The position numbers were made by a program, and so were the translations under genes. Positions 1 to 64,000 of a DNA stretch of 64,000 nucleotides are shown here, piece after piece (within the stretch, counting starts at the first letter, position 1; the number at the start of each line of letters is the position of its first letter). The notes beneath the pieces were generated by a model. The model was not told where the DNA came from and searched no databases. It worked only from the letters and a program-made list of their open reading frames with translations. The stretch is from positions 280,654-344,653 of the forward strand of contig OZ245718.1 in assembly GCA_965227045.1 (NCBI GenBank), written 5' to 3'. This DNA comes from Actinomycetes bacterium. Lineage in GTDB: Bacteria; Actinomycetota; Actinomycetes; S36-B12.

Positions 1-17
1 TCGCTGCGCCCGATCGT

Positions 18-881
18 GTGACGTGGCCGGTGCTCGTCGGATTCATCGTGATCCCGGGCCTCGTCACGGTCCTGTCGAGTCGGACGATCCAGACAACGAT
101 CGAGACCGTCAGCCTCGCCGTGTTCATCCTCGCGGTTGCATGGGTGCTCGCGCGCTACGCGATCGTCGCACTGTGCGGCTGGGCGATCCGCTACACCTTC
201 CGCGGGTTCAGCGACCTGTACCGGCTGACCACGCGCGCGCTGCCTTTGCTTCTGCTGTTCATCGTGTTCTTGTTCCTCAATACCGAGGTGTGGCAGATGG
301 CGGGCGGGCTGCCGGCCGGTCACCTGTGGGTCGTCATCGGCATGTTCATGGTCTTCGGGATCGTGTTCGTCGTCGGCCGCGTGCCGGAGGAGATCAGGCT
401 GATCGAGGCCGCGACCACGCGGGACCAGGTGATCCTCGCCTGTGCTCGCACTCCATTGGCCGAGGTCGCGACCACGCTGGATGACCTCGACACTCCGGTT
501 CCGCTCAATCGGCGGCAGAAGGCGAACATCGGCCTGGTCATGACCGTGGCCCAGTTGGTGCAGGTGGCGCTGTTCGCAGTCGTCGTCTGGCTGTTCCTCG
601 TGGTCTTCGGGTCCCTCGCCGTCTCCGTAGCGCTGCAGCGGATCTGGATGGATGGCGCAGCACCCGTCGACCTGATCTGGGAGTGGGGCCAGGGCTACGG
701 AGTGACGCGACAGCTGATGCGCGTGTCCCTCTTCCTCGCGGCCTTCTCCGGGTTCTACGTCACGATCTACACCGCCATCGACGCGACGTACCGCGAGCAC
801 TTCTACGACCGCATCCGTATGGACCTCGAGCGATCGCTGTCGGTTCGACGCGCCTACGTCCTGCTGTTCAGGCGCGGATGA
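18..881 (+). CDS. integral membrane protein of unknown function (may start upstream of window)
   Basis: 287-aa ORF with several hydrophobic spans. Its stop overlaps the next start (ATGA at 878-881). Confidence 0.5.
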   Translation: MTWPVLVGFIVIPGLVTVLSSRTIQTTIETVSLAVFILAVAWVLARYAIVALCGWAIRYTFRGFSDLYRLTTRALPLLLLFIVFLFLNTEVWQMAGGLPAGHLWVVIGMFMVFGIVFVVGRVPEEIRLIEAATTRDQVILACARTPLAEVATTLDDLDTPVPLNRRQKANIGLVMTVAQLVQVALFAVVVWLFLVVFGSLAVSVALQRIWMDGAAPVDLIWEWGQGYGVTRQLMRVSLFLAAFSGFYVTIYTAIDATYREHFYDRIRMDLERSLSVRRAYVLLFRRG

Positions 882-1786
882 GCAGCGACACCGAGCCGCA
901 GGTCGAGGTCCACGAGCCGGCCGGGGAGCCGGGCTGGCGCGAGGTCTTCGCGGTGCAGCGCCCGGGCCTGGTCGCAGGCGTGGTGGCGGCGGTTGCGCTC
1001 GGGACATTCGGCTACGCGGCGACCCTCATCTCCGTGTTCGACGCCCACGACTGGTGGGGCCGCAGCCTCGTCGGCATGGGCCTTGCCTTCGGATTCGAGT
1101 TCGTCGTCATCGGACTGCTGACGCTCCGGACCACGTCTGCGCCCAGGCAATTGCTCGGCTTCCTGGCGACGGCGTGGTTCGGGGTCACCATGGTCAGCTG
1201 GCTGCCGCGGCAGCGCCCGGCCGGCTGGCCCGAGCTGGTCCAACTGGGCTGGTGGGCGGGGTGGGCCGTCATCATCTTCGTCACCGTTCCGACCGTCTAC
1301 GCGCTCGTCATGAAGCAGAGCATCCGCGACTACGGCCTGCGTCTAGGACTGTTCCGCGGGGAGTTCCGGATCTTCGCCATTCTGCTGCCCGCGATCTTCA
1401 TCGGCGCGTACCTGTCCGCGGGCCAGCCGCGCTTCCAGGCGGTCTATCCGTTCTATCACGGCTGGCCGGACGGCTCGGGCACGCCGTTTCACCTCATCGG
1501 CTGGTGGCTGATGTACGCCTCCACCTTCGTCGCGCTCGAGTACTTCTTCCGTGGCTTCATGGTCTCCGCAGGCTTCCGGCTCGTGAGCTGGTGGGCCATC
1601 CCGGCGATGGCGGCCCCGTACTGCCTCATCCACCTCGACAAGCCGGTGCCCGAAATGGTCACCAGCCTGTTCGGGGGTCTGCTGCTCGGAGTGGTCGCCT
1701 TGCGCACGCGATCGATCCTCGCCGGGGTGCTGGCCCACGTGACACTGGCCATCGGCACCGACGCCGCGGTGCTCCTGAGGCGCTGA
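878..1786 (+). CDS. CPBP family intramembrane glutamic endopeptidase (CAAX/Abi type)
   Basis: ATG 878 lies inside track ORF 683..1786. Multi-pass membrane protein with a LEYFFRGF motif and C-terminal His motifs (CLIHLDKP, AHVTLAIG). Confidence 0.65.
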   Translation: MSSDTEPQVEVHEPAGEPGWREVFAVQRPGLVAGVVAAVALGTFGYAATLISVFDAHDWWGRSLVGMGLAFGFEFVVIGLLTLRTTSAPRQLLGFLATAWFGVTMVSWLPRQRPAGWPELVQLGWWAGWAVIIFVTVPTVYALVMKQSIRDYGLRLGLFRGEFRIFAILLPAIFIGAYLSAGQPRFQAVYPFYHGWPDGSGTPFHLIGWWLMYASTFVALEYFFRGFMVSAGFRLVSWWAIPAMAAPYCLIHLDKPVPEMVTSLFGGLLLGVVALRTRSILAGVLAHVTLAIGTDAAVLLRR

Positions 1787-1787
1787 G
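1761..1787. repeat. 27-bp direct repeat copy 1 (last 8 codons plus stop of the CPBP gene)
   Basis: acgccgcggtgctcctgaggcgctgag is identical to 1882..1908. Confidence 0.9.
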
Positions 1788-1792
1788 CCCCC

Positions 1793-1853
1793 GCCGACCT
1801 TGAGGTTGGCGTGGAAATCACCGCATCGAACCCACGCCAACCTCAAGGTCGGC
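1793..1853. repeat. family-A palindromic element (22-bp perfect arms, 17-nt loop)
   Basis: gccgaccttgaggttggcgtgg / ccacgccaacctcaaggtcggc. The outer 15 nt are shared with the copy at 40820..40880. Confidence 0.85.
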
Positions 1854-1881
1854 GAGGGGAGGGGCGGTGCGTGCGGTCGGT

Positions 1882-1908
1882 ACGCCGCGGTGCTCCTGAG
1901 GCGCTGAG
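1882..1908. repeat. 27-bp direct repeat copy 2
   Basis: Identical to 1761..1787. Together the two copies bracket a 94-bp insert that contains the family-A palindrome. Confidence 0.9.
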
Positions 1909-2008
1909 GCTGGTAACCTGTGCTCACCAGACGGTCGTTGAGCCCAACCGCCCGACGATTCGTGTCATCTACATCGTTCCCGTATGGGAACGCGCCCGGA
2001 GGAATGTC

Positions 2009-2278
2009 ATGCCGCTCGATAGCGCCGTCAAGGCCGAGATCATCGCCGAATACGGCTCCAAGCCCGGTGACACCGGCAGCCCCGAGGTCCAGATCGCGAT
2101 GCTCACGCGTCGCATCACCGACCTGACGGGCCACCTCAAGACCCACAAGCACGACCACCACAGCCGTCGTGGACTGCTGCTCCTCGTTGGACAGCGTCGC
2201 CGGTTGCTGCAGTACCTGGTGAAGACGGACATCGCGCGTTATCGCTCGATCATCGAGAAGCTCGGCATCCGCCGCTAA
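2009..2278 (+). CDS. rpsO: 30S ribosomal protein S15
   Basis: [16 protein letters not shown]...[10 protein letters not shown]...[14 protein letters not shown] lies 5 nt upstream of ATG 2009. Confidence 0.95.
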
Positions 2279-2470
2279 CTCGAGTCTCACCCACAACTGA
2301 ATAACGAAACCCAAATCCGGGGCGCCACGATCAGGGCGTCCGTCGGTCCTCGGTAGTGACCTCCGGGTGAAGCGCAGATATCACCAGTGCTCTCACCCGT
2401 GGGCCTCGATCGAAGACCGCCACCGGTCGCGAGACGTGTGCGCCCCTGTCTACAGAAACAGGAGGCACCC

Positions 2471-4675
2471 GTGGAGGGTCCCCAGATTTTCACCACGCAG
2501 GCCGTTATCGACAACGGGTCGTTCGGCACGCGTGTCATCAAGTTCGAGACGGGCCGTCTGGCTCGTCAGGCGGCTGGCTCCGTCGCGGCTTACCTCGACG
2601 ACGAGACCATGCTGCTCAGCGCCACCACCGCGGGCAAGCAGCCCAAGGAGCAGTTCGACTTCTTCCCCTTGACGATCGACGTCGAGGAGCGGATGTACGC
2701 GATCGGCAAGATCCCCGGCTCGTTCTTCCGTCGTGAAGGACGCCCGTCCGAGGACGCGATCCTCACCTGCCGTCTCATTGACCGTCCGCTGCGCCCGACC
2801 TTCAAGAAGGGCCTCCGCAACGAGGTCCAGGTCGTCATCACGGTTATGGCCCTGCACCCGAACGAGCTGTACGACGTGCTCGCGATCAACGCGGCGTCCG
2901 CGTCGACCCAGATCTCCGGCCTGCCCTTCAGCGGTCCGATCGGCGGCGTTCGCGTCGCCCTCATCCGCGGCCAGTGGGTCGCCTTCCCGACGTACGAGCA
3001 GCTCGAGGAGGCCGTGTTCGACATGGTCGTCGCGGGCCGCATCGCCGGTGACGATGTCGCGATCATGATGGTCGAGGCCGAGGCCACCGTCCGCACGATC
3101 GAGCTCATCGCCGGCGGCGCCACCGCGCCGACGGAGGAGGTCGTGGCCCAGGGCCTCGACGCCGCCAAGCCGTTCATCCGCATCCTGTGCGAGGCGCAGC
3201 AGGAGCTCGCCGCATCGGCCGCCAAGCCCACCGCGGAGTTCCCGGTCTTCCTGGAGTACCAGGACGACGCCTACGACGCGGTCAACAAGCTCGCGGCAGC
3301 AGACGTTGCCTCGGCCATGACGATCGTCAGCAAGGCCGACCGCGAGGATCGTCTCGACGACATCAAGAAGGTCGTCGTCGGCGAGCTCGCCGAGCAGTTC
3401 GCCGGTCGCGAGAAGGAGCTGTCCGCAGCCCTGCGCTCCGTGACCAAGAACGTCGTGCGTGAGCGCGTCCTTCGCGATCACGTCCGCATCGACGGTCGTG
3501 GCCTCACCGACATCCGCACGCTCTCGGCCGAGGTCGACGTGCTTCCGCGGGTGCACGGCTCGGCACTGTTCGAGCGTGGCGAGACCCAGATCATGGGTGT
3601 CACGACCCTCAACATGCTCCGCATGGAGCAGATGGTCGACACGCTCAACCCGGAGAACCGCAAGCGCTACATGCACAACTACAACTTCCCGCCGTACTCC
3701 ACCGGTGAGACGGGCCGCGTTGGCTCGCCGAAGCGGCGTGAGATCGGTCACGGCGCGCTGGCCGAGCGGGCACTCCTGCCCGTCCTGCCCTCGCGCGAGG
3801 AGTTCCCCTACGCGATCCGTCAGGTGTCCGAGGCTCTCGGCTCCAACGGCTCCACCTCGATGGGCTCGGTCTGCGCATCGACGATGTCGCTGCTCAACGC
3901 TGGTGTGCCGCTGCGCGCACCGGTTGCGGGTATCGCGATGGGCCTCATCTCCGGTGAGATCGACGGCCAGACGCAGTACGTCGCCATCACCGACATCCTC
4001 GGTGCTGAGGATGCGTTCGGCGACATGGACTTCAAGGTCGCCGGCACGAAGGACTTCGTGACCGCCCTCCAGCTCGACACCAAGCTCGACGGCATTCCCG
4101 CCTCGGTGCTCGGTGCCGCGCTCGCGCAGGCGCACGATGCTCGCATCACGATCCTCGAGGTCATGAACGAGGCCATCGACGCTCCTGACGAGATGGCCGC
4201 CACGGCTCCTCGCGTCATCAGCATCCGGATCCCGGTCGACAAGATCGGCGAGGTCATCGGGCCGAAGGGCAAGATCATCAACCAGATCCAGGAGGAGACC
4301 GGCGCCGACATCACGATCGAGGATGACGGCACGATCTACATCGGCGCGACCGACGGTCCGTCGGCCGAGGCCGCTCGCAACCAGATCAACCAGATCGCCA
4401 ACCCGACCATGCCGGAGATCGGCGAGCGCTACCTGGGCACCGTGGTCAAGACCACAGCGTTCGGCGCGTTCGTCTCGCTCATGCCCGGCAAGGACGGTCT
4501 GCTGCACATCTCGGAGATCAAGAAGCTCGCGGGCGGCAAGCGCGTCGAGCAGGTCGAGGACGTGCTGAAGGTCGGCGACAAGGTGCAGGTCGAGATCAAG
4601 GAAATCGATCCGCGCGGCAAGCTGTCGCTCGTTCCCGTCGTCGACGCTCCCGCGACTGCAGGGGCAGATGCCTAG
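2471..4675 (+). CDS. pnp: polyribonucleotide nucleotidyltransferase (PNPase)
   Basis: Two RNase PH domains plus KH/S1 tail. GTG 2471 is preceded by acaggagg. Sits in the rpsO-pnp synteny. Confidence 0.95.
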
Positions 4676-5978
4676 GTCTGACACTCGCACGCTGCTTCGG
4701 GAGGGTGACGGCGGACTCGTCCGCCGCACCACCCTCCCGGGTGGCCTGCGCATCATCACTGAGAATGTCCCCGGCGTTCGCTCCGTCGCGTTCGGCGTGT
4801 GGGTCAACGTCGGTTCGCGTGATGAGACCGGCCGCATGATGGGATCGGCGCACTACCTTGAGCACCTGCTGTTCAAGGGCACCAACAAGCGCTCCGCGCT
4901 CGACATCTCGGCCTCGATCGAGGCGGTCGGCGGCGATCTGAACGCCTTCACGACCAAGGAGTACACCTGCTACTACGCGCGTGTGCTCGACGAGGACCTG
5001 CCGCTCGCCATCGACGTCGTGTGCGACGTCGTCACTGATGCGCTGATCCGCACGGAGGACGTCGAGTCCGAGCGCGGTGTGATCCTCGAGGAGATCGCCA
5101 TGCACGACGACGATCCCACGGACCTGGTCCACGAGGAGTTCGCGTCCGTCATGTTCGGCGACACCCCGCTGGGTCGGCCCATCCTTGGGACCATCGACAC
5201 GATCGAGGGCATCTCGCGCAACTCGATCAATCAGTTCTACCGCAAGCGCTACCGCCCCGAGTCGATGGTCATCGCTGCTGCCGGCCACGTCGACCACGCC
5301 ACCGTCGTCCGACTCGTGCGCAAGGCATTCGCCCATGTTCTTGATGAGTCCGCCGAGGTGAGCCCGCCGCGACCCGAGCGCCGTCCGCGCAAGCACGAGG
5401 CCGGCGTTCGCGTGACGAAGCGCGTCACCGAGCAGGCCAACCTCATCCTCGGCGTTCCCGGCATCGCGCGCGGCGACGACCGCCGCTACGCTCTGTCGGT
5501 CCTCACCACCGCGTTCGGCGGCGGAATGAGCAGCCGGCTGTTCCAGGAGATCCGCGAGAAGCGCGGCCTGGCCTACTCGGTCTACGCGTATTCGCAGGGG
5601 TTTTCCGACGATGGGCTGTTCGGCGTCTACGTCGGCTGCCTGCCGGGCAAGGTCGACTCGGTCCTCGACGTCTGCATGACGGAGATCGAGAAGCTCGCGA
5701 CCCACGGACTGACCGCCGACGAGATCTCTCGGGGCAAGGGCCAGGTCCGTGGTGGCACGGTGCTCGGGCAGGAAGACACGGGCGCACGCATGACGCGCAT
5801 CGCGAAGAGCGAGCTGCACGGTGACCGGCTGCTCAGTATCGACGAGCTGCTCGGCCGTGTCGATGCAGTCACCTCAGCCGAGGTCGCAGCCGTCGCCGCC
5901 GAACTGCTCAATGCACCTGCGACGCTCGCCGTCATTGGTCCGTTCGACGAGACGACGACGTTCAACGCCGTTGCCTGA
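4668..5978 (+). CDS. M16 family zinc metallopeptidase (pitrilysin-like)
   Basis: [11 protein letters not shown] (HxxEH) motif. Its start overlaps the end of pnp. Confidence 0.85.
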
Positions 5979-6002
5979 CCTCAACTTCGGTACTCTTCCC
6001 AC

Positions 6003-6749
6003 GTGATCCACGTCGGAGTGTTCGGGTCCAAGGGCCGAATGGGGCAGACCGTCGTCGAGGCGGTCCGATCCGCATCCGACCTCGATCTCGTTGCGGCCTT
6101 CGACGTCGGCGTCGTTCCGTCGGCCATGGCTGAGGCCGGTGCTGATGTCATCGTCGACTTCACGACTCCCGATGCCGTCATGACGACGCTGCGGTCGTGC
6201 ATCGCCAATGGCATCCATTGCGTGGTCGGCACCACCGGCTTCGATGAGCGCAAGCTCGATCAGGTGCGTACCTGGTGCGCGGATCAGCCGACTGTCGGCG
6301 TCCTCATCGCGCCCAACTTCGGCATCGGCGCCGTGCTCATGATGCGCTTCTCGGCCATGGCGGCGCCGTACTTCGATTCCGTCGAGATCCTCGAGATGCA
6401 CCACCCCGACAAGGTCGACGCCCCGTCAGGCACCGCAACGCACACCGCCCACCTCATTGCTGCAGTTCGCGATGGAATGCCGGCTCAGCCCGACGCGACG
6501 GTGCATGAGATCCCCGGTGCTCGCGGCGCGCTCGTCGACGGCATTCGTGTGCACTCGGTGCGCGCGCGCGGTCTCGTCGCGCACCAGGAGGTGCTCCTCG
6601 GCGGACCGGGGGAGACGTTGACGGTTCGGCACGACTCACTCGATCGCACGTCATTCATGCCTGGCGTACTGCTTGCTGTTCGACGAGTCAGCGCCCATCC
6701 GGGCCTGACCGTCGGCCTGGACTCCTACCTCGAGACGCCCGCGCCCTAA
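6003..6749 (+). CDS. dapB: 4-hydroxy-tetrahydrodipicolinate reductase
   Basis: GSKGRMG NAD-binding motif and EILEMHHPDKVDAPSGTA signature. Confidence 0.93.
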   Translation: MIHVGVFGSKGRMGQTVVEAVRSASDLDLVAAFDVGVVPSAMAEAGADVIVDFTTPDAVMTTLRSCIANGIHCVVGTTGFDERKLDQVRTWCADQPTVGVLIAPNFGIGAVLMMRFSAMAAPYFDSVEILEMHHPDKVDAPSGTATHTAHLIAAVRDGMPAQPDATVHEIPGARGALVDGIRVHSVRARGLVAHQEVLLGGPGETLTVRHDSLDRTSFMPGVLLAVRRVSAHPGLTVGLDSYLETPAP

Positions 6750-6757
6750 GCCCGCCA

Positions 6758-6772
6758 CACCTCAAGGTCGGG
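6758..6772. repeat. solo right-arm copy of the family-A repeat
   Basis: cacctcaaggtcggg matches the right arm aacctcaaggtcggc. No left arm is present. Confidence 0.5.
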
Positions 6773-7322
6773 GTGCGTCGTGCGCCCAGCGCTCGATGCG
6801 CTGCACGCCGATGTCGAATGCCTCCTCGCGCAGCCAGTAGTCAGGCGACGTCGCGAACACGTGCGTGCCGATCACGTGACCGGAAGTCAGCGTCACCATG
6901 ACTCGCGTCGATTGCGTGCGGACGGGCAGCCCGAGGAACGGGCACGACTGCGTCGACGTACTCACGCGGGCGACGTCGGACCACGGGAGCACGCGCTTGC
7001 GGAAGGTCGATTCGATGGTCAGGACGTAGTCGTTGACGTAGGTGCCCGCGACCCAGCCCCGCAGCAGTAGGAACAGCCCGCTCGCTGCGATCGCAGCTCC
7101 GAGCACCGTGTAGATCGAGAAGCCTGCGCCGAGTGCCGCGACCACCGCGCTGCCCATGACGATCACCTCGAGGACCGAGCCCACGGCAAGCACGGCAACC
7201 CGAATCGGTCCGCGCGGTGAGATCCGCACGGCGCGGACCTGGTGGTACGCGGCGTCAACGGGAGCGTGCGGATCGGGCCGCGGCCATAGGAACCAGAAGA
7301 TCGGGCGGCGCGGCTCGTTCAC
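6762..7322 (-). CDS. membrane-anchored bacterial PH-like domain protein
   Basis: The GTG 7322 start overlaps the azlD stop (GTGA). Two TM helices are followed by YVLTIESTFRKRVLPWSDVARV, which resembles a bPH domain. Confidence 0.5.
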   Translation of the reverse strand: MNEPRRPIFWFLWPRPDPHAPVDAAYHQVRAVRISPRGPIRVAVLAVGSVLEVIVMGSAVVAALGAGFSIYTVLGAAIAASGLFLLLRGWVAGTYVNDYVLTIESTFRKRVLPWSDVARVSTSTQSCPFLGLPVRTQSTRVMVTLTSGHVIGTHVFATSPDYWLREEAFDIGVQRIERWAHDAPRP

Positions 7323-7630
7323 GTGGCGAGTCCCGCCGCGCGCAGGACGGCCGCGGTGATCGCGGCGACGAGGACGACGACGAGGAACGGCGCGCGAAGA
7401 GCGAGGGCTATCACTGCGGCAGCGAGGCCGGCGAGGCGCGCGTCGATCACGAGAGACTGCCCGACCGCGAATGTCTGCACTGCCACGAGCGCAGCGAGCA
7501 GGGCGACGGGAAGCAGGCCGGCGATCCGCCGCACGCCCTCGCGTTCGAGGACGCTTGCTGGGAGCAGGTGGCCGACCAGTTTCTCGACGTAGCAACCGAT
7601 GGATCCGGCAATCACCGCGAACCAGATCAT
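7319..7630 (-). CDS. azlD: branched-chain amino acid exporter small subunit AzlD
   Basis: About 100-aa hydrophobic protein. ATGA overlap with azlC. Confidence 0.8.
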   Translation of the reverse strand: MIWFAVIAGSIGCYVEKLVGHLLPASVLEREGVRRIAGLLPVALLAALVAVQTFAVGQSLVIDARLAGLAAAVIALALRAPFLVVVLVAAITAAVLRAAGLAT

Positions 7631-8346
7631 GACTTTCTGCCGATCAGCCAGGACGCGATGAGCGCGACGATGCCGGCGGCGAGCACCGGCACGCCCGGCC
7701 GCAGGATCGGCGTGAGCGCGAGCGCCACTGCTGCTCCGGCGAGCGCGACCGCCCACATCGTGCGGTCGACCAGGCGCGGCCAGAGCAGCGCCACGAAGCC
7801 TGCCGGTATCGCGGCATCGAGCCCGAGGGTTGCTGGGTCACCGATTGCGGTCGCGGCGAGCGCGCCAATGAGCGTGCCGATGTTCCACAGCACGAAGATC
7901 GCGATCCCGGTATGCCAGAACGCGCGGCGAGCCGCGGCCGGCGGGTCGGGATGAGCCAGAGCCATGGCCGTGGATTCGTCGATCGTCATGTGGGCGGCGC
8001 CGAGGCGCTTGAGTCCGCGAATGTTCAGCGTCGGAGCGAGGGCGAGCGCATAGAGGCTGTTCCGGCCGCCGAGGAGCCAGGCGGTCATGACCGCAGCGAG
8101 CGCGCCGCCACCGGTGCCCAGCACTCCGACCAGGGCGAACTGCGACCCGCCCGTGAACATCAGCAGGGAGAGCGTCTGGGTCTGGGCAGCGTTGAGTCCA
8201 CTCGCGACGCTGATGGCGCCGAAGGACAGGGCGTAGGCGCCGGTCGCCACGCCGATGCCCACGGCATTGCGCGTGATGCGGCGTCGATAGGCGGGGGTGA
8301 GGGGCGGGAGGGGCTCCGGGTCGTGGGGTAGCGCGGCCGAGGACAC
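7627..8346 (-). CDS. azlC: branched-chain amino acid exporter AzlC
   Basis: 239-aa multi-pass protein typical of the AzlC family, directly upstream of azlD. Confidence 0.8.
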   Translation of the reverse strand: MSSAALPHDPEPLPPLTPAYRRRITRNAVGIGVATGAYALSFGAISVASGLNAAQTQTLSLLMFTGGSQFALVGVLGTGGGALAAVMTAWLLGGRNSLYALALAPTLNIRGLKRLGAAHMTIDESTAMALAHPDPPAAARRAFWHTGIAIFVLWNIGTLIGALAATAIGDPATLGLDAAIPAGFVALLWPRLVDRTMWAVALAGAAVALALTPILRPGVPVLAAGIVALIASWLIGRKS

Positions 8347-8437
8347 GTGTGGACGCTACCGGCCGGGCCATGGATACGGCATCATGCGGTATCCGGTGAG
8401 CGCGGGGGATTCTCCGGCGTCGGGGACGGCTGAGTTA

Positions 8438-8980
8438 TCAGGTGAGCCTGGTGACCAGTCGGACCTCGCGCACCACCACGTCAGCGCCGTCCTCCGCCTC
8501 TCCGACCACCACGTCGCGGAAGGCTGAATCCGGCCCCCAGCCGGCCGACTGCAGGAAGGCCCGGCGCGCCTCGTCGTGGACGGGGCACCAACTCACCGCC
8601 TCGGTCATTCCGGCCGCCCGCAGGTGGTCGACGGATGCTGCCATCAGCCGCGAGCCGTGGCCCTCGCGCAGGTGGTCGGGATCGACCTCGAGGGCGAGCA
8701 GCTCGGCGGTCTCGCCGTCGGCGTCCGGGTCCTGGCTCGGCCCGATCGCCGCATACCCGACGACGTGGTCGTCGTCGACGGCCACCAGCAGGCGGTGGCC
8801 GGGCGTGGGCGGATTGAGAATGCCCGAAGCCCAGACCATCGCTATGTCACCGGCGTCCATCCCCGCGAGGGCCTCCGCCGGGATGACATCGGCGAACCGC
8901 AGTCGCCAGGACCGCACGTTCACCGAGGCGACGTCGTCGACATCGGGGGTACGGGCCAGACGGACTCCGGAGACAGGCAT
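8438..8980 (-). CDS. GNAT family N-acetyltransferase
   Basis: VVGYAAIGP...LLALEVDPDHLREGHGSRLM acetyl-CoA binding region. ATG at 8980. Confidence 0.8.
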   Translation of the reverse strand: MPVSGVRLARTPDVDDVASVNVRSWRLRFADVIPAEALAGMDAGDIAMVWASGILNPPTPGHRLLVAVDDDHVVGYAAIGPSQDPDADGETAELLALEVDPDHLREGHGSRLMAASVDHLRAAGMTEAVSWCPVHDEARRAFLQSAGWGPDSAFRDVVVGEAEDGADVVVREVRLVTRLT

Positions 8981-9038
8981 GCGGGCATTGTGCCGGAGTT
9001 GCGCGACCGGCCGGACGGCCCGGCGTCGGTAGGGTGCC

Positions 9039-9761
9039 ATGGTGGCCGACGACATCACCTTCCGCAGCGACGTAACCGTTGAACTCGTGCGCTCGGGCGC
9101 ATCCGACGCGGACGTGATCTTCGCGGCTCGGGTGTCCACGGCGGGCGAGCAGACTCTCGACGACATCGACGCCGATCCGCAGCGGTCGGCCGGACTCATC
9201 AACTACCTGATGCGCGATCGCCACGGCAGCCCGTTCGAGCACAACTCGATGACCTTCTTCGTGCGGGCGCCGATCTTCGTGTGGCGCGAGCACATGCGCC
9301 ATCGCATCGCGAGCTACAACGAGGAGTCCGGGCGCTATCGGCAGCTTGAGCCGGTGTTCTACGTTCCCGATCGCAATCGCCCGCTCGTGCAGGTCGGCAA
9401 GCCCGGCGCCTACGAGTTTCTGCCCGGCACCGACGAGCAGTACGAGCTCATCGAGTCCGACATGCGCGAGTCGTGCACCAACGCGTACACCTCGTATCTG
9501 CGGATGCTCGACGCTGGCATCGCGCGCGAGGTCGCGCGCATGGTCCTGCCGGTGTCGATCTACTCGAGCGCGTACGTGACCTTGAACGCCCGATCGCTGA
9601 TGAACTTCCTGTCACTGCGGATGAAGTCCGAGGGCTCGCACTTCCCGTCCTACCCGCAGCGCGAGATCGAGATGGTCGCCGAGCGGTACGAGGAGGAATG
9701 GTCGCGCCTCATGCCCATCACGCACGCAGCATTCGTCAAGAACGGTCGCGTCGCTCCATGA
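9039..9761 (+). CDS. thyX: FAD-dependent thymidylate synthase
   Basis: RHRIASYNEESGRY ThyX signature. Confidence 0.93.
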   Translation: MVADDITFRSDVTVELVRSGASDADVIFAARVSTAGEQTLDDIDADPQRSAGLINYLMRDRHGSPFEHNSMTFFVRAPIFVWREHMRHRIASYNEESGRYRQLEPVFYVPDRNRPLVQVGKPGAYEFLPGTDEQYELIESDMRESCTNAYTSYLRMLDAGIAREVARMVLPVSIYSSAYVTLNARSLMNFLSLRMKSEGSHFPSYPQREIEMVAERYEEEWSRLMPITHAAFVKNGRVAP

Positions 9762-9795
9762 GTCGGGCAATGGCTCACCCGTTACTCTAGGAGCC

Positions 9796-10707
9796 ATGTC
9801 CGGTCCTACTACCGAAAAGAGCCCGTTCGGCGTCCTGCTGGCGGCGATGGTCTCGCCATTCCACGCGAACGGCTCCATCGACCTCGACGGGGCGCAGGAA
9901 CTGGCCACGCACATGGTCGACAACCTCGGCCACGACGGTCTCGTGATCAATGGCACCACTGGCGAGTCCGCGACGAAGACCGATGCCGAGGACCTCGCGG
10001 TCCTTCGCGCCGTCCTCGACGCTGTGGGGGATCGCGCGACGATCATCGCCGGCGTGGGCACCAATGACACTGCGCATTCGGTCGAGGCGGCCAAGGCAGC
10101 TGCCTCAGTCGGAGCGCACGGCGTCATGGCCGTCAGCCCGTACTACAACCGGCCTCCGCAGGAGGGCCTCGTCCGGCACTTCCTCGCCATTGCCGACGCC
10201 ACCGACCTGCCGATGATGGTCTACGACATCCCCAAGCGCACCGGGTTGTCGATCGAGCTCACCACGATGCTGCGCCTCGCCGAGCATCCGCGCATCATCG
10301 CGAACAAGGACGCCAAGGGCGACCTCGAGTTCGCGCAGATGGGCATCGCCACCACCGGCCTGGCCTGGTACTGCGGCGATGACATCCTCAACTTGCCCCT
10401 CCTCTCCGTCGGGGCGGCCGGCCTGATCTCTGTTGTCAGCCATGTCGTCGGAGACCGACTCAAGGCGATGGCCGAGGCCCTGTGGGCCGGCCGGACCCAG
10501 GAAGCGATCGATATCAACGCATCCCTGCTCCCCGTGTACACGGGGATCTTCCGCACCCAGGGCGTGATCCTCACCAAGGCCGCGCTGGCCCTGCAGGGCC
10601 TGCCCGCCGGGCCCGTTCGCCTCCCGCTCGTCGACGCAACCGATGAGCAGGTGGCGATCCTCCGCGCTGATCTCGCCCTCGGTGGCGTGCGCGGATTCAC
10701 CGCATGA
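9796..10707 (+). CDS. dapA: 4-hydroxy-tetrahydrodipicolinate synthase
   Basis: DapA-family sequence (GTTGES, YNRP motifs) in the thyX-dapA-rnj synteny. Confidence 0.93.
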   Translation: MSGPTTEKSPFGVLLAAMVSPFHANGSIDLDGAQELATHMVDNLGHDGLVINGTTGESATKTDAEDLAVLRAVLDAVGDRATIIAGVGTNDTAHSVEAAKAAASVGAHGVMAVSPYYNRPPQEGLVRHFLAIADATDLPMMVYDIPKRTGLSIELTTMLRLAEHPRIIANKDAKGDLEFAQMGIATTGLAWYCGDDILNLPLLSVGAAGLISVVSHVVGDRLKAMAEALWAGRTQEAIDINASLLPVYTGIFRTQGVILTKAALALQGLPAGPVRLPLVDATDEQVAILRADLALGGVRGFTA

Positions 10708-12383
10708 CGCCGACGAACCTGCCCTCGCCTCCGCCCCTGGCCAAGGGAACGCTACGGATCTTCGCTCTCGGTGGTCTAGGCGAGATCGGTCGCAACATGA
10801 CCGTCTTCGAGTACGACGGACGCCTTCTCATCGTCGATTGCGGGGTGCTGTTTCCCGAGGAGTCGCAGCCCGGCATCGACCTGATCCTTCCCGACTTCGG
10901 TCCGATCATCGATCGCATGGACGACATCGAGGCCGTCGTCCTGACGCACGGTCACGAGGACCACATCGGCGCGGTTCCCTACCTCCTGCGTAACCGCCGC
11001 GACATCCCGATCCTCGGGTCGCGGCTGACTCTTGCTTTGCTTGAAGCCAAGCTCAAGGAGCACCGCATCCCGCCGGTGTCCCTCGACGTGGTCGACGGGC
11101 AGCGGGAGAAGCTCGGACCGTTCGAGGTCGAGTTCATCGCCGTGAATCACTCGATCCCCGACGCGATGGCCGTCGCGATCCACACCCCGGCCGGCGTCGT
11201 GCTGCACACCGGCGACTTCAAGATGGACCAGCTTCCGCTCGATGGGCGGATCACCGACCTCAACGCGTTCGCGCGCCTGGGCGATGCGGGCGTCGATCTC
11301 TTCCTCGTCGACAGCACGAATGCCGAGGTCCCCGGGTTCGTCACGAGCGAGCGCGACATCCTTCCGGTGCTCGACGCGGTGTTCCTCAAGGCCGAGGGCC
11401 GCATCATCGTGGCCTCGTTCGCCTCGCACATTCATCGAGTGCAGCAGATCATCGACATCGCGGCGCTGCACGATCGCAAGATCGCATTCGTCGGACGATC
11501 GATGGTGCGCAACATGGGCATCGCTCGTGACCTCGGCTACCTGAAGGTGCCCGGTGGCATGGTCGTCACGGCCGACGATCTCGCCGATCTGCCGGACGAC
11601 GAGGCGGTGCTCATCTGCACCGGCTCGCAGGGGGAGCCGATGGCTGTGCTCTCGCGCATCGCCAACCGCGACCACCCGATCAGCGTCGGTCCGAGCGACA
11701 CGATCGTGCTGGCCTCATCGCTGATACCCGGTAACGAGAACTCGGTGTTCCGCGTCATCAACGGCCTGTCGAAGCTCGGTGCCAACGTCGTGCACAAGGG
11801 CAACGCGCTCGTGCACGTCTCGGGTCACGCAGCCGCGGGCGAACTGCGCTACGTCTACAACATCGTCAAGCCGCGCAACGTCATGCCGGTCCATGGCGAG
11901 TGGCGGCACATGCGCGCGAACGCGGCCATCGCGACGAGCACGGGGATTCCTTCCGAACGCGTCGTACTCGCCGACGACGGGGTGGTCGTCGACCTCGTCG
12001 ACGGGGTCGCGTCGATCACGGGCTACGTGCCGGTGGGCTTCGTGTACGTCGACGGCATCGGTGTTGGAGACGTCACCGAGACCTCGCTCAAGGACCGCCG
12101 CGTGCTGGGCGAGGAGGGCTTCATCTCGATCTTCGTCGTGGTCGACGCGGTTGACTTCAAGGTCGTGGCCGGCCCCGAGATCCACGTCCGCGGCTTCGGC
12201 GCCGAGGAGGAGTTGCGCGGGCCGCTCATGGAGCAGGTGAGCCGGACGATCGATGCCGCGCTGGCCGACGGGATCACCGACACCCATGAGCTGCAGCAGC
12301 GGATCCGCCGGGCGGTGGGCAAGTGGATCAACACCACGCATCGCCGCCGGCCGATGATCATCCCCGTCGTCGTCGAGGCCTAG
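10704..12383 (+). CDS. rnj: ribonuclease J
   Basis: Metallo-beta-lactamase HGHEDHIGA motif with beta-CASP region. ATGA overlap with dapA. Confidence 0.92.
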   Translation: MTPTNLPSPPPLAKGTLRIFALGGLGEIGRNMTVFEYDGRLLIVDCGVLFPEESQPGIDLILPDFGPIIDRMDDIEAVVLTHGHEDHIGAVPYLLRNRRDIPILGSRLTLALLEAKLKEHRIPPVSLDVVDGQREKLGPFEVEFIAVNHSIPDAMAVAIHTPAGVVLHTGDFKMDQLPLDGRITDLNAFARLGDAGVDLFLVDSTNAEVPGFVTSERDILPVLDAVFLKAEGRIIVASFASHIHRVQQIIDIAALHDRKIAFVGRSMVRNMGIARDLGYLKVPGGMVVTADDLADLPDDEAVLICTGSQGEPMAVLSRIANRDHPISVGPSDTIVLASSLIPGNENSVFRVINGLSKLGANVVHKGNALVHVSGHAAAGELRYVYNIVKPRNVMPVHGEWRHMRANAAIATSTGIPSERVVLADDGVVVDLVDGVASITGYVPVGFVYVDGIGVGDVTETSLKDRRVLGEEGFISIFVVVDAVDFKVVAGPEIHVRGFGAEEELRGPLMEQVSRTIDAALADGITDTHELQQRIRRAVGKWINTTHRRRPMIIPVVVEA

Positions 12384-12398
12384 ACGGCGCCGCACCCC

Positions 12399-12464
12399 AA
12401 CGCGAGTGGGCAGTTGTCGGGGTCAGAACGACGGTTCTGGCCCCGACAACTGCCCACTCGCGTT
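12399..12464. repeat. family-B palindromic element (31-bp arms, 1 mismatch, 4-nt loop), likely a bidirectional terminator
   Basis: aacgcgagtgggcagttgtcggggtcagaac / gttctggccccgacaactgcccactcgcgtt, lying between convergent rnj and 12463..12957. Confidence 0.85.
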
Positions 12465-12957
12465 AGCGGTGGAAGTCGTAGTCCTTGACGAACGAGTAGA
12501 TGTCGAAGTCGGAGAAGTTCACGTCGTCGAGATCGATGGTGCCGCCCGATTGGAACTCACCCCGTGGGTCCCAGGTGACGACGTTGTAGCCGCGACCCAG
12601 TGAGGGGACCGCGTACCTGTGGGGCTTGCCGCACGCCTTCATGGTCAGGTCGTAGGTTCGGCCGGCGATTGGCTGTCGGGTCGGATTCCAGACGGCGACG
12701 GCGACCGGGCGGTCCGACTCGTCGGTGATGCTGACTCTCAAGGGCAAGGCAGCGGCCGCGCGCCTGGAGTTCTCGACGTCGATGGCCACGGGTATGTCGA
12801 CGCATCTGCCCTTGGCCGGGCCCGTGACCTCGGCGATCCTGACCGAGCCGAACGGGGTCGTGAACTCCACGTTCTCGACCTTGGCGCTGGCCGGCGAGGC
12901 GAGGGCGAGAACCGTCAGGGGGATCGCTCCGGCGAGGAGCGCCGCGATGCGCCTCAT
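12463..12957 (-). CDS. secreted protein of unknown function
   Basis: 164 aa with Sec signal peptide MRRIAALLAGAIPLTVLALASPASA. Flanked on both sides by family-B repeats. Confidence 0.6.
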   Translation of the reverse strand: MRRIAALLAGAIPLTVLALASPASAKVENVEFTTPFGSVRIAEVTGPAKGRCVDIPVAIDVENSRRAAAALPLRVSITDESDRPVAVAVWNPTRQPIAGRTYDLTMKACGKPHRYAVPSLGRGYNVVTWDPRGEFQSGGTIDLDDVNFSDFDIYSFVKDYDFHR

Positions 12958-13010
12958 GTGCTGGTCTCCTTCGCCGTAGTCCGTTCGCGAGCCTAGCGGG
13001 GGCCAGCAGC

Positions 13011-13074
13011 CCCGCGAGTGGGCAGTTGTGGTCGTCCGATGTCCGTTTTGTGCAGCCACAACTGCCCACTCGCG
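13011..13074. repeat. family-B palindromic element copy 2 (20-bp arms, 24-nt loop)
   Basis: ccgcgagtgggcagttgtgg / ccacaactgcccactcgcgg. Shares the core CGCGAGTGGGCAGTTGT with 12399..12464. Confidence 0.85.
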
Positions 13075-13136
13075 GATGGGGATGTGGCGCGTGTGGCTAC
13101 CGTTACCAGTGGGGTCTGACCAGTAGGCTGCCCGCC

Positions 13137-15677
13137 ATGGCTTCCCGCACGTCTTCCCCCGCGCGTCGCAGCTCAACCAAGCGACCCACGCAGCCGGCAC
13201 GCTCGGCCGCGCCCCGTCCGCCTGCCAAGTCGCGCGCCAAGCGCCCCGTGCAGCCCGGTCCGGTGCCTCGGGCCTTCGCGGCGATCGGGCGGTTCCTGCG
13301 GGCCATCTGGCTGGGCCTCGCGCACGTCCTGGGTGCCGCATCCCGCGCCATCGGCCGGGGCGCTCGCGACCTCGACCCCGCGCATCGCCGCGACGGACTG
13401 GGGCTGACCCTCGTCGCCGGTGCCGCGATCCTCGTCGCGGCCACGTGGTTCGGCGTCGACGGCTGGTTCGTGTCCTGGGCGAGCACCATCGTCGTCGCGC
13501 TGATCGGTTCCCTCGACTGGATCGCGCCGCTCATCCTGCTGGGCCTGGCCTGGCGGTTCCTGCGGCACCCTGACGACAACGCGACGACCGGGCGCCTGGT
13601 CATCGGCAGCTCGGCCGTTCTCTTCGGAGTCGTCGGCCTGTGGCACCTCGCGCAAGGCGGCGCGACCCCGAGCGACGGGGCAGACGCCATGGCCGCTGGC
13701 GGCGGCGTGATCGGCTGGCTGGCCACCGCACCCGTTGTCTCCGCGGTTGGCACGATCGTCGGCGCCATCGTCCTCGTCCTCCTGCTGATATTCGGTGTGC
13801 TCGTGCTCACCGCCACGTCGCTCGCCTCGATCCGCACCCGCGCGATGTCCATCGTGCGCGGTGCCGGCGGCGCGCTTCGCCGCACGCCGTCGACCGACGA
13901 CCCGGCGGACTCGATCGATGATGCCGACGCAGCCGACGCGGACGGCGACGACGAGCCGGCATTCCGCGTCTCGCCGGCCCCGGACATCCACTACACGACC
14001 ACCATCCTCGAGGACGAGGACCGCCCGGCAGCAGTCCTCATGGCCGGACTCGGCGTGCCGGCGGCGTCGACCAGCACCGACGACCTGGTCGACGAGTGGG
14101 CCGTCGAGGACGAGCCCGACCTGTCAGGACATCCCGCACGCAACGAGACGGTCGTCGTCGGCAAGGCCAAGAAGGCCGCTCCGCGCCAGCTGACGCTGCC
14201 GCGGCGTTCGCCCTACGCGCTGCCCAAGCGCGACTCACTGCGCACCGGGCCCGCTCACAAGACAGCGACCAAGGCCAACGAGCACGTCGTCGCCGCGCTG
14301 ACCGAGGTACTCGAGCAGTTCGCGATCGATGCCGCCGTCACCGGATTCATGCGCGGACCGACAGTCACCCGCTACGAGATCGAGCTCGGCCCGAGCGTCA
14401 AGGTCGAGCGCGTCACCGCGCTCAGCAAGAACATCGCCTACGCCGTCGCCAGCGCGGACGTGCGCATCCTCAGCCCCATCCCGGGCAAGAAGGCCATCGG
14501 CGTCGAGATCCCGAACACCGACCGCGAGCTCGTGGCGCTCGGCGACGTGCTGCGCAGCAGCGCTGCGACAAGCGACCACCATCCGCTCGCAGCCGCGATC
14601 GGCAAGGACGTCGAGGGCGGTTTCGTCATCGCCGATCTCGCGCGCATGCCTCACCTCCTCGTTGCGGGTGCTACCGGCGCGGGCAAGTCGAGCTGCATCA
14701 ACAGCCTCATCACCTCGATCCTCATGCGTGCGACTCCCGAGGAAGTCCGCATGATCCTCGTCGACCCCAAGCGAGTGGAACTGTCTGCGTACGAAGGGGT
14801 TCCTCACCTCATCACGCCGATCATCACGAACCCGAAGAAGGCGGCCGACGCACTGCAGTGGGTCGTCAAGGAGATGGACCGTCGCTACGACGACCTCGCG
14901 CAGTTCGGCTTCCGTCACATCGACCAGTTCAACGCCGCCGTGCTTGCCGGCAAGGTCAAGCCGCTGCCGGGCAGCGAGCGCGAGATCCAGACGTACCCGT
15001 ACCTGCTCGTCATCGTTGACGAGCTTGCCGACCTCATGATGGTCGCTCCGCGTGACGTCGAGGACTGCATCGTGCGCATCACGCAGCTCGCGCGCGCGGC
15101 GGGCATCCACCTCGTCCTCGCGACGCAGCGGCCCAGCGTCGACGTCGTCACCGGACTCATCAAGGCCAACGTCCCGAGCCGGCTCGCCTTCGCAACGTCG
15201 AGCGTCACGGACAGCCGCGTCATCCTCGACCAGCCCGGCGCCGAGAAGCTGGTCGGACAGGGCGACGGCCTGTTCTTGCCGATGGGCGCGAACAAGGCAA
15301 TGCGCATCCAGGGAGCGTTCGTGTCCGAGGCCGAGATCAAGGCCGTGGTCGCGCACTGCAAGGCCCAGGGCGAGGCAGTGTTCATTCCCGACGTTGTCGC
15401 CCCGGCGTCGGCGTCCCGAGAGGTGGACGCCGAGATCGGCGACGACCTGGACATCCTGCTGCAGGCCGTGGAGTTGGTCGTGACGACGCAGTTCGGATCG
15501 ACGTCGATGCTCCAGCGCAAGCTGCGCGTCGGCTTCGCCAAGGCTGGCCGGCTCATGGATCTCATGGAGACCCGAGGCGTTGTGGGCCCGAGCGAGGGCT
15601 CCAAGGCACGAGATGTACTGGTTAAGCCGGATGATCTTCCTGGTCTGCTGCTGCTCCTTAGGGGCGAGTCCGAGTAG
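13137..15677 (+). CDS. ftsK: DNA translocase FtsK
   Basis: N-terminal TM segments, Pro/Asp-rich linker, P-loop GATGAGKS and a C-terminal gamma domain. ATG 13137 chosen inside the track ORF. Confidence 0.92.
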   Translation: MASRTSSPARRSSTKRPTQPARSAAPRPPAKSRAKRPVQPGPVPRAFAAIGRFLRAIWLGLAHVLGAASRAIGRGARDLDPAHRRDGLGLTLVAGAAILVAATWFGVDGWFVSWASTIVVALIGSLDWIAPLILLGLAWRFLRHPDDNATTGRLVIGSSAVLFGVVGLWHLAQGGATPSDGADAMAAGGGVIGWLATAPVVSAVGTIVGAIVLVLLLIFGVLVLTATSLASIRTRAMSIVRGAGGALRRTPSTDDPADSIDDADAADADGDDEPAFRVSPAPDIHYTTTILEDEDRPAAVLMAGLGVPAASTSTDDLVDEWAVEDEPDLSGHPARNETVVVGKAKKAAPRQLTLPRRSPYALPKRDSLRTGPAHKTATKANEHVVAALTEVLEQFAIDAAVTGFMRGPTVTRYEIELGPSVKVERVTALSKNIAYAVASADVRILSPIPGKKAIGVEIPNTDRELVALGDVLRSSAATSDHHPLAAAIGKDVEGGFVIADLARMPHLLVAGATGAGKSSCINSLITSILMRATPEEVRMILVDPKRVELSAYEGVPHLITPIITNPKKAADALQWVVKEMDRRYDDLAQFGFRHIDQFNAAVLAGKVKPLPGSEREIQTYPYLLVIVDELADLMMVAPRDVEDCIVRITQLARAAGIHLVLATQRPSVDVVTGLIKANVPSRLAFATSSVTDSRVILDQPGAEKLVGQGDGLFLPMGANKAMRIQGAFVSEAEIKAVVAHCKAQGEAVFIPDVVAPASASREVDAEIGDDLDILLQAVELVVTTQFGSTSMLQRKLRVGFAKAGRLMDLMETRGVVGPSEGSKARDVLVKPDDLPGLLLLLRGESE

Positions 15678-15743
15678 AGGCGCGTGCACCGATCCGGCAC
15701 ACCGCATACGATGGCCGTTCACTAGTAAGCCGCAGGAGGTCGC

Positions 15744-15989
15744 ATGTCCGCAGGACAGATGCTCAACGCGGCCCGGGTTGACCGAGGAATCTCCCTCGAC
15801 GATCTCGCCCACACGACCAAGCTCCGTGCGTCGATTCTGGCCGCGATGGAGGGCGACGACTTCAGCCACTGCGGCGGCACGGTCTATGCGCGCGGGCAAT
15901 TGCGAGCGATAGCGCCCGTTCTCGGCCTGGATCCCGACGACCTCGTCGATGCCTTTGATCGTGAGTTGGGCCAGCGCCCACTTGACTGA
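15744..15989 (+). CDS. helix-turn-helix domain protein (RodZ N-terminal-like)
   Basis: 81 aa with [22 protein letters not shown]. gcaggagg SD before the ATG. Confidence 0.6.
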
Positions 15990-16014
15990 CCTGGCCGTTC
16001 CGTACTCTTGGACG

Positions 16015-17469
16015 GTGTCAAACAACAACAAGGTGGCTGTGGTCACCTTGGGCTGCGCCCGCAATGAGGTCGATTCCGAGGAGATGGCCGGACGGCTCGC
16101 GGCCAACGGCTGGGAACTGGTCGACGATCCCGAGGACGCCGACGCGGTGCTCGTCAACACCTGCGGCTTCGTCGAGGTAGCCAAGAAGGACTCGATCGAC
16201 GCGATCCTGGCGGTGTCCGACCTCAAGGATGGCGCGAACGGACCGCGCGCGGTCGTCGCCGTCGGCTGCCTCGCCGAGCGCTACGGCAATGAGCTCGCCG
16301 CCTCACTCCCCGAAGCCGACGCCGTTCTTGGGTTCGACGACTACCCCGACATCGGCGAGACCCTGCGGCGCATCGTCGCGGGCGAGCCGCACGTGCCGCA
16401 CGTGCCCACCGATCGACGCCAGCTGCTTCCGATCTCGCCGGTGGACCGGCAGGCCGCGAGCGGCTTCGTTCCCGGCCACGGCGACGCTCATGTCGACGAC
16501 GAGGCAGTCCCCGGCTGGCAGCCGCCGATCCTGCGTCGCCGGCTCGACGGCAGCCCGGTGGCGCCCGTCAAGCTTGCGTCGGGATGCGATCGCCGGTGCA
16601 CCTTCTGCGCGATCCCGTCGTTCCGCGGCTCGTTCGTCTCCCGACCTCCGGCGGACATCGTCGCGGAGATTGCCTGGCTGGTGGGCGAGGGCGCCACCGA
16701 GGCGGTGCTCGTGAGCGAGAACTCCACCTCCTACGGCAAGGACCTCGGCGACCTGCGCGCGCTGGAGGCACTGCTGCCGCGCATCGCCGCGGAGACGTCG
16801 ATCACCCGGGTGCGCGTGGCCTACCTTCAGCCCGCCGAGGTGCGGCCCGACCTGCTCGCGGCGATCGCCAAGGTCCCGGTGGTTGCGCCCTACTACGACC
16901 TGTCCTTCCAGCACGCGAGCCCGACCGTGCTGCGCCGGATGCGCAGGTTCGGCGGCCGGACCGAGTTCCTCGGCCTGGTCGACAGCATCCGCGCACTTGA
17001 CCCGGATGCCGGCATTCGCAGCAATGTCATCGTCGGCTTTCCCGGGGAGACCGAGGAGGAGTTCGACGACCTGCTCGCCTTCCTCGAGCAGGCGCGCCTC
17101 GACGCGGTCGGCGTGTTCGGCTACAGCGACGAGGACGGCACCGAGGCAGCGACGTTGCCGGACAAGCTCGACGACGACCTGATCCGCGAGCGGGTGGAGC
17201 GAGTCACCGCCCTGGTCGACGAGGTCATGGCGCAGCGCGCCGAGGATCGCATCGGCCAGCTCGTCGCGGTGCTCGTCGAGGCGATCGAGTTCGATGCCGA
17301 CGGCGAGCGGATCGCGATCGGCCATGCTGGCCACCAGGGCCCCGACGACGGCTCGACGGTGATGCTCATCGGCGACGCCGAGATTGCGGTCGGCGCACTC
17401 ATCCCTGCGCTCGTCGTCGACGTCGAGGGGGTAGACCTGCTGGCGGAGCTCGTCGAGCCGCCCGCATGA
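16015..17469 (+). CDS. rimO: ribosomal protein S12 methylthiotransferase
   Basis: [17 protein letters not shown]-terminus and radical-SAM CDRRCTFC motif. GTG 16015. Confidence 0.9.
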
Positions 17470-18101
17470 GGCCCACGGTGCCCGACCGGGCCGCGGACCC
17501 GGTCGGTGACGCACCGCTCGTCAATCTCCCCAACGCCCTGACCATCCTGCGGGTGCTGTGCGTTCCGCTGCTCGCGGTCCTGCTCGCCGTCGACGACGGC
17601 CAACTCGGCCCCGCACGCGACGCCGCCGCGATCGTCTTCGTCCTCGCGTCCATCACCGACCTCATGGACGGCGCGATCGCGCGTCGATACGGGCTGGTGA
17701 CCACGTTCGGTAAGGTCGCCGATCCGATCGCCGACAAGGCGCTCACCGGCGTCGCGCTGATCGGCCTGTCGATCCTGGGTGACCTCACGTGGTGGGTCAC
17801 CGCGGTGATCCTGGTCCGCGAGATCGGCGTGACCCTGCTGCGCTTCTGGGTGATCGACCACGGCGTGATCCCCGCAAGTCGGGGCGGCAAGCTCAAGACC
17901 CTCGCGCAGACGACCGCGATCACGATGTACCTGGTCGACGTGCCGTGGCAGTGGTGGGCGATGGCGAGCGCATGGGTGATGGCCGTTGCCGTGGTCCTGA
18001 CCATCGTCACCGGGCTCGACTACGTCGTGCGTGCCGTGCGCCTGCGCCGCCAGCCGGTGCCCACGCGCACCAATCTCGGAGTGCACCGTGACCCTGTATG
18101 A
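17466..18101 (+). CDS. pgsA: CDP-diacylglycerol--glycerol-3-phosphate 3-phosphatidyltransferase
   Basis: CDP-alcohol phosphatidyltransferase motif [12 protein letters not shown]...[10 protein letters not shown]. Confidence 0.9.
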
Positions 18102-18561
18102 CGACGCTCGGGAGATCGTCGGCCTCTGCATCGCTCGCGGTCTGACACTGGGGACCGGCGAGTCGCTCACGGCGGGCCTGATCGCCTCGACCCTCGCGGA
18201 GATCCCGGGCTGCTCGACCATGCTCCGGGGCGCGATCGTGGCCTACCACCCCGACCTCAAGCGCGACCTGCTCCGCGTTCCTGAGGAGGACCTCGCCCGC
18301 GGCGTGGTGAGCCGGGCGGTGGCGATCGCCATGGCCACGGGGGCGTCCACGGTGCTCGGCGCGGATATCGGCATCGGTACGACCGGGGTCGCCGGTCCGG
18401 ACCCGCACGACGGTGAGCCGGCCGGCTCGGTCTGGATTGCGGTTTGCGGGCCGGACGGCACGCGGTCCCGGCACCTGACGATTCCGGGGGAACGCCAGGA
18501 GGTGCGACGTCAGACCGTCGCGGCATGCTTCGCCCTGGTGCTGGATGGACTGCGGGAATAG
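18088..18561 (+). CDS. CinA C-terminal domain protein (nicotinamide-nucleotide amidohydrolase PncC-like)
   Basis: GESLTAGL motif in the pgsA-cinA-clgR synteny. GTG 18088. Confidence 0.85.
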   Translation: MTLYDDAREIVGLCIARGLTLGTGESLTAGLIASTLAEIPGCSTMLRGAIVAYHPDLKRDLLRVPEEDLARGVVSRAVAIAMATGASTVLGADIGIGTTGVAGPDPHDGEPAGSVWIAVCGPDGTRSRHLTIPGERQEVRRQTVAACFALVLDGLRE

Positions 18562-18663
18562 GCCGCCATAGCGCTGCGTTGCCCACGGCAAGGAACCTCG
18601 ATCAGCGCTAACCCGTCACATCCAGATAGCGTGAAGCGAGTCCTATCGATGAAGGGAGGGGTC

Positions 18664-18939
18664 GTGATCGTCCTCAGGCACGTCATTGGCGATGAACTGC
18701 GTCGCCGTCGAAAGGATCAGGGCCGCACCCTCCGGGATGTCTCCGGGGCCGCTGCCGTCTCCCTGGGCTACCTCTCCGAGGTGGAGCGGGGTCAAAAGGA
18801 GGCATCCAGCGAACTGCTGGGGGCCATCTGCTCGGCGCTCGAGGTGTCGCTTTCGGACGTCTTGGCTTCGGTGAGCTTCCAGGTTGCCGAGGCGGAAACC
18901 GCCGAGGAGCCGCTCAGGCCGTCGTTCGCGGGAGTCTGA
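18664..18939 (+). CDS. clgR: XRE-family transcriptional regulator ClgR
   Basis: [48 protein letters not shown] closely resembles actinobacterial ClgR. GTG 18664 follows gggagggg. Confidence 0.85.
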
Positions 18940-21900
18940 CTCCTCGCGGAGTGGACAAGAACCCGGCTTCGCCCAGCGCGTGGGCGACTTCGGGATGCTG
19001 CGCGAGATCCGAGCCGTTGACGCGCGTGATCGGCGCGCGCCCGAAGCCCATGCGCGGTCCGCTGCGCGCCAGGGCCGCCGCGGCCACGACCAGCGCCTGG
19101 TCCCCGACCGGCCACGCAAGCACTGACTTTCCTCCGCGCTCGACATAGATCGCTGGCAGTCCGTCTACCAGCACGATCACCGCGCCCGCCTTCCGCGCGG
19201 GCCGATGCCCCTCGCCAGGCGGCCAGGCCAGCGCCGCGCCGTACGCGTTTGCGGGGTCGGTGGCCGCCATGACCACCACCTCCGGGTCACCATCGGTACG
19301 CGCCCGAAGCTGGTCCACCGCGACCGGGAGCGCGAACTGGGCCGCGCCCAGTCCGTCGACCGCGTAGGTGCGCCGGCAGCGGCCGGCATCCTCGAACGCC
19401 GACAGCACCCGGTAGACGCCGGCGAACCCGCCATCGATGTGCTCGGCGACCACGCTGCCCCGGGTGACGATCCCGTAGCGGTCCAGCAGTGCGTCGCCGA
19501 TGGCGCGGGCGCGCTCCGCGGGAACTGCGGGCCTCGGTGACAGGAGCGACCAGCGGCCCGCCGCTGCGGGCGGGCCGGAGCGGCTTGGCATGGACAGGCG
19601 CCCGCGCCGCCCACGAGTCGGGGGCCGAGGGGCACGTCCGCCGCCGGCCCGCGCGCGCAGGGCGGCCCAGCTGTCGTTCGTGACGTGCCCGGCCCACACG
19701 AGGGTCCACAGCGCCTCGATCACGTCCGCGTCGCCGGTGATCCCGATCGCCGCGGCTACCCGGTCGCTGACGTCTCGAAAGAAGTACGCGCCGCCGCCGG
19801 CCAAGGCCTCGATGACGGCATTCTCCGTGGGACCGAAGTCGTCGACGGTCGGCGTCGGCCGCAGCAGGTCCGCCCGATCAGCAGGCGCCAGTCCGACGAC
19901 CCCGTCACCACCGGCCAGGGATGACTCGCCCCACCACACGACATCGCCGGAAGTCGTCAGCTCGTCGAGCATGCCCGGGTGGAAGTCATCGACGCGGGCG
20001 GAGAAGACGCCATTGAGCCAGGTGCTGGCCGGCAGCGATACCCCGGCAAGCTGCTCGATGACCTCGTAGCAGCCGTCGACCCCACGGCGGGATGCTCGCG
20101 AGCCGTCGCTTGGGACCTTCTGCCAGCGGGTGAGGAACGCGGCGAACCGTTCAGGGGGAACCGGTTCGATCTCCTGGCGCAGGTGCGCGATGCTGCGTCG
20201 GCGGACCCGACGGAGCACCTCAGGGTCGCAGTACTCGGTATGCGAGCCGCCGGGCCGGAACTCTCCCCTGACCAGCCGGCCGGCGTCGACCAGCCGTTGC
20301 AGCACCTCGTCGACGACCGCGGGCGCCAGGCCCAGCGCCTCGGTGACCGCCTCGCGGGTGAACGGTCCGTGGGTTCGCCCGAACCGGCCGACGAGATCTC
20401 CCAGCGGGTCCGTGACCGGAGCCAGGTGCGCCTCGGGGATGCCGACGGGCAGTGCGACGCCGAGCGCATCGCGCAGGCGGCCGGCGTCCTCGATGGCTGC
20501 GGTGCGCGGCTCACCGGCGATGCGCACGAGAATCGCCCTGCGGCCCTCGCGCAGGCTGGCCAGCCATGCCGCGTCGACCCCGCGAGCAGCAGCAGCGTCG
20601 TCCGACAGCGGGCCGAGCAGCCTGAGCAGGTCGGCAGCTCCTTCGACATCGCGTGCGCGGTAGGCCTCGGCCATCCGCTGCAGTTCGGATTCGACCTCGT
20701 CGATGGCGTCGACGTCGAGCAGGTCTCGAAGCTCCGGCGTCCCGAGCAGCTCGGCCAGCAGGCGGGTGTCGAGAGTCAGCGCCTCGGCCCGCCGCTCGGC
20801 GAGAGGGGAGTCGCCTTCGTAGAGGAAGGACGCGACGTACCCGAACAGCAGGGACTGCGCGAACGGCGACGGGTGCTCGGTGAACACCTCGTGCACGCGC
20901 ACCCTCCCGTCGCGAAGGGAGGTCAGCAGGTCGCGAAGCGCCGGCACGTCGTAGACGTCCTGGAGGCACTCGCGGATCGTCTCGAGGATGATTGGGAAGG
21001 ACGCATACCCGGACGCGACCTCGAGCAGGTGCGAGGAGCGTTGCCGCTGCTGCCACAGTGGCGAGCGCTGCCCGGGGCGCCGGCGGGGGAGAAGCAGCGC
21101 GCGGGCGGCGCACTCGCGAAAGCGCGCCGCGAACAGCGCGGACCCGCCGACGTGCGCGGTGACCAGTGCCTCGATCTCCTCGGGCTCGATGCGGATCAGG
21201 TCCGCCACCGACTGCGCGGCCGCCTCGTCCTCGGTGTCGGGCAGGCGCAGGACGATGCCGTCGTCGGAGTGCATCACGTGCGCGTCGAGTCCGACGCTCT
21301 CGCGGATGCGGGCGCCAAGGGCGAGCGCCCACGGCGCGTGCACGCGCGCCCCGAATGGTGAGTGCACGATCACACGCCAGTCGCCGAGTTCGTCGCGGAA
21401 CCGCTCGACGACGATCGTCGTGTCGGTGGGCACCTGGTGGGTGGACTCGCGCTGCTCGGCGATGTAGGCCACGAGGTTCGTCGCAGCGCGCTCGTCGAGG
21501 TCCATCGTCGCGACGAATGCGTCGGGATCGCGGGAGGTCGACAGCCCGCGTACGAACGCGCCGACCGCCTCGCCGAGGGCGGCGGGACGGCCCAGCGCGT
21601 CGCCCTTCCAGAACGGCAGCCGCCCAGGGGCGCCGGGAGCCGGGGTGACCAGCACGCGATCGTGCGTGATCTCCTCGATCCGCCAGCTCGACGCACCGAG
21701 CGCGATCACGTCGCCGGTGCGCGACTCGTAGACCATCTCCTCGTCGAGCTCGCCGATCCGCGCGCCCTCCGTGCGGGTGGCCCCGACCAGATAGACGGCG
21801 AAGAGGCCTCGGTCGGGAATCGTCCCGCCGCTGGTGACCGCCAGGCGCTGGGCGCCGGGTCGGCCGGTGAGCAGATCGGTGGTGCGGTCCCAGACCAGGC

Positions 21901-23356
21901 GAGGGCGCAGTTCGGCGAACTCGTCGGACGGGTAGCGCCCGGACAGCATGTCGAGCACCGACTCGAACACGGCCGGCGTCAGTGTCGTGAACGACGCCGA
22001 ACGACGGCACAGGTCGAGCAGGTCCGCGACCTGCCAGTCGTCCATCGATACCGCCGCGACGATCTGCTGGGCAAGCACGTCGAGGGGATTGCGCGGGATG
22101 CGGATGTCCTCGATGAGCCCGCGACGCATGCGCTGCACCACCACCGCGGACGTGACGAGGTCGCCTCGGTACTTCGGGAAGACGATGCCCCGGCTGACCG
22201 CCCCGACCTGGTGGCCGGCGCGACCGACGCGCTGCAGTCCGCTCGCCACGCTCGGTGGCGTCTCGACCTGGACGACGAGGTCGATGGCGCCCATGTCGAT
22301 GCCGAGCTCGAGGCTGCTCGTGGCGACCACCGCGGGAAGCCGGCCGGCCTTGAGGTCCTCCTCGATCAGCGAGCGCTGCTCCTTGCTCACCGAACCGTGG
22401 TGGGCGCGCGCGATCGGACCGATGGCGGGCAGGCCCGCAAGGCTCCTGCGCTCGGCCGAGATCTCGTTCACCTGCGCGGTGATCCGCTCGGCGAGGCGAC
22501 GCGAGTTGGCGAAGACCAGGGTCGTGCGGTGCTGCTCGATGAGATCGACGAGCTGCTCGTCGATGTGCGGCCAGATCGAGGTGTGCGCGGCGGGGCCTTC
22601 GATGCCGGCCTCCACCGCGAGGTCGGCCATGTCCTCGACCGGCACCCGGATCTGCAGGTCCCAGGTCTTCTCGCTCGCCGGTGCGACGACGGTGGCCGGT
22701 TTGTCCGCGCGGATGAACCTGGCCACTTCCTGGATGGGGCTGACCGTGGCGGACAGGCCGATGCGCTGCGCGGGACGGTCCAGCAGCATGTCGAGGCGGT
22801 CGAGTGACAGCGCCAGGTGCACTCCGCGCTTGGTGCCGGCGACCGCGTGGACCTCGTCGATGATCACGGTGTCGACGCCCTGCAGGGACTCGCGGGCCTT
22901 CGACGTCAGCAGCAGGAACAAGGACTCGGGGGTGGTGATGAGGATGTCGGGCGGGCGGGTGGCAAGCCGGGCGCGCTCGGCCGGTGGGGTGTCGCCCGTG
23001 CGGATCCCGATGCGGATGTCGTTGGTCTCCAGTCCCAGCCGACCGGCTTCGCGCTCGATGCCGACGAGCGGGCTGCGCAGGTTCCGCTCGACGTCCACCG
23101 CGAGCGCCTTCAGCGGGGAGACGTACAGGACGCGGCAGCGGCGGTGCCGCTCGACGGGCGGGGGCTCGATGATCAGCCGGTCGATCGCATGCAGGAACGC
23201 GGCGAGGGTCTTCCCGCTGCCCGTGGGGGCCACGACCAGCGTGTCGTCGCCCCGCGCGATGGCCTCCCAGGCGCCGAGCTGGGCGGGTGTCGCCGTCTCG
23301 AACGCGCCCGCGAACCACTGGCGCGTGGCGTCGGAGAGAAGTTCAGGCCCGGGCAT
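18914..23356 (-). CDS. lhr: ATP-dependent helicase Lhr
   Basis: 1480 aa with an N-terminal DEAD/DEAH core ([12 protein letters not shown]) and the long Lhr-type C-terminal extension. Confidence 0.9.
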
Positions 23357-23391
23357 GTCGATGATTGTGCTGGATGGGGCAGACTGCCGCC

Positions 23392-23583
23392 GTGCGGCTA
23401 ACAGACTTCTGGGAGCGGATGGACGAGGTCTTCGGGCCCGCCTACTCCCGATCGTGGGCGCACGACATGGTCCTGCCGCAATTGGGGCTGACGGCCGACC
23501 AGGCGATCGCCGCCGGTATCGACACCAAGGACATCTGGCGCGCGGTCTGCGCCTTCACCGAGGTGCCCGGGATCCTGCGTTGA
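23392..23583 (+). CDS. DUF3046 domain protein
   Basis: VRLTDFWERMDEVFG... is the small protein typically found upstream of actinobacterial recA. Confidence 0.75.
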   Translation: MRLTDFWERMDEVFGPAYSRSWAHDMVLPQLGLTADQAIAAGIDTKDIWRAVCAFTEVPGILR

Positions 23584-24281
23584 GCGGCGAGCCCCTGCAG
23601 TTCGTCACGGTCGTCACGTATGGGCGTACCGGGAGCACCGTGCTGCAGGCCGCGCTCAACTCGCTGCCCGGAGTCGTCGTGCGCGGGGAGAACTACTCCG
23701 CGCTGCGCGGCCTCAATGCGTACGTCCAGGCGATCGCGGAGACCGCGGATCGCCATCACGCGGGCAAGCCGACTCATCCGTGGTTCGGCTCCGCACGCTT
23801 GAGCCCTGCGGACGTCGTCGTGGACCTGCGTCGGCACGTCGTCGAGACCCTGCTGCGCCCGCGTTCTGACACGTCGTGGGTGGGCTTCAAGGAGGTCCGA
23901 TACGAACCGGGCCATTTCCCGACGTACGACGACCTCCTCAACTACCTGCTGTTCCTCGACAAGCTGCTGCCGGGCATCCGCTACGTCGTCAATGTGCGCG
24001 ATCCGCGGGAGGCGGCGAAGAGCGGCTGGTGGCCGGGCAACGAGAACGCCGTCGACGTGCTCACGACGACCAGGTCGTGGCTCGAGGACGCCACAGCGGA
24101 CCTGACAAGGATCCTTGGATCGCACCGAGCCGCCCTCATCGACTACGACGCGTGGGCATCGGATCCGCAGGTGCTCATCGATGCGCTCGCGGACCTTGGC
24201 CTGCCCGCCGACGACGCCGCGGTTCGCGCAGCCGTGGGGGAGCGGCTCGAGCACGGCCCGCACGCGTCTGAGCCGACATGA
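23580..24281 (+). CDS. sulfotransferase family protein
   Basis: TYGRTGST PAPS-binding loop near the N-terminus. TTG 23580 overlaps the DUF3046 stop. C-terminal part of track ORF 21948..24281. Confidence 0.6.
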   Translation: MSGEPLQFVTVVTYGRTGSTVLQAALNSLPGVVVRGENYSALRGLNAYVQAIAETADRHHAGKPTHPWFGSARLSPADVVVDLRRHVVETLLRPRSDTSWVGFKEVRYEPGHFPTYDDLLNYLLFLDKLLPGIRYVVNVRDPREAAKSGWWPGNENAVDVLTTTRSWLEDATADLTRILGSHRAALIDYDAWASDPQVLIDALADLGLPADDAAVRAAVGERLEHGPHASEPT

Positions 24282-25564
24282 CCACCGCCGAGCAGGACGC
24301 GGCGCACGCGGGCCGGGTCGTGTCGGCGGCCCAGATCCAGCTCAACACCGTCCGGGTGCTGTCCGCATCGCAGGTGTTCGGCGGGGTCGCCGTCGCCGGG
24401 TCGGTCGCCGCCGGCTCGCTGATTGCCGCATCGCTGGCCGACAGCGAGGCGGCCGCGGGCCTCGCGCAGACGGCCGGGGTCCTCGGCGCAGCCGTCCTGG
24501 CCCTCCCGCTGGCGCGGATCGCGCTCAGCAGGGGCAGGCGCGCGGCCTTGTCCACGGGATACGGGCTGGCGGCCGCGGGAGCAGTGATCGTCGTCATCGC
24601 GGCGGTGAGTCGGAACCTGCTTCTGGTGTATCTGGGCTGCTTCTTCGTCGGGGTCGCGTCGGCTGCCGGTTATCAGGCGCGCTACGCCGCGACCGACCTC
24701 GCTCAAGAGCAGCATCGTGCGCGTGCGCTGTCCTGGGTCGTGTGGGCAGGCACGATCGGGTCGGTCCTCGGGCCGAACCTCCTCAACGCCTCAGGGCAAC
24801 TGGCAATGTCCCTGGGTCTCCCGCAGCTCTCCGGCCCGTACGTTGTGGCCGCTGGGTGCCTAGTCGTCGCCTCTCTCATCCTCATCGCCTTCCTGCGGCC
24901 CGATCCCTACCTCACGGCCATCGCCCATCGTGAGGCCGGCGGGGACGTGAGGGCGCGGCCACGGCTGCGAGACGGGATTGAGCACCTGCGCGGGCGCGCG
25001 CGAGCGATCCTCGGCATCGCCATCATTTCCATCGGCCACGTCGTCATGGTCATGGTCATGGTCATGACACCCGTCCACATGGCCCACGTCGACGTGACTC
25101 TTCAGCTCATCGGCCTGGTCATCAGCGTCCACGTCGCGGGCATGTTCGCGTTCTCGCCGATCGTCGGCTGGGCGGTCGACAGGTTCGGACGCATACCCAT
25201 AGCCGTCGTCGGCATCGTGGTCCTCATCGTGGCCTGCGTCGTCTCCGGTCTCGCGCCCGCCGACAACGTCCTCATGCTGGGCATCGGGCTTTTCCTGCTG
25301 GGCCTGGGCTGGTCCTGCACGCTCATTTCCGGGTCGACGATCGTCACCGACGAGGTCGAACCAGCCGAGCGGCCGGCGGTCCAGGGCCTGTCGGACCTGT
25401 CCATGAATGCGGCCGGAGCCCTCGGCGGAGTCGTCGCCGGACTCGTCGTCCTGGTGGGTTCTTATGGGCTGCTCTGCGCCGTCGCGATCGTCCCGCTGGC
25501 CGGTCTGGCGGTGGCCGTGGCAATACCGGCGTGTCGCGTGCATTCGAACACCCGTTCGATATAG
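24278..25564 (+). CDS. MFS transporter
   Basis: 428 aa with about 12 TM helices. ATGA overlap with the sulfotransferase. Confidence 0.8.
   Translation: MTTAEQDAAHAGRVVSAAQIQLNTVRVLSASQVFGGVAVAGSVAAGSLIAASLADSEAAAGLAQTAGVLGAAVLALPLARIALSRGRRAALSTGYGLAAAGAVIVVIAAVSRNLLLVYLGCFFVGVASAAGYQARYAATDLAQEQHRARALSWVVWAGTIGSVLGPNLLNASGQLAMSLGLPQLSGPYVVAAGCLVVASLILIAFLRPDPYLTAIAHREAGGDVRARPRLRDGIEHLRGRARAILGIAIISIGHVVMVMVMVMTPVHMAHVDVTLQLIGLVISVHVAGMFAFSPIVGWAVDRFGRIPIAVVGIVVLIVACVVSGLAPADNVLMLGIGLFLLGLGWSCTLISGSTIVTDEVEPAERPAVQGLSDLSMNAAGALGGVVAGLVVLVGSYGLLCAVAIVPLAGLAVAVAIPACRVHSNTRSI
25544..25559. promoter_or_regulatory. LexA SOS box upstream of recA
   Basis: TCGAACACCCGTTCGA is a perfect actinobacterial TCGAAC-N4-GTTCGA box, identical to the one at 50021..50036. 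Confidence 0.85.
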
Positions 25565-25624
25565 ATTCTGGCTCACGACCTCGACACGTCCGCCGAACAC
25601 AGGCGGACGTCACCCGGGATCGAG

Positions 25625-25646
25625 TGTCAGACAAGCCGCATAGGTT
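25625..25646 (+). promoter_or_regulatory. RecA-NDp (PafBC-dependent) promoter motif
   Basis: TGTCAGAC-N8-TAGGTT fits tTGTCRgtg-N8-TAnnnT, 40 nt before the recA ATG. Confidence 0.6.
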
Positions 25647-25685
25647 TCCCGCCGTACCCCGATCACCGCGAATCAAGGAGACATC

Positions 25686-26747
25686 ATGGCCAGCGCCGCC
25701 AACGACCGCGAGAAGGCTCTTGACGCCGCGCTCGCCCAGATCGAGCGACAGTTCGGCAAGGGATCGATCATGCGACTTGGCGAGGAGGGCCGGATCCCGA
25801 TCGAGGTGATCCCCACCGGCTCGATCGCCCTCGACATCGCGCTCGGCATCGGCGGACTGCCCCGCGGACGCATCGTGGAGATCTACGGCCCGGAGTCCTC
25901 GGGCAAGACCACGCTTGCGCTGCACGCCATCGCCAGCGTCCAGGCGGCCGGCGGACTCGCGGCCTTCATCGACGCCGAGCACGCGCTCGACCCCGACTAC
26001 GCCTCGAAGCTGGGCATCGACCTCGACAGCCTCTACGTCTCGCAGCCCGACACGGGTGAGCAGGCGCTGGAGATCTGCGACACCCTGGTCCGCTCCGGTG
26101 CCATCGACCTGGTCGTCATCGACTCCGTCGCCGCGCTCGTGCCCCGCGCCGAGATCGAGGGCGAGATGGGCGACAGTCACGTCGGCCTCCAGGCCCGCCT
26201 CATGAGCCAGGCCCTGCGCAAGATGGCCGGCGCCCTGAGCAACACCAACACGACCTGTATCTTCATCAACCAGCTGCGCGAGAAGATCGGCGTGATGTTC
26301 GGCTCGCCGGAGACCACCACAGGTGGCAAGGCACTGAAGTTCTACGCCTCCGTCCGCCTCGACGTCCGCCGCATCGAGACGCTCAAGGGCGGCACCGAGG
26401 CCGTCGGCAACCGCACCCGCGTCAAGGTCGTCAAGAACAAGGTGGCCCCGCCGTTCAAGCAGGCCGAGTTCGACATCCTCTACGGCGAGGGCATCTCCCG
26501 CGAAGGCTCGCTCATCGATATCGGCGTCGACGCGGGCATCGTCCGCAAGTCCGGCGCCTGGTACACCTACGAGGGCGACCAGCTGGGTCAGGGCAAGGAG
26601 AATGCCCGCACCTTCCTCAAGGACAACCCCGATCTGTCCAACGAGATCGAGAAGCGGATCAAGGAAGCCCTGGGGATCGGCCCACAGGTCGACGCTCCTG
26701 CCGACGCGGTCCCGTCGATTGACGCTCCCGCGCCGATCGACGTCTAG
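25686..26747 (+). CDS. recA: recombinase RecA
   Basis: GPESSGKTT Walker A and full-length RecA sequence. Confidence 0.97.
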
Positions 26748-26755
26748 CTGCCCGC

Positions 26756-27310
26756 ATGCGTGACTCGCGCCCGAAGCCCGGGTCCGCTGCCGCATTAGCG
26801 GCGCAGGAGAACCCCGAGGAGTCGGCGCGGGCCACGGTGCTGCGGCGACTGGCGTCGGCACCGCGCACGCGCAAGGACCTCGCCGACGACCTGTCGCGGC
26901 GGGGGATCCCCGAGGAGATCATCGACAAGGTGCTCGACCGCTTCACTGAGGTCGGGCTGATCGACGATGCCGAGTACGCCCGACTATGGGTGGGCAGCCG
27001 CCACCGGTCCAAGGGCACGACGCGGTCGTCACTGAAGTACGAGCTGCGGGCGAAGGGCATCACCGACCAGGACGCTTTCGACGCGCTAGACGAGATCGAC
27101 GACGACACCGAGCGAGCCAGGGGAGTTGCCCTGGTCCGCAGCAAGATGTCGTCCACGTCCCGACTCGAGCCCACCGCTCGGGTCCGTCGGCTGGTCACCT
27201 TGCTTCTCCGTCGGGGCTATCGCCACGGTGAGGCGGCCTCGATCGTCGCCGAGGTCCTGGGTGCTGAAGCAGTCGAGGCCGACACCCTTGCGGGCATCGA
27301 CCTCGACTGA
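26756..27310 (+). CDS. recX: recombination regulator RecX
   Basis: Position after recA and RecX-like helical repeats (DDAEYARLWV). Confidence 0.88.
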   Translation: MRDSRPKPGSAAALAAQENPEESARATVLRRLASAPRTRKDLADDLSRRGIPEEIIDKVLDRFTEVGLIDDAEYARLWVGSRHRSKGTTRSSLKYELRAKGITDQDAFDALDEIDDDTERARGVALVRSKMSSTSRLEPTARVRRLVTLLLRRGYRHGEAASIVAEVLGAEAVEADTLAGIDLD

Positions 27311-27325
27311 GTGACCTGCCTCCGT

Positions 27326-29773
27326 CTAGGCGCGGACGACCGGTTCCTCGATATCGGCGATCTCGTCGTACCCGGCGTCCTCCTCGGACTCCACGCTCAA
27401 GTGCGGCAGGATCTTGTCGAGCCAGCCCGGCAGCCACCAGGTGTTGGGGCCGATCACGGCCATCAGCGCGGGCACGAGAACCAGGCGCACGACGAATGCG
27501 TCGAGGAGCACCGCTGACGACAGCGCCACCGCGAACAGCTTCGTGGTCGGATCGTTGCCGAGCGCAAAGGCGGCGAACACGCTGGTCATGATGAGGGCCG
27601 CGATCGCCACCACCCGTCCGGAGCCCGCCAGGCCGCGCCTGATCGCTCGATGGTGGTCCTTGCTGTGGTCCCATTCCTCGTGCATGCGACTGACGAGGAA
27701 GACCTGGTAGTCGCAGGAGAGGCCGAACAAGATGGCAAACACCATGATCGGCAGGAACGGGAAGATCGGCCCGGTGTTCTGCAGCCCAAGAGGACCGGCG
27801 AGCCATCCCCACTGGAAGACGGCGACCGTGATGCCAAGGGCCGCTCCGAGCGACAGCAGGCTGAACAGCACGCCCATGAGCGGCACGATGATCGACCTGA
27901 AGAGGAATAGCAGCGCGATGAACCCGAGTCCGACCACGATCAGCAGGAACAGTGGAAGGGCATCAGTGAGGACCGTGGTGAAGTCCGCGGTGACCGCCTG
28001 GAACCCGCCGACGAACGCTGTCGCCCCAGTTCCCGCAAGAGCCTGCGGGATGACCGACTCCCGCAAATGGAACAGCAGGTCCGTGGTCGCCTGGTCCTGA
28101 GGTGCGGTGTTCGGGATGACCTGGACGACTCCTACCGGAGCGCCAGCGGCGACCGGGGCCGCCGCTGCGAGCGCGACTCCCGGGTCAGCGCTGAGCGCCG
28201 TCGTCAGGGCGTCGACGGCAGCCTGCCCGCCCTCGGCCGGCAACTTGACCGCGATGAACATCGGGCCGTTGACGCCGGGTCCGAAGCCCTCGGCGGTGAG
28301 GTCGTACGCGATGCGAGCAGTGCTGCCCTGCGGGGCGCCCGAGTCGTCAGGGAAGCCCTGACGAAGCTGGGTGACAGGTGCAGCAATGAGGATCATCACG
28401 ACGAGGGCACCGATGGCGAGGGGCCACGGGTGCTTCTGGAGCCACTCGCCGTAGCGAGCGAACGCACTCGGGGTATGCGCATCGGGCGCCTTGCCGCGGT
28501 GGACGAGCCTGCGCCACAGCCAACCGATCACCGTCACGGGCAGGACGAGGATCCAGCCGATCCACCGGAAGACCACGGCGATGCCGTGCAGTACTCCCTT
28601 GGCCTTCTGGCGGGGAATTGCCTCGGCGTTGGTGACCCAGGCCATGCGTCCGACGAAGGCCCACGTGCCGAGCAGCGCCAGGATTGACGGCAGCAGAAGC
28701 AGGGCGCCGAGCGCGACCATCACCACGGTACCGGCGGCGGCGAGGGCAACGCCGTTGAAGAAGGAGATGCCCATGATGAAAAGGCCGAGCAGGGCGATGA
28801 TCACCGTGAGGGCCGCGAACTGCACCGCCCGTCCCGACGTGCGAACCGCCTCGAGGGCGGCCTCGCGCGGCTCGCGGCCATGGATCAAGGCCTCTCGATA
28901 CCTGTTGATGATGAACAGCGAGTAGTCGATGCCGACGCCTAGTCCGATCATCGACGAGAGGAACGGCGCGAAGGCAGCGACGGAGAAGAAGTTCGCAATG
29001 ATCGGCACGACGACCGCGGTGCTGATGCCAACGGAGATGGCGGCTGTCCACACGGGCAGGAACGCTCCGAGTACCGACGCGAACGCGAACATCAAGATGG
29101 TCAACGCGACGAGGATGCCGATTCCCTCAGATGAGGGCGGGTCGCCCTGGACGTAGGTGAAGACGCCATTCGCGCCGACGGTTACTCCGTCGGTGCCGTT
29201 AACTGCCTTGACGACGTTCAGCGCTGCGGCGATCTGCTCGGTGGGAAGGTCGCTTTGGCTCTCGCCGGCGAACTGCACGGTGGCGTAGGCGATCGTGCCG
29301 TCGGGGCTCACGCCTGCCTGGCCGAAGTGCGACATCGGGCCGAGCGCCTCGGGCGGCAGCGCTGCGAGCGCGGCAGCCTGCGCTGCGGGGTCGCCGGTCG
29401 GGGCCTGGGCCGGTGCGCACGCCGATCCGATCGGCTCGCCGAGGGGGGAGATGACGCATGTGACACCGGGGAGGCCGGAGATCTCGGTGAGGGCCGCGCT
29501 GATGTCCGCTGCGGCCGCGCCCTCGGTGGCCTTGCCGCTCTCGGCACGCCACACGACCTGACCGTCGAGCCCCGATCCCGTTCCTGCGCCGCCGCCGGAG
29601 ATCTCCTTCAGCAGATCCTGCGCCGTCGTTGACTCGGAAGCGGGCAGGCCGAAGTCATCGTTGAAGTCACCCTTGAACTGCGTGAGCAGCACGATGAGGA
29701 TGCCGATGATCGCGAACCACGACACCAATCCAAAGATCGGATGGCGTACAGCCCACTGAGAGATTCTCGTCAT
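27326..29773 (-). CDS. MMPL family transporter
   Basis: 815 aa with two 6-TM bundles and two periplasmic loops, typical of RND-like MMPL proteins. Confidence 0.85.
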   Translation of the reverse strand: MTRISQWAVRHPIFGLVSWFAIIGILIVLLTQFKGDFNDDFGLPASESTTAQDLLKEISGGGAGTGSGLDGQVVWRAESGKATEGAAAADISAALTEISGLPGVTCVISPLGEPIGSACAPAQAPTGDPAAQAAALAALPPEALGPMSHFGQAGVSPDGTIAYATVQFAGESQSDLPTEQIAAALNVVKAVNGTDGVTVGANGVFTYVQGDPPSSEGIGILVALTILMFAFASVLGAFLPVWTAAISVGISTAVVVPIIANFFSVAAFAPFLSSMIGLGVGIDYSLFIINRYREALIHGREPREAALEAVRTSGRAVQFAALTVIIALLGLFIMGISFFNGVALAAAGTVVMVALGALLLLPSILALLGTWAFVGRMAWVTNAEAIPRQKAKGVLHGIAVVFRWIGWILVLPVTVIGWLWRRLVHRGKAPDAHTPSAFARYGEWLQKHPWPLAIGALVVMILIAAPVTQLRQGFPDDSGAPQGSTARIAYDLTAEGFGPGVNGPMFIAVKLPAEGGQAAVDALTTALSADPGVALAAAAPVAAGAPVGVVQVIPNTAPQDQATTDLLFHLRESVIPQALAGTGATAFVGGFQAVTADFTTVLTDALPLFLLIVVGLGFIALLFLFRSIIVPLMGVLFSLLSLGAALGITVAVFQWGWLAGPLGLQNTGPIFPFLPIMVFAILFGLSCDYQVFLVSRMHEEWDHSKDHHRAIRRGLAGSGRVVAIAALIMTSVFAAFALGNDPTTKLFAVALSSAVLLDAFVVRLVLVPALMAVIGPNTWWLPGWLDKILPHLSVESEEDAGYDEIADIEEPVVRA

Positions 29774-29974
29774 TGCAACTCCTCATTCCCGGCGTGATCT
29801 TGCGTGCGGAGACTACCAGCGGACGGCGACGTCCCAAACGACCTGAAACGGCGCCTGCAAAGTGCTGAAACGCTGTTCCCGATCGGAGGAACCCTTGCAG
29901 CGCAAGCACACCGTCGCATCGGGGAGCGACCCTGAGATTCCCCTGATGTTCACGCGATCACCTCTCGGGGTTAC

Positions 29975-31600
29975 ATGGCCGCGTTGCGGCGCGCGAGCCA
30001 ATACGTTGTGGCCGTGAGCATCCCCTCGCCTGCCGACCGCCCCGCGCGCAGCCAGCTCGTTCTGCTGGCCCTCGTGACCGGCGCCATCGTCGCCAACATC
30101 AACCTCAGCGTCGCCAACGTGGCGCTCCCGACGATCGGGACCGACCTCGGGGCTACTCAGGACCAGCTGGCGACGATCGGTGACGCCTTCGCCCTGGGGC
30201 TCGCGTCGACGGTGCTGTACCTCGGCTCGATCGGTGATCGGTACGGGCGCAAGCTGCTGTTCGTCCTTGGCTGCCTGCTCACCATCCCCACGTCGATGCT
30301 CGCGGCATGGTCAACGTCGCCGCAGATGCTGACCGTCGCGCGATTCCTGTGCGGGTTCGCCGCCGCACTCCTGTTCCCGACGACCCTGTCGCTCATCGCG
30401 GCCCTGTTCCGGGGGAATGCACGCGTTCGCGCCATCGCCCTGTGGTCGGGCCTCGGCGGGGGAGTCGCGGCGCTCGGCCCGGTCATCGGCGGGTGGCTAT
30501 TGCAGTACTTCTGGTGGGGATCGGTCTTTCTCATTGCCATTCCCCTCGACATCGTCGCGCTTCTCATCGGGCTGTGGGTCCTGCCCTGGAAGGCATTCGA
30601 GGAGAGGTTCCGCGTCGACCATCTCGGGGGAGTGCTGTCGATCATCGGCGTGGCCGGCCTGGTGCTGACCATTGAGAAGGCAGACGCCGGAATCGACGCG
30701 CAGTGGCTGGCGATCCTGGCCATAGGAGCAGTCGCGCTCATCGCGTTCGTCTGGCGGCAGACGAAGGCCCCACGCCCGCTCGTATCGCTGCCACTGGCGA
30801 AGGCCCGCACGTTCTGGGTCGCCTTCGTCGCGGGCGGCATCACCTTCGGCTCGCTCATCGGCGCGATGTTCATCGGCCAGCAGTTCACCCAGAACGTCCT
30901 GGGCTACACCGCGCTCGCCGCCGCCGCCGTCGTGCTTCCCGCGGCGATCGGCACCGCGATCTTCGGGCAGGTGGCGGGCCGGCTCATCCCGGCATTCGGC
31001 TCGCAGTTCGCCTTCATGCTCGGACTCGGCGCGGTCGCCGCGGCCTTCACGGTCATGCTCGTCACGTGGACGGACAACGTGTCCATGGGCTGGGTGCTCG
31101 GCGCGTACGCCCTGGTCGGCATCGGGGTCGGCCTCGCCGCTACGCCGGCCTCGCGTTCGCTGATGTCGTCTGTGCCGCCGGTCCGAGCCGGCATGGGCTC
31201 AGCCTTCCTGGACCTCACGCGTGACCTCGGCGGCGCGATAATCCAGGCGATCATGGGCGGGCTGCTCGCTGCGGCGTACGCCAGCAAGATCGCTGCCGAC
31301 CTCGCCGGCCTCCCGCCCGATCAGGCGTCGCAGATCAGCACCGATGCGGCCCAGCAGATGACCGCATCGTTCGAGGGAGCTGCCGAGGTCGCCCAGTCGT
31401 ACCCGGCGTCCGCCCAGGCGCAGATCATCTCGGCGGCGTCCGAGGCCTTCATCGATGGCAAGTCGCTGGCCATCGGCGTCGCGCTGCTGCTTACTCTTCT
31501 CGGCATGGTGCTGGTCTTCTTCGTCTACCCGCGCCGCGACAAGGAGGAGGCGTACTACGCCTCCGTGCAGGAAGCCACACCGACGGTTGGAGCCGCATGA
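29975..31600 (+). CDS. MFS transporter, DHA2 (EmrB/QacA) type
   Basis: 541 aa with about 14 TM helices. Start uncertain (ATG 29975 or GTG 30009/30015). Confidence 0.8.
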   Translation: MAALRRASQYVVAVSIPSPADRPARSQLVLLALVTGAIVANINLSVANVALPTIGTDLGATQDQLATIGDAFALGLASTVLYLGSIGDRYGRKLLFVLGCLLTIPTSMLAAWSTSPQMLTVARFLCGFAAALLFPTTLSLIAALFRGNARVRAIALWSGLGGGVAALGPVIGGWLLQYFWWGSVFLIAIPLDIVALLIGLWVLPWKAFEERFRVDHLGGVLSIIGVAGLVLTIEKADAGIDAQWLAILAIGAVALIAFVWRQTKAPRPLVSLPLAKARTFWVAFVAGGITFGSLIGAMFIGQQFTQNVLGYTALAAAAVVLPAAIGTAIFGQVAGRLIPAFGSQFAFMLGLGAVAAAFTVMLVTWTDNVSMGWVLGAYALVGIGVGLAATPASRSLMSSVPPVRAGMGSAFLDLTRDLGGAIIQAIMGGLLAAAYASKIAADLAGLPPDQASQISTDAAQQMTASFEGAAEVAQSYPASAQAQIISAASEAFIDGKSLAIGVALLLTLLGMVLVFFVYPRRDKEEAYYASVQEATPTVGAA

Positions 31601-31869
31601 AGCGCACGATCCTGGTCATCGTCGCGGGAGTTCTCGCACTCAGTGCCTGCAGCAGCACGAGCACTCCCGATCCCAAGGCCTCGATTCTCGACGGCGTGCG
31701 TGCCGCGGCGATCATGAGCGGGCTGACCGAGGAGCAGGCCACCTGCATCGTCGACGGTCTCGGTGACCTGAGCATCGAGCAGTTGAAGGCGATCGGAGCC
31801 GACACGGCCGACGCAGCGACACAGCAGGCCTACACCCTCGTAGCCGCCCAGTGCTTGATCGCGAAGTAG
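31597..31869 (+). CDS. small lipoprotein (paralogue 1)
   Basis: Lipobox LALSAC. ATGA overlap with the MFS gene. Confidence 0.65.
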   Translation: MKRTILVIVAGVLALSACSSTSTPDPKASILDGVRAAAIMSGLTEEQATCIVDGLGDLSIEQLKAIGADTADAATQQAYTLVAAQCLIAK

Positions 31870-31930
31870 GGAAACACCGCTCGTGTAGCCTCGACACCTC
31901 CCACCAATCCATGATCCAACTGGAGTTGTC

Positions 31931-32314
31931 ATGAAGCGCACCGCCGCCATCTTCGCCAGCGTCGCCTTGACGCTCACCCTCGCCGCATGCGGCAGTAGCA
32001 GCAGCAGTGACACCAGCTCGAGCGTCGCGCCGGTCGAGAGCTCGGCTCCGGCCGCGAGCACGGCACCCAGCGCTGAGTCGAGCGAGCTCGTCGAGACGCC
32101 CGACCGCCAGACGCTCATTGACGAGCTGCGTGCCGACGGCGAGGCGTCCGGCGCCACAGCAGAGCAGATCGACTGCGTCATCAACGCGATCGAGTCCCTC
32201 GACGCCGGCGAGCTCCAGACGATCAAGGACGGCACGCCTTCGGCGGAGACGCAGGAAGTCATGACCGCGGCCTCGACGCAGTGCCTGCCAGCCCCGTCGC
32301 CCGCCGCCAGCTAA
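31931..32314 (+). CDS. small lipoprotein (paralogue 2)
   Basis: Lipobox LTLAAC. C-terminal two-Cys module is shared with 31597..31869. Confidence 0.65.
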   Translation: MKRTAAIFASVALTLTLAACGSSSSSDTSSSVAPVESSAPAASTAPSAESSELVETPDRQTLIDELRADGEASGATAEQIDCVINAIESLDAGELQTIKDGTPSAETQEVMTAASTQCLPAPSPAAS

Positions 32315-32336
32315 GACCGCACCGAAACGCGCGAAC

Positions 32337-33143
32337 GTGACGCCCCGCACTGTTGACCAGCTCAGCAGTGCGGGGCTTCTTCGTGTACTGGTCAACGGGC
32401 ATCCTCCCGGCCCCGACGGGCTGACTCATCCGGCCCTGATCAACTACGGGCACTACACCGCGATGCAGGTCCGCGGAGGCAGGGTTCGCGGCCTCGAGCT
32501 CCATCTGGATCGGATCGCGCGAACGCACCGAGATCTGTTCGCGAACGACATCGACCTCGACGTCGTTCGCGAGTACATGCGGGCCGCCATCGTCGACCTG
32601 CCCGACTGCTACTTGAGGACGGTGTTCTTCGAGACCGAGCCGGGAACGGTCGACGTCATGACCGTCCAGCGTCCGCCGGTCGATGCCTCGACCGAACCGG
32701 TGGCGCTGCTGCCCGTGGACTACCAACACCCGTTCGCGCACATGAAGCACATGGGCACGTTCAGCAAGATCTATCACTCCGTCGTCGCGCAGCGGACCGG
32801 GTTCGACGACGCGCTCCACACCACTGCCGACGGGTGGATATCAGAGACGACGGGCGCGAACATCGGATTCCCGGACGGCAGCAGGATCGTGTGGCCGGCG
32901 CAGCCGGCGCTCCAGGGCATCACGAAGAGCCTGCTCGAGGAGGCATGTGAACGCGAGGGAATCGAGTCGGTGAGTGAGCCGGTCAATGTCCGCGACATGT
33001 CGGAGTTCTCTGCAGCCTTCCTGAGCAATTCCGTGGGTGTCGCGCCGGTGGGACGCATCGGCGCTCAGGTTCTCGGCGACCCGGCTCCGGTCGTCGAACT
33101 GCTCACCGGACTGTATGAGTCCACGCCGTGGGATGAGATCTGA
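32337..33143 (+). CDS. class IV aminotransferase family protein (BCAT / aminodeoxychorismate lyase-like)
   Basis: GHYTAMQVRGGRVRGLELHLDRI and GITKSLL motifs typical of fold-type IV PLP enzymes. Confidence 0.7.
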   Translation: MTPRTVDQLSSAGLLRVLVNGHPPGPDGLTHPALINYGHYTAMQVRGGRVRGLELHLDRIARTHRDLFANDIDLDVVREYMRAAIVDLPDCYLRTVFFETEPGTVDVMTVQRPPVDASTEPVALLPVDYQHPFAHMKHMGTFSKIYHSVVAQRTGFDDALHTTADGWISETTGANIGFPDGSRIVWPAQPALQGITKSLLEEACEREGIESVSEPVNVRDMSEFSAAFLSNSVGVAPVGRIGAQVLGDPAPVVELLTGLYESTPWDEI

Positions 33144-33184
33144 ATACCGCCTCTGCTCAGCCCGCCCCGGATAGGTTCGGAGGC

Positions 33185-34486
33185 GTGACGAGTCGCGCGA
33201 CCACGGCATGGGTTGCAGTCGGAGTTGGGCTCCTCGCCGGGCTCACGTCGATCGCCCGCATCCTGGTCGCCAACCACGACGCACTGTCGGACCTGGTCTG
33301 GGCAGAGGACGGTCTTTTCGCACAGTGCGTGAAGATGCACGGCCCGATCTCGTGCACGGCGGAGCCGTACGCGGGCTACGTGCTCGGGCTGCCGCGGCTT
33401 GCGGCAATTCCTGTGAGCGTGTTCCCGCTCGACTCGTGGCCGCTGGTATCGAACGTCGTTGCTGCGCTGCTCGCGGCCCTGCTCGCGGCTCTCGTGGTCG
33501 TGATCTTGAGGGCGGCGGGATGCGGATGGGTGGTCTCCGGTCTCGTCGCGATGCTGCCGACGATCCTGCCGTTGATGGGCATCGAGGCGATCAACTCGAC
33601 GGCCAACAGCTACATGGTGATCCCGTTCGTCGCTGCGCTCGCGATCAGCCTGCCCCCGGTGGGTCGATTCCCCACCGTTGCGGTCGCCCTCCTGCTCTTC
33701 CTCGCTGAGATGAGCAACCCGGTCACGGCCGTACTTCTCGTCATCGTGGTCGTCCACGGCATCAGGGGACGGATCCCGCGGTCCGGAGCGATCGCCTCGG
33801 CGGCCGCGCTGCTGATCGGACTGGTTCTTCAGGGCATAGCGGCGGTGACCGCAGCGAACCCGCGCAAGATCGTCTGGAGCCTGGACTCGGTTCGGGAGTG
33901 GGCGGGAACGGCGCCGAGTGCAGTACTCACGTTCTGGCGAGGCAACCCCGGCCTCGCCGAGGACGGATCCTTGGCGTCCATCCTGCAGACCGGATGGGTC
34001 TCGACCCTCGGGCTGGTCCTGTCGATCGTGCTGGTGGCCGTTGCCGTCGCGTTGCTGCTTCCGCGGTTCTCACCATTCGCGAACGGCATCGGCATGCTGC
34101 TGCTCCTGGGGATTGCGATGGGCGTGCTGCCGGCTGTCGCGGGCGAGCCGAACAACCGCTACTTCGTGGCTGCGGCACTCGCGTGGACCGCAGCCGCGCT
34201 CATCGCCCTCGATCGCTGGCTGCCTGCTCGGCGCGAGCTGATCATGGGCCTTGTCGCGGTCGTAGTAATCGTCCTGAGCATCCCCGGATTCGAGGCATCG
34301 GCGTTCCGAACGTTCGCCGCTCCGTTATGGCCTGACATGCTCGCGGGCGAGCGCGCGAACTGCGCCGTATCGCCCGACGGCGGAGTGAAGCTGATGTTCA
34401 CGCCGACGTGGCCGTATCCCGACAACGTGCTAACGGGTCCGACGAGCAACGCAGTTGAGTGCTCGCAACTCGTCGGCTGGGGCTAG
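33185..34486 (+). CDS. polytopic membrane protein of unknown function
   Basis: 433 aa with more than 10 hydrophobic helices. No motif I can name. Confidence 0.5.
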   Translation: MTSRATTAWVAVGVGLLAGLTSIARILVANHDALSDLVWAEDGLFAQCVKMHGPISCTAEPYAGYVLGLPRLAAIPVSVFPLDSWPLVSNVVAALLAALLAALVVVILRAAGCGWVVSGLVAMLPTILPLMGIEAINSTANSYMVIPFVAALAISLPPVGRFPTVAVALLLFLAEMSNPVTAVLLVIVVVHGIRGRIPRSGAIASAAALLIGLVLQGIAAVTAANPRKIVWSLDSVREWAGTAPSAVLTFWRGNPGLAEDGSLASILQTGWVSTLGLVLSIVLVAVAVALLLPRFSPFANGIGMLLLLGIAMGVLPAVAGEPNNRYFVAAALAWTAAALIALDRWLPARRELIMGLVAVVVIVLSIPGFEASAFRTFAAPLWPDMLAGERANCAVSPDGGVKLMFTPTWPYPDNVLTGPTSNAVECSQLVGWG

Positions 34487-34529
34487 GACGGGGTTGGGTC
34501 CTTGCCGACGTGAGAATCGGAGGCGGACG

Positions 34530-35162
34530 CTAGCTGATCGTCAGCTTGTAGATGAAGATCTCCCTGTCGCCTTCGACACGGCGATCTCCGGCGCGCCGGT
34601 CGATGTTGCACGGCTTGCCGGGCGCCCAAGAACATGAGCCGGGAACGTCAGCCGAGAACGTATTGCCATTGACGCCGGTGAGCAGCACGCGGCCAACGCA
34701 TTCGCCATCCAGCACCCTGAAGTAGCCCTGGCCGCCACCCCGTGCCGCATTCAGGCTGCCGCTGGCGCAGCCGCCCGGTTCCGCCACTATGTCGTGGCTT
34801 TGCGAGTTATTCGTGACGTCGTACTGAATGACTATCTGGTGTTGTGAGACGCCTGCTTGGAGTTCATCCTTGCCCGCTCCGCCGCTCAGACGGTCGTCGC
34901 CGTGGCCGCCGACGATGAGGTCATCACCGCGACCTCCACGTATGACGTCATCACCATCGAGGCCAAGCAAGACGTCATCGCCACCGAGGCCGCAGACGAC
35001 GTCATCGCCACTCGTGCCCTGCAGGAAGTCGTCGCCATTGGTACCAACGATCGTGCACTTCTGCTTGGCCAGAGGCGCGGCAGACGCGGCACTCACAGAG
35101 CCGAGCCCTGCCAGCACGACCACACCAGAGATTGCAAACATCAGCGAGCGCGAGCGAGACAA
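34530..35162 (-). CDS. secreted calcium-binding protein with RTX-type nonapeptide repeats
   Basis: Signal peptide followed by about 6 tandem GxxGxDxhx repeats (GTSGDDVV CGLGGDDVL LGLDGDDVI...), encoded at 34863..35045. Confidence 0.65.
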   Translation of the reverse strand: MSRSRSLMFAISGVVVLAGLGSVSAASAAPLAKQKCTIVGTNGDDFLQGTSGDDVVCGLGGDDVLLGLDGDDVIRGGRGDDLIVGGHGDDRLSGGAGKDELQAGVSQHQIVIQYDVTNNSQSHDIVAEPGGCASGSLNAARGGGQGYFRVLDGECVGRVLLTGVNGNTFSADVPGSCSWAPGKPCNIDRRAGDRRVEGDREIFIYKLTIS

Positions 35163-35260
35163 CTTTCCCCCTCAAAGAGCCGGCAGTCGGCCACGGGAGG
35201 GATTATGCCCGCGCGAGACGGTTTTCAAACTCGTGAGTGCCATTCGCGTACGCTTCGCGG

Positions 35261-36685
35261 GTGAGTCGCACCTATCAGGTCCGCACCTACGGGTGCCAGA
35301 TGAACGTCCACGACTCCGAACGCCTCAGTGGTCTTCTCGAGGACGCGGGCTATCTCGCGGCTCCGGAGGGCGAGGAAGCCGACGTCGTCGTCTTCAACAC
35401 GTGCGCGGTCCGCGAGAACGCCGACAACCGCCTGTACGGCAACCTCAGCCACCTCGTCCCCGTCAAGGCGGGACATCCTGGAATGCAGATCGCGGTCGGC
35501 GGATGCCTCGCGCAGAAGGACCGAGGGGAGATCCTCGCTAAGGCGCCGTGGGTCGATGTGGTCTTCGGTACCCACAACATCGGATCGCTGCCGGTCCTCC
35601 TCGAGCGCGCGCGCATCGAGCAGGAGGCGCAGGTCGAGATCCTCGAAGCGCTGGAGACCTTCCCGTCGAACCTGCCCACTCGCCGCGACAGCGCGTACTC
35701 CGCGTGGGTGTCGGTCAGCGTCGGGTGCAACAACACGTGCACGTTCTGCATCGTGCCCGCGCTGCGCGGCAAGGAGAAGGACCGTCGGCCAGGCGACATC
35801 CTCAAGGAGATCGAGACACTCGTCGACGAGGGCGTCCTGGAGATCACGCTGCTCGGCCAGAACGTCAATGCGTACGGCTCGGAGTTCGGCGACCGTCAGG
35901 CGTTCTCGAACCTGCTTCGCGCGTGCGGGGGAATCGACGGGCTCGAGCGCGTGCGATTCACCAGTCCCCATCCACGCGACTTCACCGACGACGTCATCGC
36001 CGCGATGGCCGAGACGCCGAACGTGATGCCGCAGCTGCATATGCCGCTGCAATCAGGATCCGATGACGTGCTGCAGCGCATGCGTCGCTCGTATCGCCAG
36101 GAGCGCTATCTCGGCATCATCGCCAACGTGCGTGCCTCGCTCCCGGACGCGGCGATCACGACAGACATCATCGTGGGATTCCCCGGCGAGACCGAGCGCG
36201 ACTTCCTCGACACGATGCACGTCGTGCGCGAGGCTCGCTTCGCCGGCGCCTACACATTCCAGTACTCCAAGCGACCAGGCACGCCAGCCGCGACGATGCC
36301 CGATCAGATCCCGCGCGAGGTCGTGCAGGAGCGCTACCTGCGGCTCGTCGAGCTCGCCAACGACATCGCGTGGGAGGAGAACCTCACGCAGGTCGGACGG
36401 ACTGTCGACGTCCTCATCGCCAACGGCGAGGGACGCAAGGACGAGGCGACGGAGCGGCTGTCCGGACGCGCTCCTGACAATCGGCTCGTGCACGTCGCCG
36501 TCGATCCGTCTGTGGGCATTCCGCGTCCCGGTGACATCGTCACTGCGGAGATCACGTATGCGGCTCCTCATCACCTTGTCGCCGATCGCGTCCTCGCGCT
36601 GCGCCGCACGCGTGCGGGCGATGTCTCAGATCGAGCCCCCGAGCCGGCTGGCGTACTGCTCGGCATGCCCGTCGTCCGTTCCTGA
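35261..36685 (+). CDS. miaB: tRNA-2-methylthio-N6-dimethylallyladenosine synthase
   Basis: [12 protein letters not shown]-terminus and radical-SAM CNNTCTFC motif. GTG 35261. Confidence 0.92.
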
Positions 36686-36688
36686 TCG

Positions 36689-37597
36689 ATGCGCGTCCTT
36701 GCCCTCGTCGGTCCTACCGCGTCGGGGAAGTCCGCCCTCGCTGTGGCGGTCGCACACGCGATGGGCGCACCGGCAGAGATCGTCAGCACGGACTCGATGC
36801 AGGTCTATCGCGGGATGGACATCGGCACCGCGACGCCGACAGTTGAGGAACGCGGCGGGATCCCGCATCACCTGCTCGACGAGTGGGAGCCCTCGCACCT
36901 CGTCACTGTCGCGGAGTTCCAGGAGCACGCTCGGCGCAGCATCGACGACATCCGCAAACGCGGTGCCGTGCCGATCGTCGTCGGCGGCAGCGGCCTGTAC
37001 GTGTCGGCTGTGCTCGACGACCTGAGCTTCCCCGGCACGGAGCCTGCGGTTCGCGCGCGACTCGAGGCCGACCTCGAGGAGGTCGGCGCCGTTGCGATGC
37101 ACGAGCGCTTGCGCGAGGTCGATCCCGCCGCCGCGGAGGCGATCCTGCCGACGAACGGCCGCCGGGTCGTTCGCGCCCTCGAGGTCGTCGAGCTCACGGG
37201 CGAGCCCTTCGTCGCGCGCCTGCCTGAGCCGGTCGGCGTTTACCCCGCCGCGCGAATCGGTCTGGAGATTCCGCGCGACGAGATGGACGCACGAATCGCA
37301 CAGCGCGTGGACCGGATGTGGGCCGACGGGTTCGTCGACGAGGTGCGCGGGCTGCAGGGCCTGGCGGATGCCCCGACGGCGTCACGTGCGCTGGGCTACC
37401 AGCAGGTGCTCGCGTTCCTCGACGGGACCTGCACGGAGGACCAGGCTCGGCAGGACACGATCGACGCAACCAAGAAGTTCGCGCGGCGCCAGCAGCGGTG
37501 GTTCCGGCGGGACCCGCGAATCGAGTGGATTCCCTACGACTCGTCGACCGCAGTTGAAGACGTCCTGGCCGCCTGGGGGTCGGACACCGACACGTAG
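36689..37597 (+). CDS. miaA: tRNA dimethylallyltransferase
   Basis: GPTASGKS P-loop, directly after miaB. Confidence 0.92.
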   Translation: MRVLALVGPTASGKSALAVAVAHAMGAPAEIVSTDSMQVYRGMDIGTATPTVEERGGIPHHLLDEWEPSHLVTVAEFQEHARRSIDDIRKRGAVPIVVGGSGLYVSAVLDDLSFPGTEPAVRARLEADLEEVGAVAMHERLREVDPAAAEAILPTNGRRVVRALEVVELTGEPFVARLPEPVGVYPAARIGLEIPRDEMDARIAQRVDRMWADGFVDEVRGLQGLADAPTASRALGYQQVLAFLDGTCTEDQARQDTIDATKKFARRQQRWFRRDPRIEWIPYDSSTAVEDVLAAWGSDTDT

Positions 37598-38337
37598 TAC
37601 TCGGTGCCGAGCAGGATCTTCTGCACGGGCGACGGCAGCTTTGTCAGCACGGCGAGGGTGCGCACCGTTCCATCCGCGCTCGCCTGCGATGCATGCGCTC
37701 GCAGTGCGGCGCGCTTGGCAGGAAGGTACTTGCGGACGTCGACGCGATGGGTGATCTCCGCGCGCGGGGTCCATGCCGCGTCGAACTCGGCTGGTGAGAA
37801 GTCTGACGGCGTCGCGCGGACCGCTGCTGCGGCATGCACAGCGCGAGCGATCGGCTCGCGGGGGAGCGTGGCCTCGAACAGTCGCGGAGGCCTCGTGCAC
37901 AGCACGCTCGCCAGGCGCACCGAGCGATGCACCTGCAGGTGGTCCGGATGGCCGTACCCGCCCGAGGGGTCGTAGCCGACGAGCACGTCGGCGTTCTCCT
38001 CGTTGCAGACGGCAGCGATCTGCTTGCCGATGGTGAACTTCCCCGCGTGCGCGAAGCCGCCCTCGACCTCCCCGTGGAGGCCCGAGTCGGGGTAGCCCAG
38101 GGACACCACGCGCGCCACGTTCAGTGCGGCCGCGGACTCCGCAACCTCCGACATGCGCGTCGAGCCGAGATTGGCCGCGTACTGCGACGAGGCGAGCCCG
38201 GCCGATCCGTCGGTGGCCACGATCAGCACGACGCGATGGCCCTCGGCCGCGGCGCGGGCCATCGTTCCGGCCGTCAGCAGCGCCTCGTCGTCGGGATGGG
38301 CATGGACGAAAACGAGGGTGCGGGGCGCGGCTGTCAT
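37534..38337 (-). CDS. PIG-L family deacetylase
   Basis: VHAHPDDEAL motif. ATG at 38337. Confidence 0.8.
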   Translation of the reverse strand: MTAAPRTLVFVHAHPDDEALLTAGTMARAAAEGHRVVLIVATDGSAGLASSQYAANLGSTRMSEVAESAAALNVARVVSLGYPDSGLHGEVEGGFAHAGKFTIGKQIAAVCNEENADVLVGYDPSGGYGHPDHLQVHRSVRLASVLCTRPPRLFEATLPREPIARAVHAAAAVRATPSDFSPAEFDAAWTPRAEITHRVDVRKYLPAKRAALRAHASQASADGTVRTLAVLTKLPSPVQKILLGTEYYVSVSDPQAARTSSTAVDES

Positions 38338-38423
38338 GGTCCGCACATTGTGCCGTCCGCGTGCTCGGCTTTGCCATCGGCGTTGGCGTTTGCGACACTT
38401 GCTTCCTGAGCCCCTCAAGGCTC

Positions 38424-38465
38424 CCGGACGAGCGGTGCCGTACCCGGAATGCGACAAGACGGCGC
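38424..38465 (+). promoter_or_regulatory. guanidine-III riboswitch (ykkC-III motif)
   Basis: CCGGACGAGCGGUGCCGUACCCGGAAUGCGACAAGACGGCGC matches the conserved CCGGACGAG...GCCGUACCCGG...ACAAGACGGCGC pseudoknot blocks. It lies 13 nt before the sugE ATG. Confidence 0.8.
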
Positions 38466-38478
38466 TCTAGGGGATGTC

Positions 38479-38793
38479 ATGTCGTGGCTCATTCTCATTT
38501 TGTCCGGGTGCCTTGAAGCGGTCTGGGCGACCTCGCTCGGCCTGTCCAAGGGCTTCAGTCGGCTCATTCCGACGGTCGTCTTCGTCCTCGCGCTGCTCGC
38601 GAGCATGGGCGGACTCGCCTTCGCCATGCGCGATCTGCCCGTAGGCACGGCGTATGCCGTGTGGGTGGGCATCGGGGCCGTCCTCACCGTCGCCTACGCG
38701 ATGGCGACGGGTGCCGAATCGGTTTCGGTCCTCAAGATCGTGTTTCTGTTCGGCATCGTCGCCTGCGTCGTCGGGCTCAAGGTGACGCACTAG
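38479..38793 (+). CDS. sugE: SMR family guanidinium exporter (SugE/Gdx)
   Basis: 104 aa with 4 TM helices and the conserved Glu in TM1 (GCLEAVWA). Confidence 0.88.
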   Translation: MSWLILILSGCLEAVWATSLGLSKGFSRLIPTVVFVLALLASMGGLAFAMRDLPVGTAYAVWVGIGAVLTVAYAMATGAESVSVLKIVFLFGIVACVVGLKVTH

Positions 38794-38804
38794 CGTTGCC
38801 CGTC

Positions 38805-39932
38805 GTGAGGATCGCCCACGTCAGCGACTGCTACGCGCCGCGTACCGGCGGCATCGAGATGCAGGTTGCCGGACTCGCGGCCCATCAGCTCGCTGCGGGC
38901 GACGAGGTGCGGGTCATCACGGCAACTCCCGGTCGCGGTGACGTGTTCGCTGGAGACGACGTGGTCGACGGCGTGACAGTCCATCGCGTCGCTGCCCACA
39001 TCCCGTTCGAACTTCCGGTGCACCCGCGGACCGGTCGCGAGGTCGGTGCGTTGCTCGACGCCCATCCGGTTGACGTCGTGCACGTGCACGCGGGCGTCGT
39101 GTCGCCGTTCGCGTGGAGCTCGATCCGCGCGGCCCGCAAGCGTGGCATCCCGACCCTCGTCACGATCCACAGCGTCTGGGGTCCGATCGCCGGCCCCGGA
39201 TTCGCGGCATCCGACGCGCTTCTTCGGTGGTCCCGCTGGGGCGCAACTCTCAGCGCCGTCAGCTCGGTCGCAGCCCGTCGCATCGCAGGATCGGTTTCGG
39301 GTGCGGGCGAGGTGCTCGTCGTACCCAATGGCATCGACCCTGCAGCGTGGACGATCACGCCTTCGGCCGCTGATCCGACTCGTCTGCGGCTGGCGAGCGT
39401 CATGCGCATGGCGCCGCGCAAGCGCACCCAGCCGCTCGTGCGCATCATCGAGGCCGCCGCAGTCCAGTTGCGCGGCGACGTCGCCGTCAGTGCCGTTCTC
39501 GTAGGCGACGGACCCGAGCGATCGCGCGCCGAGCGGTATGTGCGTGAGAACGGACTGCAGTCGACGATCACATTCGCCGGCCGCCTGGACAGCGATGGCA
39601 TCAAGGGCGTGTTCGCGAACTCGGATGTCTACGTGCAGCCCTCGATCAAGGAGTCCTTCGGGCTCGCTGCGCTCGAGGCCCGCACCGCAGGAATCCCGGT
39701 GGTCGCGCGGTCCCAGACGGGGACGACCGAGTTCATCCGCGATGGCGTGCAGGGGCTGCTCGCCGACGACGATCGCGGCATGGTGCGTGCCATCGCCCGC
39801 CTGGGACGGGACCGCAACCTGCTCGACCGGATCGCGGAGGTCAACCGCACGACCACGCCCGACGAGGCCTGGCCCTCGGTGATTGCCACGGTCGCCGAGG
39901 CCTACCGGCGCTCGGGAGCCACGGCGGGCTGA
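38805..39932 (+). CDS. glycosyltransferase family 4 protein
   Basis: VRIAHVSDCYAPRTGG N-terminus and ESFGLAALEARTAGIPVV (EX7E). GTG 38805. Confidence 0.8.
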   Translation: MRIAHVSDCYAPRTGGIEMQVAGLAAHQLAAGDEVRVITATPGRGDVFAGDDVVDGVTVHRVAAHIPFELPVHPRTGREVGALLDAHPVDVVHVHAGVVSPFAWSSIRAARKRGIPTLVTIHSVWGPIAGPGFAASDALLRWSRWGATLSAVSSVAARRIAGSVSGAGEVLVVPNGIDPAAWTITPSAADPTRLRLASVMRMAPRKRTQPLVRIIEAAAVQLRGDVAVSAVLVGDGPERSRAERYVRENGLQSTITFAGRLDSDGIKGVFANSDVYVQPSIKESFGLAALEARTAGIPVVARSQTGTTEFIRDGVQGLLADDDRGMVRAIARLGRDRNLLDRIAEVNRTTTPDEAWPSVIATVAEAYRRSGATAG

Positions 39933-39956
39933 CCACCGGGAGATAGAGTCACCCAA

Positions 39957-40811
39957 ATGGCCCGCCTCAATGAACTGCCCTTCGTCAAGGGCCACGGCAC
40001 CGGAAATGACTTCGTGGTGATCCCCGATGTCGATGGGCGCCTTGATCTGACCGCCGAGCAGGTGCGCTGGATCGCCGATCGCCACATCGGTATCGGAGCC
40101 GACGGTGTGCTCCGCGTCGTACGCACCGAGCACGTGCCTGAGTTCGCCGAGTTCGCGCAGGTGGCCGAGTTCTTCATGGACCACCGCAACGCCGACGGGT
40201 CGCTCGCCGAGATGTGCGGCAACGGGGCACGCGTGTTCGTCAGGTACCTCGACGCGACCGGCCTCGTCACCGACAACGACATCGTCATCGCGACGCGTGG
40301 CGGCCTGCGCAGCGTCACGATCAACCAGGACCGCACGATCACGATCGACATGGGCATCGCGACGACTCCGCGCGGCAAGGCCTCGCCGGTCGTGACGGTC
40401 GGAGACCGCAGTTGGCCCGCCACCGCCGTCTACATGCCCAACCCGCACGCGGTCGCGTTCGTCGAGGACCTCGCCGATGCGGGCGACCTGCGCACCGCGC
40501 CGGAGGTCACCCCGGGCGATGTGTTCCCCGACGGCGTCAACGTCGAGTTCGTCACCGAGCTGGGCGAGCGCCACGTGGCACTGCGGGTGCACGAGCGCGG
40601 CGTCGGCGAGACCCTGTCCTGCGGCACCGGCGCCTGCGCGGTCGCGTGGGCGGCCCGTCGTCGCTCCGAGCCCGATCTCGTCGGCGAGTCCGTGTGGCAG
40701 GTCGACGTTCCCGGCGGCACCGTCAACGTGACCGAGACCGCGTCTGGCGCGATGCTGCTGAACGGCTCGGCCGACCTCGTCGCCCGCGGCACCGTCCTCC
40801 TCCCGCTCTAA
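39957..40811 (+). CDS. dapF: diaminopimelate epimerase
   Basis: KGHGTGNDFVV N-terminus and two catalytic Cys (MCGNGAR, SCGTGA). Confidence 0.92.
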   Translation: MARLNELPFVKGHGTGNDFVVIPDVDGRLDLTAEQVRWIADRHIGIGADGVLRVVRTEHVPEFAEFAQVAEFFMDHRNADGSLAEMCGNGARVFVRYLDATGLVTDNDIVIATRGGLRSVTINQDRTITIDMGIATTPRGKASPVVTVGDRSWPATAVYMPNPHAVAFVEDLADAGDLRTAPEVTPGDVFPDGVNVEFVTELGERHVALRVHERGVGETLSCGTGACAVAWAARRRSEPDLVGESVWQVDVPGGTVNVTETASGAMLLNGSADLVARGTVLLPL

Positions 40812-40819
40812 CCCCTCCC

Positions 40820-40880
40820 GCCGACCCTGAGGTTCCGCCCAGTTTTCGGCGCCGGAAGTGGGCGGAACCTCAAGGTCGGC
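40820..40880. repeat. family-A palindromic element copy 2 (22-bp arms, 1 mismatch, 17-nt loop)
   Basis: gccgaccctgaggttccgccca / tgggcggaacctcaaggtcggc. Flanks (cc-rich left, GWGGGAGRGG right) are also shared with the copy at 1793..1853. Confidence 0.85.
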
Positions 40881-40899
40881 GTGGGAGAGGATGGTGACC

Positions 40900-42612
40900 A
40901 TGTCGGCATCGATTCATGCGCGGGGCGTCAGCGCCGGCCACGGTGACCGCGAGCTGTTCTCCGGCCTCGACCTCGACGTAGCCCCCGGCGACGTCGTCGG
41001 ACTTGTCGGTCCGAACGGTGTTGGCAAGACCACGCTGCTGCGCATCCTCGCCGGAGTGCTGCCGCCCGAGTCCGGGTCGGTCAAGGTCGCCCCGTCGAGC
41101 GCCCGCATCGGCTACCTGACCCAGGAGCCTGAGCGCGTGCCCGGCGAGTCGGTGCGCGCGCATCTTTCCCGCCGCACGGGCGTTCAGCATGCCCAGGCGG
41201 AGTTCGAGCGGCTGTCGGCAGCGCTTGCCGACGGCAGCGACGAGTCGGCCGACGCCTACTCCGACGCGCTGGAGTCGTGGCTCGCGCTTGGGGCTGCCGA
41301 CTTTGACGAGCGTGTGGCCGTGGTGGTCGACGACATCGGGCTCGACGTGGACCTGGACGTGCCGATGACCGTCCTGTCCGGTGGCCAGGCCGCACGCGTG
41401 GGGCTGGCCGCCCTGCTGCTCTCGCGGTATGACGTCTACCTGCTCGACGAGCCGACCAACGACCTCGACACCGATGGTCTTGATCTCCTGGAGGAGTTCG
41501 TCGACAGCCGCGAGGCGCCGGTCGTCGTCGTGAGCCATGACCGCGAGTTCCTCGCCCGCACGGTGACCTCGATCGTGGAGATCGACCGCAGCCTGCAGCG
41601 GATCGTGACGTACGGCGGCGGATACGAGGCCTACCTCGACGAGCGCTCGGTCGCCCGGCGGAAGGCACGACAGGACTTCGAGCAGTACGCCGGACGCAAG
41701 GCCGAGCTCGAGCTGCGCGCCCGCACCCAGCGGGCCTGGATGGCCAAGGGCGTGCGGAATGCCCGGCGCAAGAAGCCCGACAACGACAAGATCGGGGCGG
41801 CATTTCGGGCCGACTCGTCGGAGAAGCAGGCTGCGAAGGCGCGTCAGAGCGAGCGCATGATCGAGCGGCTGGAGGTGATCGACGAGCCGCGCAAGGAATG
41901 GCGGCTGGAGTTCACGATCGCCGCCGCGCCGCGGTCCGGCGACGTCGTCACGGTCGCGCGAGCCGCGACGGTGAGCCGTGGGGACTTCGTCCTCGGACCG
42001 ATCGACCTCCAGCTCACGAGCCGGGACCGCGTGGCCGTCACGGGGGCCAATGGTTCGGGCAAGACCACGCTGCTCGCGCTGCTCCTTGGGCGACTCGCAC
42101 CGGACACCGGCTCGGTCAGCCTGGGGTCTGGAGTAGTCGTCGGCGAGGTGGACCAGGCACGTGCGCTGTTCGAGGGCGAGCAGACACTCGCCGACGCGTT
42201 CTCCCGCGAGGTGCCGGACTGGCCAACCGCCGACGTGCGGACCCTGCTCGCGAAGTTCGGACTCGGGGTTGACCAGGTCGGGCGATCGGCCGATTCGCTG
42301 TCGCCGGGCGAGCGCACCCGCGCGGCGCTGGCACTTCTCCAGGCGCGCGGCGTGAACCTGCTGGTCCTCGACGAGCCCACCAACCACCTCGACCTCGCCG
42401 CGATCGAGCAGCTCGAGGACGCGCTCGAGTCCTTCGACGGCACCGTTCTCCTCGTCACGCACGACCGCCGCATGCTCGACACCGTGCGGCTGACCCGTCG
42501 CTGGCATGTGGTTGATGGTCAGGTCGAGGAGATCCCCGCCTCCGACGCCGCGCCCGCGAGGTCTGCGGGGACAGCGTCGGACCTGGGACGAGACCGCGGC
42601 CAGAGCAGGTAG
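40900..42612 (+). CDS. ABC-F family ATP-binding protein
   Basis: Two ABC domains (GPNGVGKT, GANGSGKT) and no TM domain. Start is ATG 40900 or 40891. Confidence 0.85.
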   Translation: MSASIHARGVSAGHGDRELFSGLDLDVAPGDVVGLVGPNGVGKTTLLRILAGVLPPESGSVKVAPSSARIGYLTQEPERVPGESVRAHLSRRTGVQHAQAEFERLSAALADGSDESADAYSDALESWLALGAADFDERVAVVVDDIGLDVDLDVPMTVLSGGQAARVGLAALLLSRYDVYLLDEPTNDLDTDGLDLLEEFVDSREAPVVVVSHDREFLARTVTSIVEIDRSLQRIVTYGGGYEAYLDERSVARRKARQDFEQYAGRKAELELRARTQRAWMAKGVRNARRKKPDNDKIGAAFRADSSEKQAAKARQSERMIERLEVIDEPRKEWRLEFTIAAAPRSGDVVTVARAATVSRGDFVLGPIDLQLTSRDRVAVTGANGSGKTTLLALLLGRLAPDTGSVSLGSGVVVGEVDQARALFEGEQTLADAFSREVPDWPTADVRTLLAKFGLGVDQVGRSADSLSPGERTRAALALLQARGVNLLVLDEPTNHLDLAAIEQLEDALESFDGTVLLVTHDRRMLDTVRLTRRWHVVDGQVEEIPASDAAPARSAGTASDLGRDRGQSR

Positions 42613-43619
42613 CCGGCGGCGAGGGCTAGCAGAGCACCGATGACCGTGTCGAGCAGGCGCGCGCCCGCGTAGCCGACGATGTCCTCGTGCGGCAGGCCCG
42701 CGAAGACCGAGGCGGCGGCCGCGCCGAGGGCTGCCGACAGCGTCGACGACCGGACCGACGCGGCGAGCGAAGCTGCGAGGCAGAGCACGGCGATGGGTAG
42801 TGCGGCCGCGTCGGGAAGGTAGGGAGCGATGATCACGACTGCCATGACGCCGACGAACGTTCCCGTCACCCGGATGATCGCTGAGCGCACCGTCGAGCGT
42901 CCGTTCGGCTGCAGGATGACGAACACGGTGAGGAGCACCCAGAACGCGTCATGGTCGGCGACCGTCTGGAAGGCGAACATGGCGATGCCGAGGGCGATCG
43001 CGCGCCGGACCGCATCCTTGGCGGTGTGGTCGAAGGTGCGAACCGACGTCAGCATCGGAGCCACCAGCGACGGGCTGGTCGAACGTATAGCCGGTGCGGG
43101 CGCAGTGCCGAGGAGTTGCTCGACGCTCGCACGAGCGGTGACCAGTGCGAGCCCGACCGCGTAGCCGATGAGTCCGAGGATGCCGATCTGTCCCAGGTCG
43201 CGCCCGATGGCGTCGGCGGCGAGGACGCCGACGGATGTCACGAGGAAGTAGGCATACGAGGCCACCATGCCGATGAGCAGGCCGACCGGCTTTGCCGCCG
43301 TCATGACCGTGGTGACGAAGGCGACCAGTGCCATCGCGAGCGCTGACCACCACGGATCGCCGGTGGTCAGCGCTCCGACAGTGCTGAAGATGACGACGAT
43401 TCCCCCGACTGCCACCGCGACCGGAAGGGACGTGCTCAGTCGTCCCTTGCTTCCTGCCGCGAAGGTCAGTCCACAGACGATTGCCGCCTGGATGGCATCC
43501 TCGCGACGGCCGACCGCTTGGGCGACGAGATAGCCGGCGCCCATTCCGACCAGAACTGTCGCCATGACGCGCAGTTGCCATGCGCCCGCCGGTCGTCGTG
43601 TCGCGGGGGCGTTGCTCAC
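42519..43619 (-). CDS. FUSC / aromatic acid exporter family membrane protein
   Basis: 366 aa, multi-pass, GTG 43619. Its 3' end overlaps the ABC-F 3' end by 94 nt. Confidence 0.5.
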   Translation of the reverse strand: MSNAPATRRPAGAWQLRVMATVLVGMGAGYLVAQAVGRREDAIQAAIVCGLTFAAGSKGRLSTSLPVAVAVGGIVVIFSTVGALTTGDPWWSALAMALVAFVTTVMTAAKPVGLLIGMVASYAYFLVTSVGVLAADAIGRDLGQIGILGLIGYAVGLALVTARASVEQLLGTAPAPAIRSTSPSLVAPMLTSVRTFDHTAKDAVRRAIALGIAMFAFQTVADHDAFWVLLTVFVILQPNGRSTVRSAIIRVTGTFVGVMAVVIIAPYLPDAAALPIAVLCLAASLAASVRSSTLSAALGAAAASVFAGLPHEDIVGYAGARLLDTVIGALLALAAGYLLWPRSRPRSDAVPADLAGAASEAGISST

Positions 43620-43710
43620 CCGCCCACCGTAGCCACGGCTAGGGCTGCGTCTCCCCAGCCCGAGACCACGACTTTGCCGACGAGGGAGCGCATGACACGC
43701 TGGACCCACA

Positions 43711-45129
43711 ATGCGAGACGACATCGACGATTCCGACGCCTACGTGCCCCTGGGCGACGCGACTGGCGACTACGAGCGTGAGGAACGCCAGGCGCTCCGG
43801 CGCGTCCAGGGCCTGTCGACCGAGCTCGAGGACGTCACCGAGGTCGAGTACCGGCAGGTCCGCCTCGAGCGCGTCGTCCTCGCCGGCATCTGGACCGACG
43901 GCACGGCCCGCGACGCCGAGCGCAGCCTCGCCGAGCTCGCCCTGCTCGCCGAGACCGCGGGATCGGTGGTGCTCGAGGGGGTCATCCAGCGCCGCGACAC
44001 CCCCGACCCGGCCACGTACCTGGGCTCGGGAAAGGTCAAGGAGTTGCGCGAGATCGTCGTCGCGACCGGGGCCGACACCGTCATCTGCGACGGCGAGCTC
44101 ACTCCGGGCCAGCTGCGCCAGCTCGAGGAGATCGTCAAGGTCAAGGTCGTCGACCGGACCTGGCTGATTCTCGACATCTTCGCCCAGCACGCACGCAGCC
44201 GCGAGGGCCAGGCTCAGGTCTCGCTCGCGCAGATGCAGTACCTGCTCCCGCGCCTGCGCGGCTGGGGCGAGTCGCTCTCGCGCCAGGCCGGCGGTCGTGC
44301 CGGCGGCGCGTCCGGCGGAGTGGGCACGCGTGGTCCCGGCGAGACGAAGATCGAGACGGACCGTCGGCGTATCCGCTCACAGATGTCCAAGCTGCGTCGC
44401 CAGCTCAAGGACATGGAGAAGTCGCGCACGACCCAGCGCGCCGCGCGCCATCGGGCTGGCGTTCCGGCCGTGGCCATCGCCGGCTACACGAACGCGGGCA
44501 AGTCGAGCGTGCTGAACCGCATGACCGGCGCCGGCGTTCTCGTCGAGAACGCGCTGTTCGCCACCCTCGACCCCACCGTGCGCAAGACCAAGACACCGAG
44601 CGGACGCGACTACACGGTTGCCGACACCGTTGGCTTCGTCCGCCACCTGCCGCACCAGCTGGTCGAGGCCTTCCGCTCGACCCTCGACGAGGTGCGCGAC
44701 GCCGACCTGATCCTGCACGTGGTCGACGGCTCCGACGACGCGCCCGACGAGCAGATCGCGGCCGTGCGCGAGGTGCTCAACGACATCGACGCGGGCCACG
44801 TGCCCGAGCTGATCGTCATCAACAAGGCAGATATCGCCGATCCGGAGACGGTCGCGAACCTGCTGCGTCGCTACCCGCACTCGGTCGTCGTGTCCGCGAT
44901 GACTGGCCTCGGCTTCGACGAGCTGCTCGACACCATCGAGCGCGAACTGCCATCGCTCCTGCAGGACGTCGACATCGTCGTGCCGTACAGCCGAGGTGAC
45001 CTCGTCTCCCGTGCGCATCGTCAAGGCGAGGTGCTCAAGACCGAGCACGACGAGGCGGGAACCCACCTGCAGGCGCGCGTGCCCGAGTCGCTGGCCAACG
45101 AGCTGCGTCTGGCGGCCAGTGGCGCGTGA
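43711..45129 (+). CDS. hflX: GTPase HflX
   Basis: GYTNAGKSS G1 motif and the HflX N-terminal domain. Confidence 0.92.
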   Translation: MRDDIDDSDAYVPLGDATGDYEREERQALRRVQGLSTELEDVTEVEYRQVRLERVVLAGIWTDGTARDAERSLAELALLAETAGSVVLEGVIQRRDTPDPATYLGSGKVKELREIVVATGADTVICDGELTPGQLRQLEEIVKVKVVDRTWLILDIFAQHARSREGQAQVSLAQMQYLLPRLRGWGESLSRQAGGRAGGASGGVGTRGPGETKIETDRRRIRSQMSKLRRQLKDMEKSRTTQRAARHRAGVPAVAIAGYTNAGKSSVLNRMTGAGVLVENALFATLDPTVRKTKTPSGRDYTVADTVGFVRHLPHQLVEAFRSTLDEVRDADLILHVVDGSDDAPDEQIAAVREVLNDIDAGHVPELIVINKADIADPETVANLLRRYPHSVVVSAMTGLGFDELLDTIERELPSLLQDVDIVVPYSRGDLVSRAHRQGEVLKTEHDEAGTHLQARVPESLANELRLAASGA

Positions 45130-47095
45130 CGAGAAGGCGCTGAAGGCGGCTCTCGCGGCAGTCGTCACCACCCTCGGCGGGGACGAGCGCGACGGGCAGT
45201 TGCGCATGGCCGAGGCCGTCGCCGCGGCGCTCGACGGCTCCGGTCACGCCGTGGTCCAGGCCGGCACTGGCACCGGCAAGTCCGTCGGCTACCTCGTGCC
45301 CGCCGCCCTGCACGCCACCGCGCCGGAAGGCGGGGCGGTGATCGTGGCGACCGCGACCATCGCGTTGCAGAAGCAGCTCGTCGACCGCGACCTGCCGCGC
45401 GTTGCCGAGGCCCTTGCGCCGATCATCGGCCGACCGCTGAAGTTCGCGGTCCTCAAGGGCCGCAACAACTACGTGTGCCTGCAGAAGCTGCACGGCGCTC
45501 CGACCGAGGACGACTCCGAGGCCCTGTTCGAGACTCCCAAGAGCTCGCTCGCCGCGCAGGCCGTGGCCGTGCGCGAGTGGGCGGAGTCGACGAGCACCGG
45601 CGATCGCGACGAATACACCGACGACATCGACCCCCGTGTGTGGCGCGGGTTCTCCGTGGGCCGCCGCGAGTGCATGGGCGAGTCCCGCTGCCCGTTCGGC
45701 GAGGAGTGCTTCACGGTGCTGCGCCGGACGATCGCGCAGGAGGCCGACATCGTCGTGACCAACCACGCGATGCTCGCCATCGATGCGCTCGAGGGCATCC
45801 CGGTGCTGCCCGAGCACGACGGCGTGATCATCGACGAGGGCCATGAACTGGTCGACCGCGCCACCGCCGCCGTGACCGGCGAGCTGTCCGTCGCCATGGT
45901 CGAGCGGGCAATGGGCCGCTCGCGCAAGCTGCTCAGTCCGGAGACGGCCGAGCGCCTCGCGGTCGCTGCCGAGGACTTCGACGACTCCCTGCGCCTGGCC
46001 GCAGGAGCGCTGAGCGGGCCGACCCGCCAGCTCGAACTCAGCACCGACCTCAACCTCGCCGTCACCGTGATCCGCGATACCTGCCAGAAGGCGATGGCCG
46101 AGGTCAACGCGGACAAGGACTCCAAGGACCCGGATGCGCTCGCCGCCAGGCAGCAGGCGCGCGGTGCGCTCGAGGAGGTCTACGACGTCGCCAGCACGCT
46201 CCTGCTCACCGGCGAGCACGACGTCGTGTGGCTCGACCCGGGGGAGAACCGTCCGCCCGTCCTCAAGGTCGCTCCGCTGTCGGTGTCCGGGCTGCTGCGC
46301 AGCGCGCTGTTCGACAAGACGCCGGTCGCGATCACCAGCGCCACGCTGACCGTCGGCGGGGGATTCGACTCGCTGCTCAGGTCGCTCGGGCTCGACGACG
46401 GCAAGACCACCACGATCGACGTGGGCTCCCCGTTCGATCACGCGAAGCAGGGCATCCTCTACGTCGCTAAGGACGTGCCCGCTCCCGGCCGCGACGGCGT
46501 GGCGATGGAGGCCCTCGATGAGCTAGCCGACCTCATCACCGCAGCGGGCGGTCGCACCCTTGCGCTGTTCAGCAGTTGGCGCGGTGTCGAGCGTGCCGCG
46601 GAGTACCTGCGGGTGCGGTTCAGCAAGCGACCCGACCTGCCGATCCTCGTGCAGCGCCGCGGAGATGCGGTGGGCTCCCTTGTCGAGCGGTTCGCCGCCG
46701 ATCCGGCGAGCACCCTGCTCGGCACGGTGACGCTGTGGCAGGGAGTCGACGTGCCGGGGGAGTCGTGCATCCTCGTGGTCATTGACCGCATCCCGTTCCC
46801 GCGCCCGGACGACCCGCTGCTGGCCGCACGCCAGAAGGCGGTCGACGATGCGGGCGGCTCGGGGTTCAGGTCGGTGTCTGTTCCACGGGCTGGGCTGCTG
46901 CTTGCCCAGGGCGCCGGCCGGCTCATCCGCGGCACCGAGGACCGCGGCGTGGTCGCCGTGCTGGACTCCCGGCTCGCCACCTCGGGCTACTCCCGTGCTC
47001 TTCGGGACAGCCTGCCGCCCTTTTGGTACACGACCGACCGACCAGTGGTTATGGGTGCTCTTGAGCGGCTGAACGCGGAGATCTTGGCTCGCTGA
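45119..47095 (+). CDS. ATP-dependent DNA helicase, DinG/XPD-like with Fe-S cluster
   Basis: AGTGTGKS Walker A, DEGH box, and four Cys (CLQK...CMGESRCPFGEEC). Confidence 0.8.
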   Translation: MARDEKALKAALAAVVTTLGGDERDGQLRMAEAVAAALDGSGHAVVQAGTGTGKSVGYLVPAALHATAPEGGAVIVATATIALQKQLVDRDLPRVAEALAPIIGRPLKFAVLKGRNNYVCLQKLHGAPTEDDSEALFETPKSSLAAQAVAVREWAESTSTGDRDEYTDDIDPRVWRGFSVGRRECMGESRCPFGEECFTVLRRTIAQEADIVVTNHAMLAIDALEGIPVLPEHDGVIIDEGHELVDRATAAVTGELSVAMVERAMGRSRKLLSPETAERLAVAAEDFDDSLRLAAGALSGPTRQLELSTDLNLAVTVIRDTCQKAMAEVNADKDSKDPDALAARQQARGALEEVYDVASTLLLTGEHDVVWLDPGENRPPVLKVAPLSVSGLLRSALFDKTPVAITSATLTVGGGFDSLLRSLGLDDGKTTTIDVGSPFDHAKQGILYVAKDVPAPGRDGVAMEALDELADLITAAGGRTLALFSSWRGVERAAEYLRVRFSKRPDLPILVQRRGDAVGSLVERFAADPASTLLGTVTLWQGVDVPGESCILVVIDRIPFPRPDDPLLAARQKAVDDAGGSGFRSVSVPRAGLLLAQGAGRLIRGTEDRGVVAVLDSRLATSGYSRALRDSLPPFWYTTDRPVVMGALERLNAEILAR

Positions 47096-47126
47096 CCAAT
47101 ACACACGGCAGGTGTATCGTCTGTGT

Positions 47127-47339
47127 ATGTCCAGGACGAACATTGGTATCGACGACGAACTGATCGCGGCCTGCATGAGCCGCTACGACCTGCCGACCAA
47201 GAAGAGCGCCGTCGAGTTCGCGCTGCGCAGACTGCTCGCCTCGCGACCGTCGAGGGCGGACTGGGACGCGATGTGCGGCGTCGGATGGGACGGCGACCTG
47301 GACGCGATGCGCTCGGGCGAACGAACGTTCGACCTGTGA
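47127..47339 (+). CDS. vapB: type II antitoxin VapB
   Basis: MSRTNIGIDDELI N-terminus. GTGA overlap with vapC. Confidence 0.8.
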   Translation: MSRTNIGIDDELIAACMSRYDLPTKKSAVEFALRRLLASRPSRADWDAMCGVGWDGDLDAMRSGERTFDL

Positions 47340-47737
47340 GCGGCGTTCTCGTCGATTCGTCCGTCTGGGTGGAGTTCTTCCGAGGGGACGCGGGTCTTCG
47401 AGATCAGCTCCAGGAGTTGGCCGAAGGTCCAGGGATCCTCACGTGCGAACCCGTGATGATGGAGATCTTGTGCGGCGTTCGCGGTCCCGCCATCCACGAT
47501 GTCGAAGCATTCCTTGACGGCTTCACGTCGATCTCACTTCGGCCCGACCTTGACTTCCGTCAGGCCTCTGGTGTGCGAAGGCGACTACGAGACCGCGGAC
47601 TGACGATTCGATCGGGGATGGACGCGCTGATCGCCACGATCGCAATCAACCACGACGCGACACTGCTGCATCGCGACGCCGACTTCGAGCGCATCGCCGA
47701 GGTGACGACGCTTCGGCAGGAGCGCTGGGTCGCCTAG
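47336..47737 (+). CDS. vapC: type II toxin VapC (PIN domain ribonuclease)
   Basis: VLVDSSVWVEFF, EPVMMEIL and DALIATIA acidic PIN motifs. Confidence 0.85.
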   Translation: MSGVLVDSSVWVEFFRGDAGLRDQLQELAEGPGILTCEPVMMEILCGVRGPAIHDVEAFLDGFTSISLRPDLDFRQASGVRRRLRDRGLTIRSGMDALIATIAINHDATLLHRDADFERIAEVTTLRQERWVA

Positions 47738-47958
47738 GCGCTGACGCAGGTCTGCGAGCGGACCGGCGCAACGCGCACCGATGCGCGATCGAGCCGAGCG
47801 GCCAGGCGTGCGAGCACAGTCGCGCTCGCGTTGCGGGTCCGGGCAAAGCGGACGACCGGCTCGATCTGGGGTGCGTTGGGCAGAGCGCTGCGCGCATTGA
47901 CGAGCAGGGCGTCCATGTCGATCAGGTGCGGGATGTGGTCATACATGGCTTTCTCCAA
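47734..47958 (-). CDS. small hypothetical protein
   Basis: 74-aa ORF. G/C in third position for 62 of 74 codons by hand count. Overlaps the lacI-family stop and abuts the vapC stop. Confidence 0.35.
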   Translation of the reverse strand: MEKAMYDHIPHLIDMDALLVNARSALPNAPQIEPVVRFARTRNASATVLARLAARLDRASVRVAPVRSQTCVSA

Positions 47959-49027
47959 TTCTGGCGGTGCTGTCTCGGACTATGAGTTCGGTGTCGAGCA
48001 GGACGGATCCGTCGGTGAGGACCGGAGGCGTCATGGACGAGGGGAGGTCGATGCCCAGTCGCTGCATGAGCAGCAACGCGGCGGACTGTCCCTTGGCAAC
48101 CTGCGGCTGCCGCACGGTGGTGAGCGGGGGAATCGAGGTCTGTGCAGCGGTGCTGTCGTCGAAGCCGATGACCGACACGTCCTCGGGGACGCGCAGCCCG
48201 CGCTCGCGCAGGCCGTCGATCACCCCGAGTGCGATGAGGTCGGTCAGGCATACGTAGGCGGTGGGTGTGAATCCGCCGTCGAGGACCTGGCCAACGGCCT
48301 CGCGGCCATGCTCGCGGCGGTTCCACGGCACGTTCACGAGCACGGAGTTCTGGACGATCGACTCGCCGAGGCCCTCGCGCCAGCCGGCGAGCCGCTCGCC
48401 TGCGACATGGTGCGCGGGCGGGGAGTTGATCTCGACGATGCCGATGGGCGCGTCGATCGCGCCGGTGACCATGGCGACCTGGGTGTGCCCGAGATCGCGC
48501 AGGTACTTCGCCGCGGCTCGCGCGCCGCCGCGGTCGTCCACGAGCACGGACGCAATGCCGGGTTCGGGCGCCTGGTCGGCGAACACGAGCGGCAGGTTGC
48601 GCCGACGCGCGGCCGCCAGGCCGGGGGAGTGCTTGTCGACGCTGTAGACGATCAGCCCGTCGATCATGGCCGTGGCGACCGCGCCGGCATCGACCAGTTC
48701 ATCGCGCGGGCTCGACAGGACCGACAGCGCGAGGCCGGCCTGCTCGACGACGCTGGCCACTCCTGACAGGAAGCGGCCGGCGAACTCGTCGGTGAAGGCG
48801 TAGGTCAGGCGGTCGGTGAACAGCACGCCGATCGTGTCGGTGCGCCCCAGGGACTGGGCGCGGGCCACCGGGTCGGGCCCGCAATAGCCCAGGTCGGCCG
48901 CAGTCGCCAGGATCCGGTCCCGCAGTTCGGCGGAGAGCTGGTCGGGACGCGAGTACGCGTTCGACACCGTCATGCGGCTGACGCCTACTGCCTCGGCGAT
49001 GGTCGCCAGGGTGACTTTCGTGGCCAT
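47939..49027 (-). CDS. LacI family transcriptional regulator
   Basis: VTLATIAEAVGVSRMTVSNAY HTH motif and a periplasmic-binding-like core. Confidence 0.9.
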   Translation of the reverse strand: MATKVTLATIAEAVGVSRMTVSNAYSRPDQLSAELRDRILATAADLGYCGPDPVARAQSLGRTDTIGVLFTDRLTYAFTDEFAGRFLSGVASVVEQAGLALSVLSSPRDELVDAGAVATAMIDGLIVYSVDKHSPGLAAARRRNLPLVFADQAPEPGIASVLVDDRGGARAAAKYLRDLGHTQVAMVTGAIDAPIGIVEINSPPAHHVAGERLAGWREGLGESIVQNSVLVNVPWNRREHGREAVGQVLDGGFTPTAYVCLTDLIALGVIDGLRERGLRVPEDVSVIGFDDSTAAQTSIPPLTTVRQPQVAKGQSAALLLMQRLGIDLPSSMTPPVLTDGSVLLDTELIVRDSTARIGESHV

Positions 49028-49100
49028 CTGTTCCTCCTCGCTATACCGGTACAGTATCGCATCGATCTGTACCGGTCAAGTAGCAGGAGGACGGAACTTT

Positions 49101-49832
49101 CTAGAGGCGGCGGAGGACGGTGACGACCTTGCCCATCACAGTGGCGTGGTCGCCCAGGATTGGCGTGTAGGCCGGGTTGTGCGGCATCAGCCACACGTGG
49201 CCGTCGCTGCGCTTGAAGGTCTTGACCGTGGCCTCGTCATCGAGCAGGGCCGCCACGATGTCGCCGTTGTCTGCGCTGTTCTGCTGGCGCACGACCACCC
49301 AGTCGCCGTCGCAGATCGCCGCGTCGATCATCGAGTCGCCGACGACGCGCAGCATGAACAGCTCGCCCTCGCCCACCAGCTCGCGCGGCAGCGGGAACAC
49401 CGCCTCGACCTCCTGCTCGGCGAGGATCGGGCCGCCGGCGGCGATCCGGCCCAGGACCGGGATGTAGGCGGGAACCGGCTGGTTGGACTGCTCCGGGTCG
49501 TCGATCATCGGCACCACACGCAGGCGGGCGGCACCCTCGAGCGGGGAGTCGGGGCGCGCCGCGGTGGGCATGTCGGCGGGATCGGCGACGACGAGGGCGC
49601 GCGGGCGGTTCGGATCGCGGCGCAGCCAGCCCAGGCGCTCGAGGGTCGTGAGCTGGTGGGCGACGCTGCTGGGGGAGGTCAGGCCCACGCCCTCGCCGAT
49701 CTCGCGGACGCTCGGCGGGTAGCCGCGCTGCTCGACGGTGTCGCGGATGACGGCCAGGACCGCACGCTGGCGAGGGGTCAGGCCGGTCTCGTCGGGCGGT
49801 CCGTCGGGCAGTTCGGTGACTCGTGCGACCAC
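49101..49832 (-). CDS. lexA: LexA repressor
   Basis: Winged HTH and S24 peptidase motifs (GDSMIDA, catalytic Lys region). GTG 49832. Confidence 0.93.
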
Positions 49833-49951
49833 GGGTTCGTCCCCTCATCCGGGAGGTCCAGCACACCGGTCTGACGGGCGCTCGCCCGTCGGTGTGTCAG
49901 ACCTCGTCGTCAATCTTCGTGTCGCAAAGGTAGCCAGACACGGACGGAATT

Positions 49952-49967
49952 TCAAACATATGTTCGA
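49952..49967. promoter_or_regulatory. LexA SOS box a
   Basis: TCAAACATATGTTCGA (1 mismatch to TCGAAC-N4-GTTCGA). Confidence 0.75.
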
Positions 49968-50004
49968 ACAGGTGCTGGACGTGTCGCTCGCAAAGTGCTA
50001 CAAA

Positions 50005-50020
50005 TCGTACATGCGTTCGA
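50005..50020. promoter_or_regulatory. LexA SOS box b
   Basis: TCGTACATGCGTTCGA (1 mismatch). Confidence 0.75.
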
Positions 50021-50036
50021 TCGAACACCCGTTCGA
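50021..50036. promoter_or_regulatory. LexA SOS box c
   Basis: TCGAACACCCGTTCGA, a perfect box that directly abuts box b. Confidence 0.85.
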
Positions 50037-50070
50037 GCGGCTCATCTCGTCCTCGCAGAAAGGCACGATC

Positions 50071-50469
50071 ATGGCTCTCGCGGCTCCCTTCCCCGCCGCC
50101 CGCCCGGCTCTTCGCCAGGTCCGGCAGCAGCCCGCAGCCCGTCGCACGTCCGCCCCGACCGATCGGGCCTCGCTGCGCCTGACCCGCCGCGGACGCATCG
50201 TCCTCATGTTCGCCAGCTCGATGTTCCTGCTGCTGGCCGTCATCGCGTCCGGGCGGTTCTCCGCCGACGCGGGCACCTCGCTTGTCGACCAGGGCCGGGC
50301 CACCGGCGTTGTCGTCGTGCAGCCGGGGGAGAGCCTGTGGCAGATCGCCAGCGAGATCGCCCCGGGCGTCGATCCGCGCGAGACCGTGTCTGCGATTCGC
50401 AGCCTCAATGGGCTCGGTGACACCACTGTCGTGGCAGGCCAGTCGATCGTCGTGCCGGTCTCCCGCTAG
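50071..50469 (+). CDS. LysM domain membrane protein
   Basis: TM helix followed by VVVQPGESLWQIAS...LNGLGDTTVVAGQSIVVP (LysM). Divergent from lexA, as in other actinobacteria. Confidence 0.8.
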   Translation: MALAAPFPAARPALRQVRQQPAARRTSAPTDRASLRLTRRGRIVLMFASSMFLLLAVIASGRFSADAGTSLVDQGRATGVVVVQPGESLWQIASEIAPGVDPRETVSAIRSLNGLGDTTVVAGQSIVVPVSR

Positions 50470-50567
50470 CTCGTTTCCTCACGGACTCGCCTCCCCGAGC
50501 CGTGGATTAGCCGCGACACGCGGGGTTTCACCCTTGCGGAATGTCAGAGCGCAGGAGTACGTTGCTA

Positions 50568-50583
50568 CCCCTAGATGTAGTAG
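50568..50583. promoter_or_regulatory. candidate NrdR box 1
   Basis: The reverse complement CTACTACATCTAGGGG fits the core CwAtATaTwG of the NrdR box consensus. Confidence 0.45.
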
Positions 50584-50599
50584 TCACATGCTTGTTATT

Positions 50600-50615
50600 C
50601 ATCCACAGGTTGTGT
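50600..50615. promoter_or_regulatory. candidate NrdR box 2
   Basis: CATCCACAGGTTGTGT. Its centre is 32 bp from box 1, the canonical tandem spacing. Confidence 0.4.
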
Positions 50616-50715
50616 CCCTGCCTCTACAGGTCGTCCACAGGTCATCCCCAGCTGGATCCACAGCAGGGACGAAGTGGCGATACAGATGTGACGAGAGTGA
50701 CGGGAGGTTCCACTG

Positions 50716-51267
50716 ATGCGCTGTCCGTTCTGCAAGGAAGACGATTCGCGGGTCGTGGACTCCCGGGCGATCGACGATGGCCTGGCCATCCGCCGTCGCC
50801 GCGAGTGCTCGGGCTGCGGCCGGCGCTTCACCACGGCGGAGACCTCGGTCCTGTACGTGGTCAAGCGCTCGGGCGTCACCGAGCCGTTCAGCCGCTCGAA
50901 GGTCGTCAGCGGAGTCCGCAAGGCCTGCCAGGGCCGACCGGTCAACGACGACGACCTCGCGCTGCTCGCGCAGCAGGTGGAGGACACCGTCCGCGCCACC
51001 GGCAGCGCCGAGATCCCCGCGATGGAGATCGGCCTGGCCATCCTCGGCCCACTACGTGAGCTCGACGAGGTGGCCTACCTCCGATTCGCGTCCGTCTACC
51101 GCTCCTTCGACAACCTCGAGGACTTCGAGGCCGAGATCGCGCTCCTGCGCGCCGAGGGCGAGCCGACGGGCCGCGAGCCGCACCACGACACGACTTCCCA
51201 GACTTCCCAGACGCCGTCGAACGATCCGCACGACCAGCACGACCCCTCAACTTCCCACTCCCGGTAA
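50716..51267 (+). CDS. nrdR: transcriptional repressor NrdR
   Basis: MRCPFC...[10 protein letters not shown] zinc ribbon and ATP-cone, plus a low-complexity tail. Confidence 0.93.
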
Positions 51268-51291
51268 CCGCTCCTAAGAAAGGCAACACCC

Positions 51292-54144
51292 ATGTCTGTC
51301 GAGACCAGCGCACCAGCAGCCGAGGCCTTCATTCACAACACCCTGAAGGGCAAGGGCCTCGTCATCGAGCGCCTCTACACGACCGAGGGCATGCATCCTT
51401 ACGACGGCGTGAACTGGGAACGTCGCGACGTCCTGCAGACCAACTGGAAGTCCGGCGAGGTTGTCTTCGAGCAGCGCGGGGTGGAGTTCCCCGACTTCTG
51501 GAGCGTCAACGCCTCCACGATCGTCACCACCAAGTACTTCCGCGGCGCGGTGGGCACCGACAGCCGCGAGTGGAGCCTTCGGCAACTGCTCGACCGCGTC
51601 GTCCTCACCTACGTCAAGGCCGGCCGCGAGTACGGCTACTTCCGCACCGACCAGGACGCCGAGATCTTCGAGCACGAGCTCACCTACATGCTTCTGCACC
51701 AGGTGTTCAGCTTCAACTCACCGGTGTGGTTCAACGTCGGCACCGTGTCACCGCAGCAGGTCAGCGCCTGCTTCATCCTCGCCGTCGACGACACCATGGA
51801 CTCGATCCTCAACTGGTACCGCGAGGAGGGCATGATCTTCAAGGGCGGCTCCGGCGCCGGCCTCAACCTCTCGCGCATCCGCTCCAGCAAGGAGCTGCTC
51901 AAGTCCTCGGGCGGCACGGCCTCCGGCCCCGTCTCCTTCATGCGCGGTGCTGACGCGTCGGCCGGCACCATCAAGTCAGGCGGCGCCACGCGTCGCGCGG
52001 CGAAGATGGTCGTGCTCGACGTCGACCACCCCGACATCGAGGAGTTCATCGAGACGAAGGTGCGCGAGGAGGACAAGATCCGCGTCCTGCGCGACGCCGG
52101 CTACGACATGGACCTGGGCGGCAAGGACATCACGTCCGTGCAGTACCAGAACGCCAACAACTCGGTGCGCGTCTCCGACCTGTTCATGCACGCAGTGGAG
52201 AACGGCGAGCAGTTCGGCCTCACCGCCCGCATGGACGGCTCGATCGTCGAGACCGTCGATGCCAAGAAGCTGTTCCGCACCATGACCGAGGCGGCCTGGG
52301 CATGCGCCGATCCGGGCATCCAGTACGACGACACGATCAACGACTGGCACACCAACCCCGAGACCGGCCGCATCAATGCGTCCAACCCGTGCTCGGAGTA
52401 CATGAGCCTGGATAACTCCTCGTGCAACCTCGCCTCGCTGAACCTGCTGACGTTCCTCAAGGACGACGACACGTTCGACGGCGCCCGGTTCGCCAGGGCC
52501 GTCGAGTTCGTCATCACAGCGATGGACATCTCCATCTGCTTCGCCGACTTCCCGACCGAGGCGATCGGCGACACCACGCGTCGCTACCGCCAGCTCGGCA
52601 TCGGCTACGCCAACCTCGGCGCGCTACTCATGGCCACCGGCCTCCCGTACGACTCCGAGGCCGGCCGCTCGTTCGCCGCGGCGATCAGCAGCCTGATGAC
52701 GGGCACGGCCTACAAGCGCAGCGCCGAGCTCGCCGGCATCGTCGGCCCGTACGAGGGCTACGCCCGCAACATCGACGGCCACAAGCGCGTCATGCGCAAG
52801 CACGCGTCGGCCAACGACAACGTGCGTCACATGACCAGCCTCGACGGTGACGTCCTCAAGCTCGCCAACAAGGCGTGGGAAGAGGGCAACAAGATCGGCG
52901 AGAAGAACGGCTGGCGCAACGCGCAGGCATCGGTCCTCGCGCCCACCGGCACCATCGGCTTCATGATGGACTGCGACACGACCGGCATCGAGCCGGACTT
53001 CTCGCTGGTCAAGTTCAAGAAGCTGGTCGGCGGCGGCTCGATGCAGATCGTCAACCAGACGATCCCGCGTGCGCTGCGCCGCATGGGCTACGCCGAGGAG
53101 ACCATCGAGGCGATCATCGAGTACATCGGTGAGAACGGCCACGTCATCGACGCCCCCGGGCTGAAGACCGAGCACTACCCGGTCTTCGACTGCGCCATGG
53201 GCGCGCGTTCCATCACCCCGATGGGCCACGTGCGCATGATGGCCGCGGTGCAGCCGTTCATCTCCGGCGCGATCTCCAAGACCGTCAACATGCCTGAGAC
53301 AGCCACCATCGACGAGGTCGAGGAGATCTACTTCGAGGGCTGGAAGTACGGCCTCAAGGCTCTGGCGATCTACCGCGACAACTGCAAGGTTGGTCAGCCG
53401 CTCAGTGATGCCAAGGCGAAGAAGGTCGACGAGATCGTCGACGTCACCGCCGAGGCCGTTGCCGCCGCACTCGCCGGGCAGCCGATCCGCCACCGCCTGC
53501 CGAAGAGCCGCCCGTCGGTCACGACGAGCTTCTCCGTCGCAGGCGCCGAGGGCTACATGACCGCGGGGTCCTACCCCGACAACGGACTTGGCGAGGTCTT
53601 CCTCAAGCTCGGCAAGCAGGGCTCGACCCTGGCCGGTGTCATGGACGCGTTCTCGATCGCCATCAGCATCGCGCTGCAGTACGGCGTGCCGCTCGAGGCG
53701 TTCGTCAGCAAGTTCGTGAACATGCGGTTCGAGCCGGCCGGCATGACCGACGATCCGGACATCCGGATCTCGCAGTCGATCATGGACTACATCTTCCGCC
53801 GCCTGGCCCTGGACTACCTGCCCTACGAGACGCGTGCAGGACTCGGCATCCACACCGCCGACGAGCGCGCGGCAGTGGTCGCGGGCAACTACGGAGATCA
53901 GACACCGGCCGCATCAGCGGACCTGGATGTCGCGATCGACGATGCGGTCGAGGCCGAGGTGCTCGAGATCATCGAGAAGCCGGTCGCCAAGGCCAGCACG
54001 GCGCGCTCCAGCGCCGAGCTGCTCGAGGAGATCACCGGAATCGCATCCGATGCGCCGCTGTGCATGACCTGCGGGATCAAGATGCGGGCCGCTGGTTCGT
54101 GCTACGTGTGCGAGGGCTGCGGGAGCACGTCTGGCTGCAGCTGA
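51292..54144 (+). CDS. nrdJ: adenosylcobalamin-dependent ribonucleoside-diphosphate reductase (class II)
   Basis: 950 aa with active-site NPCSE and C-terminal CxxC...CxxC tail, in the nrdR-nrdJ operon. Confidence 0.93.
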   Translation: MSVETSAPAAEAFIHNTLKGKGLVIERLYTTEGMHPYDGVNWERRDVLQTNWKSGEVVFEQRGVEFPDFWSVNASTIVTTKYFRGAVGTDSREWSLRQLLDRVVLTYVKAGREYGYFRTDQDAEIFEHELTYMLLHQVFSFNSPVWFNVGTVSPQQVSACFILAVDDTMDSILNWYREEGMIFKGGSGAGLNLSRIRSSKELLKSSGGTASGPVSFMRGADASAGTIKSGGATRRAAKMVVLDVDHPDIEEFIETKVREEDKIRVLRDAGYDMDLGGKDITSVQYQNANNSVRVSDLFMHAVENGEQFGLTARMDGSIVETVDAKKLFRTMTEAAWACADPGIQYDDTINDWHTNPETGRINASNPCSEYMSLDNSSCNLASLNLLTFLKDDDTFDGARFARAVEFVITAMDISICFADFPTEAIGDTTRRYRQLGIGYANLGALLMATGLPYDSEAGRSFAAAISSLMTGTAYKRSAELAGIVGPYEGYARNIDGHKRVMRKHASANDNVRHMTSLDGDVLKLANKAWEEGNKIGEKNGWRNAQASVLAPTGTIGFMMDCDTTGIEPDFSLVKFKKLVGGGSMQIVNQTIPRALRRMGYAEETIEAIIEYIGENGHVIDAPGLKTEHYPVFDCAMGARSITPMGHVRMMAAVQPFISGAISKTVNMPETATIDEVEEIYFEGWKYGLKALAIYRDNCKVGQPLSDAKAKKVDEIVDVTAEAVAAALAGQPIRHRLPKSRPSVTTSFSVAGAEGYMTAGSYPDNGLGEVFLKLGKQGSTLAGVMDAFSIAISIALQYGVPLEAFVSKFVNMRFEPAGMTDDPDIRISQSIMDYIFRRLALDYLPYETRAGLGIHTADERAAVVAGNYGDQTPAASADLDVAIDDAVEAEVLEIIEKPVAKASTARSSAELLEEITGIASDAPLCMTCGIKMRAAGSCYVCEGCGSTSGCS

Positions 54145-54160
54145 ACTGAACATCTCGATG

Positions 54161-54196
54161 TCGAAGGCCCGCCAACTTGGGAAGGCGGGTCTTCGA
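54161..54196 (+). terminator. hairpin terminator of nrdJ
   Basis: tcgaaggcccgcc-N10-ggcgggtcttcga: 13-bp stem with one G-U pair, 17 nt after the stop. Confidence 0.7.
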
Positions 54197-54329
54197 CTTG
54201 TGTGGTCGGACTTCTGTCGACCCGTTGAGGTGGAAGGGATCTAGCGCGGTACGGCAGCAGTGGTCGGACGGGAGTACCGGATCCAATCGATTCGGCGACC
54301 ATCGACGATGGAGGCGTGCAGCCCGGGCG

Positions 54330-57300
54330 CTAGACGCCCTCGACATCGAAGGGTTCGTCCGGAACTGAGATGTCGGACGGGTCAGATGGCTCGGCGCCTT
54401 CATCGACCGTTCGTCGAACTCTGAGAAAGGGTCCCAGTTCTGTGATGTCTGCGTGCGAGGAAGCCATTGCGACGTACCAAATATCTGAGTACGCCATGTT
54501 CCGATAGTCATCGTCGTCAATCGGAAGGGCATGACGTTCGCTCAGTGTGCCGATCACAAGGTCGGAATCGAGGTCAGAAAGGCGTTCGCTCAGCCAGCCT
54601 GGATCGACTAGTAGGACTCCCTGCGTCTCGCCATGTTCGGGGAACTCGATCGCTCGTGCGACGACTCTCCCATCAGCAGTCCACTCGGGCTGGTGGCCAA
54701 CCCACTTGGCGGTCCCGAGCAGTTCGGACGTCGGAGTGTAGAAGTTGACGGACTCGTCGATTGAACAGTCCAGGGTGCTCCCCTCCCACAGGTACTGCTC
54801 GACGGCAGGCCTGGGTAGGGCGCCGGCTTCGATCAGTTCCTCTGGGATCCCGTGGTAGTCACTCCATGGCCCTGCAGTGGCGGATACAGGAGCCCACCCT
54901 GTCTCGCCGAGGTACTGCTGACGGGGCCTGCTTACGTCTGGCATCCAGCGACCAGACAGTCCTCTCGCGGCGATGAAGTCGAAGAGTTCTTTGCCGCGAC
55001 CTCGCGGCAGAAGCCACGAGAACTGCAGGAAGAAGACGTCCTTCTCTCTTTTCGACATCCCTCGGCGTTGTGAATTGTCCCGGTCCCAGGTCGAGTATCG
55101 CTGTATCGCGATCCATTTTTCGCCCTTGGCATCCGTGCAGGAGAACATCGACTTTGCCGCGGGAAGGTCGTCGGTCTTCGCTGCCCACTCGTCGGGTGCG
55201 CAACTCACATCCATGTCCGGTGCGGTGAGGGTTGCCCACTTGGCGTTTGAGTCGCGCGCTACTCGACATACTTGAGATCCTCCTATGCGCACACTTGGTG
55301 GAAGGGTTGGATCGAAGTCTCGTCCGAACCACTCCCACGGTCCTTCGTAGACGTTCCGTTCGGCGGTCCAGGGCTCGTGGGAGGGATGGAAATTGTCGGC
55401 CAGACGGCCAAGGAGTTCTCGGTGTGCAATCCATTGGTACTTCTTGCCGAACCGTTCAGCCTTGTGGCCTTCGCGGCCGCGCCGTAGGTCGTTGCTTCTT
55501 TCGAAGTCCTCGAAGCGTTCCGCCGACCAGCCAAGTTCGATGGAGCGGGCCGCGATCCACCTGCCCGCCCAATCGGCGTTAACCCTGTCGAGGGGGTTCT
55601 TGCGATCCCTTCCCTTCGGTGGGGGTCCTGTGAGGGGATGCCAACTGAAGAAGCCGACGTCACTCTTGACGACGTACTTATTGAAGTCTCCGTACCAGTC
55701 CAAGCACGAGTGAAGGATGCTGCCCGCACGCCAACTCTTGTACTTGCCTTCCCCGTCCTTGACTGGACCGTGCGTCGATTCAAGTTGTTCCCGTGTGGGA
55801 GGCTCCGTGGGCGGATTCGCGTCGTATGGAGGCTCAAAGTCGGCAAGTCGATCCCTCGGTAGCAGTCCGCGGTCGACGCACCACGCTGCGATTCCCCGGG
55901 ATGAGTCGCGCGCGAGTACGTCTACGGGAGCGCCGTCACGGAACCAAGATTTGAGCGTCTCCAATACTGCACCAGCGCCGACGAGATCCGAGTCTCCCCC
56001 AACCAGCACTGCACCGTACGCGCACGTAAGCATGCGCTCTTGGACGTATGCATCATCGACCTGTCGGGCGGAACCGATGAGCGCTGCGGCTAGATGCAAT
56101 CGGTGAGAAAGGAGGGAGATCAACGCCTTTGAGGTCGTGTCCCTAAGAAAGCGGTTTGGCGATGTGAACAGCCACATGAAGGCAGTCGCAGCGAGCCGAA
56201 CTTCATCATCGTCGGCGGTGTCGGAATCTAGTTGTGCCCAGCCAATTAGGCCGGAGAAGGCATCGGAGTCTTTATCGAGTCCGTACGTAGAGATCGACCA
56301 CGCAGCATCTCGATCGGGCATGGAAAGCTCCGACAGTTGTGCATGGAGCCAATCAGCATTCGCGGGATGACCAGTTCGCGCCGCAAGCGCGAGTACGACG
56401 TCGGCGATTTCGTCGTCTGCTGCTAGGAGGCGGTCGCGAAGGGCCTCTAGGGCTCGTCCGCCAAAGGCGGCCGGTACTCGGTCTATCAGACTCTCGAGAA
56501 AGGCTTCCTGCAGTCTGTAGTCGTGCGCTGCCTCGGGCAGGATGTCAACGAGTTCGATCCCGCCCAGTTCCGGCAGAATCACTGCCAGCGATCGCCACGA
56601 CCAGGGTTCTTGTGCGACGCGGTCTACTAGGAGCGAGTTAGTCCCCGCTTCCGACGGAAGGGGTCGACCGCCCTGCAGTCCAAGGTCATCTAGGGTCGCA
56701 ATCAGGCGGCTGGCGAGTATGTGCTCCGAGTACGCCTGGAAGGGAAATCCCACTGCCTCCGTTCCGTCGTAAGTCGGGCGAAGCTCAACAAGCCCTTCGC
56801 TCGCCAACTGCTGAAAGAGAGTGTTTGGCCATAACCGACCGGGCAGAAGTTCGTCGACCCCCTGCTCAGTCGAATCGCGAGGGACTGGTTGTCCCTTGTT
56901 GCTCAGGATTAGGTCAGCAACTCGGTCCATTGCGTCGGAAACTACGTGGCTAGTTGGGGAAAGGCCGAGTCGGCCAGTGACCTTCTTGCCGATCACTCGG
57001 GCAAAGCGGTCGAACAGGCCTGAACGCGTCGGCACTTCGACGTCTCCGTCCGATTCAGCTGCCAAAACTTCGCAGTACATGCGCAAGAAGAGTGGACTTC
57101 GGAAAGCTGGGTCGTAACGCCGACTGGACGGGACCGGAACCTTGAACAGCCGACAATATGCAGCGAGTGCCTCTGCCTCGCTGCCGGCTAGTCCGGTGTG
57201 CCGAACGGTAAGCAAGCCTTTAGGCGCCCCGATCACATCGCGGTAGTCCGTTCGGTAAGAGACGACTAAGGCAATGTGGGGGAACCTTTGGACCTGAGCG

Positions 57301-58586
57301 AGCATTGCAGGAAGCTCGTGATGCCACATTCCAGGGTTCTGCGACTCGTTGATTGCGTCAAATACGAGAAGCGCACGGCAATACCTCGCTTCGGCCATCG
57401 AGTCGAGCGCTTGGAGAAACTCGTCGCTTGTTGACGAGATGCCAAGTGACTTCGCTGCCGCCGGCCACCAGTTTTTGTCGCTGAGTCGCTGACCCAGTAT
57501 CGCGATCGCTGGTGTACCACGCTGGAGGCAACCGTCGACTGCACGCAACAGGGCATGCGTCTTGCCTTGGCCTGCTGGACCGACCAGAGCTAGCGCCCTA
57601 TTAGCCAAGGCTTCTGCTGCGCTCCCCGTTACCACCGCTTCTAGGCCTTGAAGCGCGGCGATCGCGGCATCCATGTTTCGGAGCCCGGATCCACGTAAGA
57701 ACTCTGACTCGTGGTAGGCGAGGCCGAGCAGATCGGTTGTGAGATGCGCAAGATCGGATAGATCGAACTCTGCGTACGGCGATGAATCACCGTCATTGTC
57801 GGCGTTGTCGGAGAGCGCTGCACACGCTTCATGCAATCGGGGGATTAGGGGTTCCGCTAGGAACGAGCTTTGGCCCCAGATCCCGGCGTCCTTCGTCAGG
57901 GCCTCGACCGCAGTGTTCGATAAGGCGCGAAGGCGGGTTAGGAATGCTGGGCTTGCCACCACGGCATCGAGAACATCATTTATCGAAGACGCTGTGTCGG
58001 CCTCCGGCGTGTAACGATCACCAGCCACGCTAATTGATTCACCGAATCTTGCCAACAGCCATTCGTCGGAGAGATCAATTCCGCCAAACCAGTACTCGCG
58101 GCGACCGGCATGCTCCTTCAACGTCAACGTAGCCGTAATGTCGCCGGCACGAATAGTCGAGAAATCGATGCTGCTTGCAGCTGGGATGCTCGTTCGCCAA
58201 CTGGCTACCGCGTCATTCCAACGGTCCTGATCGGACTTCATTGGACCGCTGCCGGAGTCAGTAAAGTCGTACGGCACAACGAAGGTCAGTTTGGTCAGGC
58301 TCGGTCGCTTGGTGCATACGGCCTCAACGGACTCGCGCATTCCTCCCAACGCATCGGCGAGGCACTCGTGAAACTTTGCTTGGAAGCCTTCTTGATGGCC
58401 GTCCGCATACAGTTCGTACCACTCGACCCCTGCGTCGGGAGCTCGGGTCTTGCGCGTCTCCAGGTGGCCTTCGGCTACGTCAGGGCGGAGTTGATACGCG
58501 AGCTCCTCCCACGCACGAGCCTGGCTGCCTTCATGAACACGAATATCGCGTAGACGGACCCCGCCGCGGTTGTGCTGTGCTTTCAC
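54330..58586 (-). CDS. large STAND-like P-loop NTPase with N-terminal Mrr-like PD-(D/E)xK nuclease signature (candidate antiphage protein)
   Basis: 1418 aa. WEELAYQL...PDAGVEW...GFQAKF at aa 26-72; Walker A GPAGQGKT at aa 336-343; Walker B LLVFDAINE at aa 406-414; SPLFLRMYCE follows. Long C-terminal region without a motif I recognise. Low-GC codon usage. GTG start follows gggaga. Confidence 0.6.
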   Translation of the reverse strand: MKAQHNRGGVRLRDIRVHEGSQARAWEELAYQLRPDVAEGHLETRKTRAPDAGVEWYELYADGHQEGFQAKFHECLADALGGMRESVEAVCTKRPSLTKLTFVVPYDFTDSGSGPMKSDQDRWNDAVASWRTSIPAASSIDFSTIRAGDITATLTLKEHAGRREYWFGGIDLSDEWLLARFGESISVAGDRYTPEADTASSINDVLDAVVASPAFLTRLRALSNTAVEALTKDAGIWGQSSFLAEPLIPRLHEACAALSDNADNDGDSSPYAEFDLSDLAHLTTDLLGLAYHESEFLRGSGLRNMDAAIAALQGLEAVVTGSAAEALANRALALVGPAGQGKTHALLRAVDGCLQRGTPAIAILGQRLSDKNWWPAAAKSLGISSTSDEFLQALDSMAEARYCRALLVFDAINESQNPGMWHHELPAMLAQVQRFPHIALVVSYRTDYRDVIGAPKGLLTVRHTGLAGSEAEALAAYCRLFKVPVPSSRRYDPAFRSPLFLRMYCEVLAAESDGDVEVPTRSGLFDRFARVIGKKVTGRLGLSPTSHVVSDAMDRVADLILSNKGQPVPRDSTEQGVDELLPGRLWPNTLFQQLASEGLVELRPTYDGTEAVGFPFQAYSEHILASRLIATLDDLGLQGGRPLPSEAGTNSLLVDRVAQEPWSWRSLAVILPELGGIELVDILPEAAHDYRLQEAFLESLIDRVPAAFGGRALEALRDRLLAADDEIADVVLALAARTGHPANADWLHAQLSELSMPDRDAAWSISTYGLDKDSDAFSGLIGWAQLDSDTADDDEVRLAATAFMWLFTSPNRFLRDTTSKALISLLSHRLHLAAALIGSARQVDDAYVQERMLTCAYGAVLVGGDSDLVGAGAVLETLKSWFRDGAPVDVLARDSSRGIAAWCVDRGLLPRDRLADFEPPYDANPPTEPPTREQLESTHGPVKDGEGKYKSWRAGSILHSCLDWYGDFNKYVVKSDVGFFSWHPLTGPPPKGRDRKNPLDRVNADWAGRWIAARSIELGWSAERFEDFERSNDLRRGREGHKAERFGKKYQWIAHRELLGRLADNFHPSHEPWTAERNVYEGPWEWFGRDFDPTLPPSVRIGGSQVCRVARDSNAKWATLTAPDMDVSCAPDEWAAKTDDLPAAKSMFSCTDAKGEKWIAIQRYSTWDRDNSQRRGMSKREKDVFFLQFSWLLPRGRGKELFDFIAARGLSGRWMPDVSRPRQQYLGETGWAPVSATAGPWSDYHGIPEELIEAGALPRPAVEQYLWEGSTLDCSIDESVNFYTPTSELLGTAKWVGHQPEWTADGRVVARAIEFPEHGETQGVLLVDPGWLSERLSDLDSDLVIGTLSERHALPIDDDDYRNMAYSDIWYVAMASSHADITELGPFLRVRRTVDEGAEPSDPSDISVPDEPFDVEGV

Positions 58587-58972
58587 GCATTCTCCCTAGG
58601 AGCTGCGAGCGTTGTCATGGCGCAAACGGTACTGACTAGTGAGGGTCGTAGACGGAAAGCATTCTCGACTGTCGGTCTTACGCCGCGGTGAGCTCCGAAC
58701 CTCCGTAGCTCGCCTATGGTCAGGTTCCAGCGACCTAGCAGCCGGTTCAGCTCGCTGACCGAGATGTCGAATGCTCCTACGCCGCAATTCGCCTTGCCCC
58801 TTCATTCACTCGAACTCTGCGAGCCTGAACCATCTGCTCCAAGGCGTTTGCCTGAGTGCTCGCGCGTGATCGACGATGTCGCACGTGTGCCGCCCCGCCG
58901 TCAGACGTCACGACTCCCACCGATTGAGTCGAAGCTTCGACACCTGGACGATGCCGGCTATGGCGCTGACGA

Positions 58973-59007
58973 CGAAGCCCCGCACCTTGACGCGGTGCGG
59001 GGCTTCG
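58973..59007 (-). terminator. hairpin terminator of the SHOCT gene
   Basis: cgaagccccgcac-N9-gtgcggggcttcg: 13-bp perfect stem, 14 nt beyond the stop at 59021. Confidence 0.7.
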
Positions 59008-59020
59008 CGCTGTCGCTGCT

Positions 59021-59410
59021 TTAGCTGGCGAGCGCCTTCGTCTTGAGCGAGTCGAACTCGGCCTGCGTGATCGCACCGGAGTCGAGAAGCGACTTGGCCG
59101 AGGCGATCTGGTCGGTCGCTGTTGCCCCGCTGCCGGCCATCGACTTGATGTACTCCGCCTGCGCCGCATGCATCTGCTTGGCCTGCTCGAGCTGGCGCTC
59201 CTGCATGCCCTTGCCGCGGGCGATGACGTATACGAGGATGCCGAGCCACGGCACGATGATGACGAAGATGACCCAGACGGTCTTCGCGAGTCCACCGAGG
59301 TCGGAGCTGCGGAAGATGTCGCCGAGGACCCAGAACAGGCACATGAACCAGGCGAAGAAGAGGAAGAACTCGAACAGGACGATCAGGAACGATCCATTGT
59401 CGTCGAACAT
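59021..59410 (-). CDS. PLDc_N / SHOCT domain membrane protein
   Basis: Two TM helices (FFAWFMCLFWVLGDIF...) and C-terminal SLLDSGAITQAEFDSLKTKAL (SHOCT). Confidence 0.75.
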   Translation of the reverse strand: MFDDNGSFLIVLFEFFLFFAWFMCLFWVLGDIFRSSDLGGLAKTVWVIFVIIVPWLGILVYVIARGKGMQERQLEQAKQMHAAQAEYIKSMAGSGATATDQIASAKSLLDSGAITQAEFDSLKTKALAS

Positions 59411-59494
59411 TGCGTTGCACTCGCTTTCGATGATGGCCCGGAGGGGCCGTTGGTTAGCCAGACTGGGCAGTCGAACGCACTGTCCAACGGAAGA

Positions 59495-60238
59495 ATGGCA
59501 CTCGTGAGCGCTTCTGGGCGGCAAGGTCTGCAATTCGGCACGGCGGCAGCGGCGTACGAGAGCGGCCGGCCCTCCTATCCGGTCGAGGTGGTCGACTGGC
59601 TCCTGCCCTCGGCCGGGGTGCAGGTCGTCGAGGTTGGTGCCGGCACTGGCAAGTTCACCCAGGTGCTGGTTGAGCGCGGATTCGACGTCACCGCGACCGA
59701 GCCGGACGCGGGCATGCGTGCTGCGCTGTCGGCGTCGCTGCCGTCCGTCCGGGTGATGGAGGGCTTCGCGGAGTCGATCCCTCTGGCCGACGGATGCGCC
59801 GATGCCGTGCTCGGGGCGCAGTGCTGGCACTGGGTCGACCAGGCGGCGGCGTCGCTCGAGGCCGCACGTGTCCTTCGGCCCGGGGGCATCCTCGGGCTGT
59901 TGTGGAACTACCGCGACGAGTCCGACCCGTGGGTCGCGGGGATTTCCGCGATCCTGGCGGAGTTCGGTCAGGATCCGGGGCCTGACGATGACCCCGTCCA
60001 GCACGCGCCATTCGGGCCGTTCGAGGAGTTCGCATTCCCCTGGGAGCACGACACCACGGTCGAGGGCGTCGTCGACATGATCGCCTCGCGCAGTTACGCG
60101 ATCGCCCTGCCCGCGGATCGTCGTGCCGAGCTCCTGGACCGGATCCGGGAGCACGCCCTTGCCCATCCCGCCCTTGAGGCCGGGGACCGCCTCGTCGTGC
60201 CGTACGTCACGTATGCGTTCAAGGCAGGAATGAGTTGA
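59495..60238 (+). CDS. class I SAM-dependent methyltransferase
   Basis: VVEVGAGTGKFT motif I. ATG 59495 lies inside track ORF 59168..60238. Confidence 0.8.
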   Translation: MALVSASGRQGLQFGTAAAAYESGRPSYPVEVVDWLLPSAGVQVVEVGAGTGKFTQVLVERGFDVTATEPDAGMRAALSASLPSVRVMEGFAESIPLADGCADAVLGAQCWHWVDQAAASLEAARVLRPGGILGLLWNYRDESDPWVAGISAILAEFGQDPGPDDDPVQHAPFGPFEEFAFPWEHDTTVEGVVDMIASRSYAIALPADRRAELLDRIREHALAHPALEAGDRLVVPYVTYAFKAGMS

Positions 60239-60927
60239 GCGCCTCGACCGTTGCATCAGGCATGACTGAACCCCTCAAGGTCGATATCTGGTCCGACATC
60301 GCCTGCCCGTGGTGCTACGTGGGCAAGCGGCGCTTCGCCGAGGGCGTCCGACGCTACGAGGCGGCTGGCGGCGAGCGGCCGATCGAGGTCGAGTACCACT
60401 CCTATGAGCTCTCCCCGGGTACTCCCGTCGACTACGAGGGCAGCCACGTCGATTTCCTCGCCAATCACCTCGGTGTGGGATCGAAGCAGGCTGAGCAGAT
60501 GCTCACCCAGATGACTGACCTTGCCGCGACCGAGGGTCTGGACTTCGACTACGACACGCTTAAGAGCACCAAGACCCTCAAGGCCCACGAGCTGCTTCAC
60601 CTGGCGAAGGCCCACGGCCTCCAGGGCGAGATGAAGGAGCGCCTCATGAAGGCGTACTTCGTCGAGGGCCGGCACGTCGGCCGGATCGACGAGCTCGCCG
60701 ACCTGGCCGTCGAGGTCGGGCTGGATCGTGACGAGGTTCTCTCCGTGCTGAACGCGGGCACCTACGCCAACGACGTCCGCGCCGACATCGACCAGGCGCA
60801 GGCCTACGGCATCAACGGTGTGCCGTTCTATGTCATCGACGGCAAGTACGGGGTCTCCGGGGCGCAGGACCCGTCGATCTTCGCGAACGCCCTAGAGCAG
60901 GCTGCCAAGGAAGGGGCTTCCGCATGA
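60235..60927 (+). CDS. DsbA family oxidoreductase (FrnE-like)
   Basis: DIACPWCYVGKRRF thioredoxin-fold CPWC active site. Confidence 0.85.
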   Translation: MSASTVASGMTEPLKVDIWSDIACPWCYVGKRRFAEGVRRYEAAGGERPIEVEYHSYELSPGTPVDYEGSHVDFLANHLGVGSKQAEQMLTQMTDLAATEGLDFDYDTLKSTKTLKAHELLHLAKAHGLQGEMKERLMKAYFVEGRHVGRIDELADLAVEVGLDRDEVLSVLNAGTYANDVRADIDQAQAYGINGVPFYVIDGKYGVSGAQDPSIFANALEQAAKEGASA

Positions 60928-61031
60928 GCGAGTCGCCGTTCGTGATGGTGGGTAGTCTCGAGGCCGAGGCATGCGTCGACGGAGTCTGCTCCGTGCCAGC
61001 CGCTGCCGTCGAGACCACGGAGGAGTCCTAA
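60924..61031 (+). CDS. 35-aa acidic two-Cys micro-protein (not in ORF track)
   Basis: MSESPFVMVGSLEAEACVDGVCSVPAAAVETTEES. ATGA overlap with the DsbA-like gene and TAATG overlap with the next gene. G/C at the third position in 29 of 35 codons by hand count. Confidence 0.45.
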   Translation: MSESPFVMVGSLEAEACVDGVCSVPAAAVETTEES

Positions 61032-61471
61032 TGCCGATCACCGGTGAGTATGTCCCCAGCCAGAGCGCCTGGGTCGCTGACCAGGTCGCCGAGTATGAGG
61101 CGTCAGGCGGGCAGCGGGCCAACACCCTGATGGACACGGGCATCCCGATCATCATCGTGACGATGCTCGGCGCCGCGTCCGGCAAGGTCCGCAAGATCGG
61201 GCTCATGCGGGTCGAGCACGACGGCGAGTACGCCCTCGTCGCGAGCAAGGGCGGGGATCCCGAGCATCCGGCCTGGTACGCCAACCTGCTGGCCAATCCG
61301 TCGATCATGATCCAGGACGGCCCCGAGCCGCTGGATTACGTGGTCCACGAGATCTTCGGGGCCGAGCGCGACCTGTGGTGGGAGCGCGGCGCTGCCGTCT
61401 ATCCGCCCTACCTGGACTACCAGGCGAAGACAGACCGGATCATCCCGGTTCTCCTCGCCGTTCCCGCCTAG
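61031..61471 (+). CDS. deazaflavin (F420)-dependent nitroreductase family protein (DDN-like)
   Basis: GGDPEHPAWYANLLANP motif, with ggagga upstream of the ATG. Confidence 0.85.
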   Translation: MPITGEYVPSQSAWVADQVAEYEASGGQRANTLMDTGIPIIIVTMLGAASGKVRKIGLMRVEHDGEYALVASKGGDPEHPAWYANLLANPSIMIQDGPEPLDYVVHEIFGAERDLWWERGAAVYPPYLDYQAKTDRIIPVLLAVPA

Positions 61472-61593
61472 TCCCGACCGGATCCCGCGACCCACAGCGG
61501 AAACAATTCCTAAACACTCCCGCTTTATTCGGCGCATAGCCTCGGCCCCGTCGGGTCCGCGTTCGCGGACCGGTCTGACGAACGGGAGAGCAC

Positions 61594-63768
61594 ATGAGTG
61601 GGAATGCTGTACGCCTCCAGGCCATCAAGGACGTCGAGGCGTACATTCCGCCGGCGCCGAGCTTCGACATCACGGAGCAGCCTGGGGAGATCTTCGGATC
61701 GAACGTGTTCAGCAAGACCGTCATGCAGAAGCGGCTGCCGAAGTCGGTCTACAAGTCGGTCATGGCGACCATCGAGAACTCCGCGCCCCTTGATCCCGCC
61801 GTCGCTGACGCCGTCGCGTCGGCGATGAAGGACTGGGCGATCGAGAAGGGCGCGACCCACTACGCGCACGTCTTCTACCCCCTCACGGGCTTGACCGCGG
61901 AGAAGCACGACAGCTTCTTCGAGCCGGTCGGCGACGGATCGGCGCTGGCGGAGTTCGCCGGCAAGACCCTCGTGCAGGGCGAGCCCGACGCGTCCTCGTT
62001 CCCCAGCGGCGGCCTGCGCAACACCTTCGAGGCCCGCGGCTACACCGGTTGGGACGTCACCAGCCCCGCGTACGTGCTCGAGAACCCCAACGGCAACACC
62101 CTGTGCATCCCGACCGTCTTCGTCTCGATGACCGGTGAGGCGCTGGACCACAAGACCCCGCTGCTGCGCTCGCAGCAGGCGATGGCCGAGCACGCCGAGC
62201 GGGTGCTGCGCCTCTTCGGCCATGACCCCGACCACGTCGTGTCGTTCTGCGGCGCCGAGCAGGAGTACTTCCTCGTCGACCGCCACTTCTTCCTCGCCCG
62301 CCCCGACCTGCTGAACGCCGGACGCACGCTGTTCGGCTCCAAGCCGCCCAAGGGCCAGGAGTTCGACGACCACTACTTCGGCGCCATCCCCGACCGCGTC
62401 CTCGGCTTCATGATGGACACCGAGCGTGAGCTGTTCAAGCTCGGCATCCCGGCCAAGACCCGCCACAACGAGGTCGCCCCCGGCCAGTTCGAGATCGCGC
62501 CGATGTTCGAGCGCGCCAACGTCGCCGCCGACCATCAGCAACTGCTGATGACCACCTTCAAGACGGTGGCCCGCAAGCACGGCATGGAATGCCTGTTCCA
62601 CGAGAAGCCGTTCGCCGGCGTCAACGGTTCGGGCAAGCACGTCAACTTCTCGCTGGGCAACTCCACCGAGGGCAACCTGCTCCTGCCGGGAGATACCCCG
62701 CACGACAACGCCCAGTTCCTCGTCTTCTGCGCCGCCGTCATCCGCTCGGTGCACAAGTACGGCGGCCTGCTGCGCGCGTCAGTGGCATCGGCCAGCAACG
62801 ACCACCGCCTCGGCGCGAACGAGGCACCCCCGGCGATCATCTCGATCTTCCTCGGCGACCAGCTCGCCGACGTGTTCGAGCAGATCGCCAAGGGCGCGGC
62901 AACCTCGTCCAAGGGCAAGGGCTCGCTGATCATCGGCGTCGACACCCTGCCCGTCCTGCCGAGCGACCCGGGCGATCGCAACCGCACCAGCCCGTTCGCG
63001 TTCACCGGCAACCGCTTCGAGTTCCGCGCACCGGGCTCGATGCAGTCCGTCGCTGGCCCGATGACGACGATCTGCACGATCATGGCCGAGGCGCTCGACT
63101 ACATCGCCACCGATCTGGAGAAGCAGATCGCGGCGGGCACCGACTTCAACGTCGCCGTGCAGAACATCCTCACGGAGATCATCACCAACCACGGTGACTC
63201 GGTCTTCAACGGCAACGGCTACTCCGAGGAGTGGCAGGTCGAGGCCGCCCGTCGCGGACTGCCGAACCTGCGCACCACGCTCGACGCGCTGCCCGAGCTC
63301 ATCACCGAAGAGGCGATGGAGCTGTTCGAGCACTACAAGGTGTTCAACCACCGCGAAATGCACAGCCGTTACGAGATCGGCCTGGAGCAGTACGTCCTCA
63401 GCGTCAGCGTCGAGGCGAAGATCACGCTCGAGATCGGCAGCACGATGGTGCTTCCCGCGGGCATGCGGTTCCAGACCGAGGTCGCCCAGAACCTGGCCGC
63501 TCTCAAGGCGGCTGGCGTCGAGGGTGACACCGCGACGCTCGAGGCCGTGTCGGCTCCGCTGTCGGCGCTGCGCATCGCCCTGGGCGAGCTGCGCGAGGCC
63601 ATCACGGCCGATCACGCCGAGTCCGTTGAGGCGGAGGCCGCCTACGGGCGCGACGTGCTCCTGCCCGCAATCGCCGCCGTGCGCACCGCTGCGGACGGGC
63701 TTGAGGGAATCGTGGCCGACGACCTGTGGCCCCTGCCGACCTATCAGGAAATGCTTTACGTCCTGTAA
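61594..63768 (+). CDS. glnN: glutamine synthetase type III
   Basis: 724 aa. GSIII-type N-terminus ([21 protein letters not shown]) and catalytic core (NGSGKH). Confidence 0.9.
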
Positions 63769-63770
63769 TA

Positions 63771-63831
63771 CGAGCATGGTCCGGGCCTCCGTAGAGTGGT
63801 GGCGACCGCGAAGGAGGCCCGACCATGCTCG
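63771..63831 (+). terminator. hairpin after glnN whose 3' arm contains the SD and ATG of the next gene
   Basis: cgagcatggtccgggcctcc-N22-ggaggcccgaccatgctcg: 19 bp with one bulge. Confidence 0.6.
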
Positions 63832-64000
63832 GCCGTAAGGACTACACACCAGACGAGATCACGGCCGCGAAGACTGCGGTTGCCGCTGAGCTAGCCGTCT
63901 ACCTGAAGCTCGTGACGTCGGGCGCTGTCCCGTCGGCCGACTTCGAGGCTCTCTACTTCAACAACATGGTGATCGTCCTCGATCGCTACTTCGTGCATCG
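63825..64000 (+). CDS. hypothetical protein, 5' partial (runs off window)
   Basis: aaggagg SD 8 nt before ATG 63825. Open frame to the window end with high GC3. Confidence 0.5.
   Translation, partial: MLGRKDYTPDEITAAKTAVAAELAVYLKLVTSGAVPSADFEALYFNNMVIVLDRYFVH

Follow-up and report, generated by a model that had tools for sequence, protein, structure and literature searches.

A stand-alone Avs2 gene with a predicted Mrr-like nuclease effector in an actinobacterial genome

Avs2 proteins and the assignment of the new member

The Avs2 (AVAST type 2) proteins characterised in PMC13601566 and PMC11564622 come from E. coli and Klebsiella and were assayed in E. coli. The E. coli protein, EcAvs2, is represented by PDB 9o4e (Evans et al. 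2026, PMC13601566). The Klebsiella pneumoniae protein, KpAvs2 (Bechon et al. 2024, PMC11564622), acts via abortive infection with DNA degradation, and its K71A mutation abolishes defence (PMC11564622). Its gene shares a three-gene operon with those of Avap1 (radical SAM) and Avap2 (DUF6375), of which Avap2 is required; about 95% of Avs2 genes stand alone (PMC11564622). Mrr-like nucleases are carried by most Avs2 proteins (PMC13601566), and the combined TPR-like and beta-rich type of sensor is specific to the Avs2 clade (PMC13581612).

We analysed an actinobacterial gene, avs2, within a 64,000-nucleotide stretch of DNA, hereafter called the window. The gene and the elements that bound it are as follows.

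54162..54196, no strand assigned: hairpin, 18 nt beyond the stop codon of nrdJ
54197..54329, minus strand: downstream spacer after the avs2 stop codon, 133 nt, GC 0.639
54330..58586, minus strand: avs2, complete 1418-aa ORF with GTG start and TAG stop, whose product is an AVAST type 2 protein (ORF listing and translation)
58587..58972, minus strand: upstream spacer, presumed to hold the avs2 promoter and 5' region, 386 nt, GC 0.604
58973..59007, no strand assigned: hairpin, 14 nt after the stop codon of the SHOCT gene

Six PADLOC Avs2 HMMs matched the avs2 product with E values from 9e-261 to 7e-120, the best being PDLC02164 (E 9e-261), and no other PADLOC family was matched. PDLC02162 aligned end to end (E 2e-152), its profile positions 4-1359 of 1379 pairing with residues 11-1372. 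The top NCBIfam match was also Avs2 (NF041813; 590.9 bits, E 6e-177, residues 302-989 only). Its score does not reach the NF041813 equivalog cut-off of 1000 bits, which is the naming threshold of a single model that leaves out the effector and the C-terminal end, and is not family-defining. Because they score below this cut-off, the database homologues are named 'hypothetical protein'. The NCBIfam Avs4 model gave a weak match confined to the nuclease (E 0.19, residues 51-112). Against the PDB, EcAvs2 (9o4e_A) was matched with an E value of 6e-95 by the single sequence and 4e-170 by a profile of 50 homologues, at an identity below 30%; the profile aligns to 9o4e through positions 167-979 and 998-1354, leaving out the first ~165 residues of the avs2 product. 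A sequence-only reading of this DNA had proposed an Avs/AVAST-type protein with a nuclease-like N-terminus, a STAND-like NTPase and a long C-terminus. The PADLOC models make the first part of that proposal precise as Avs2, and all three parts of the architecture were recovered: an N-terminal nuclease fold, the Walker motifs of a STAND NTPase, and a C-terminus homologous to the TPR domain and C-terminal sensor of EcAvs2. The avs2 product is thus a new, uncharacterised actinobacterial member of the known Avs2 family, and not a new system or mechanism.

Domain architecture and conserved residues

The domains and motifs of the product map to the DNA as follows.

58092..58586, minus strand: N-terminal effector, aa 1-165, predicted PD-(D/E)xK (Mrr-like) nuclease fold
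58434-58436 (D51), 58389-58391 (E66) and 58374-58382 (Q69-A-K71), minus strand: candidate catalytic residues, from conservation
57657..58091, minus strand: helical extension that lies between the effector and the NTPase, aa ~166-310, with approximate boundaries, from the profile alignment to EcAvs2
57207..57656, minus strand: STAND NTPase nucleotide-binding core, aa ~311-460, from the Walker motifs and alignment to the EcAvs2 ATPase
57558-57581, minus strand: Walker A GPAGQGKT, G336-T343 (K342 at 57561-57563), invariant in 50 homologues
57345-57371, minus strand: Walker B LLVFDAINE, with D410 invariant in 50 homologues
55635..57206, minus strand: remaining STAND subdomains and helical TPR-like sensor, aa ~461-984, from a continuous profile alignment to EcAvs2 163-993 (E 1.4e-120)
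55683-55691, minus strand: G966-D967-F968, invariant in the homologue alignment
54333..55634, minus strand: beta-rich C-terminal sensor, aa 985-1418, with profile positions 998-1354 aligned to EcAvs2 1092-1448 (E 5.3e-45)
55473-55481, minus strand: R1036-G1037-R1038, with R1036 and R1038 aligned to EcAvs2 R1130 and R1132
54783-54788, minus strand: W1267-E1268, with the invariant E1268 aligned to EcAvs2 E1362

The N-terminal domain was recognised by fold, as a sequence search of it against the PDB returned noise only. An AF2 model of aa 1-205 (mean pLDDT 85.9) has an alpha-beta-beta-beta-alpha-beta core, and Foldseek placed the effector of EcAvs4 (8dgf_A) at the top (prob 1.00, E 1.7e-4), followed by EndoMS/NucS, Can2, Card1, PaqCI and Mus81. 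Residues D51, E66, Q69 and K71 do not vary among 27 N-terminal segments, and across the 50 homologues each reaches a conservation of at least 90%. Since Pfam Mrr_cat gave no match to the avs2 product, the label Mrr-like rests on fold and motif. A PD-(D/E)xK effector is the commonest effector type of Avs2, and the family is well described.

The profile alignment to EcAvs2 begins at position 167 (EcAvs2 residue 163), in the helical extension, which belongs to the terminase interface in EcAvs2 (PMC13601566) and binds Avap2 in KpAvs2 (PMC11564622). In the NTPase, G336, G339, G341, K342, T343, D410, N413 and E414 are invariant across the 50 homologues, and a sub-threshold Pfam NACHT match spans residues 331-450. 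The three residues that the sequence-only reading had picked for mutation, K342, D51 and K71, are among the conserved ones and parallel the published KpAvs2 mutants K337A and K71A (PMC11564622).

In the sensor, the counterpart of D967 is EcAvs2 D981, a residue in contact with the Mg2+ of the bridging ATP; EcAvs2 R1130 and R1132 make gamma-phosphate contacts, and E1362 contacts the terminase backbone (PMC13601566). Other EcAvs2 contacts are not conserved: T1128 is replaced by L1034, E1364 by T1271 and W1266 by Met. The AF2 model of the C-terminal region is of moderate confidence (mean pLDDT 70), with the blocks of its beta-rich core mostly at 77-96, and its only significant Foldseek matches were 8dgc_A and 8dgc_B, SeAvs3 bound to terminase (prob 1.00).

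Overall, the avs2 product shares with EcAvs2 a homologous helical extension, the STAND NTPase, the TPR domain and the beta-rich C-terminal sensor (profile E 4e-170), together with the Walker motifs, counterparts of D981, R1130, R1132 and E1362, and a single-gene organisation. However, the EcAvs2 effector is an uncharacterised non-nuclease, whereas the avs2 product has a predicted PD-(D/E)xK nuclease; the avs2 product also lacks ~80-100 residues found between EcAvs2 994 and 1091, and its host is an actinobacterium. KpAvs2, compared by its published description, has the same combination of Mrr-family nuclease, STAND NTPase and Avs2-type C-terminal sensor, and its active-site residues K71 (nuclease) and K337 (NTPase) are numbered nearly as K71 and K342 of the avs2 product. 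Unlike KpAvs2, avs2 is flanked by nrdJ and a PLDc_N-SHOCT gene, with no radical-SAM Avap1 or DUF6375 Avap2 gene beside it. SeAvs3 (PDB 8dgc) and EcAvs4 (PDB 8dgf) resemble the avs2 product in sensor fold and effector fold, respectively, and may share with it a proposed logic running from sensor to tetramer to nuclease. They belong to other Avs families, whereas sequence profiles place the avs2 product in Avs2, and EcAvs4 senses the portal protein rather than terminase.

Locus, base composition and origin

The segment had been described as one 1418-aa ORF with 386 nt of upstream non-coding DNA, and this was found exactly. The ORF is full-length, agrees in length with its homologues, and is preceded by a Shine-Dalgarno-like GGGAG 6-7 nt 5' of the GTG start. 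Neither a gene or gene remnant nor an SOS box or RNA family was recognised in the upstream spacer (the Rfam gathering scan of 58587-58972 was negative), which is not conserved with the five homologue loci examined; its single promoter-like consensus match, at 58618-58589, is not above chance expectation. No ORF with a family match occurs in the 133-nt downstream spacer, and stop-free segments of at least 30 aa from both spacers gave zero Pfam matches. A 72-codon stop-free upstream stretch in the minus-strand frame 'FDISVSELNRLLG...' looked HTH-like by eye and was considered as a hidden partner gene or remnant; it was rejected, having neither a start codon nor a Pfam match. Avap1- or Avap2-type neighbours were found in none of the five homologue loci. 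Because its neighbours are nrdJ and the SHOCT gene, the spacers have no Pfam match and the homologue loci lack Avap genes, avs2 is of the stand-alone form.

Both bounding elements, earlier called terminators, are real and strong hairpins and putative terminators. The left one, folded over 54150-54205, reaches -31 kcal/mol on the plus strand (z -5.6) and -25 kcal/mol on the minus strand (z -5.3). Since a hairpin forms on either strand, transcripts of the convergent genes nrdJ and avs2 may both end there. The right one is a perfect 14-bp stem (-36 kcal/mol, z -6.0, folded over 58965-59015) that coincides with a 100% complementary inverted repeat (I19), and parts the SHOCT gene from avs2, the two genes lying on the same strand. 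Neither hairpin has a U-tract, and a simple terminator scan missed both for that reason. On the left, the backbone genes of the earlier reading were confirmed as those of a LacI-family protein, LexA, NrdR and NrdJ, with pnp, ftsK, lhr and recA further out. On the right are genes for PLDc_N-SHOCT, a SAM methyltransferase, DsbA, an F420H2-dependent reductase and GlnA3; the true SHOCT gene encodes 129 aa (59021..59410), a 411-aa ORF there being an over-extension. The absence of integrase, transposase, tRNA and partner gene, likewise claimed before, held in a tRNA scan of the entire window, in the Pfam searches of the spacers and in the identity of the two neighbours, and no significant direct repeats flank the islet. 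Three other genes with PADLOC matches were rejected as defence genes. The match of the neighbouring methyltransferase to 'mad2' (E 4e-14) covers the MTase core only, and those of Lhr and DinG to DpdJ/BrxH reflect generic domains of housekeeping genes; all are host-like in composition.

Base composition sets avs2 apart. Compared with 42 other likely genes of the window, its GC is 0.596 against 0.678 ± 0.024 (z -3.4), its GC3 0.640 against 0.861 ± 0.046 (z -4.8), and its codon-adaptation index 0.39 against 0.68 ± 0.08. GC1 and GC2 lie in the normal range. At 0.598, the islet has a lower GC than any other 4.8-kb stretch in the window (all non-overlapping stretches are at least 0.657). The foreign composition is confined between the two hairpins, and GC3 is host-like in nrdJ (0.93), the SHOCT gene (0.915) and the methyltransferase gene (0.829). 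These values bear out the earlier description of a compositionally foreign segment with frequent A/T-ending codons, and the hand counts behind it (56, 55 and 65 G+C in 100-nt samples) were all exact. The homologue genes keep a GC of 0.60-0.63 in hosts with GC 0.57-0.69; low GC marks the gene family as a whole and does not indicate decay. A clade GC near 0.60 in every host examined could reflect very frequent transfer among high-GC Actinomycetota via some vehicle.

To place the locus among relatives, we compared 160 nrdJ loci, 80 from species-representative genomes and 80 from metagenomes, with best NrdJ identities in the two sets of 86% and 90%. None carries avs2. The genes 3' of nrdJ differ in every close relative, so the right flank of the window is matched by none of them; only in two loci (L002 and L169) is nrdJ directly followed by a SHOCT homologue, with the SHOCT gene in the opposite orientation. 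The view of a foreign islet is thus supported by composition and by absence from the 160 loci; none of the available relatives shares both flanks. A defence hotspot at the nrdJ 3' end was considered and rejected, because the relatives hold ordinary metabolic or regulatory genes with host-like GC3 there. An exact-protein look-up of NrdR for sister strains returned a single, independent metagenome contig, which carries the same islet with one mismatch in 11 kb, and that of DsbA returned no match, probably because the start codon we chose differs from that of the gene callers.

The nearest avs2 homologues are at most 65% identical and scattered over many Actinomycetota genera. A protein search delineated an actinobacterial Avs2 clade whose members go by the names 'hypothetical' or 'ATP-binding' protein; at ≥34% identity it numbers at least 88 clusters. 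The homologues sit in defence islands and mobile elements; in five loci the neighbours include BREX, a type I R-M system with a TrwC relaxase, an integrase with an SNF2 helicase, and RHS/TIR/MazG genes. A plasmid or phage as vehicle was rejected: plasmid homologues are only distant (<30% identity), and there is no real phage homologue. Taken together, the GC3, the confinement of the foreign composition between the hairpins, the absence from all 160 nrdJ loci and the scattered homologues indicate that avs2 was acquired horizontally.

Proposed function and alternative explanations

We consider it very likely that avs2 is a horizontally acquired single-gene anti-phage locus encoding a pattern-recognition receptor of the Avs2 type whose effector, at the N-terminus, is a Mrr-like PD-(D/E)xK nuclease, and acting by a mechanism that we propose from homology to EcAvs2, KpAvs2 and SeAvs3. 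The analysis established directly that the gene is intact, which folds and homologies its domains have, that the motifs are conserved, that the composition is foreign, that relatives lack the gene and that homologues occur in defence islands; trigger, oligomerisation, nuclease activity and phenotype we infer. In an uninfected cell the protein would be an inactive monomer. Upon infection, the TPR domain and C-terminal sensor (aa ~461-1418) and the helical extension (aa ~166-310) would engage the large terminase subunit of the phage at its ATPase domain, probably with a nucleotide at the interface. This binding would release the STAND NTPase (Walker A K342) and lead to tetramerisation, the tetramer would gather four nuclease domains (D51, E66, Q69-x-K71) that would cleave dsDNA indiscriminately, and the infected cell would stop growing or die before phage release, i.e., undergo abortive infection.

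The gene thus adds a confidently assigned stand-alone Avs2, with a canonical nuclease effector predicted, to an actinobacterial lineage with few cultured relatives. The whole actinobacterial clade, being below the NCBIfam naming threshold, is hidden under 'hypothetical' and 'ATP-binding' names, and Avs/AVAST is absent from the main text of a survey of actinobacterial defence systems (PMC10482375). Because the characterised Avs2 proteins are from E. coli and Klebsiella and were tested in E. coli, an actinobacterial Avs2 is a reasonable candidate for asking whether terminase pattern recognition reaches actinophages, a question relevant to phage work in Streptomyces, Mycobacterium and Corynebacterium.

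The low identity to EcAvs2 (<30%), the ~80-100 absent residues and the only partly conserved bridging-ATP pocket raise the idea that the actinobacterial clade differs from enterobacterial Avs2 in its specificity or in how it recognises actinophage proteins, e.g., without bridging ATP or through a non-terminase trigger; we regard this as unlikely. It is quite improbable, too, that avs2 encodes a genuine Avs2 defence protein whose natural actinophage trigger is not the large terminase but another protein with a terminase-ATPase-like fold. Such triggers have precedents, as Ksap1 and Ksap2 each activate KpAvs2 in vivo (PMC11564622) and vs.8 activates EcAvs2 (PMC13601566), and the low identity to characterised Avs2 proteins and the lack of conservation at three of the EcAvs2 interface residues examined would fit. 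However, these known alternative triggers use the same pocket and act alongside terminase, and terminase sensing is the conserved activity of the tested Avs2 proteins (PMC11564622, PMC13601566). Moreover, the counterparts of the EcAvs2 residues in contact with the terminase-bound and bridging ATP and with the terminase backbone, namely the RGR arginines, the aspartate of GDF and E1268, are conserved or invariant across the clade.

The remaining alternatives deny avs2 a present role in defence. One is that the gene is left over from a past transfer and is now silent or decaying, its ORF looking intact but being unexpressed or non-functional in this host; we regard this as very unlikely. The 386-nt spacer has no convincing promoter, codon adaptation is very poor (0.39) and the mobile-element machinery is no longer present, but an ORF of 4.3 kb is unlikely to stay free of stops and frameshifts in the absence of selection. 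The catalytic and nucleotide-binding motifs are all intact, the GGGAG is correctly placed, the low GC belongs to the whole family, and an essentially identical copy was independently assembled from a metagenome. We find it hardly credible that avs2 has a housekeeping or regulatory function as a STAND NTPase of the MalT/AfsR type, or that it acts in DNA repair together with the SOS and dNTP-supply genes lexA and nrdRJ. It does adjoin lexA, nrdR and nrdJ, and one relative (L090) has a MalT-like STAND regulator downstream of nrdJ. SOS control through proximity to lexA was rejected, since the scan of the avs2 spacer for SOS boxes was negative; perfect boxes occur at recA and lexA. A housekeeping role is also at odds with the foreign composition and the absence of the gene from all 160 related nrdJ loci. 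The output domain of the product is a predicted nuclease, with no DNA-binding output domain, and the best profile and fold matches were all to Avs proteins.

Boundaries and composition of the avs2 islet

An islet lying between two hairpins has the lowest GC of any 4.8-kb segment in the window (0.598, versus at least 0.657 elsewhere):

54162-54196: hairpin, -31 kcal/mol, z -5.6 versus shuffled controls
54197-54329: 133-nt spacer on the 54330 side of avs2
54330..58586 (-): avs2, 1418 uninterrupted codons, GTG start
58587-58972: 386-nt upstream spacer of avs2
58973-59007: hairpin, -36 kcal/mol, z -6.0 versus shuffled controls

The single long ORF of the sequence-only reading is thus intact, and its start is preceded at 6-7 nt by a Shine-Dalgarno-like GGGAG. 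No stop-free segment in either spacer matched a Pfam family, in agreement with the 386 nt of upstream non-coding DNA proposed earlier, and the islet matched no Rfam family. Both hairpins lack a U-tract, and a simple terminator scan therefore missed them. Of the two bounding terminators claimed, the hairpins themselves are present and much more stable than their shuffles; we infer that they act as terminators.

Compared with 42 further probable genes in the window, avs2 has low GC (0.596 vs 0.678 ± 0.024) and GC3 (0.640 vs 0.861 ± 0.046, z = -4.8), with normal GC1 and GC2. Its codon-adaptation index, trained on the other window genes, is 0.39 vs 0.68 ± 0.08. These values bear out the foreign low-GC segment first noticed from hand counts of 56 and 55 G+C in the segment against 65 in nrdJ, all three of which a recount reproduced exactly. 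The anomaly ends at the hairpins, as GC3 is 0.93 in nrdJ, 0.915 in the SHOCT gene and 0.829 in the methyltransferase gene.

The genes on both sides are housekeeping genes, as had been described:

Left flank: pnp, ftsK, lhr, recA, dinG-like helicase, LacI-family regulator, lexA, nrdR, nrdJ
Right flank: 129-aa PLDc_N-SHOCT membrane protein, SAM methyltransferase, DsbA, F420H2-dependent reductase, type III glutamine synthetase

One gene call had to be corrected. The 411-aa "SHOCT gene" (59021-60256, -) is an over-extension of a 129-aa gene (59021..59410) with PLDc_N and SHOCT domains, and the remainder is antisense to a 262-aa SAM-dependent methyltransferase gene (59450-60238, +).

Assignment of the avs2 product to Avs2

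Profile comparison identifies the avs2 product as an AVAST type 2 (Avs2) protein, giving a name to the Avs/AVAST-type layout that had been left without a family. Six PADLOC Avs2 models match it (E = 9e-261 to 7e-120), of which PDLC02162 aligns end-to-end (residues 11-1372 with profile positions 4-1359 of 1379). Pfam gave only a sub-threshold NACHT match. The best NCBIfam match is the Avs2 model (E 6e-177), although its 590.9 bits fall below the curated equivalog cut-off of 1000. Scores under this cut-off explain why the database homologues are all titled "hypothetical", "ATP-binding" or "NACHT domain" protein. The profile of a 50-homologue alignment (A1) matched the EcAvs2 structure (PDB 9o4e; Evans et al. 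2026, PMC13601566) with E = 4e-170 in two blocks, profile 167-979 with EcAvs2 163-993 and profile 998-1354 with EcAvs2 1092-1448. In the terms of that study, the aligned blocks span the helical extension, STAND ATPase, TPR domain and beta-rich "C-terminal sensor". A counterpart in EcAvs2, whose own effector is unusual and uncharacterised, is missing only for the first ~165 residues.

Residues 1-205 were modelled from a 27-sequence alignment (mean pLDDT 85.9). The model has the alpha-beta-beta-beta-alpha-beta core typical of PD-(D/E)xK nucleases, and among PDB folds the EcAvs4 N-terminal nuclease comes closest (8dgf_A, probability 1.00, E 1.7e-4), ahead of EndoMS/NucS, Can2, Card1, PaqCI and Mus81. 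D51, E66, Q69 and K71 are invariant in 27/27 N-terminal segments and conserved at ≥90% in 50 full-length homologues. The Walker A motif (G336-P-A-G-Q-G-K342-T343) and the Walker B residues D410, N413 and E414 are invariant among the 50. The nuclease-like N-terminus and STAND-like P-loop NTPase predicted from sequence are thereby both supported, the latter also by the alignment to the EcAvs2 ATPase. In KpAvs2 from Klebsiella pneumoniae, the Avs2 of nuclease type that has been studied by experiment, K71A (nuclease) or K337A (NTPase) singly abolishes defence (PMC11564622). The near-identical numbering of K71/K337 there and K71/K342 here suggests the same domain layout, and the mutants already proposed, K342A and D51A/K71A, target conserved positions with these parallels.

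The long C-terminus is present as described and is homologous to the EcAvs2 TPR domain and C-terminal sensor. Four EcAvs2 contact residues fall on conserved positions: D981 corresponds to D967, inside an invariant GDF; R1130-G-R1132 to R1036-G1037-R1038; and E1362 to the invariant E1268. In EcAvs2, these four residues hold the "bridging ATP", terminase-bound ATP or the terminase backbone (PMC13601566). In contrast, T1128, E1364 and W1266 are unconserved (L1034, T1271 and Met here). An AF2 model of residues 985-1418 (mean pLDDT 70, moderate; beta-rich core blocks mostly 77-96) is helical first and then beta-rich. Its only significant Foldseek PDB matches, in a PDB copy evidently without 9o4e, were two SeAvs3-terminase chains (8dgc, probability 1.00).

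The architecture, conserved residues and genomic behaviour come from the present analysis; a mechanism can be proposed from what is known of Avs2, Avs3 and Avs4. By analogy, the TPR domain, C-terminal sensor and helical extension would bind the ATPase domain of the phage large terminase; the STAND NTPase would then drive tetramerisation, gathering and activating four N-terminal nucleases. DNA would be degraded and the infected cell lost ahead of phage release. The main alternative is a trigger other than, or additional to, the large terminase, for which Ksap1/2 as triggers of KpAvs2 provide a precedent; we regard it as unlikely. That avs2 is a silent relic is less probable still, since the 4.3-kb ORF is intact with all motifs preserved, and a housekeeping role is effectively excluded.

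Avap1 (radical SAM) and Avap2 (DUF6375) accompany ~5% of Avs2 genes, and KpAvs2 requires Avap2 (PMC11564622). No Avap1/Avap2-type partner was found here or at five inspected homologue loci; therefore, this is a stand-alone form. The gene is thus an uncharacterised actinobacterial stand-alone Avs2 with an Mrr-like nuclease, from a family already known. It helps annotation and is a candidate for actinophage work, while being unsurprising to a specialist.

Origin and spread

No Avs2 gene was found in the fetched flanks of 80 species-representative nrdJ loci (0 hits; NrdJ identity 71-86%) or of 80 metagenome nrdJ loci (identity up to 90%). These relatives keep the lexA-nrdR-nrdJ block. In two of them (L002, L169), a SHOCT homologue, inverted relative to the window, lies less than ~180 nt past nrdJ with nothing between. 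The genes beyond nrdJ are different in every closest relative examined (L090, L001, L003: beta-lactamase-family plus MalT/LuxR regulator; GGDEF plus cysK/cysE; PEP-hydrolase-like) and have host-like GC3 throughout. The nrdJ 3' end is therefore a general synteny breakpoint; a recurrent defence hotspot was considered and rejected on the same grounds. As claimed earlier, there is no integrase, transposase or partner gene; the whole window has no tRNA, and no significant repeats flank the islet.

An ENA metagenome contig (L081, ERZ25074273, 20.4 kb) carries the same nrdR-nrdJ-avs2-SHOCT order and differs from window 50117-61267 by 1 mismatch in 11,151 nt (99.99% identity), so the islet sequence is not an assembly artefact. 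Its positions 1-3636 (HNH endonuclease, abhydrolase fragment, tRNA-synthetase-class-I fragment) match nothing in the 64-kb window, which has lexA (49101..49832) where the contig diverges, at ~50117, before nrdR (50716..51267). This divergence, beside the lexA/nrdR SOS boxes, reflects either chimeric metagenome assembly or strain-level rearrangement.

The nearest homologues are merely 60-65% identical and occur in Micromonospora, Actinokineospora, Hoyosella, Nocardioides, Arthrobacter, Rhodococcus, Nocardia and others. The context differs at each of the five inspected loci:

Hoyosella: directly 3' of a BREX cluster (PglX, PglZ, SIR2, DUF87, BrxL)
Micromonospora: adjoins tyrosine integrase and SNF2 helicase
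Nocardioides: flanked by type I R-M system and TrwC relaxase
Another locus: adjoins RHS, TIR and MazG genes
Another locus: adjoins NucS_C-domain protein

The Hoyosella locus (sp. YIM 151337, JAPEIQ010000026.1, 1-14254) is a compact composite defence island, in which the homologue (P0011) sits at the BREX cluster's end with a 4-nt overlap of the brxL stop, and SIR2_2 and DUF87 ATPase genes lie between pglZ and brxL. DNA similarity between the window and the five loci is limited to the ORF (54412-58564). The homologue genes (L082, L085, L086, L088, L089) have GC 0.60-0.63 and GC3 0.66-0.73 despite flanks of 0.57-0.69; low GC is therefore a clade-wide property, which may come from very frequent transfer or intrinsic constraint. 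Known plasmids carry only distant homologues (<30% identity), one of them, in Rhodothermus, annotated avs2, and phage sequences contain no real homologue.

SOS boxes and other features of the window

Because avs2 adjoins lexA-nrdRJ, we searched for actinobacterial SOS boxes. Perfect boxes were found at 25544 (upstream of recA) and 50021, and near-perfect ones at 49952 and 50005, the last three in the lexA/nrdR divergent region; the scan found none in the avs2 spacer. A one-mismatch site (GCGAACGAACGTTCGA, 47317-47332, +) lies inside a 104-aa ORF (47183..47497, -) without family match, between the dinG-like helicase and LacI-family regulator genes, and could point to a small SOS-regulated gene missed by annotation.

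Further features were:

2342-2421 (+): Actino-pnp RNA leader RF01688, 59.9 bits, upstream of the PNPase gene 2387..4675
18914-23356 (-): Lhr-type large helicase, 1480 aa, with DEAD, Helicase_C, DEAD_assoc and four Lhr winged-helix domains
38405-38468 (+): Guanidine-III riboswitch RF01763, 61.6 bits, E 2.7e-10
44996-47095 (+): DinG-like helicase, 699 aa

The riboswitch is directly upstream of a 114-aa ORF (38449..38793) and overlaps its start; by analogy to other members of this riboswitch class, the ORF probably encodes a small multidrug-resistance or guanidinium exporter. PADLOC strongly matched the Lhr-type ORF to DpdJ (E 8e-189) and the DinG-like ORF to type IV DinG (E 4e-120). Both hits seem to reflect generic helicase similarity of housekeeping repair genes, whose composition is host-like; an automated search for defence genes would flag the two ORFs falsely.
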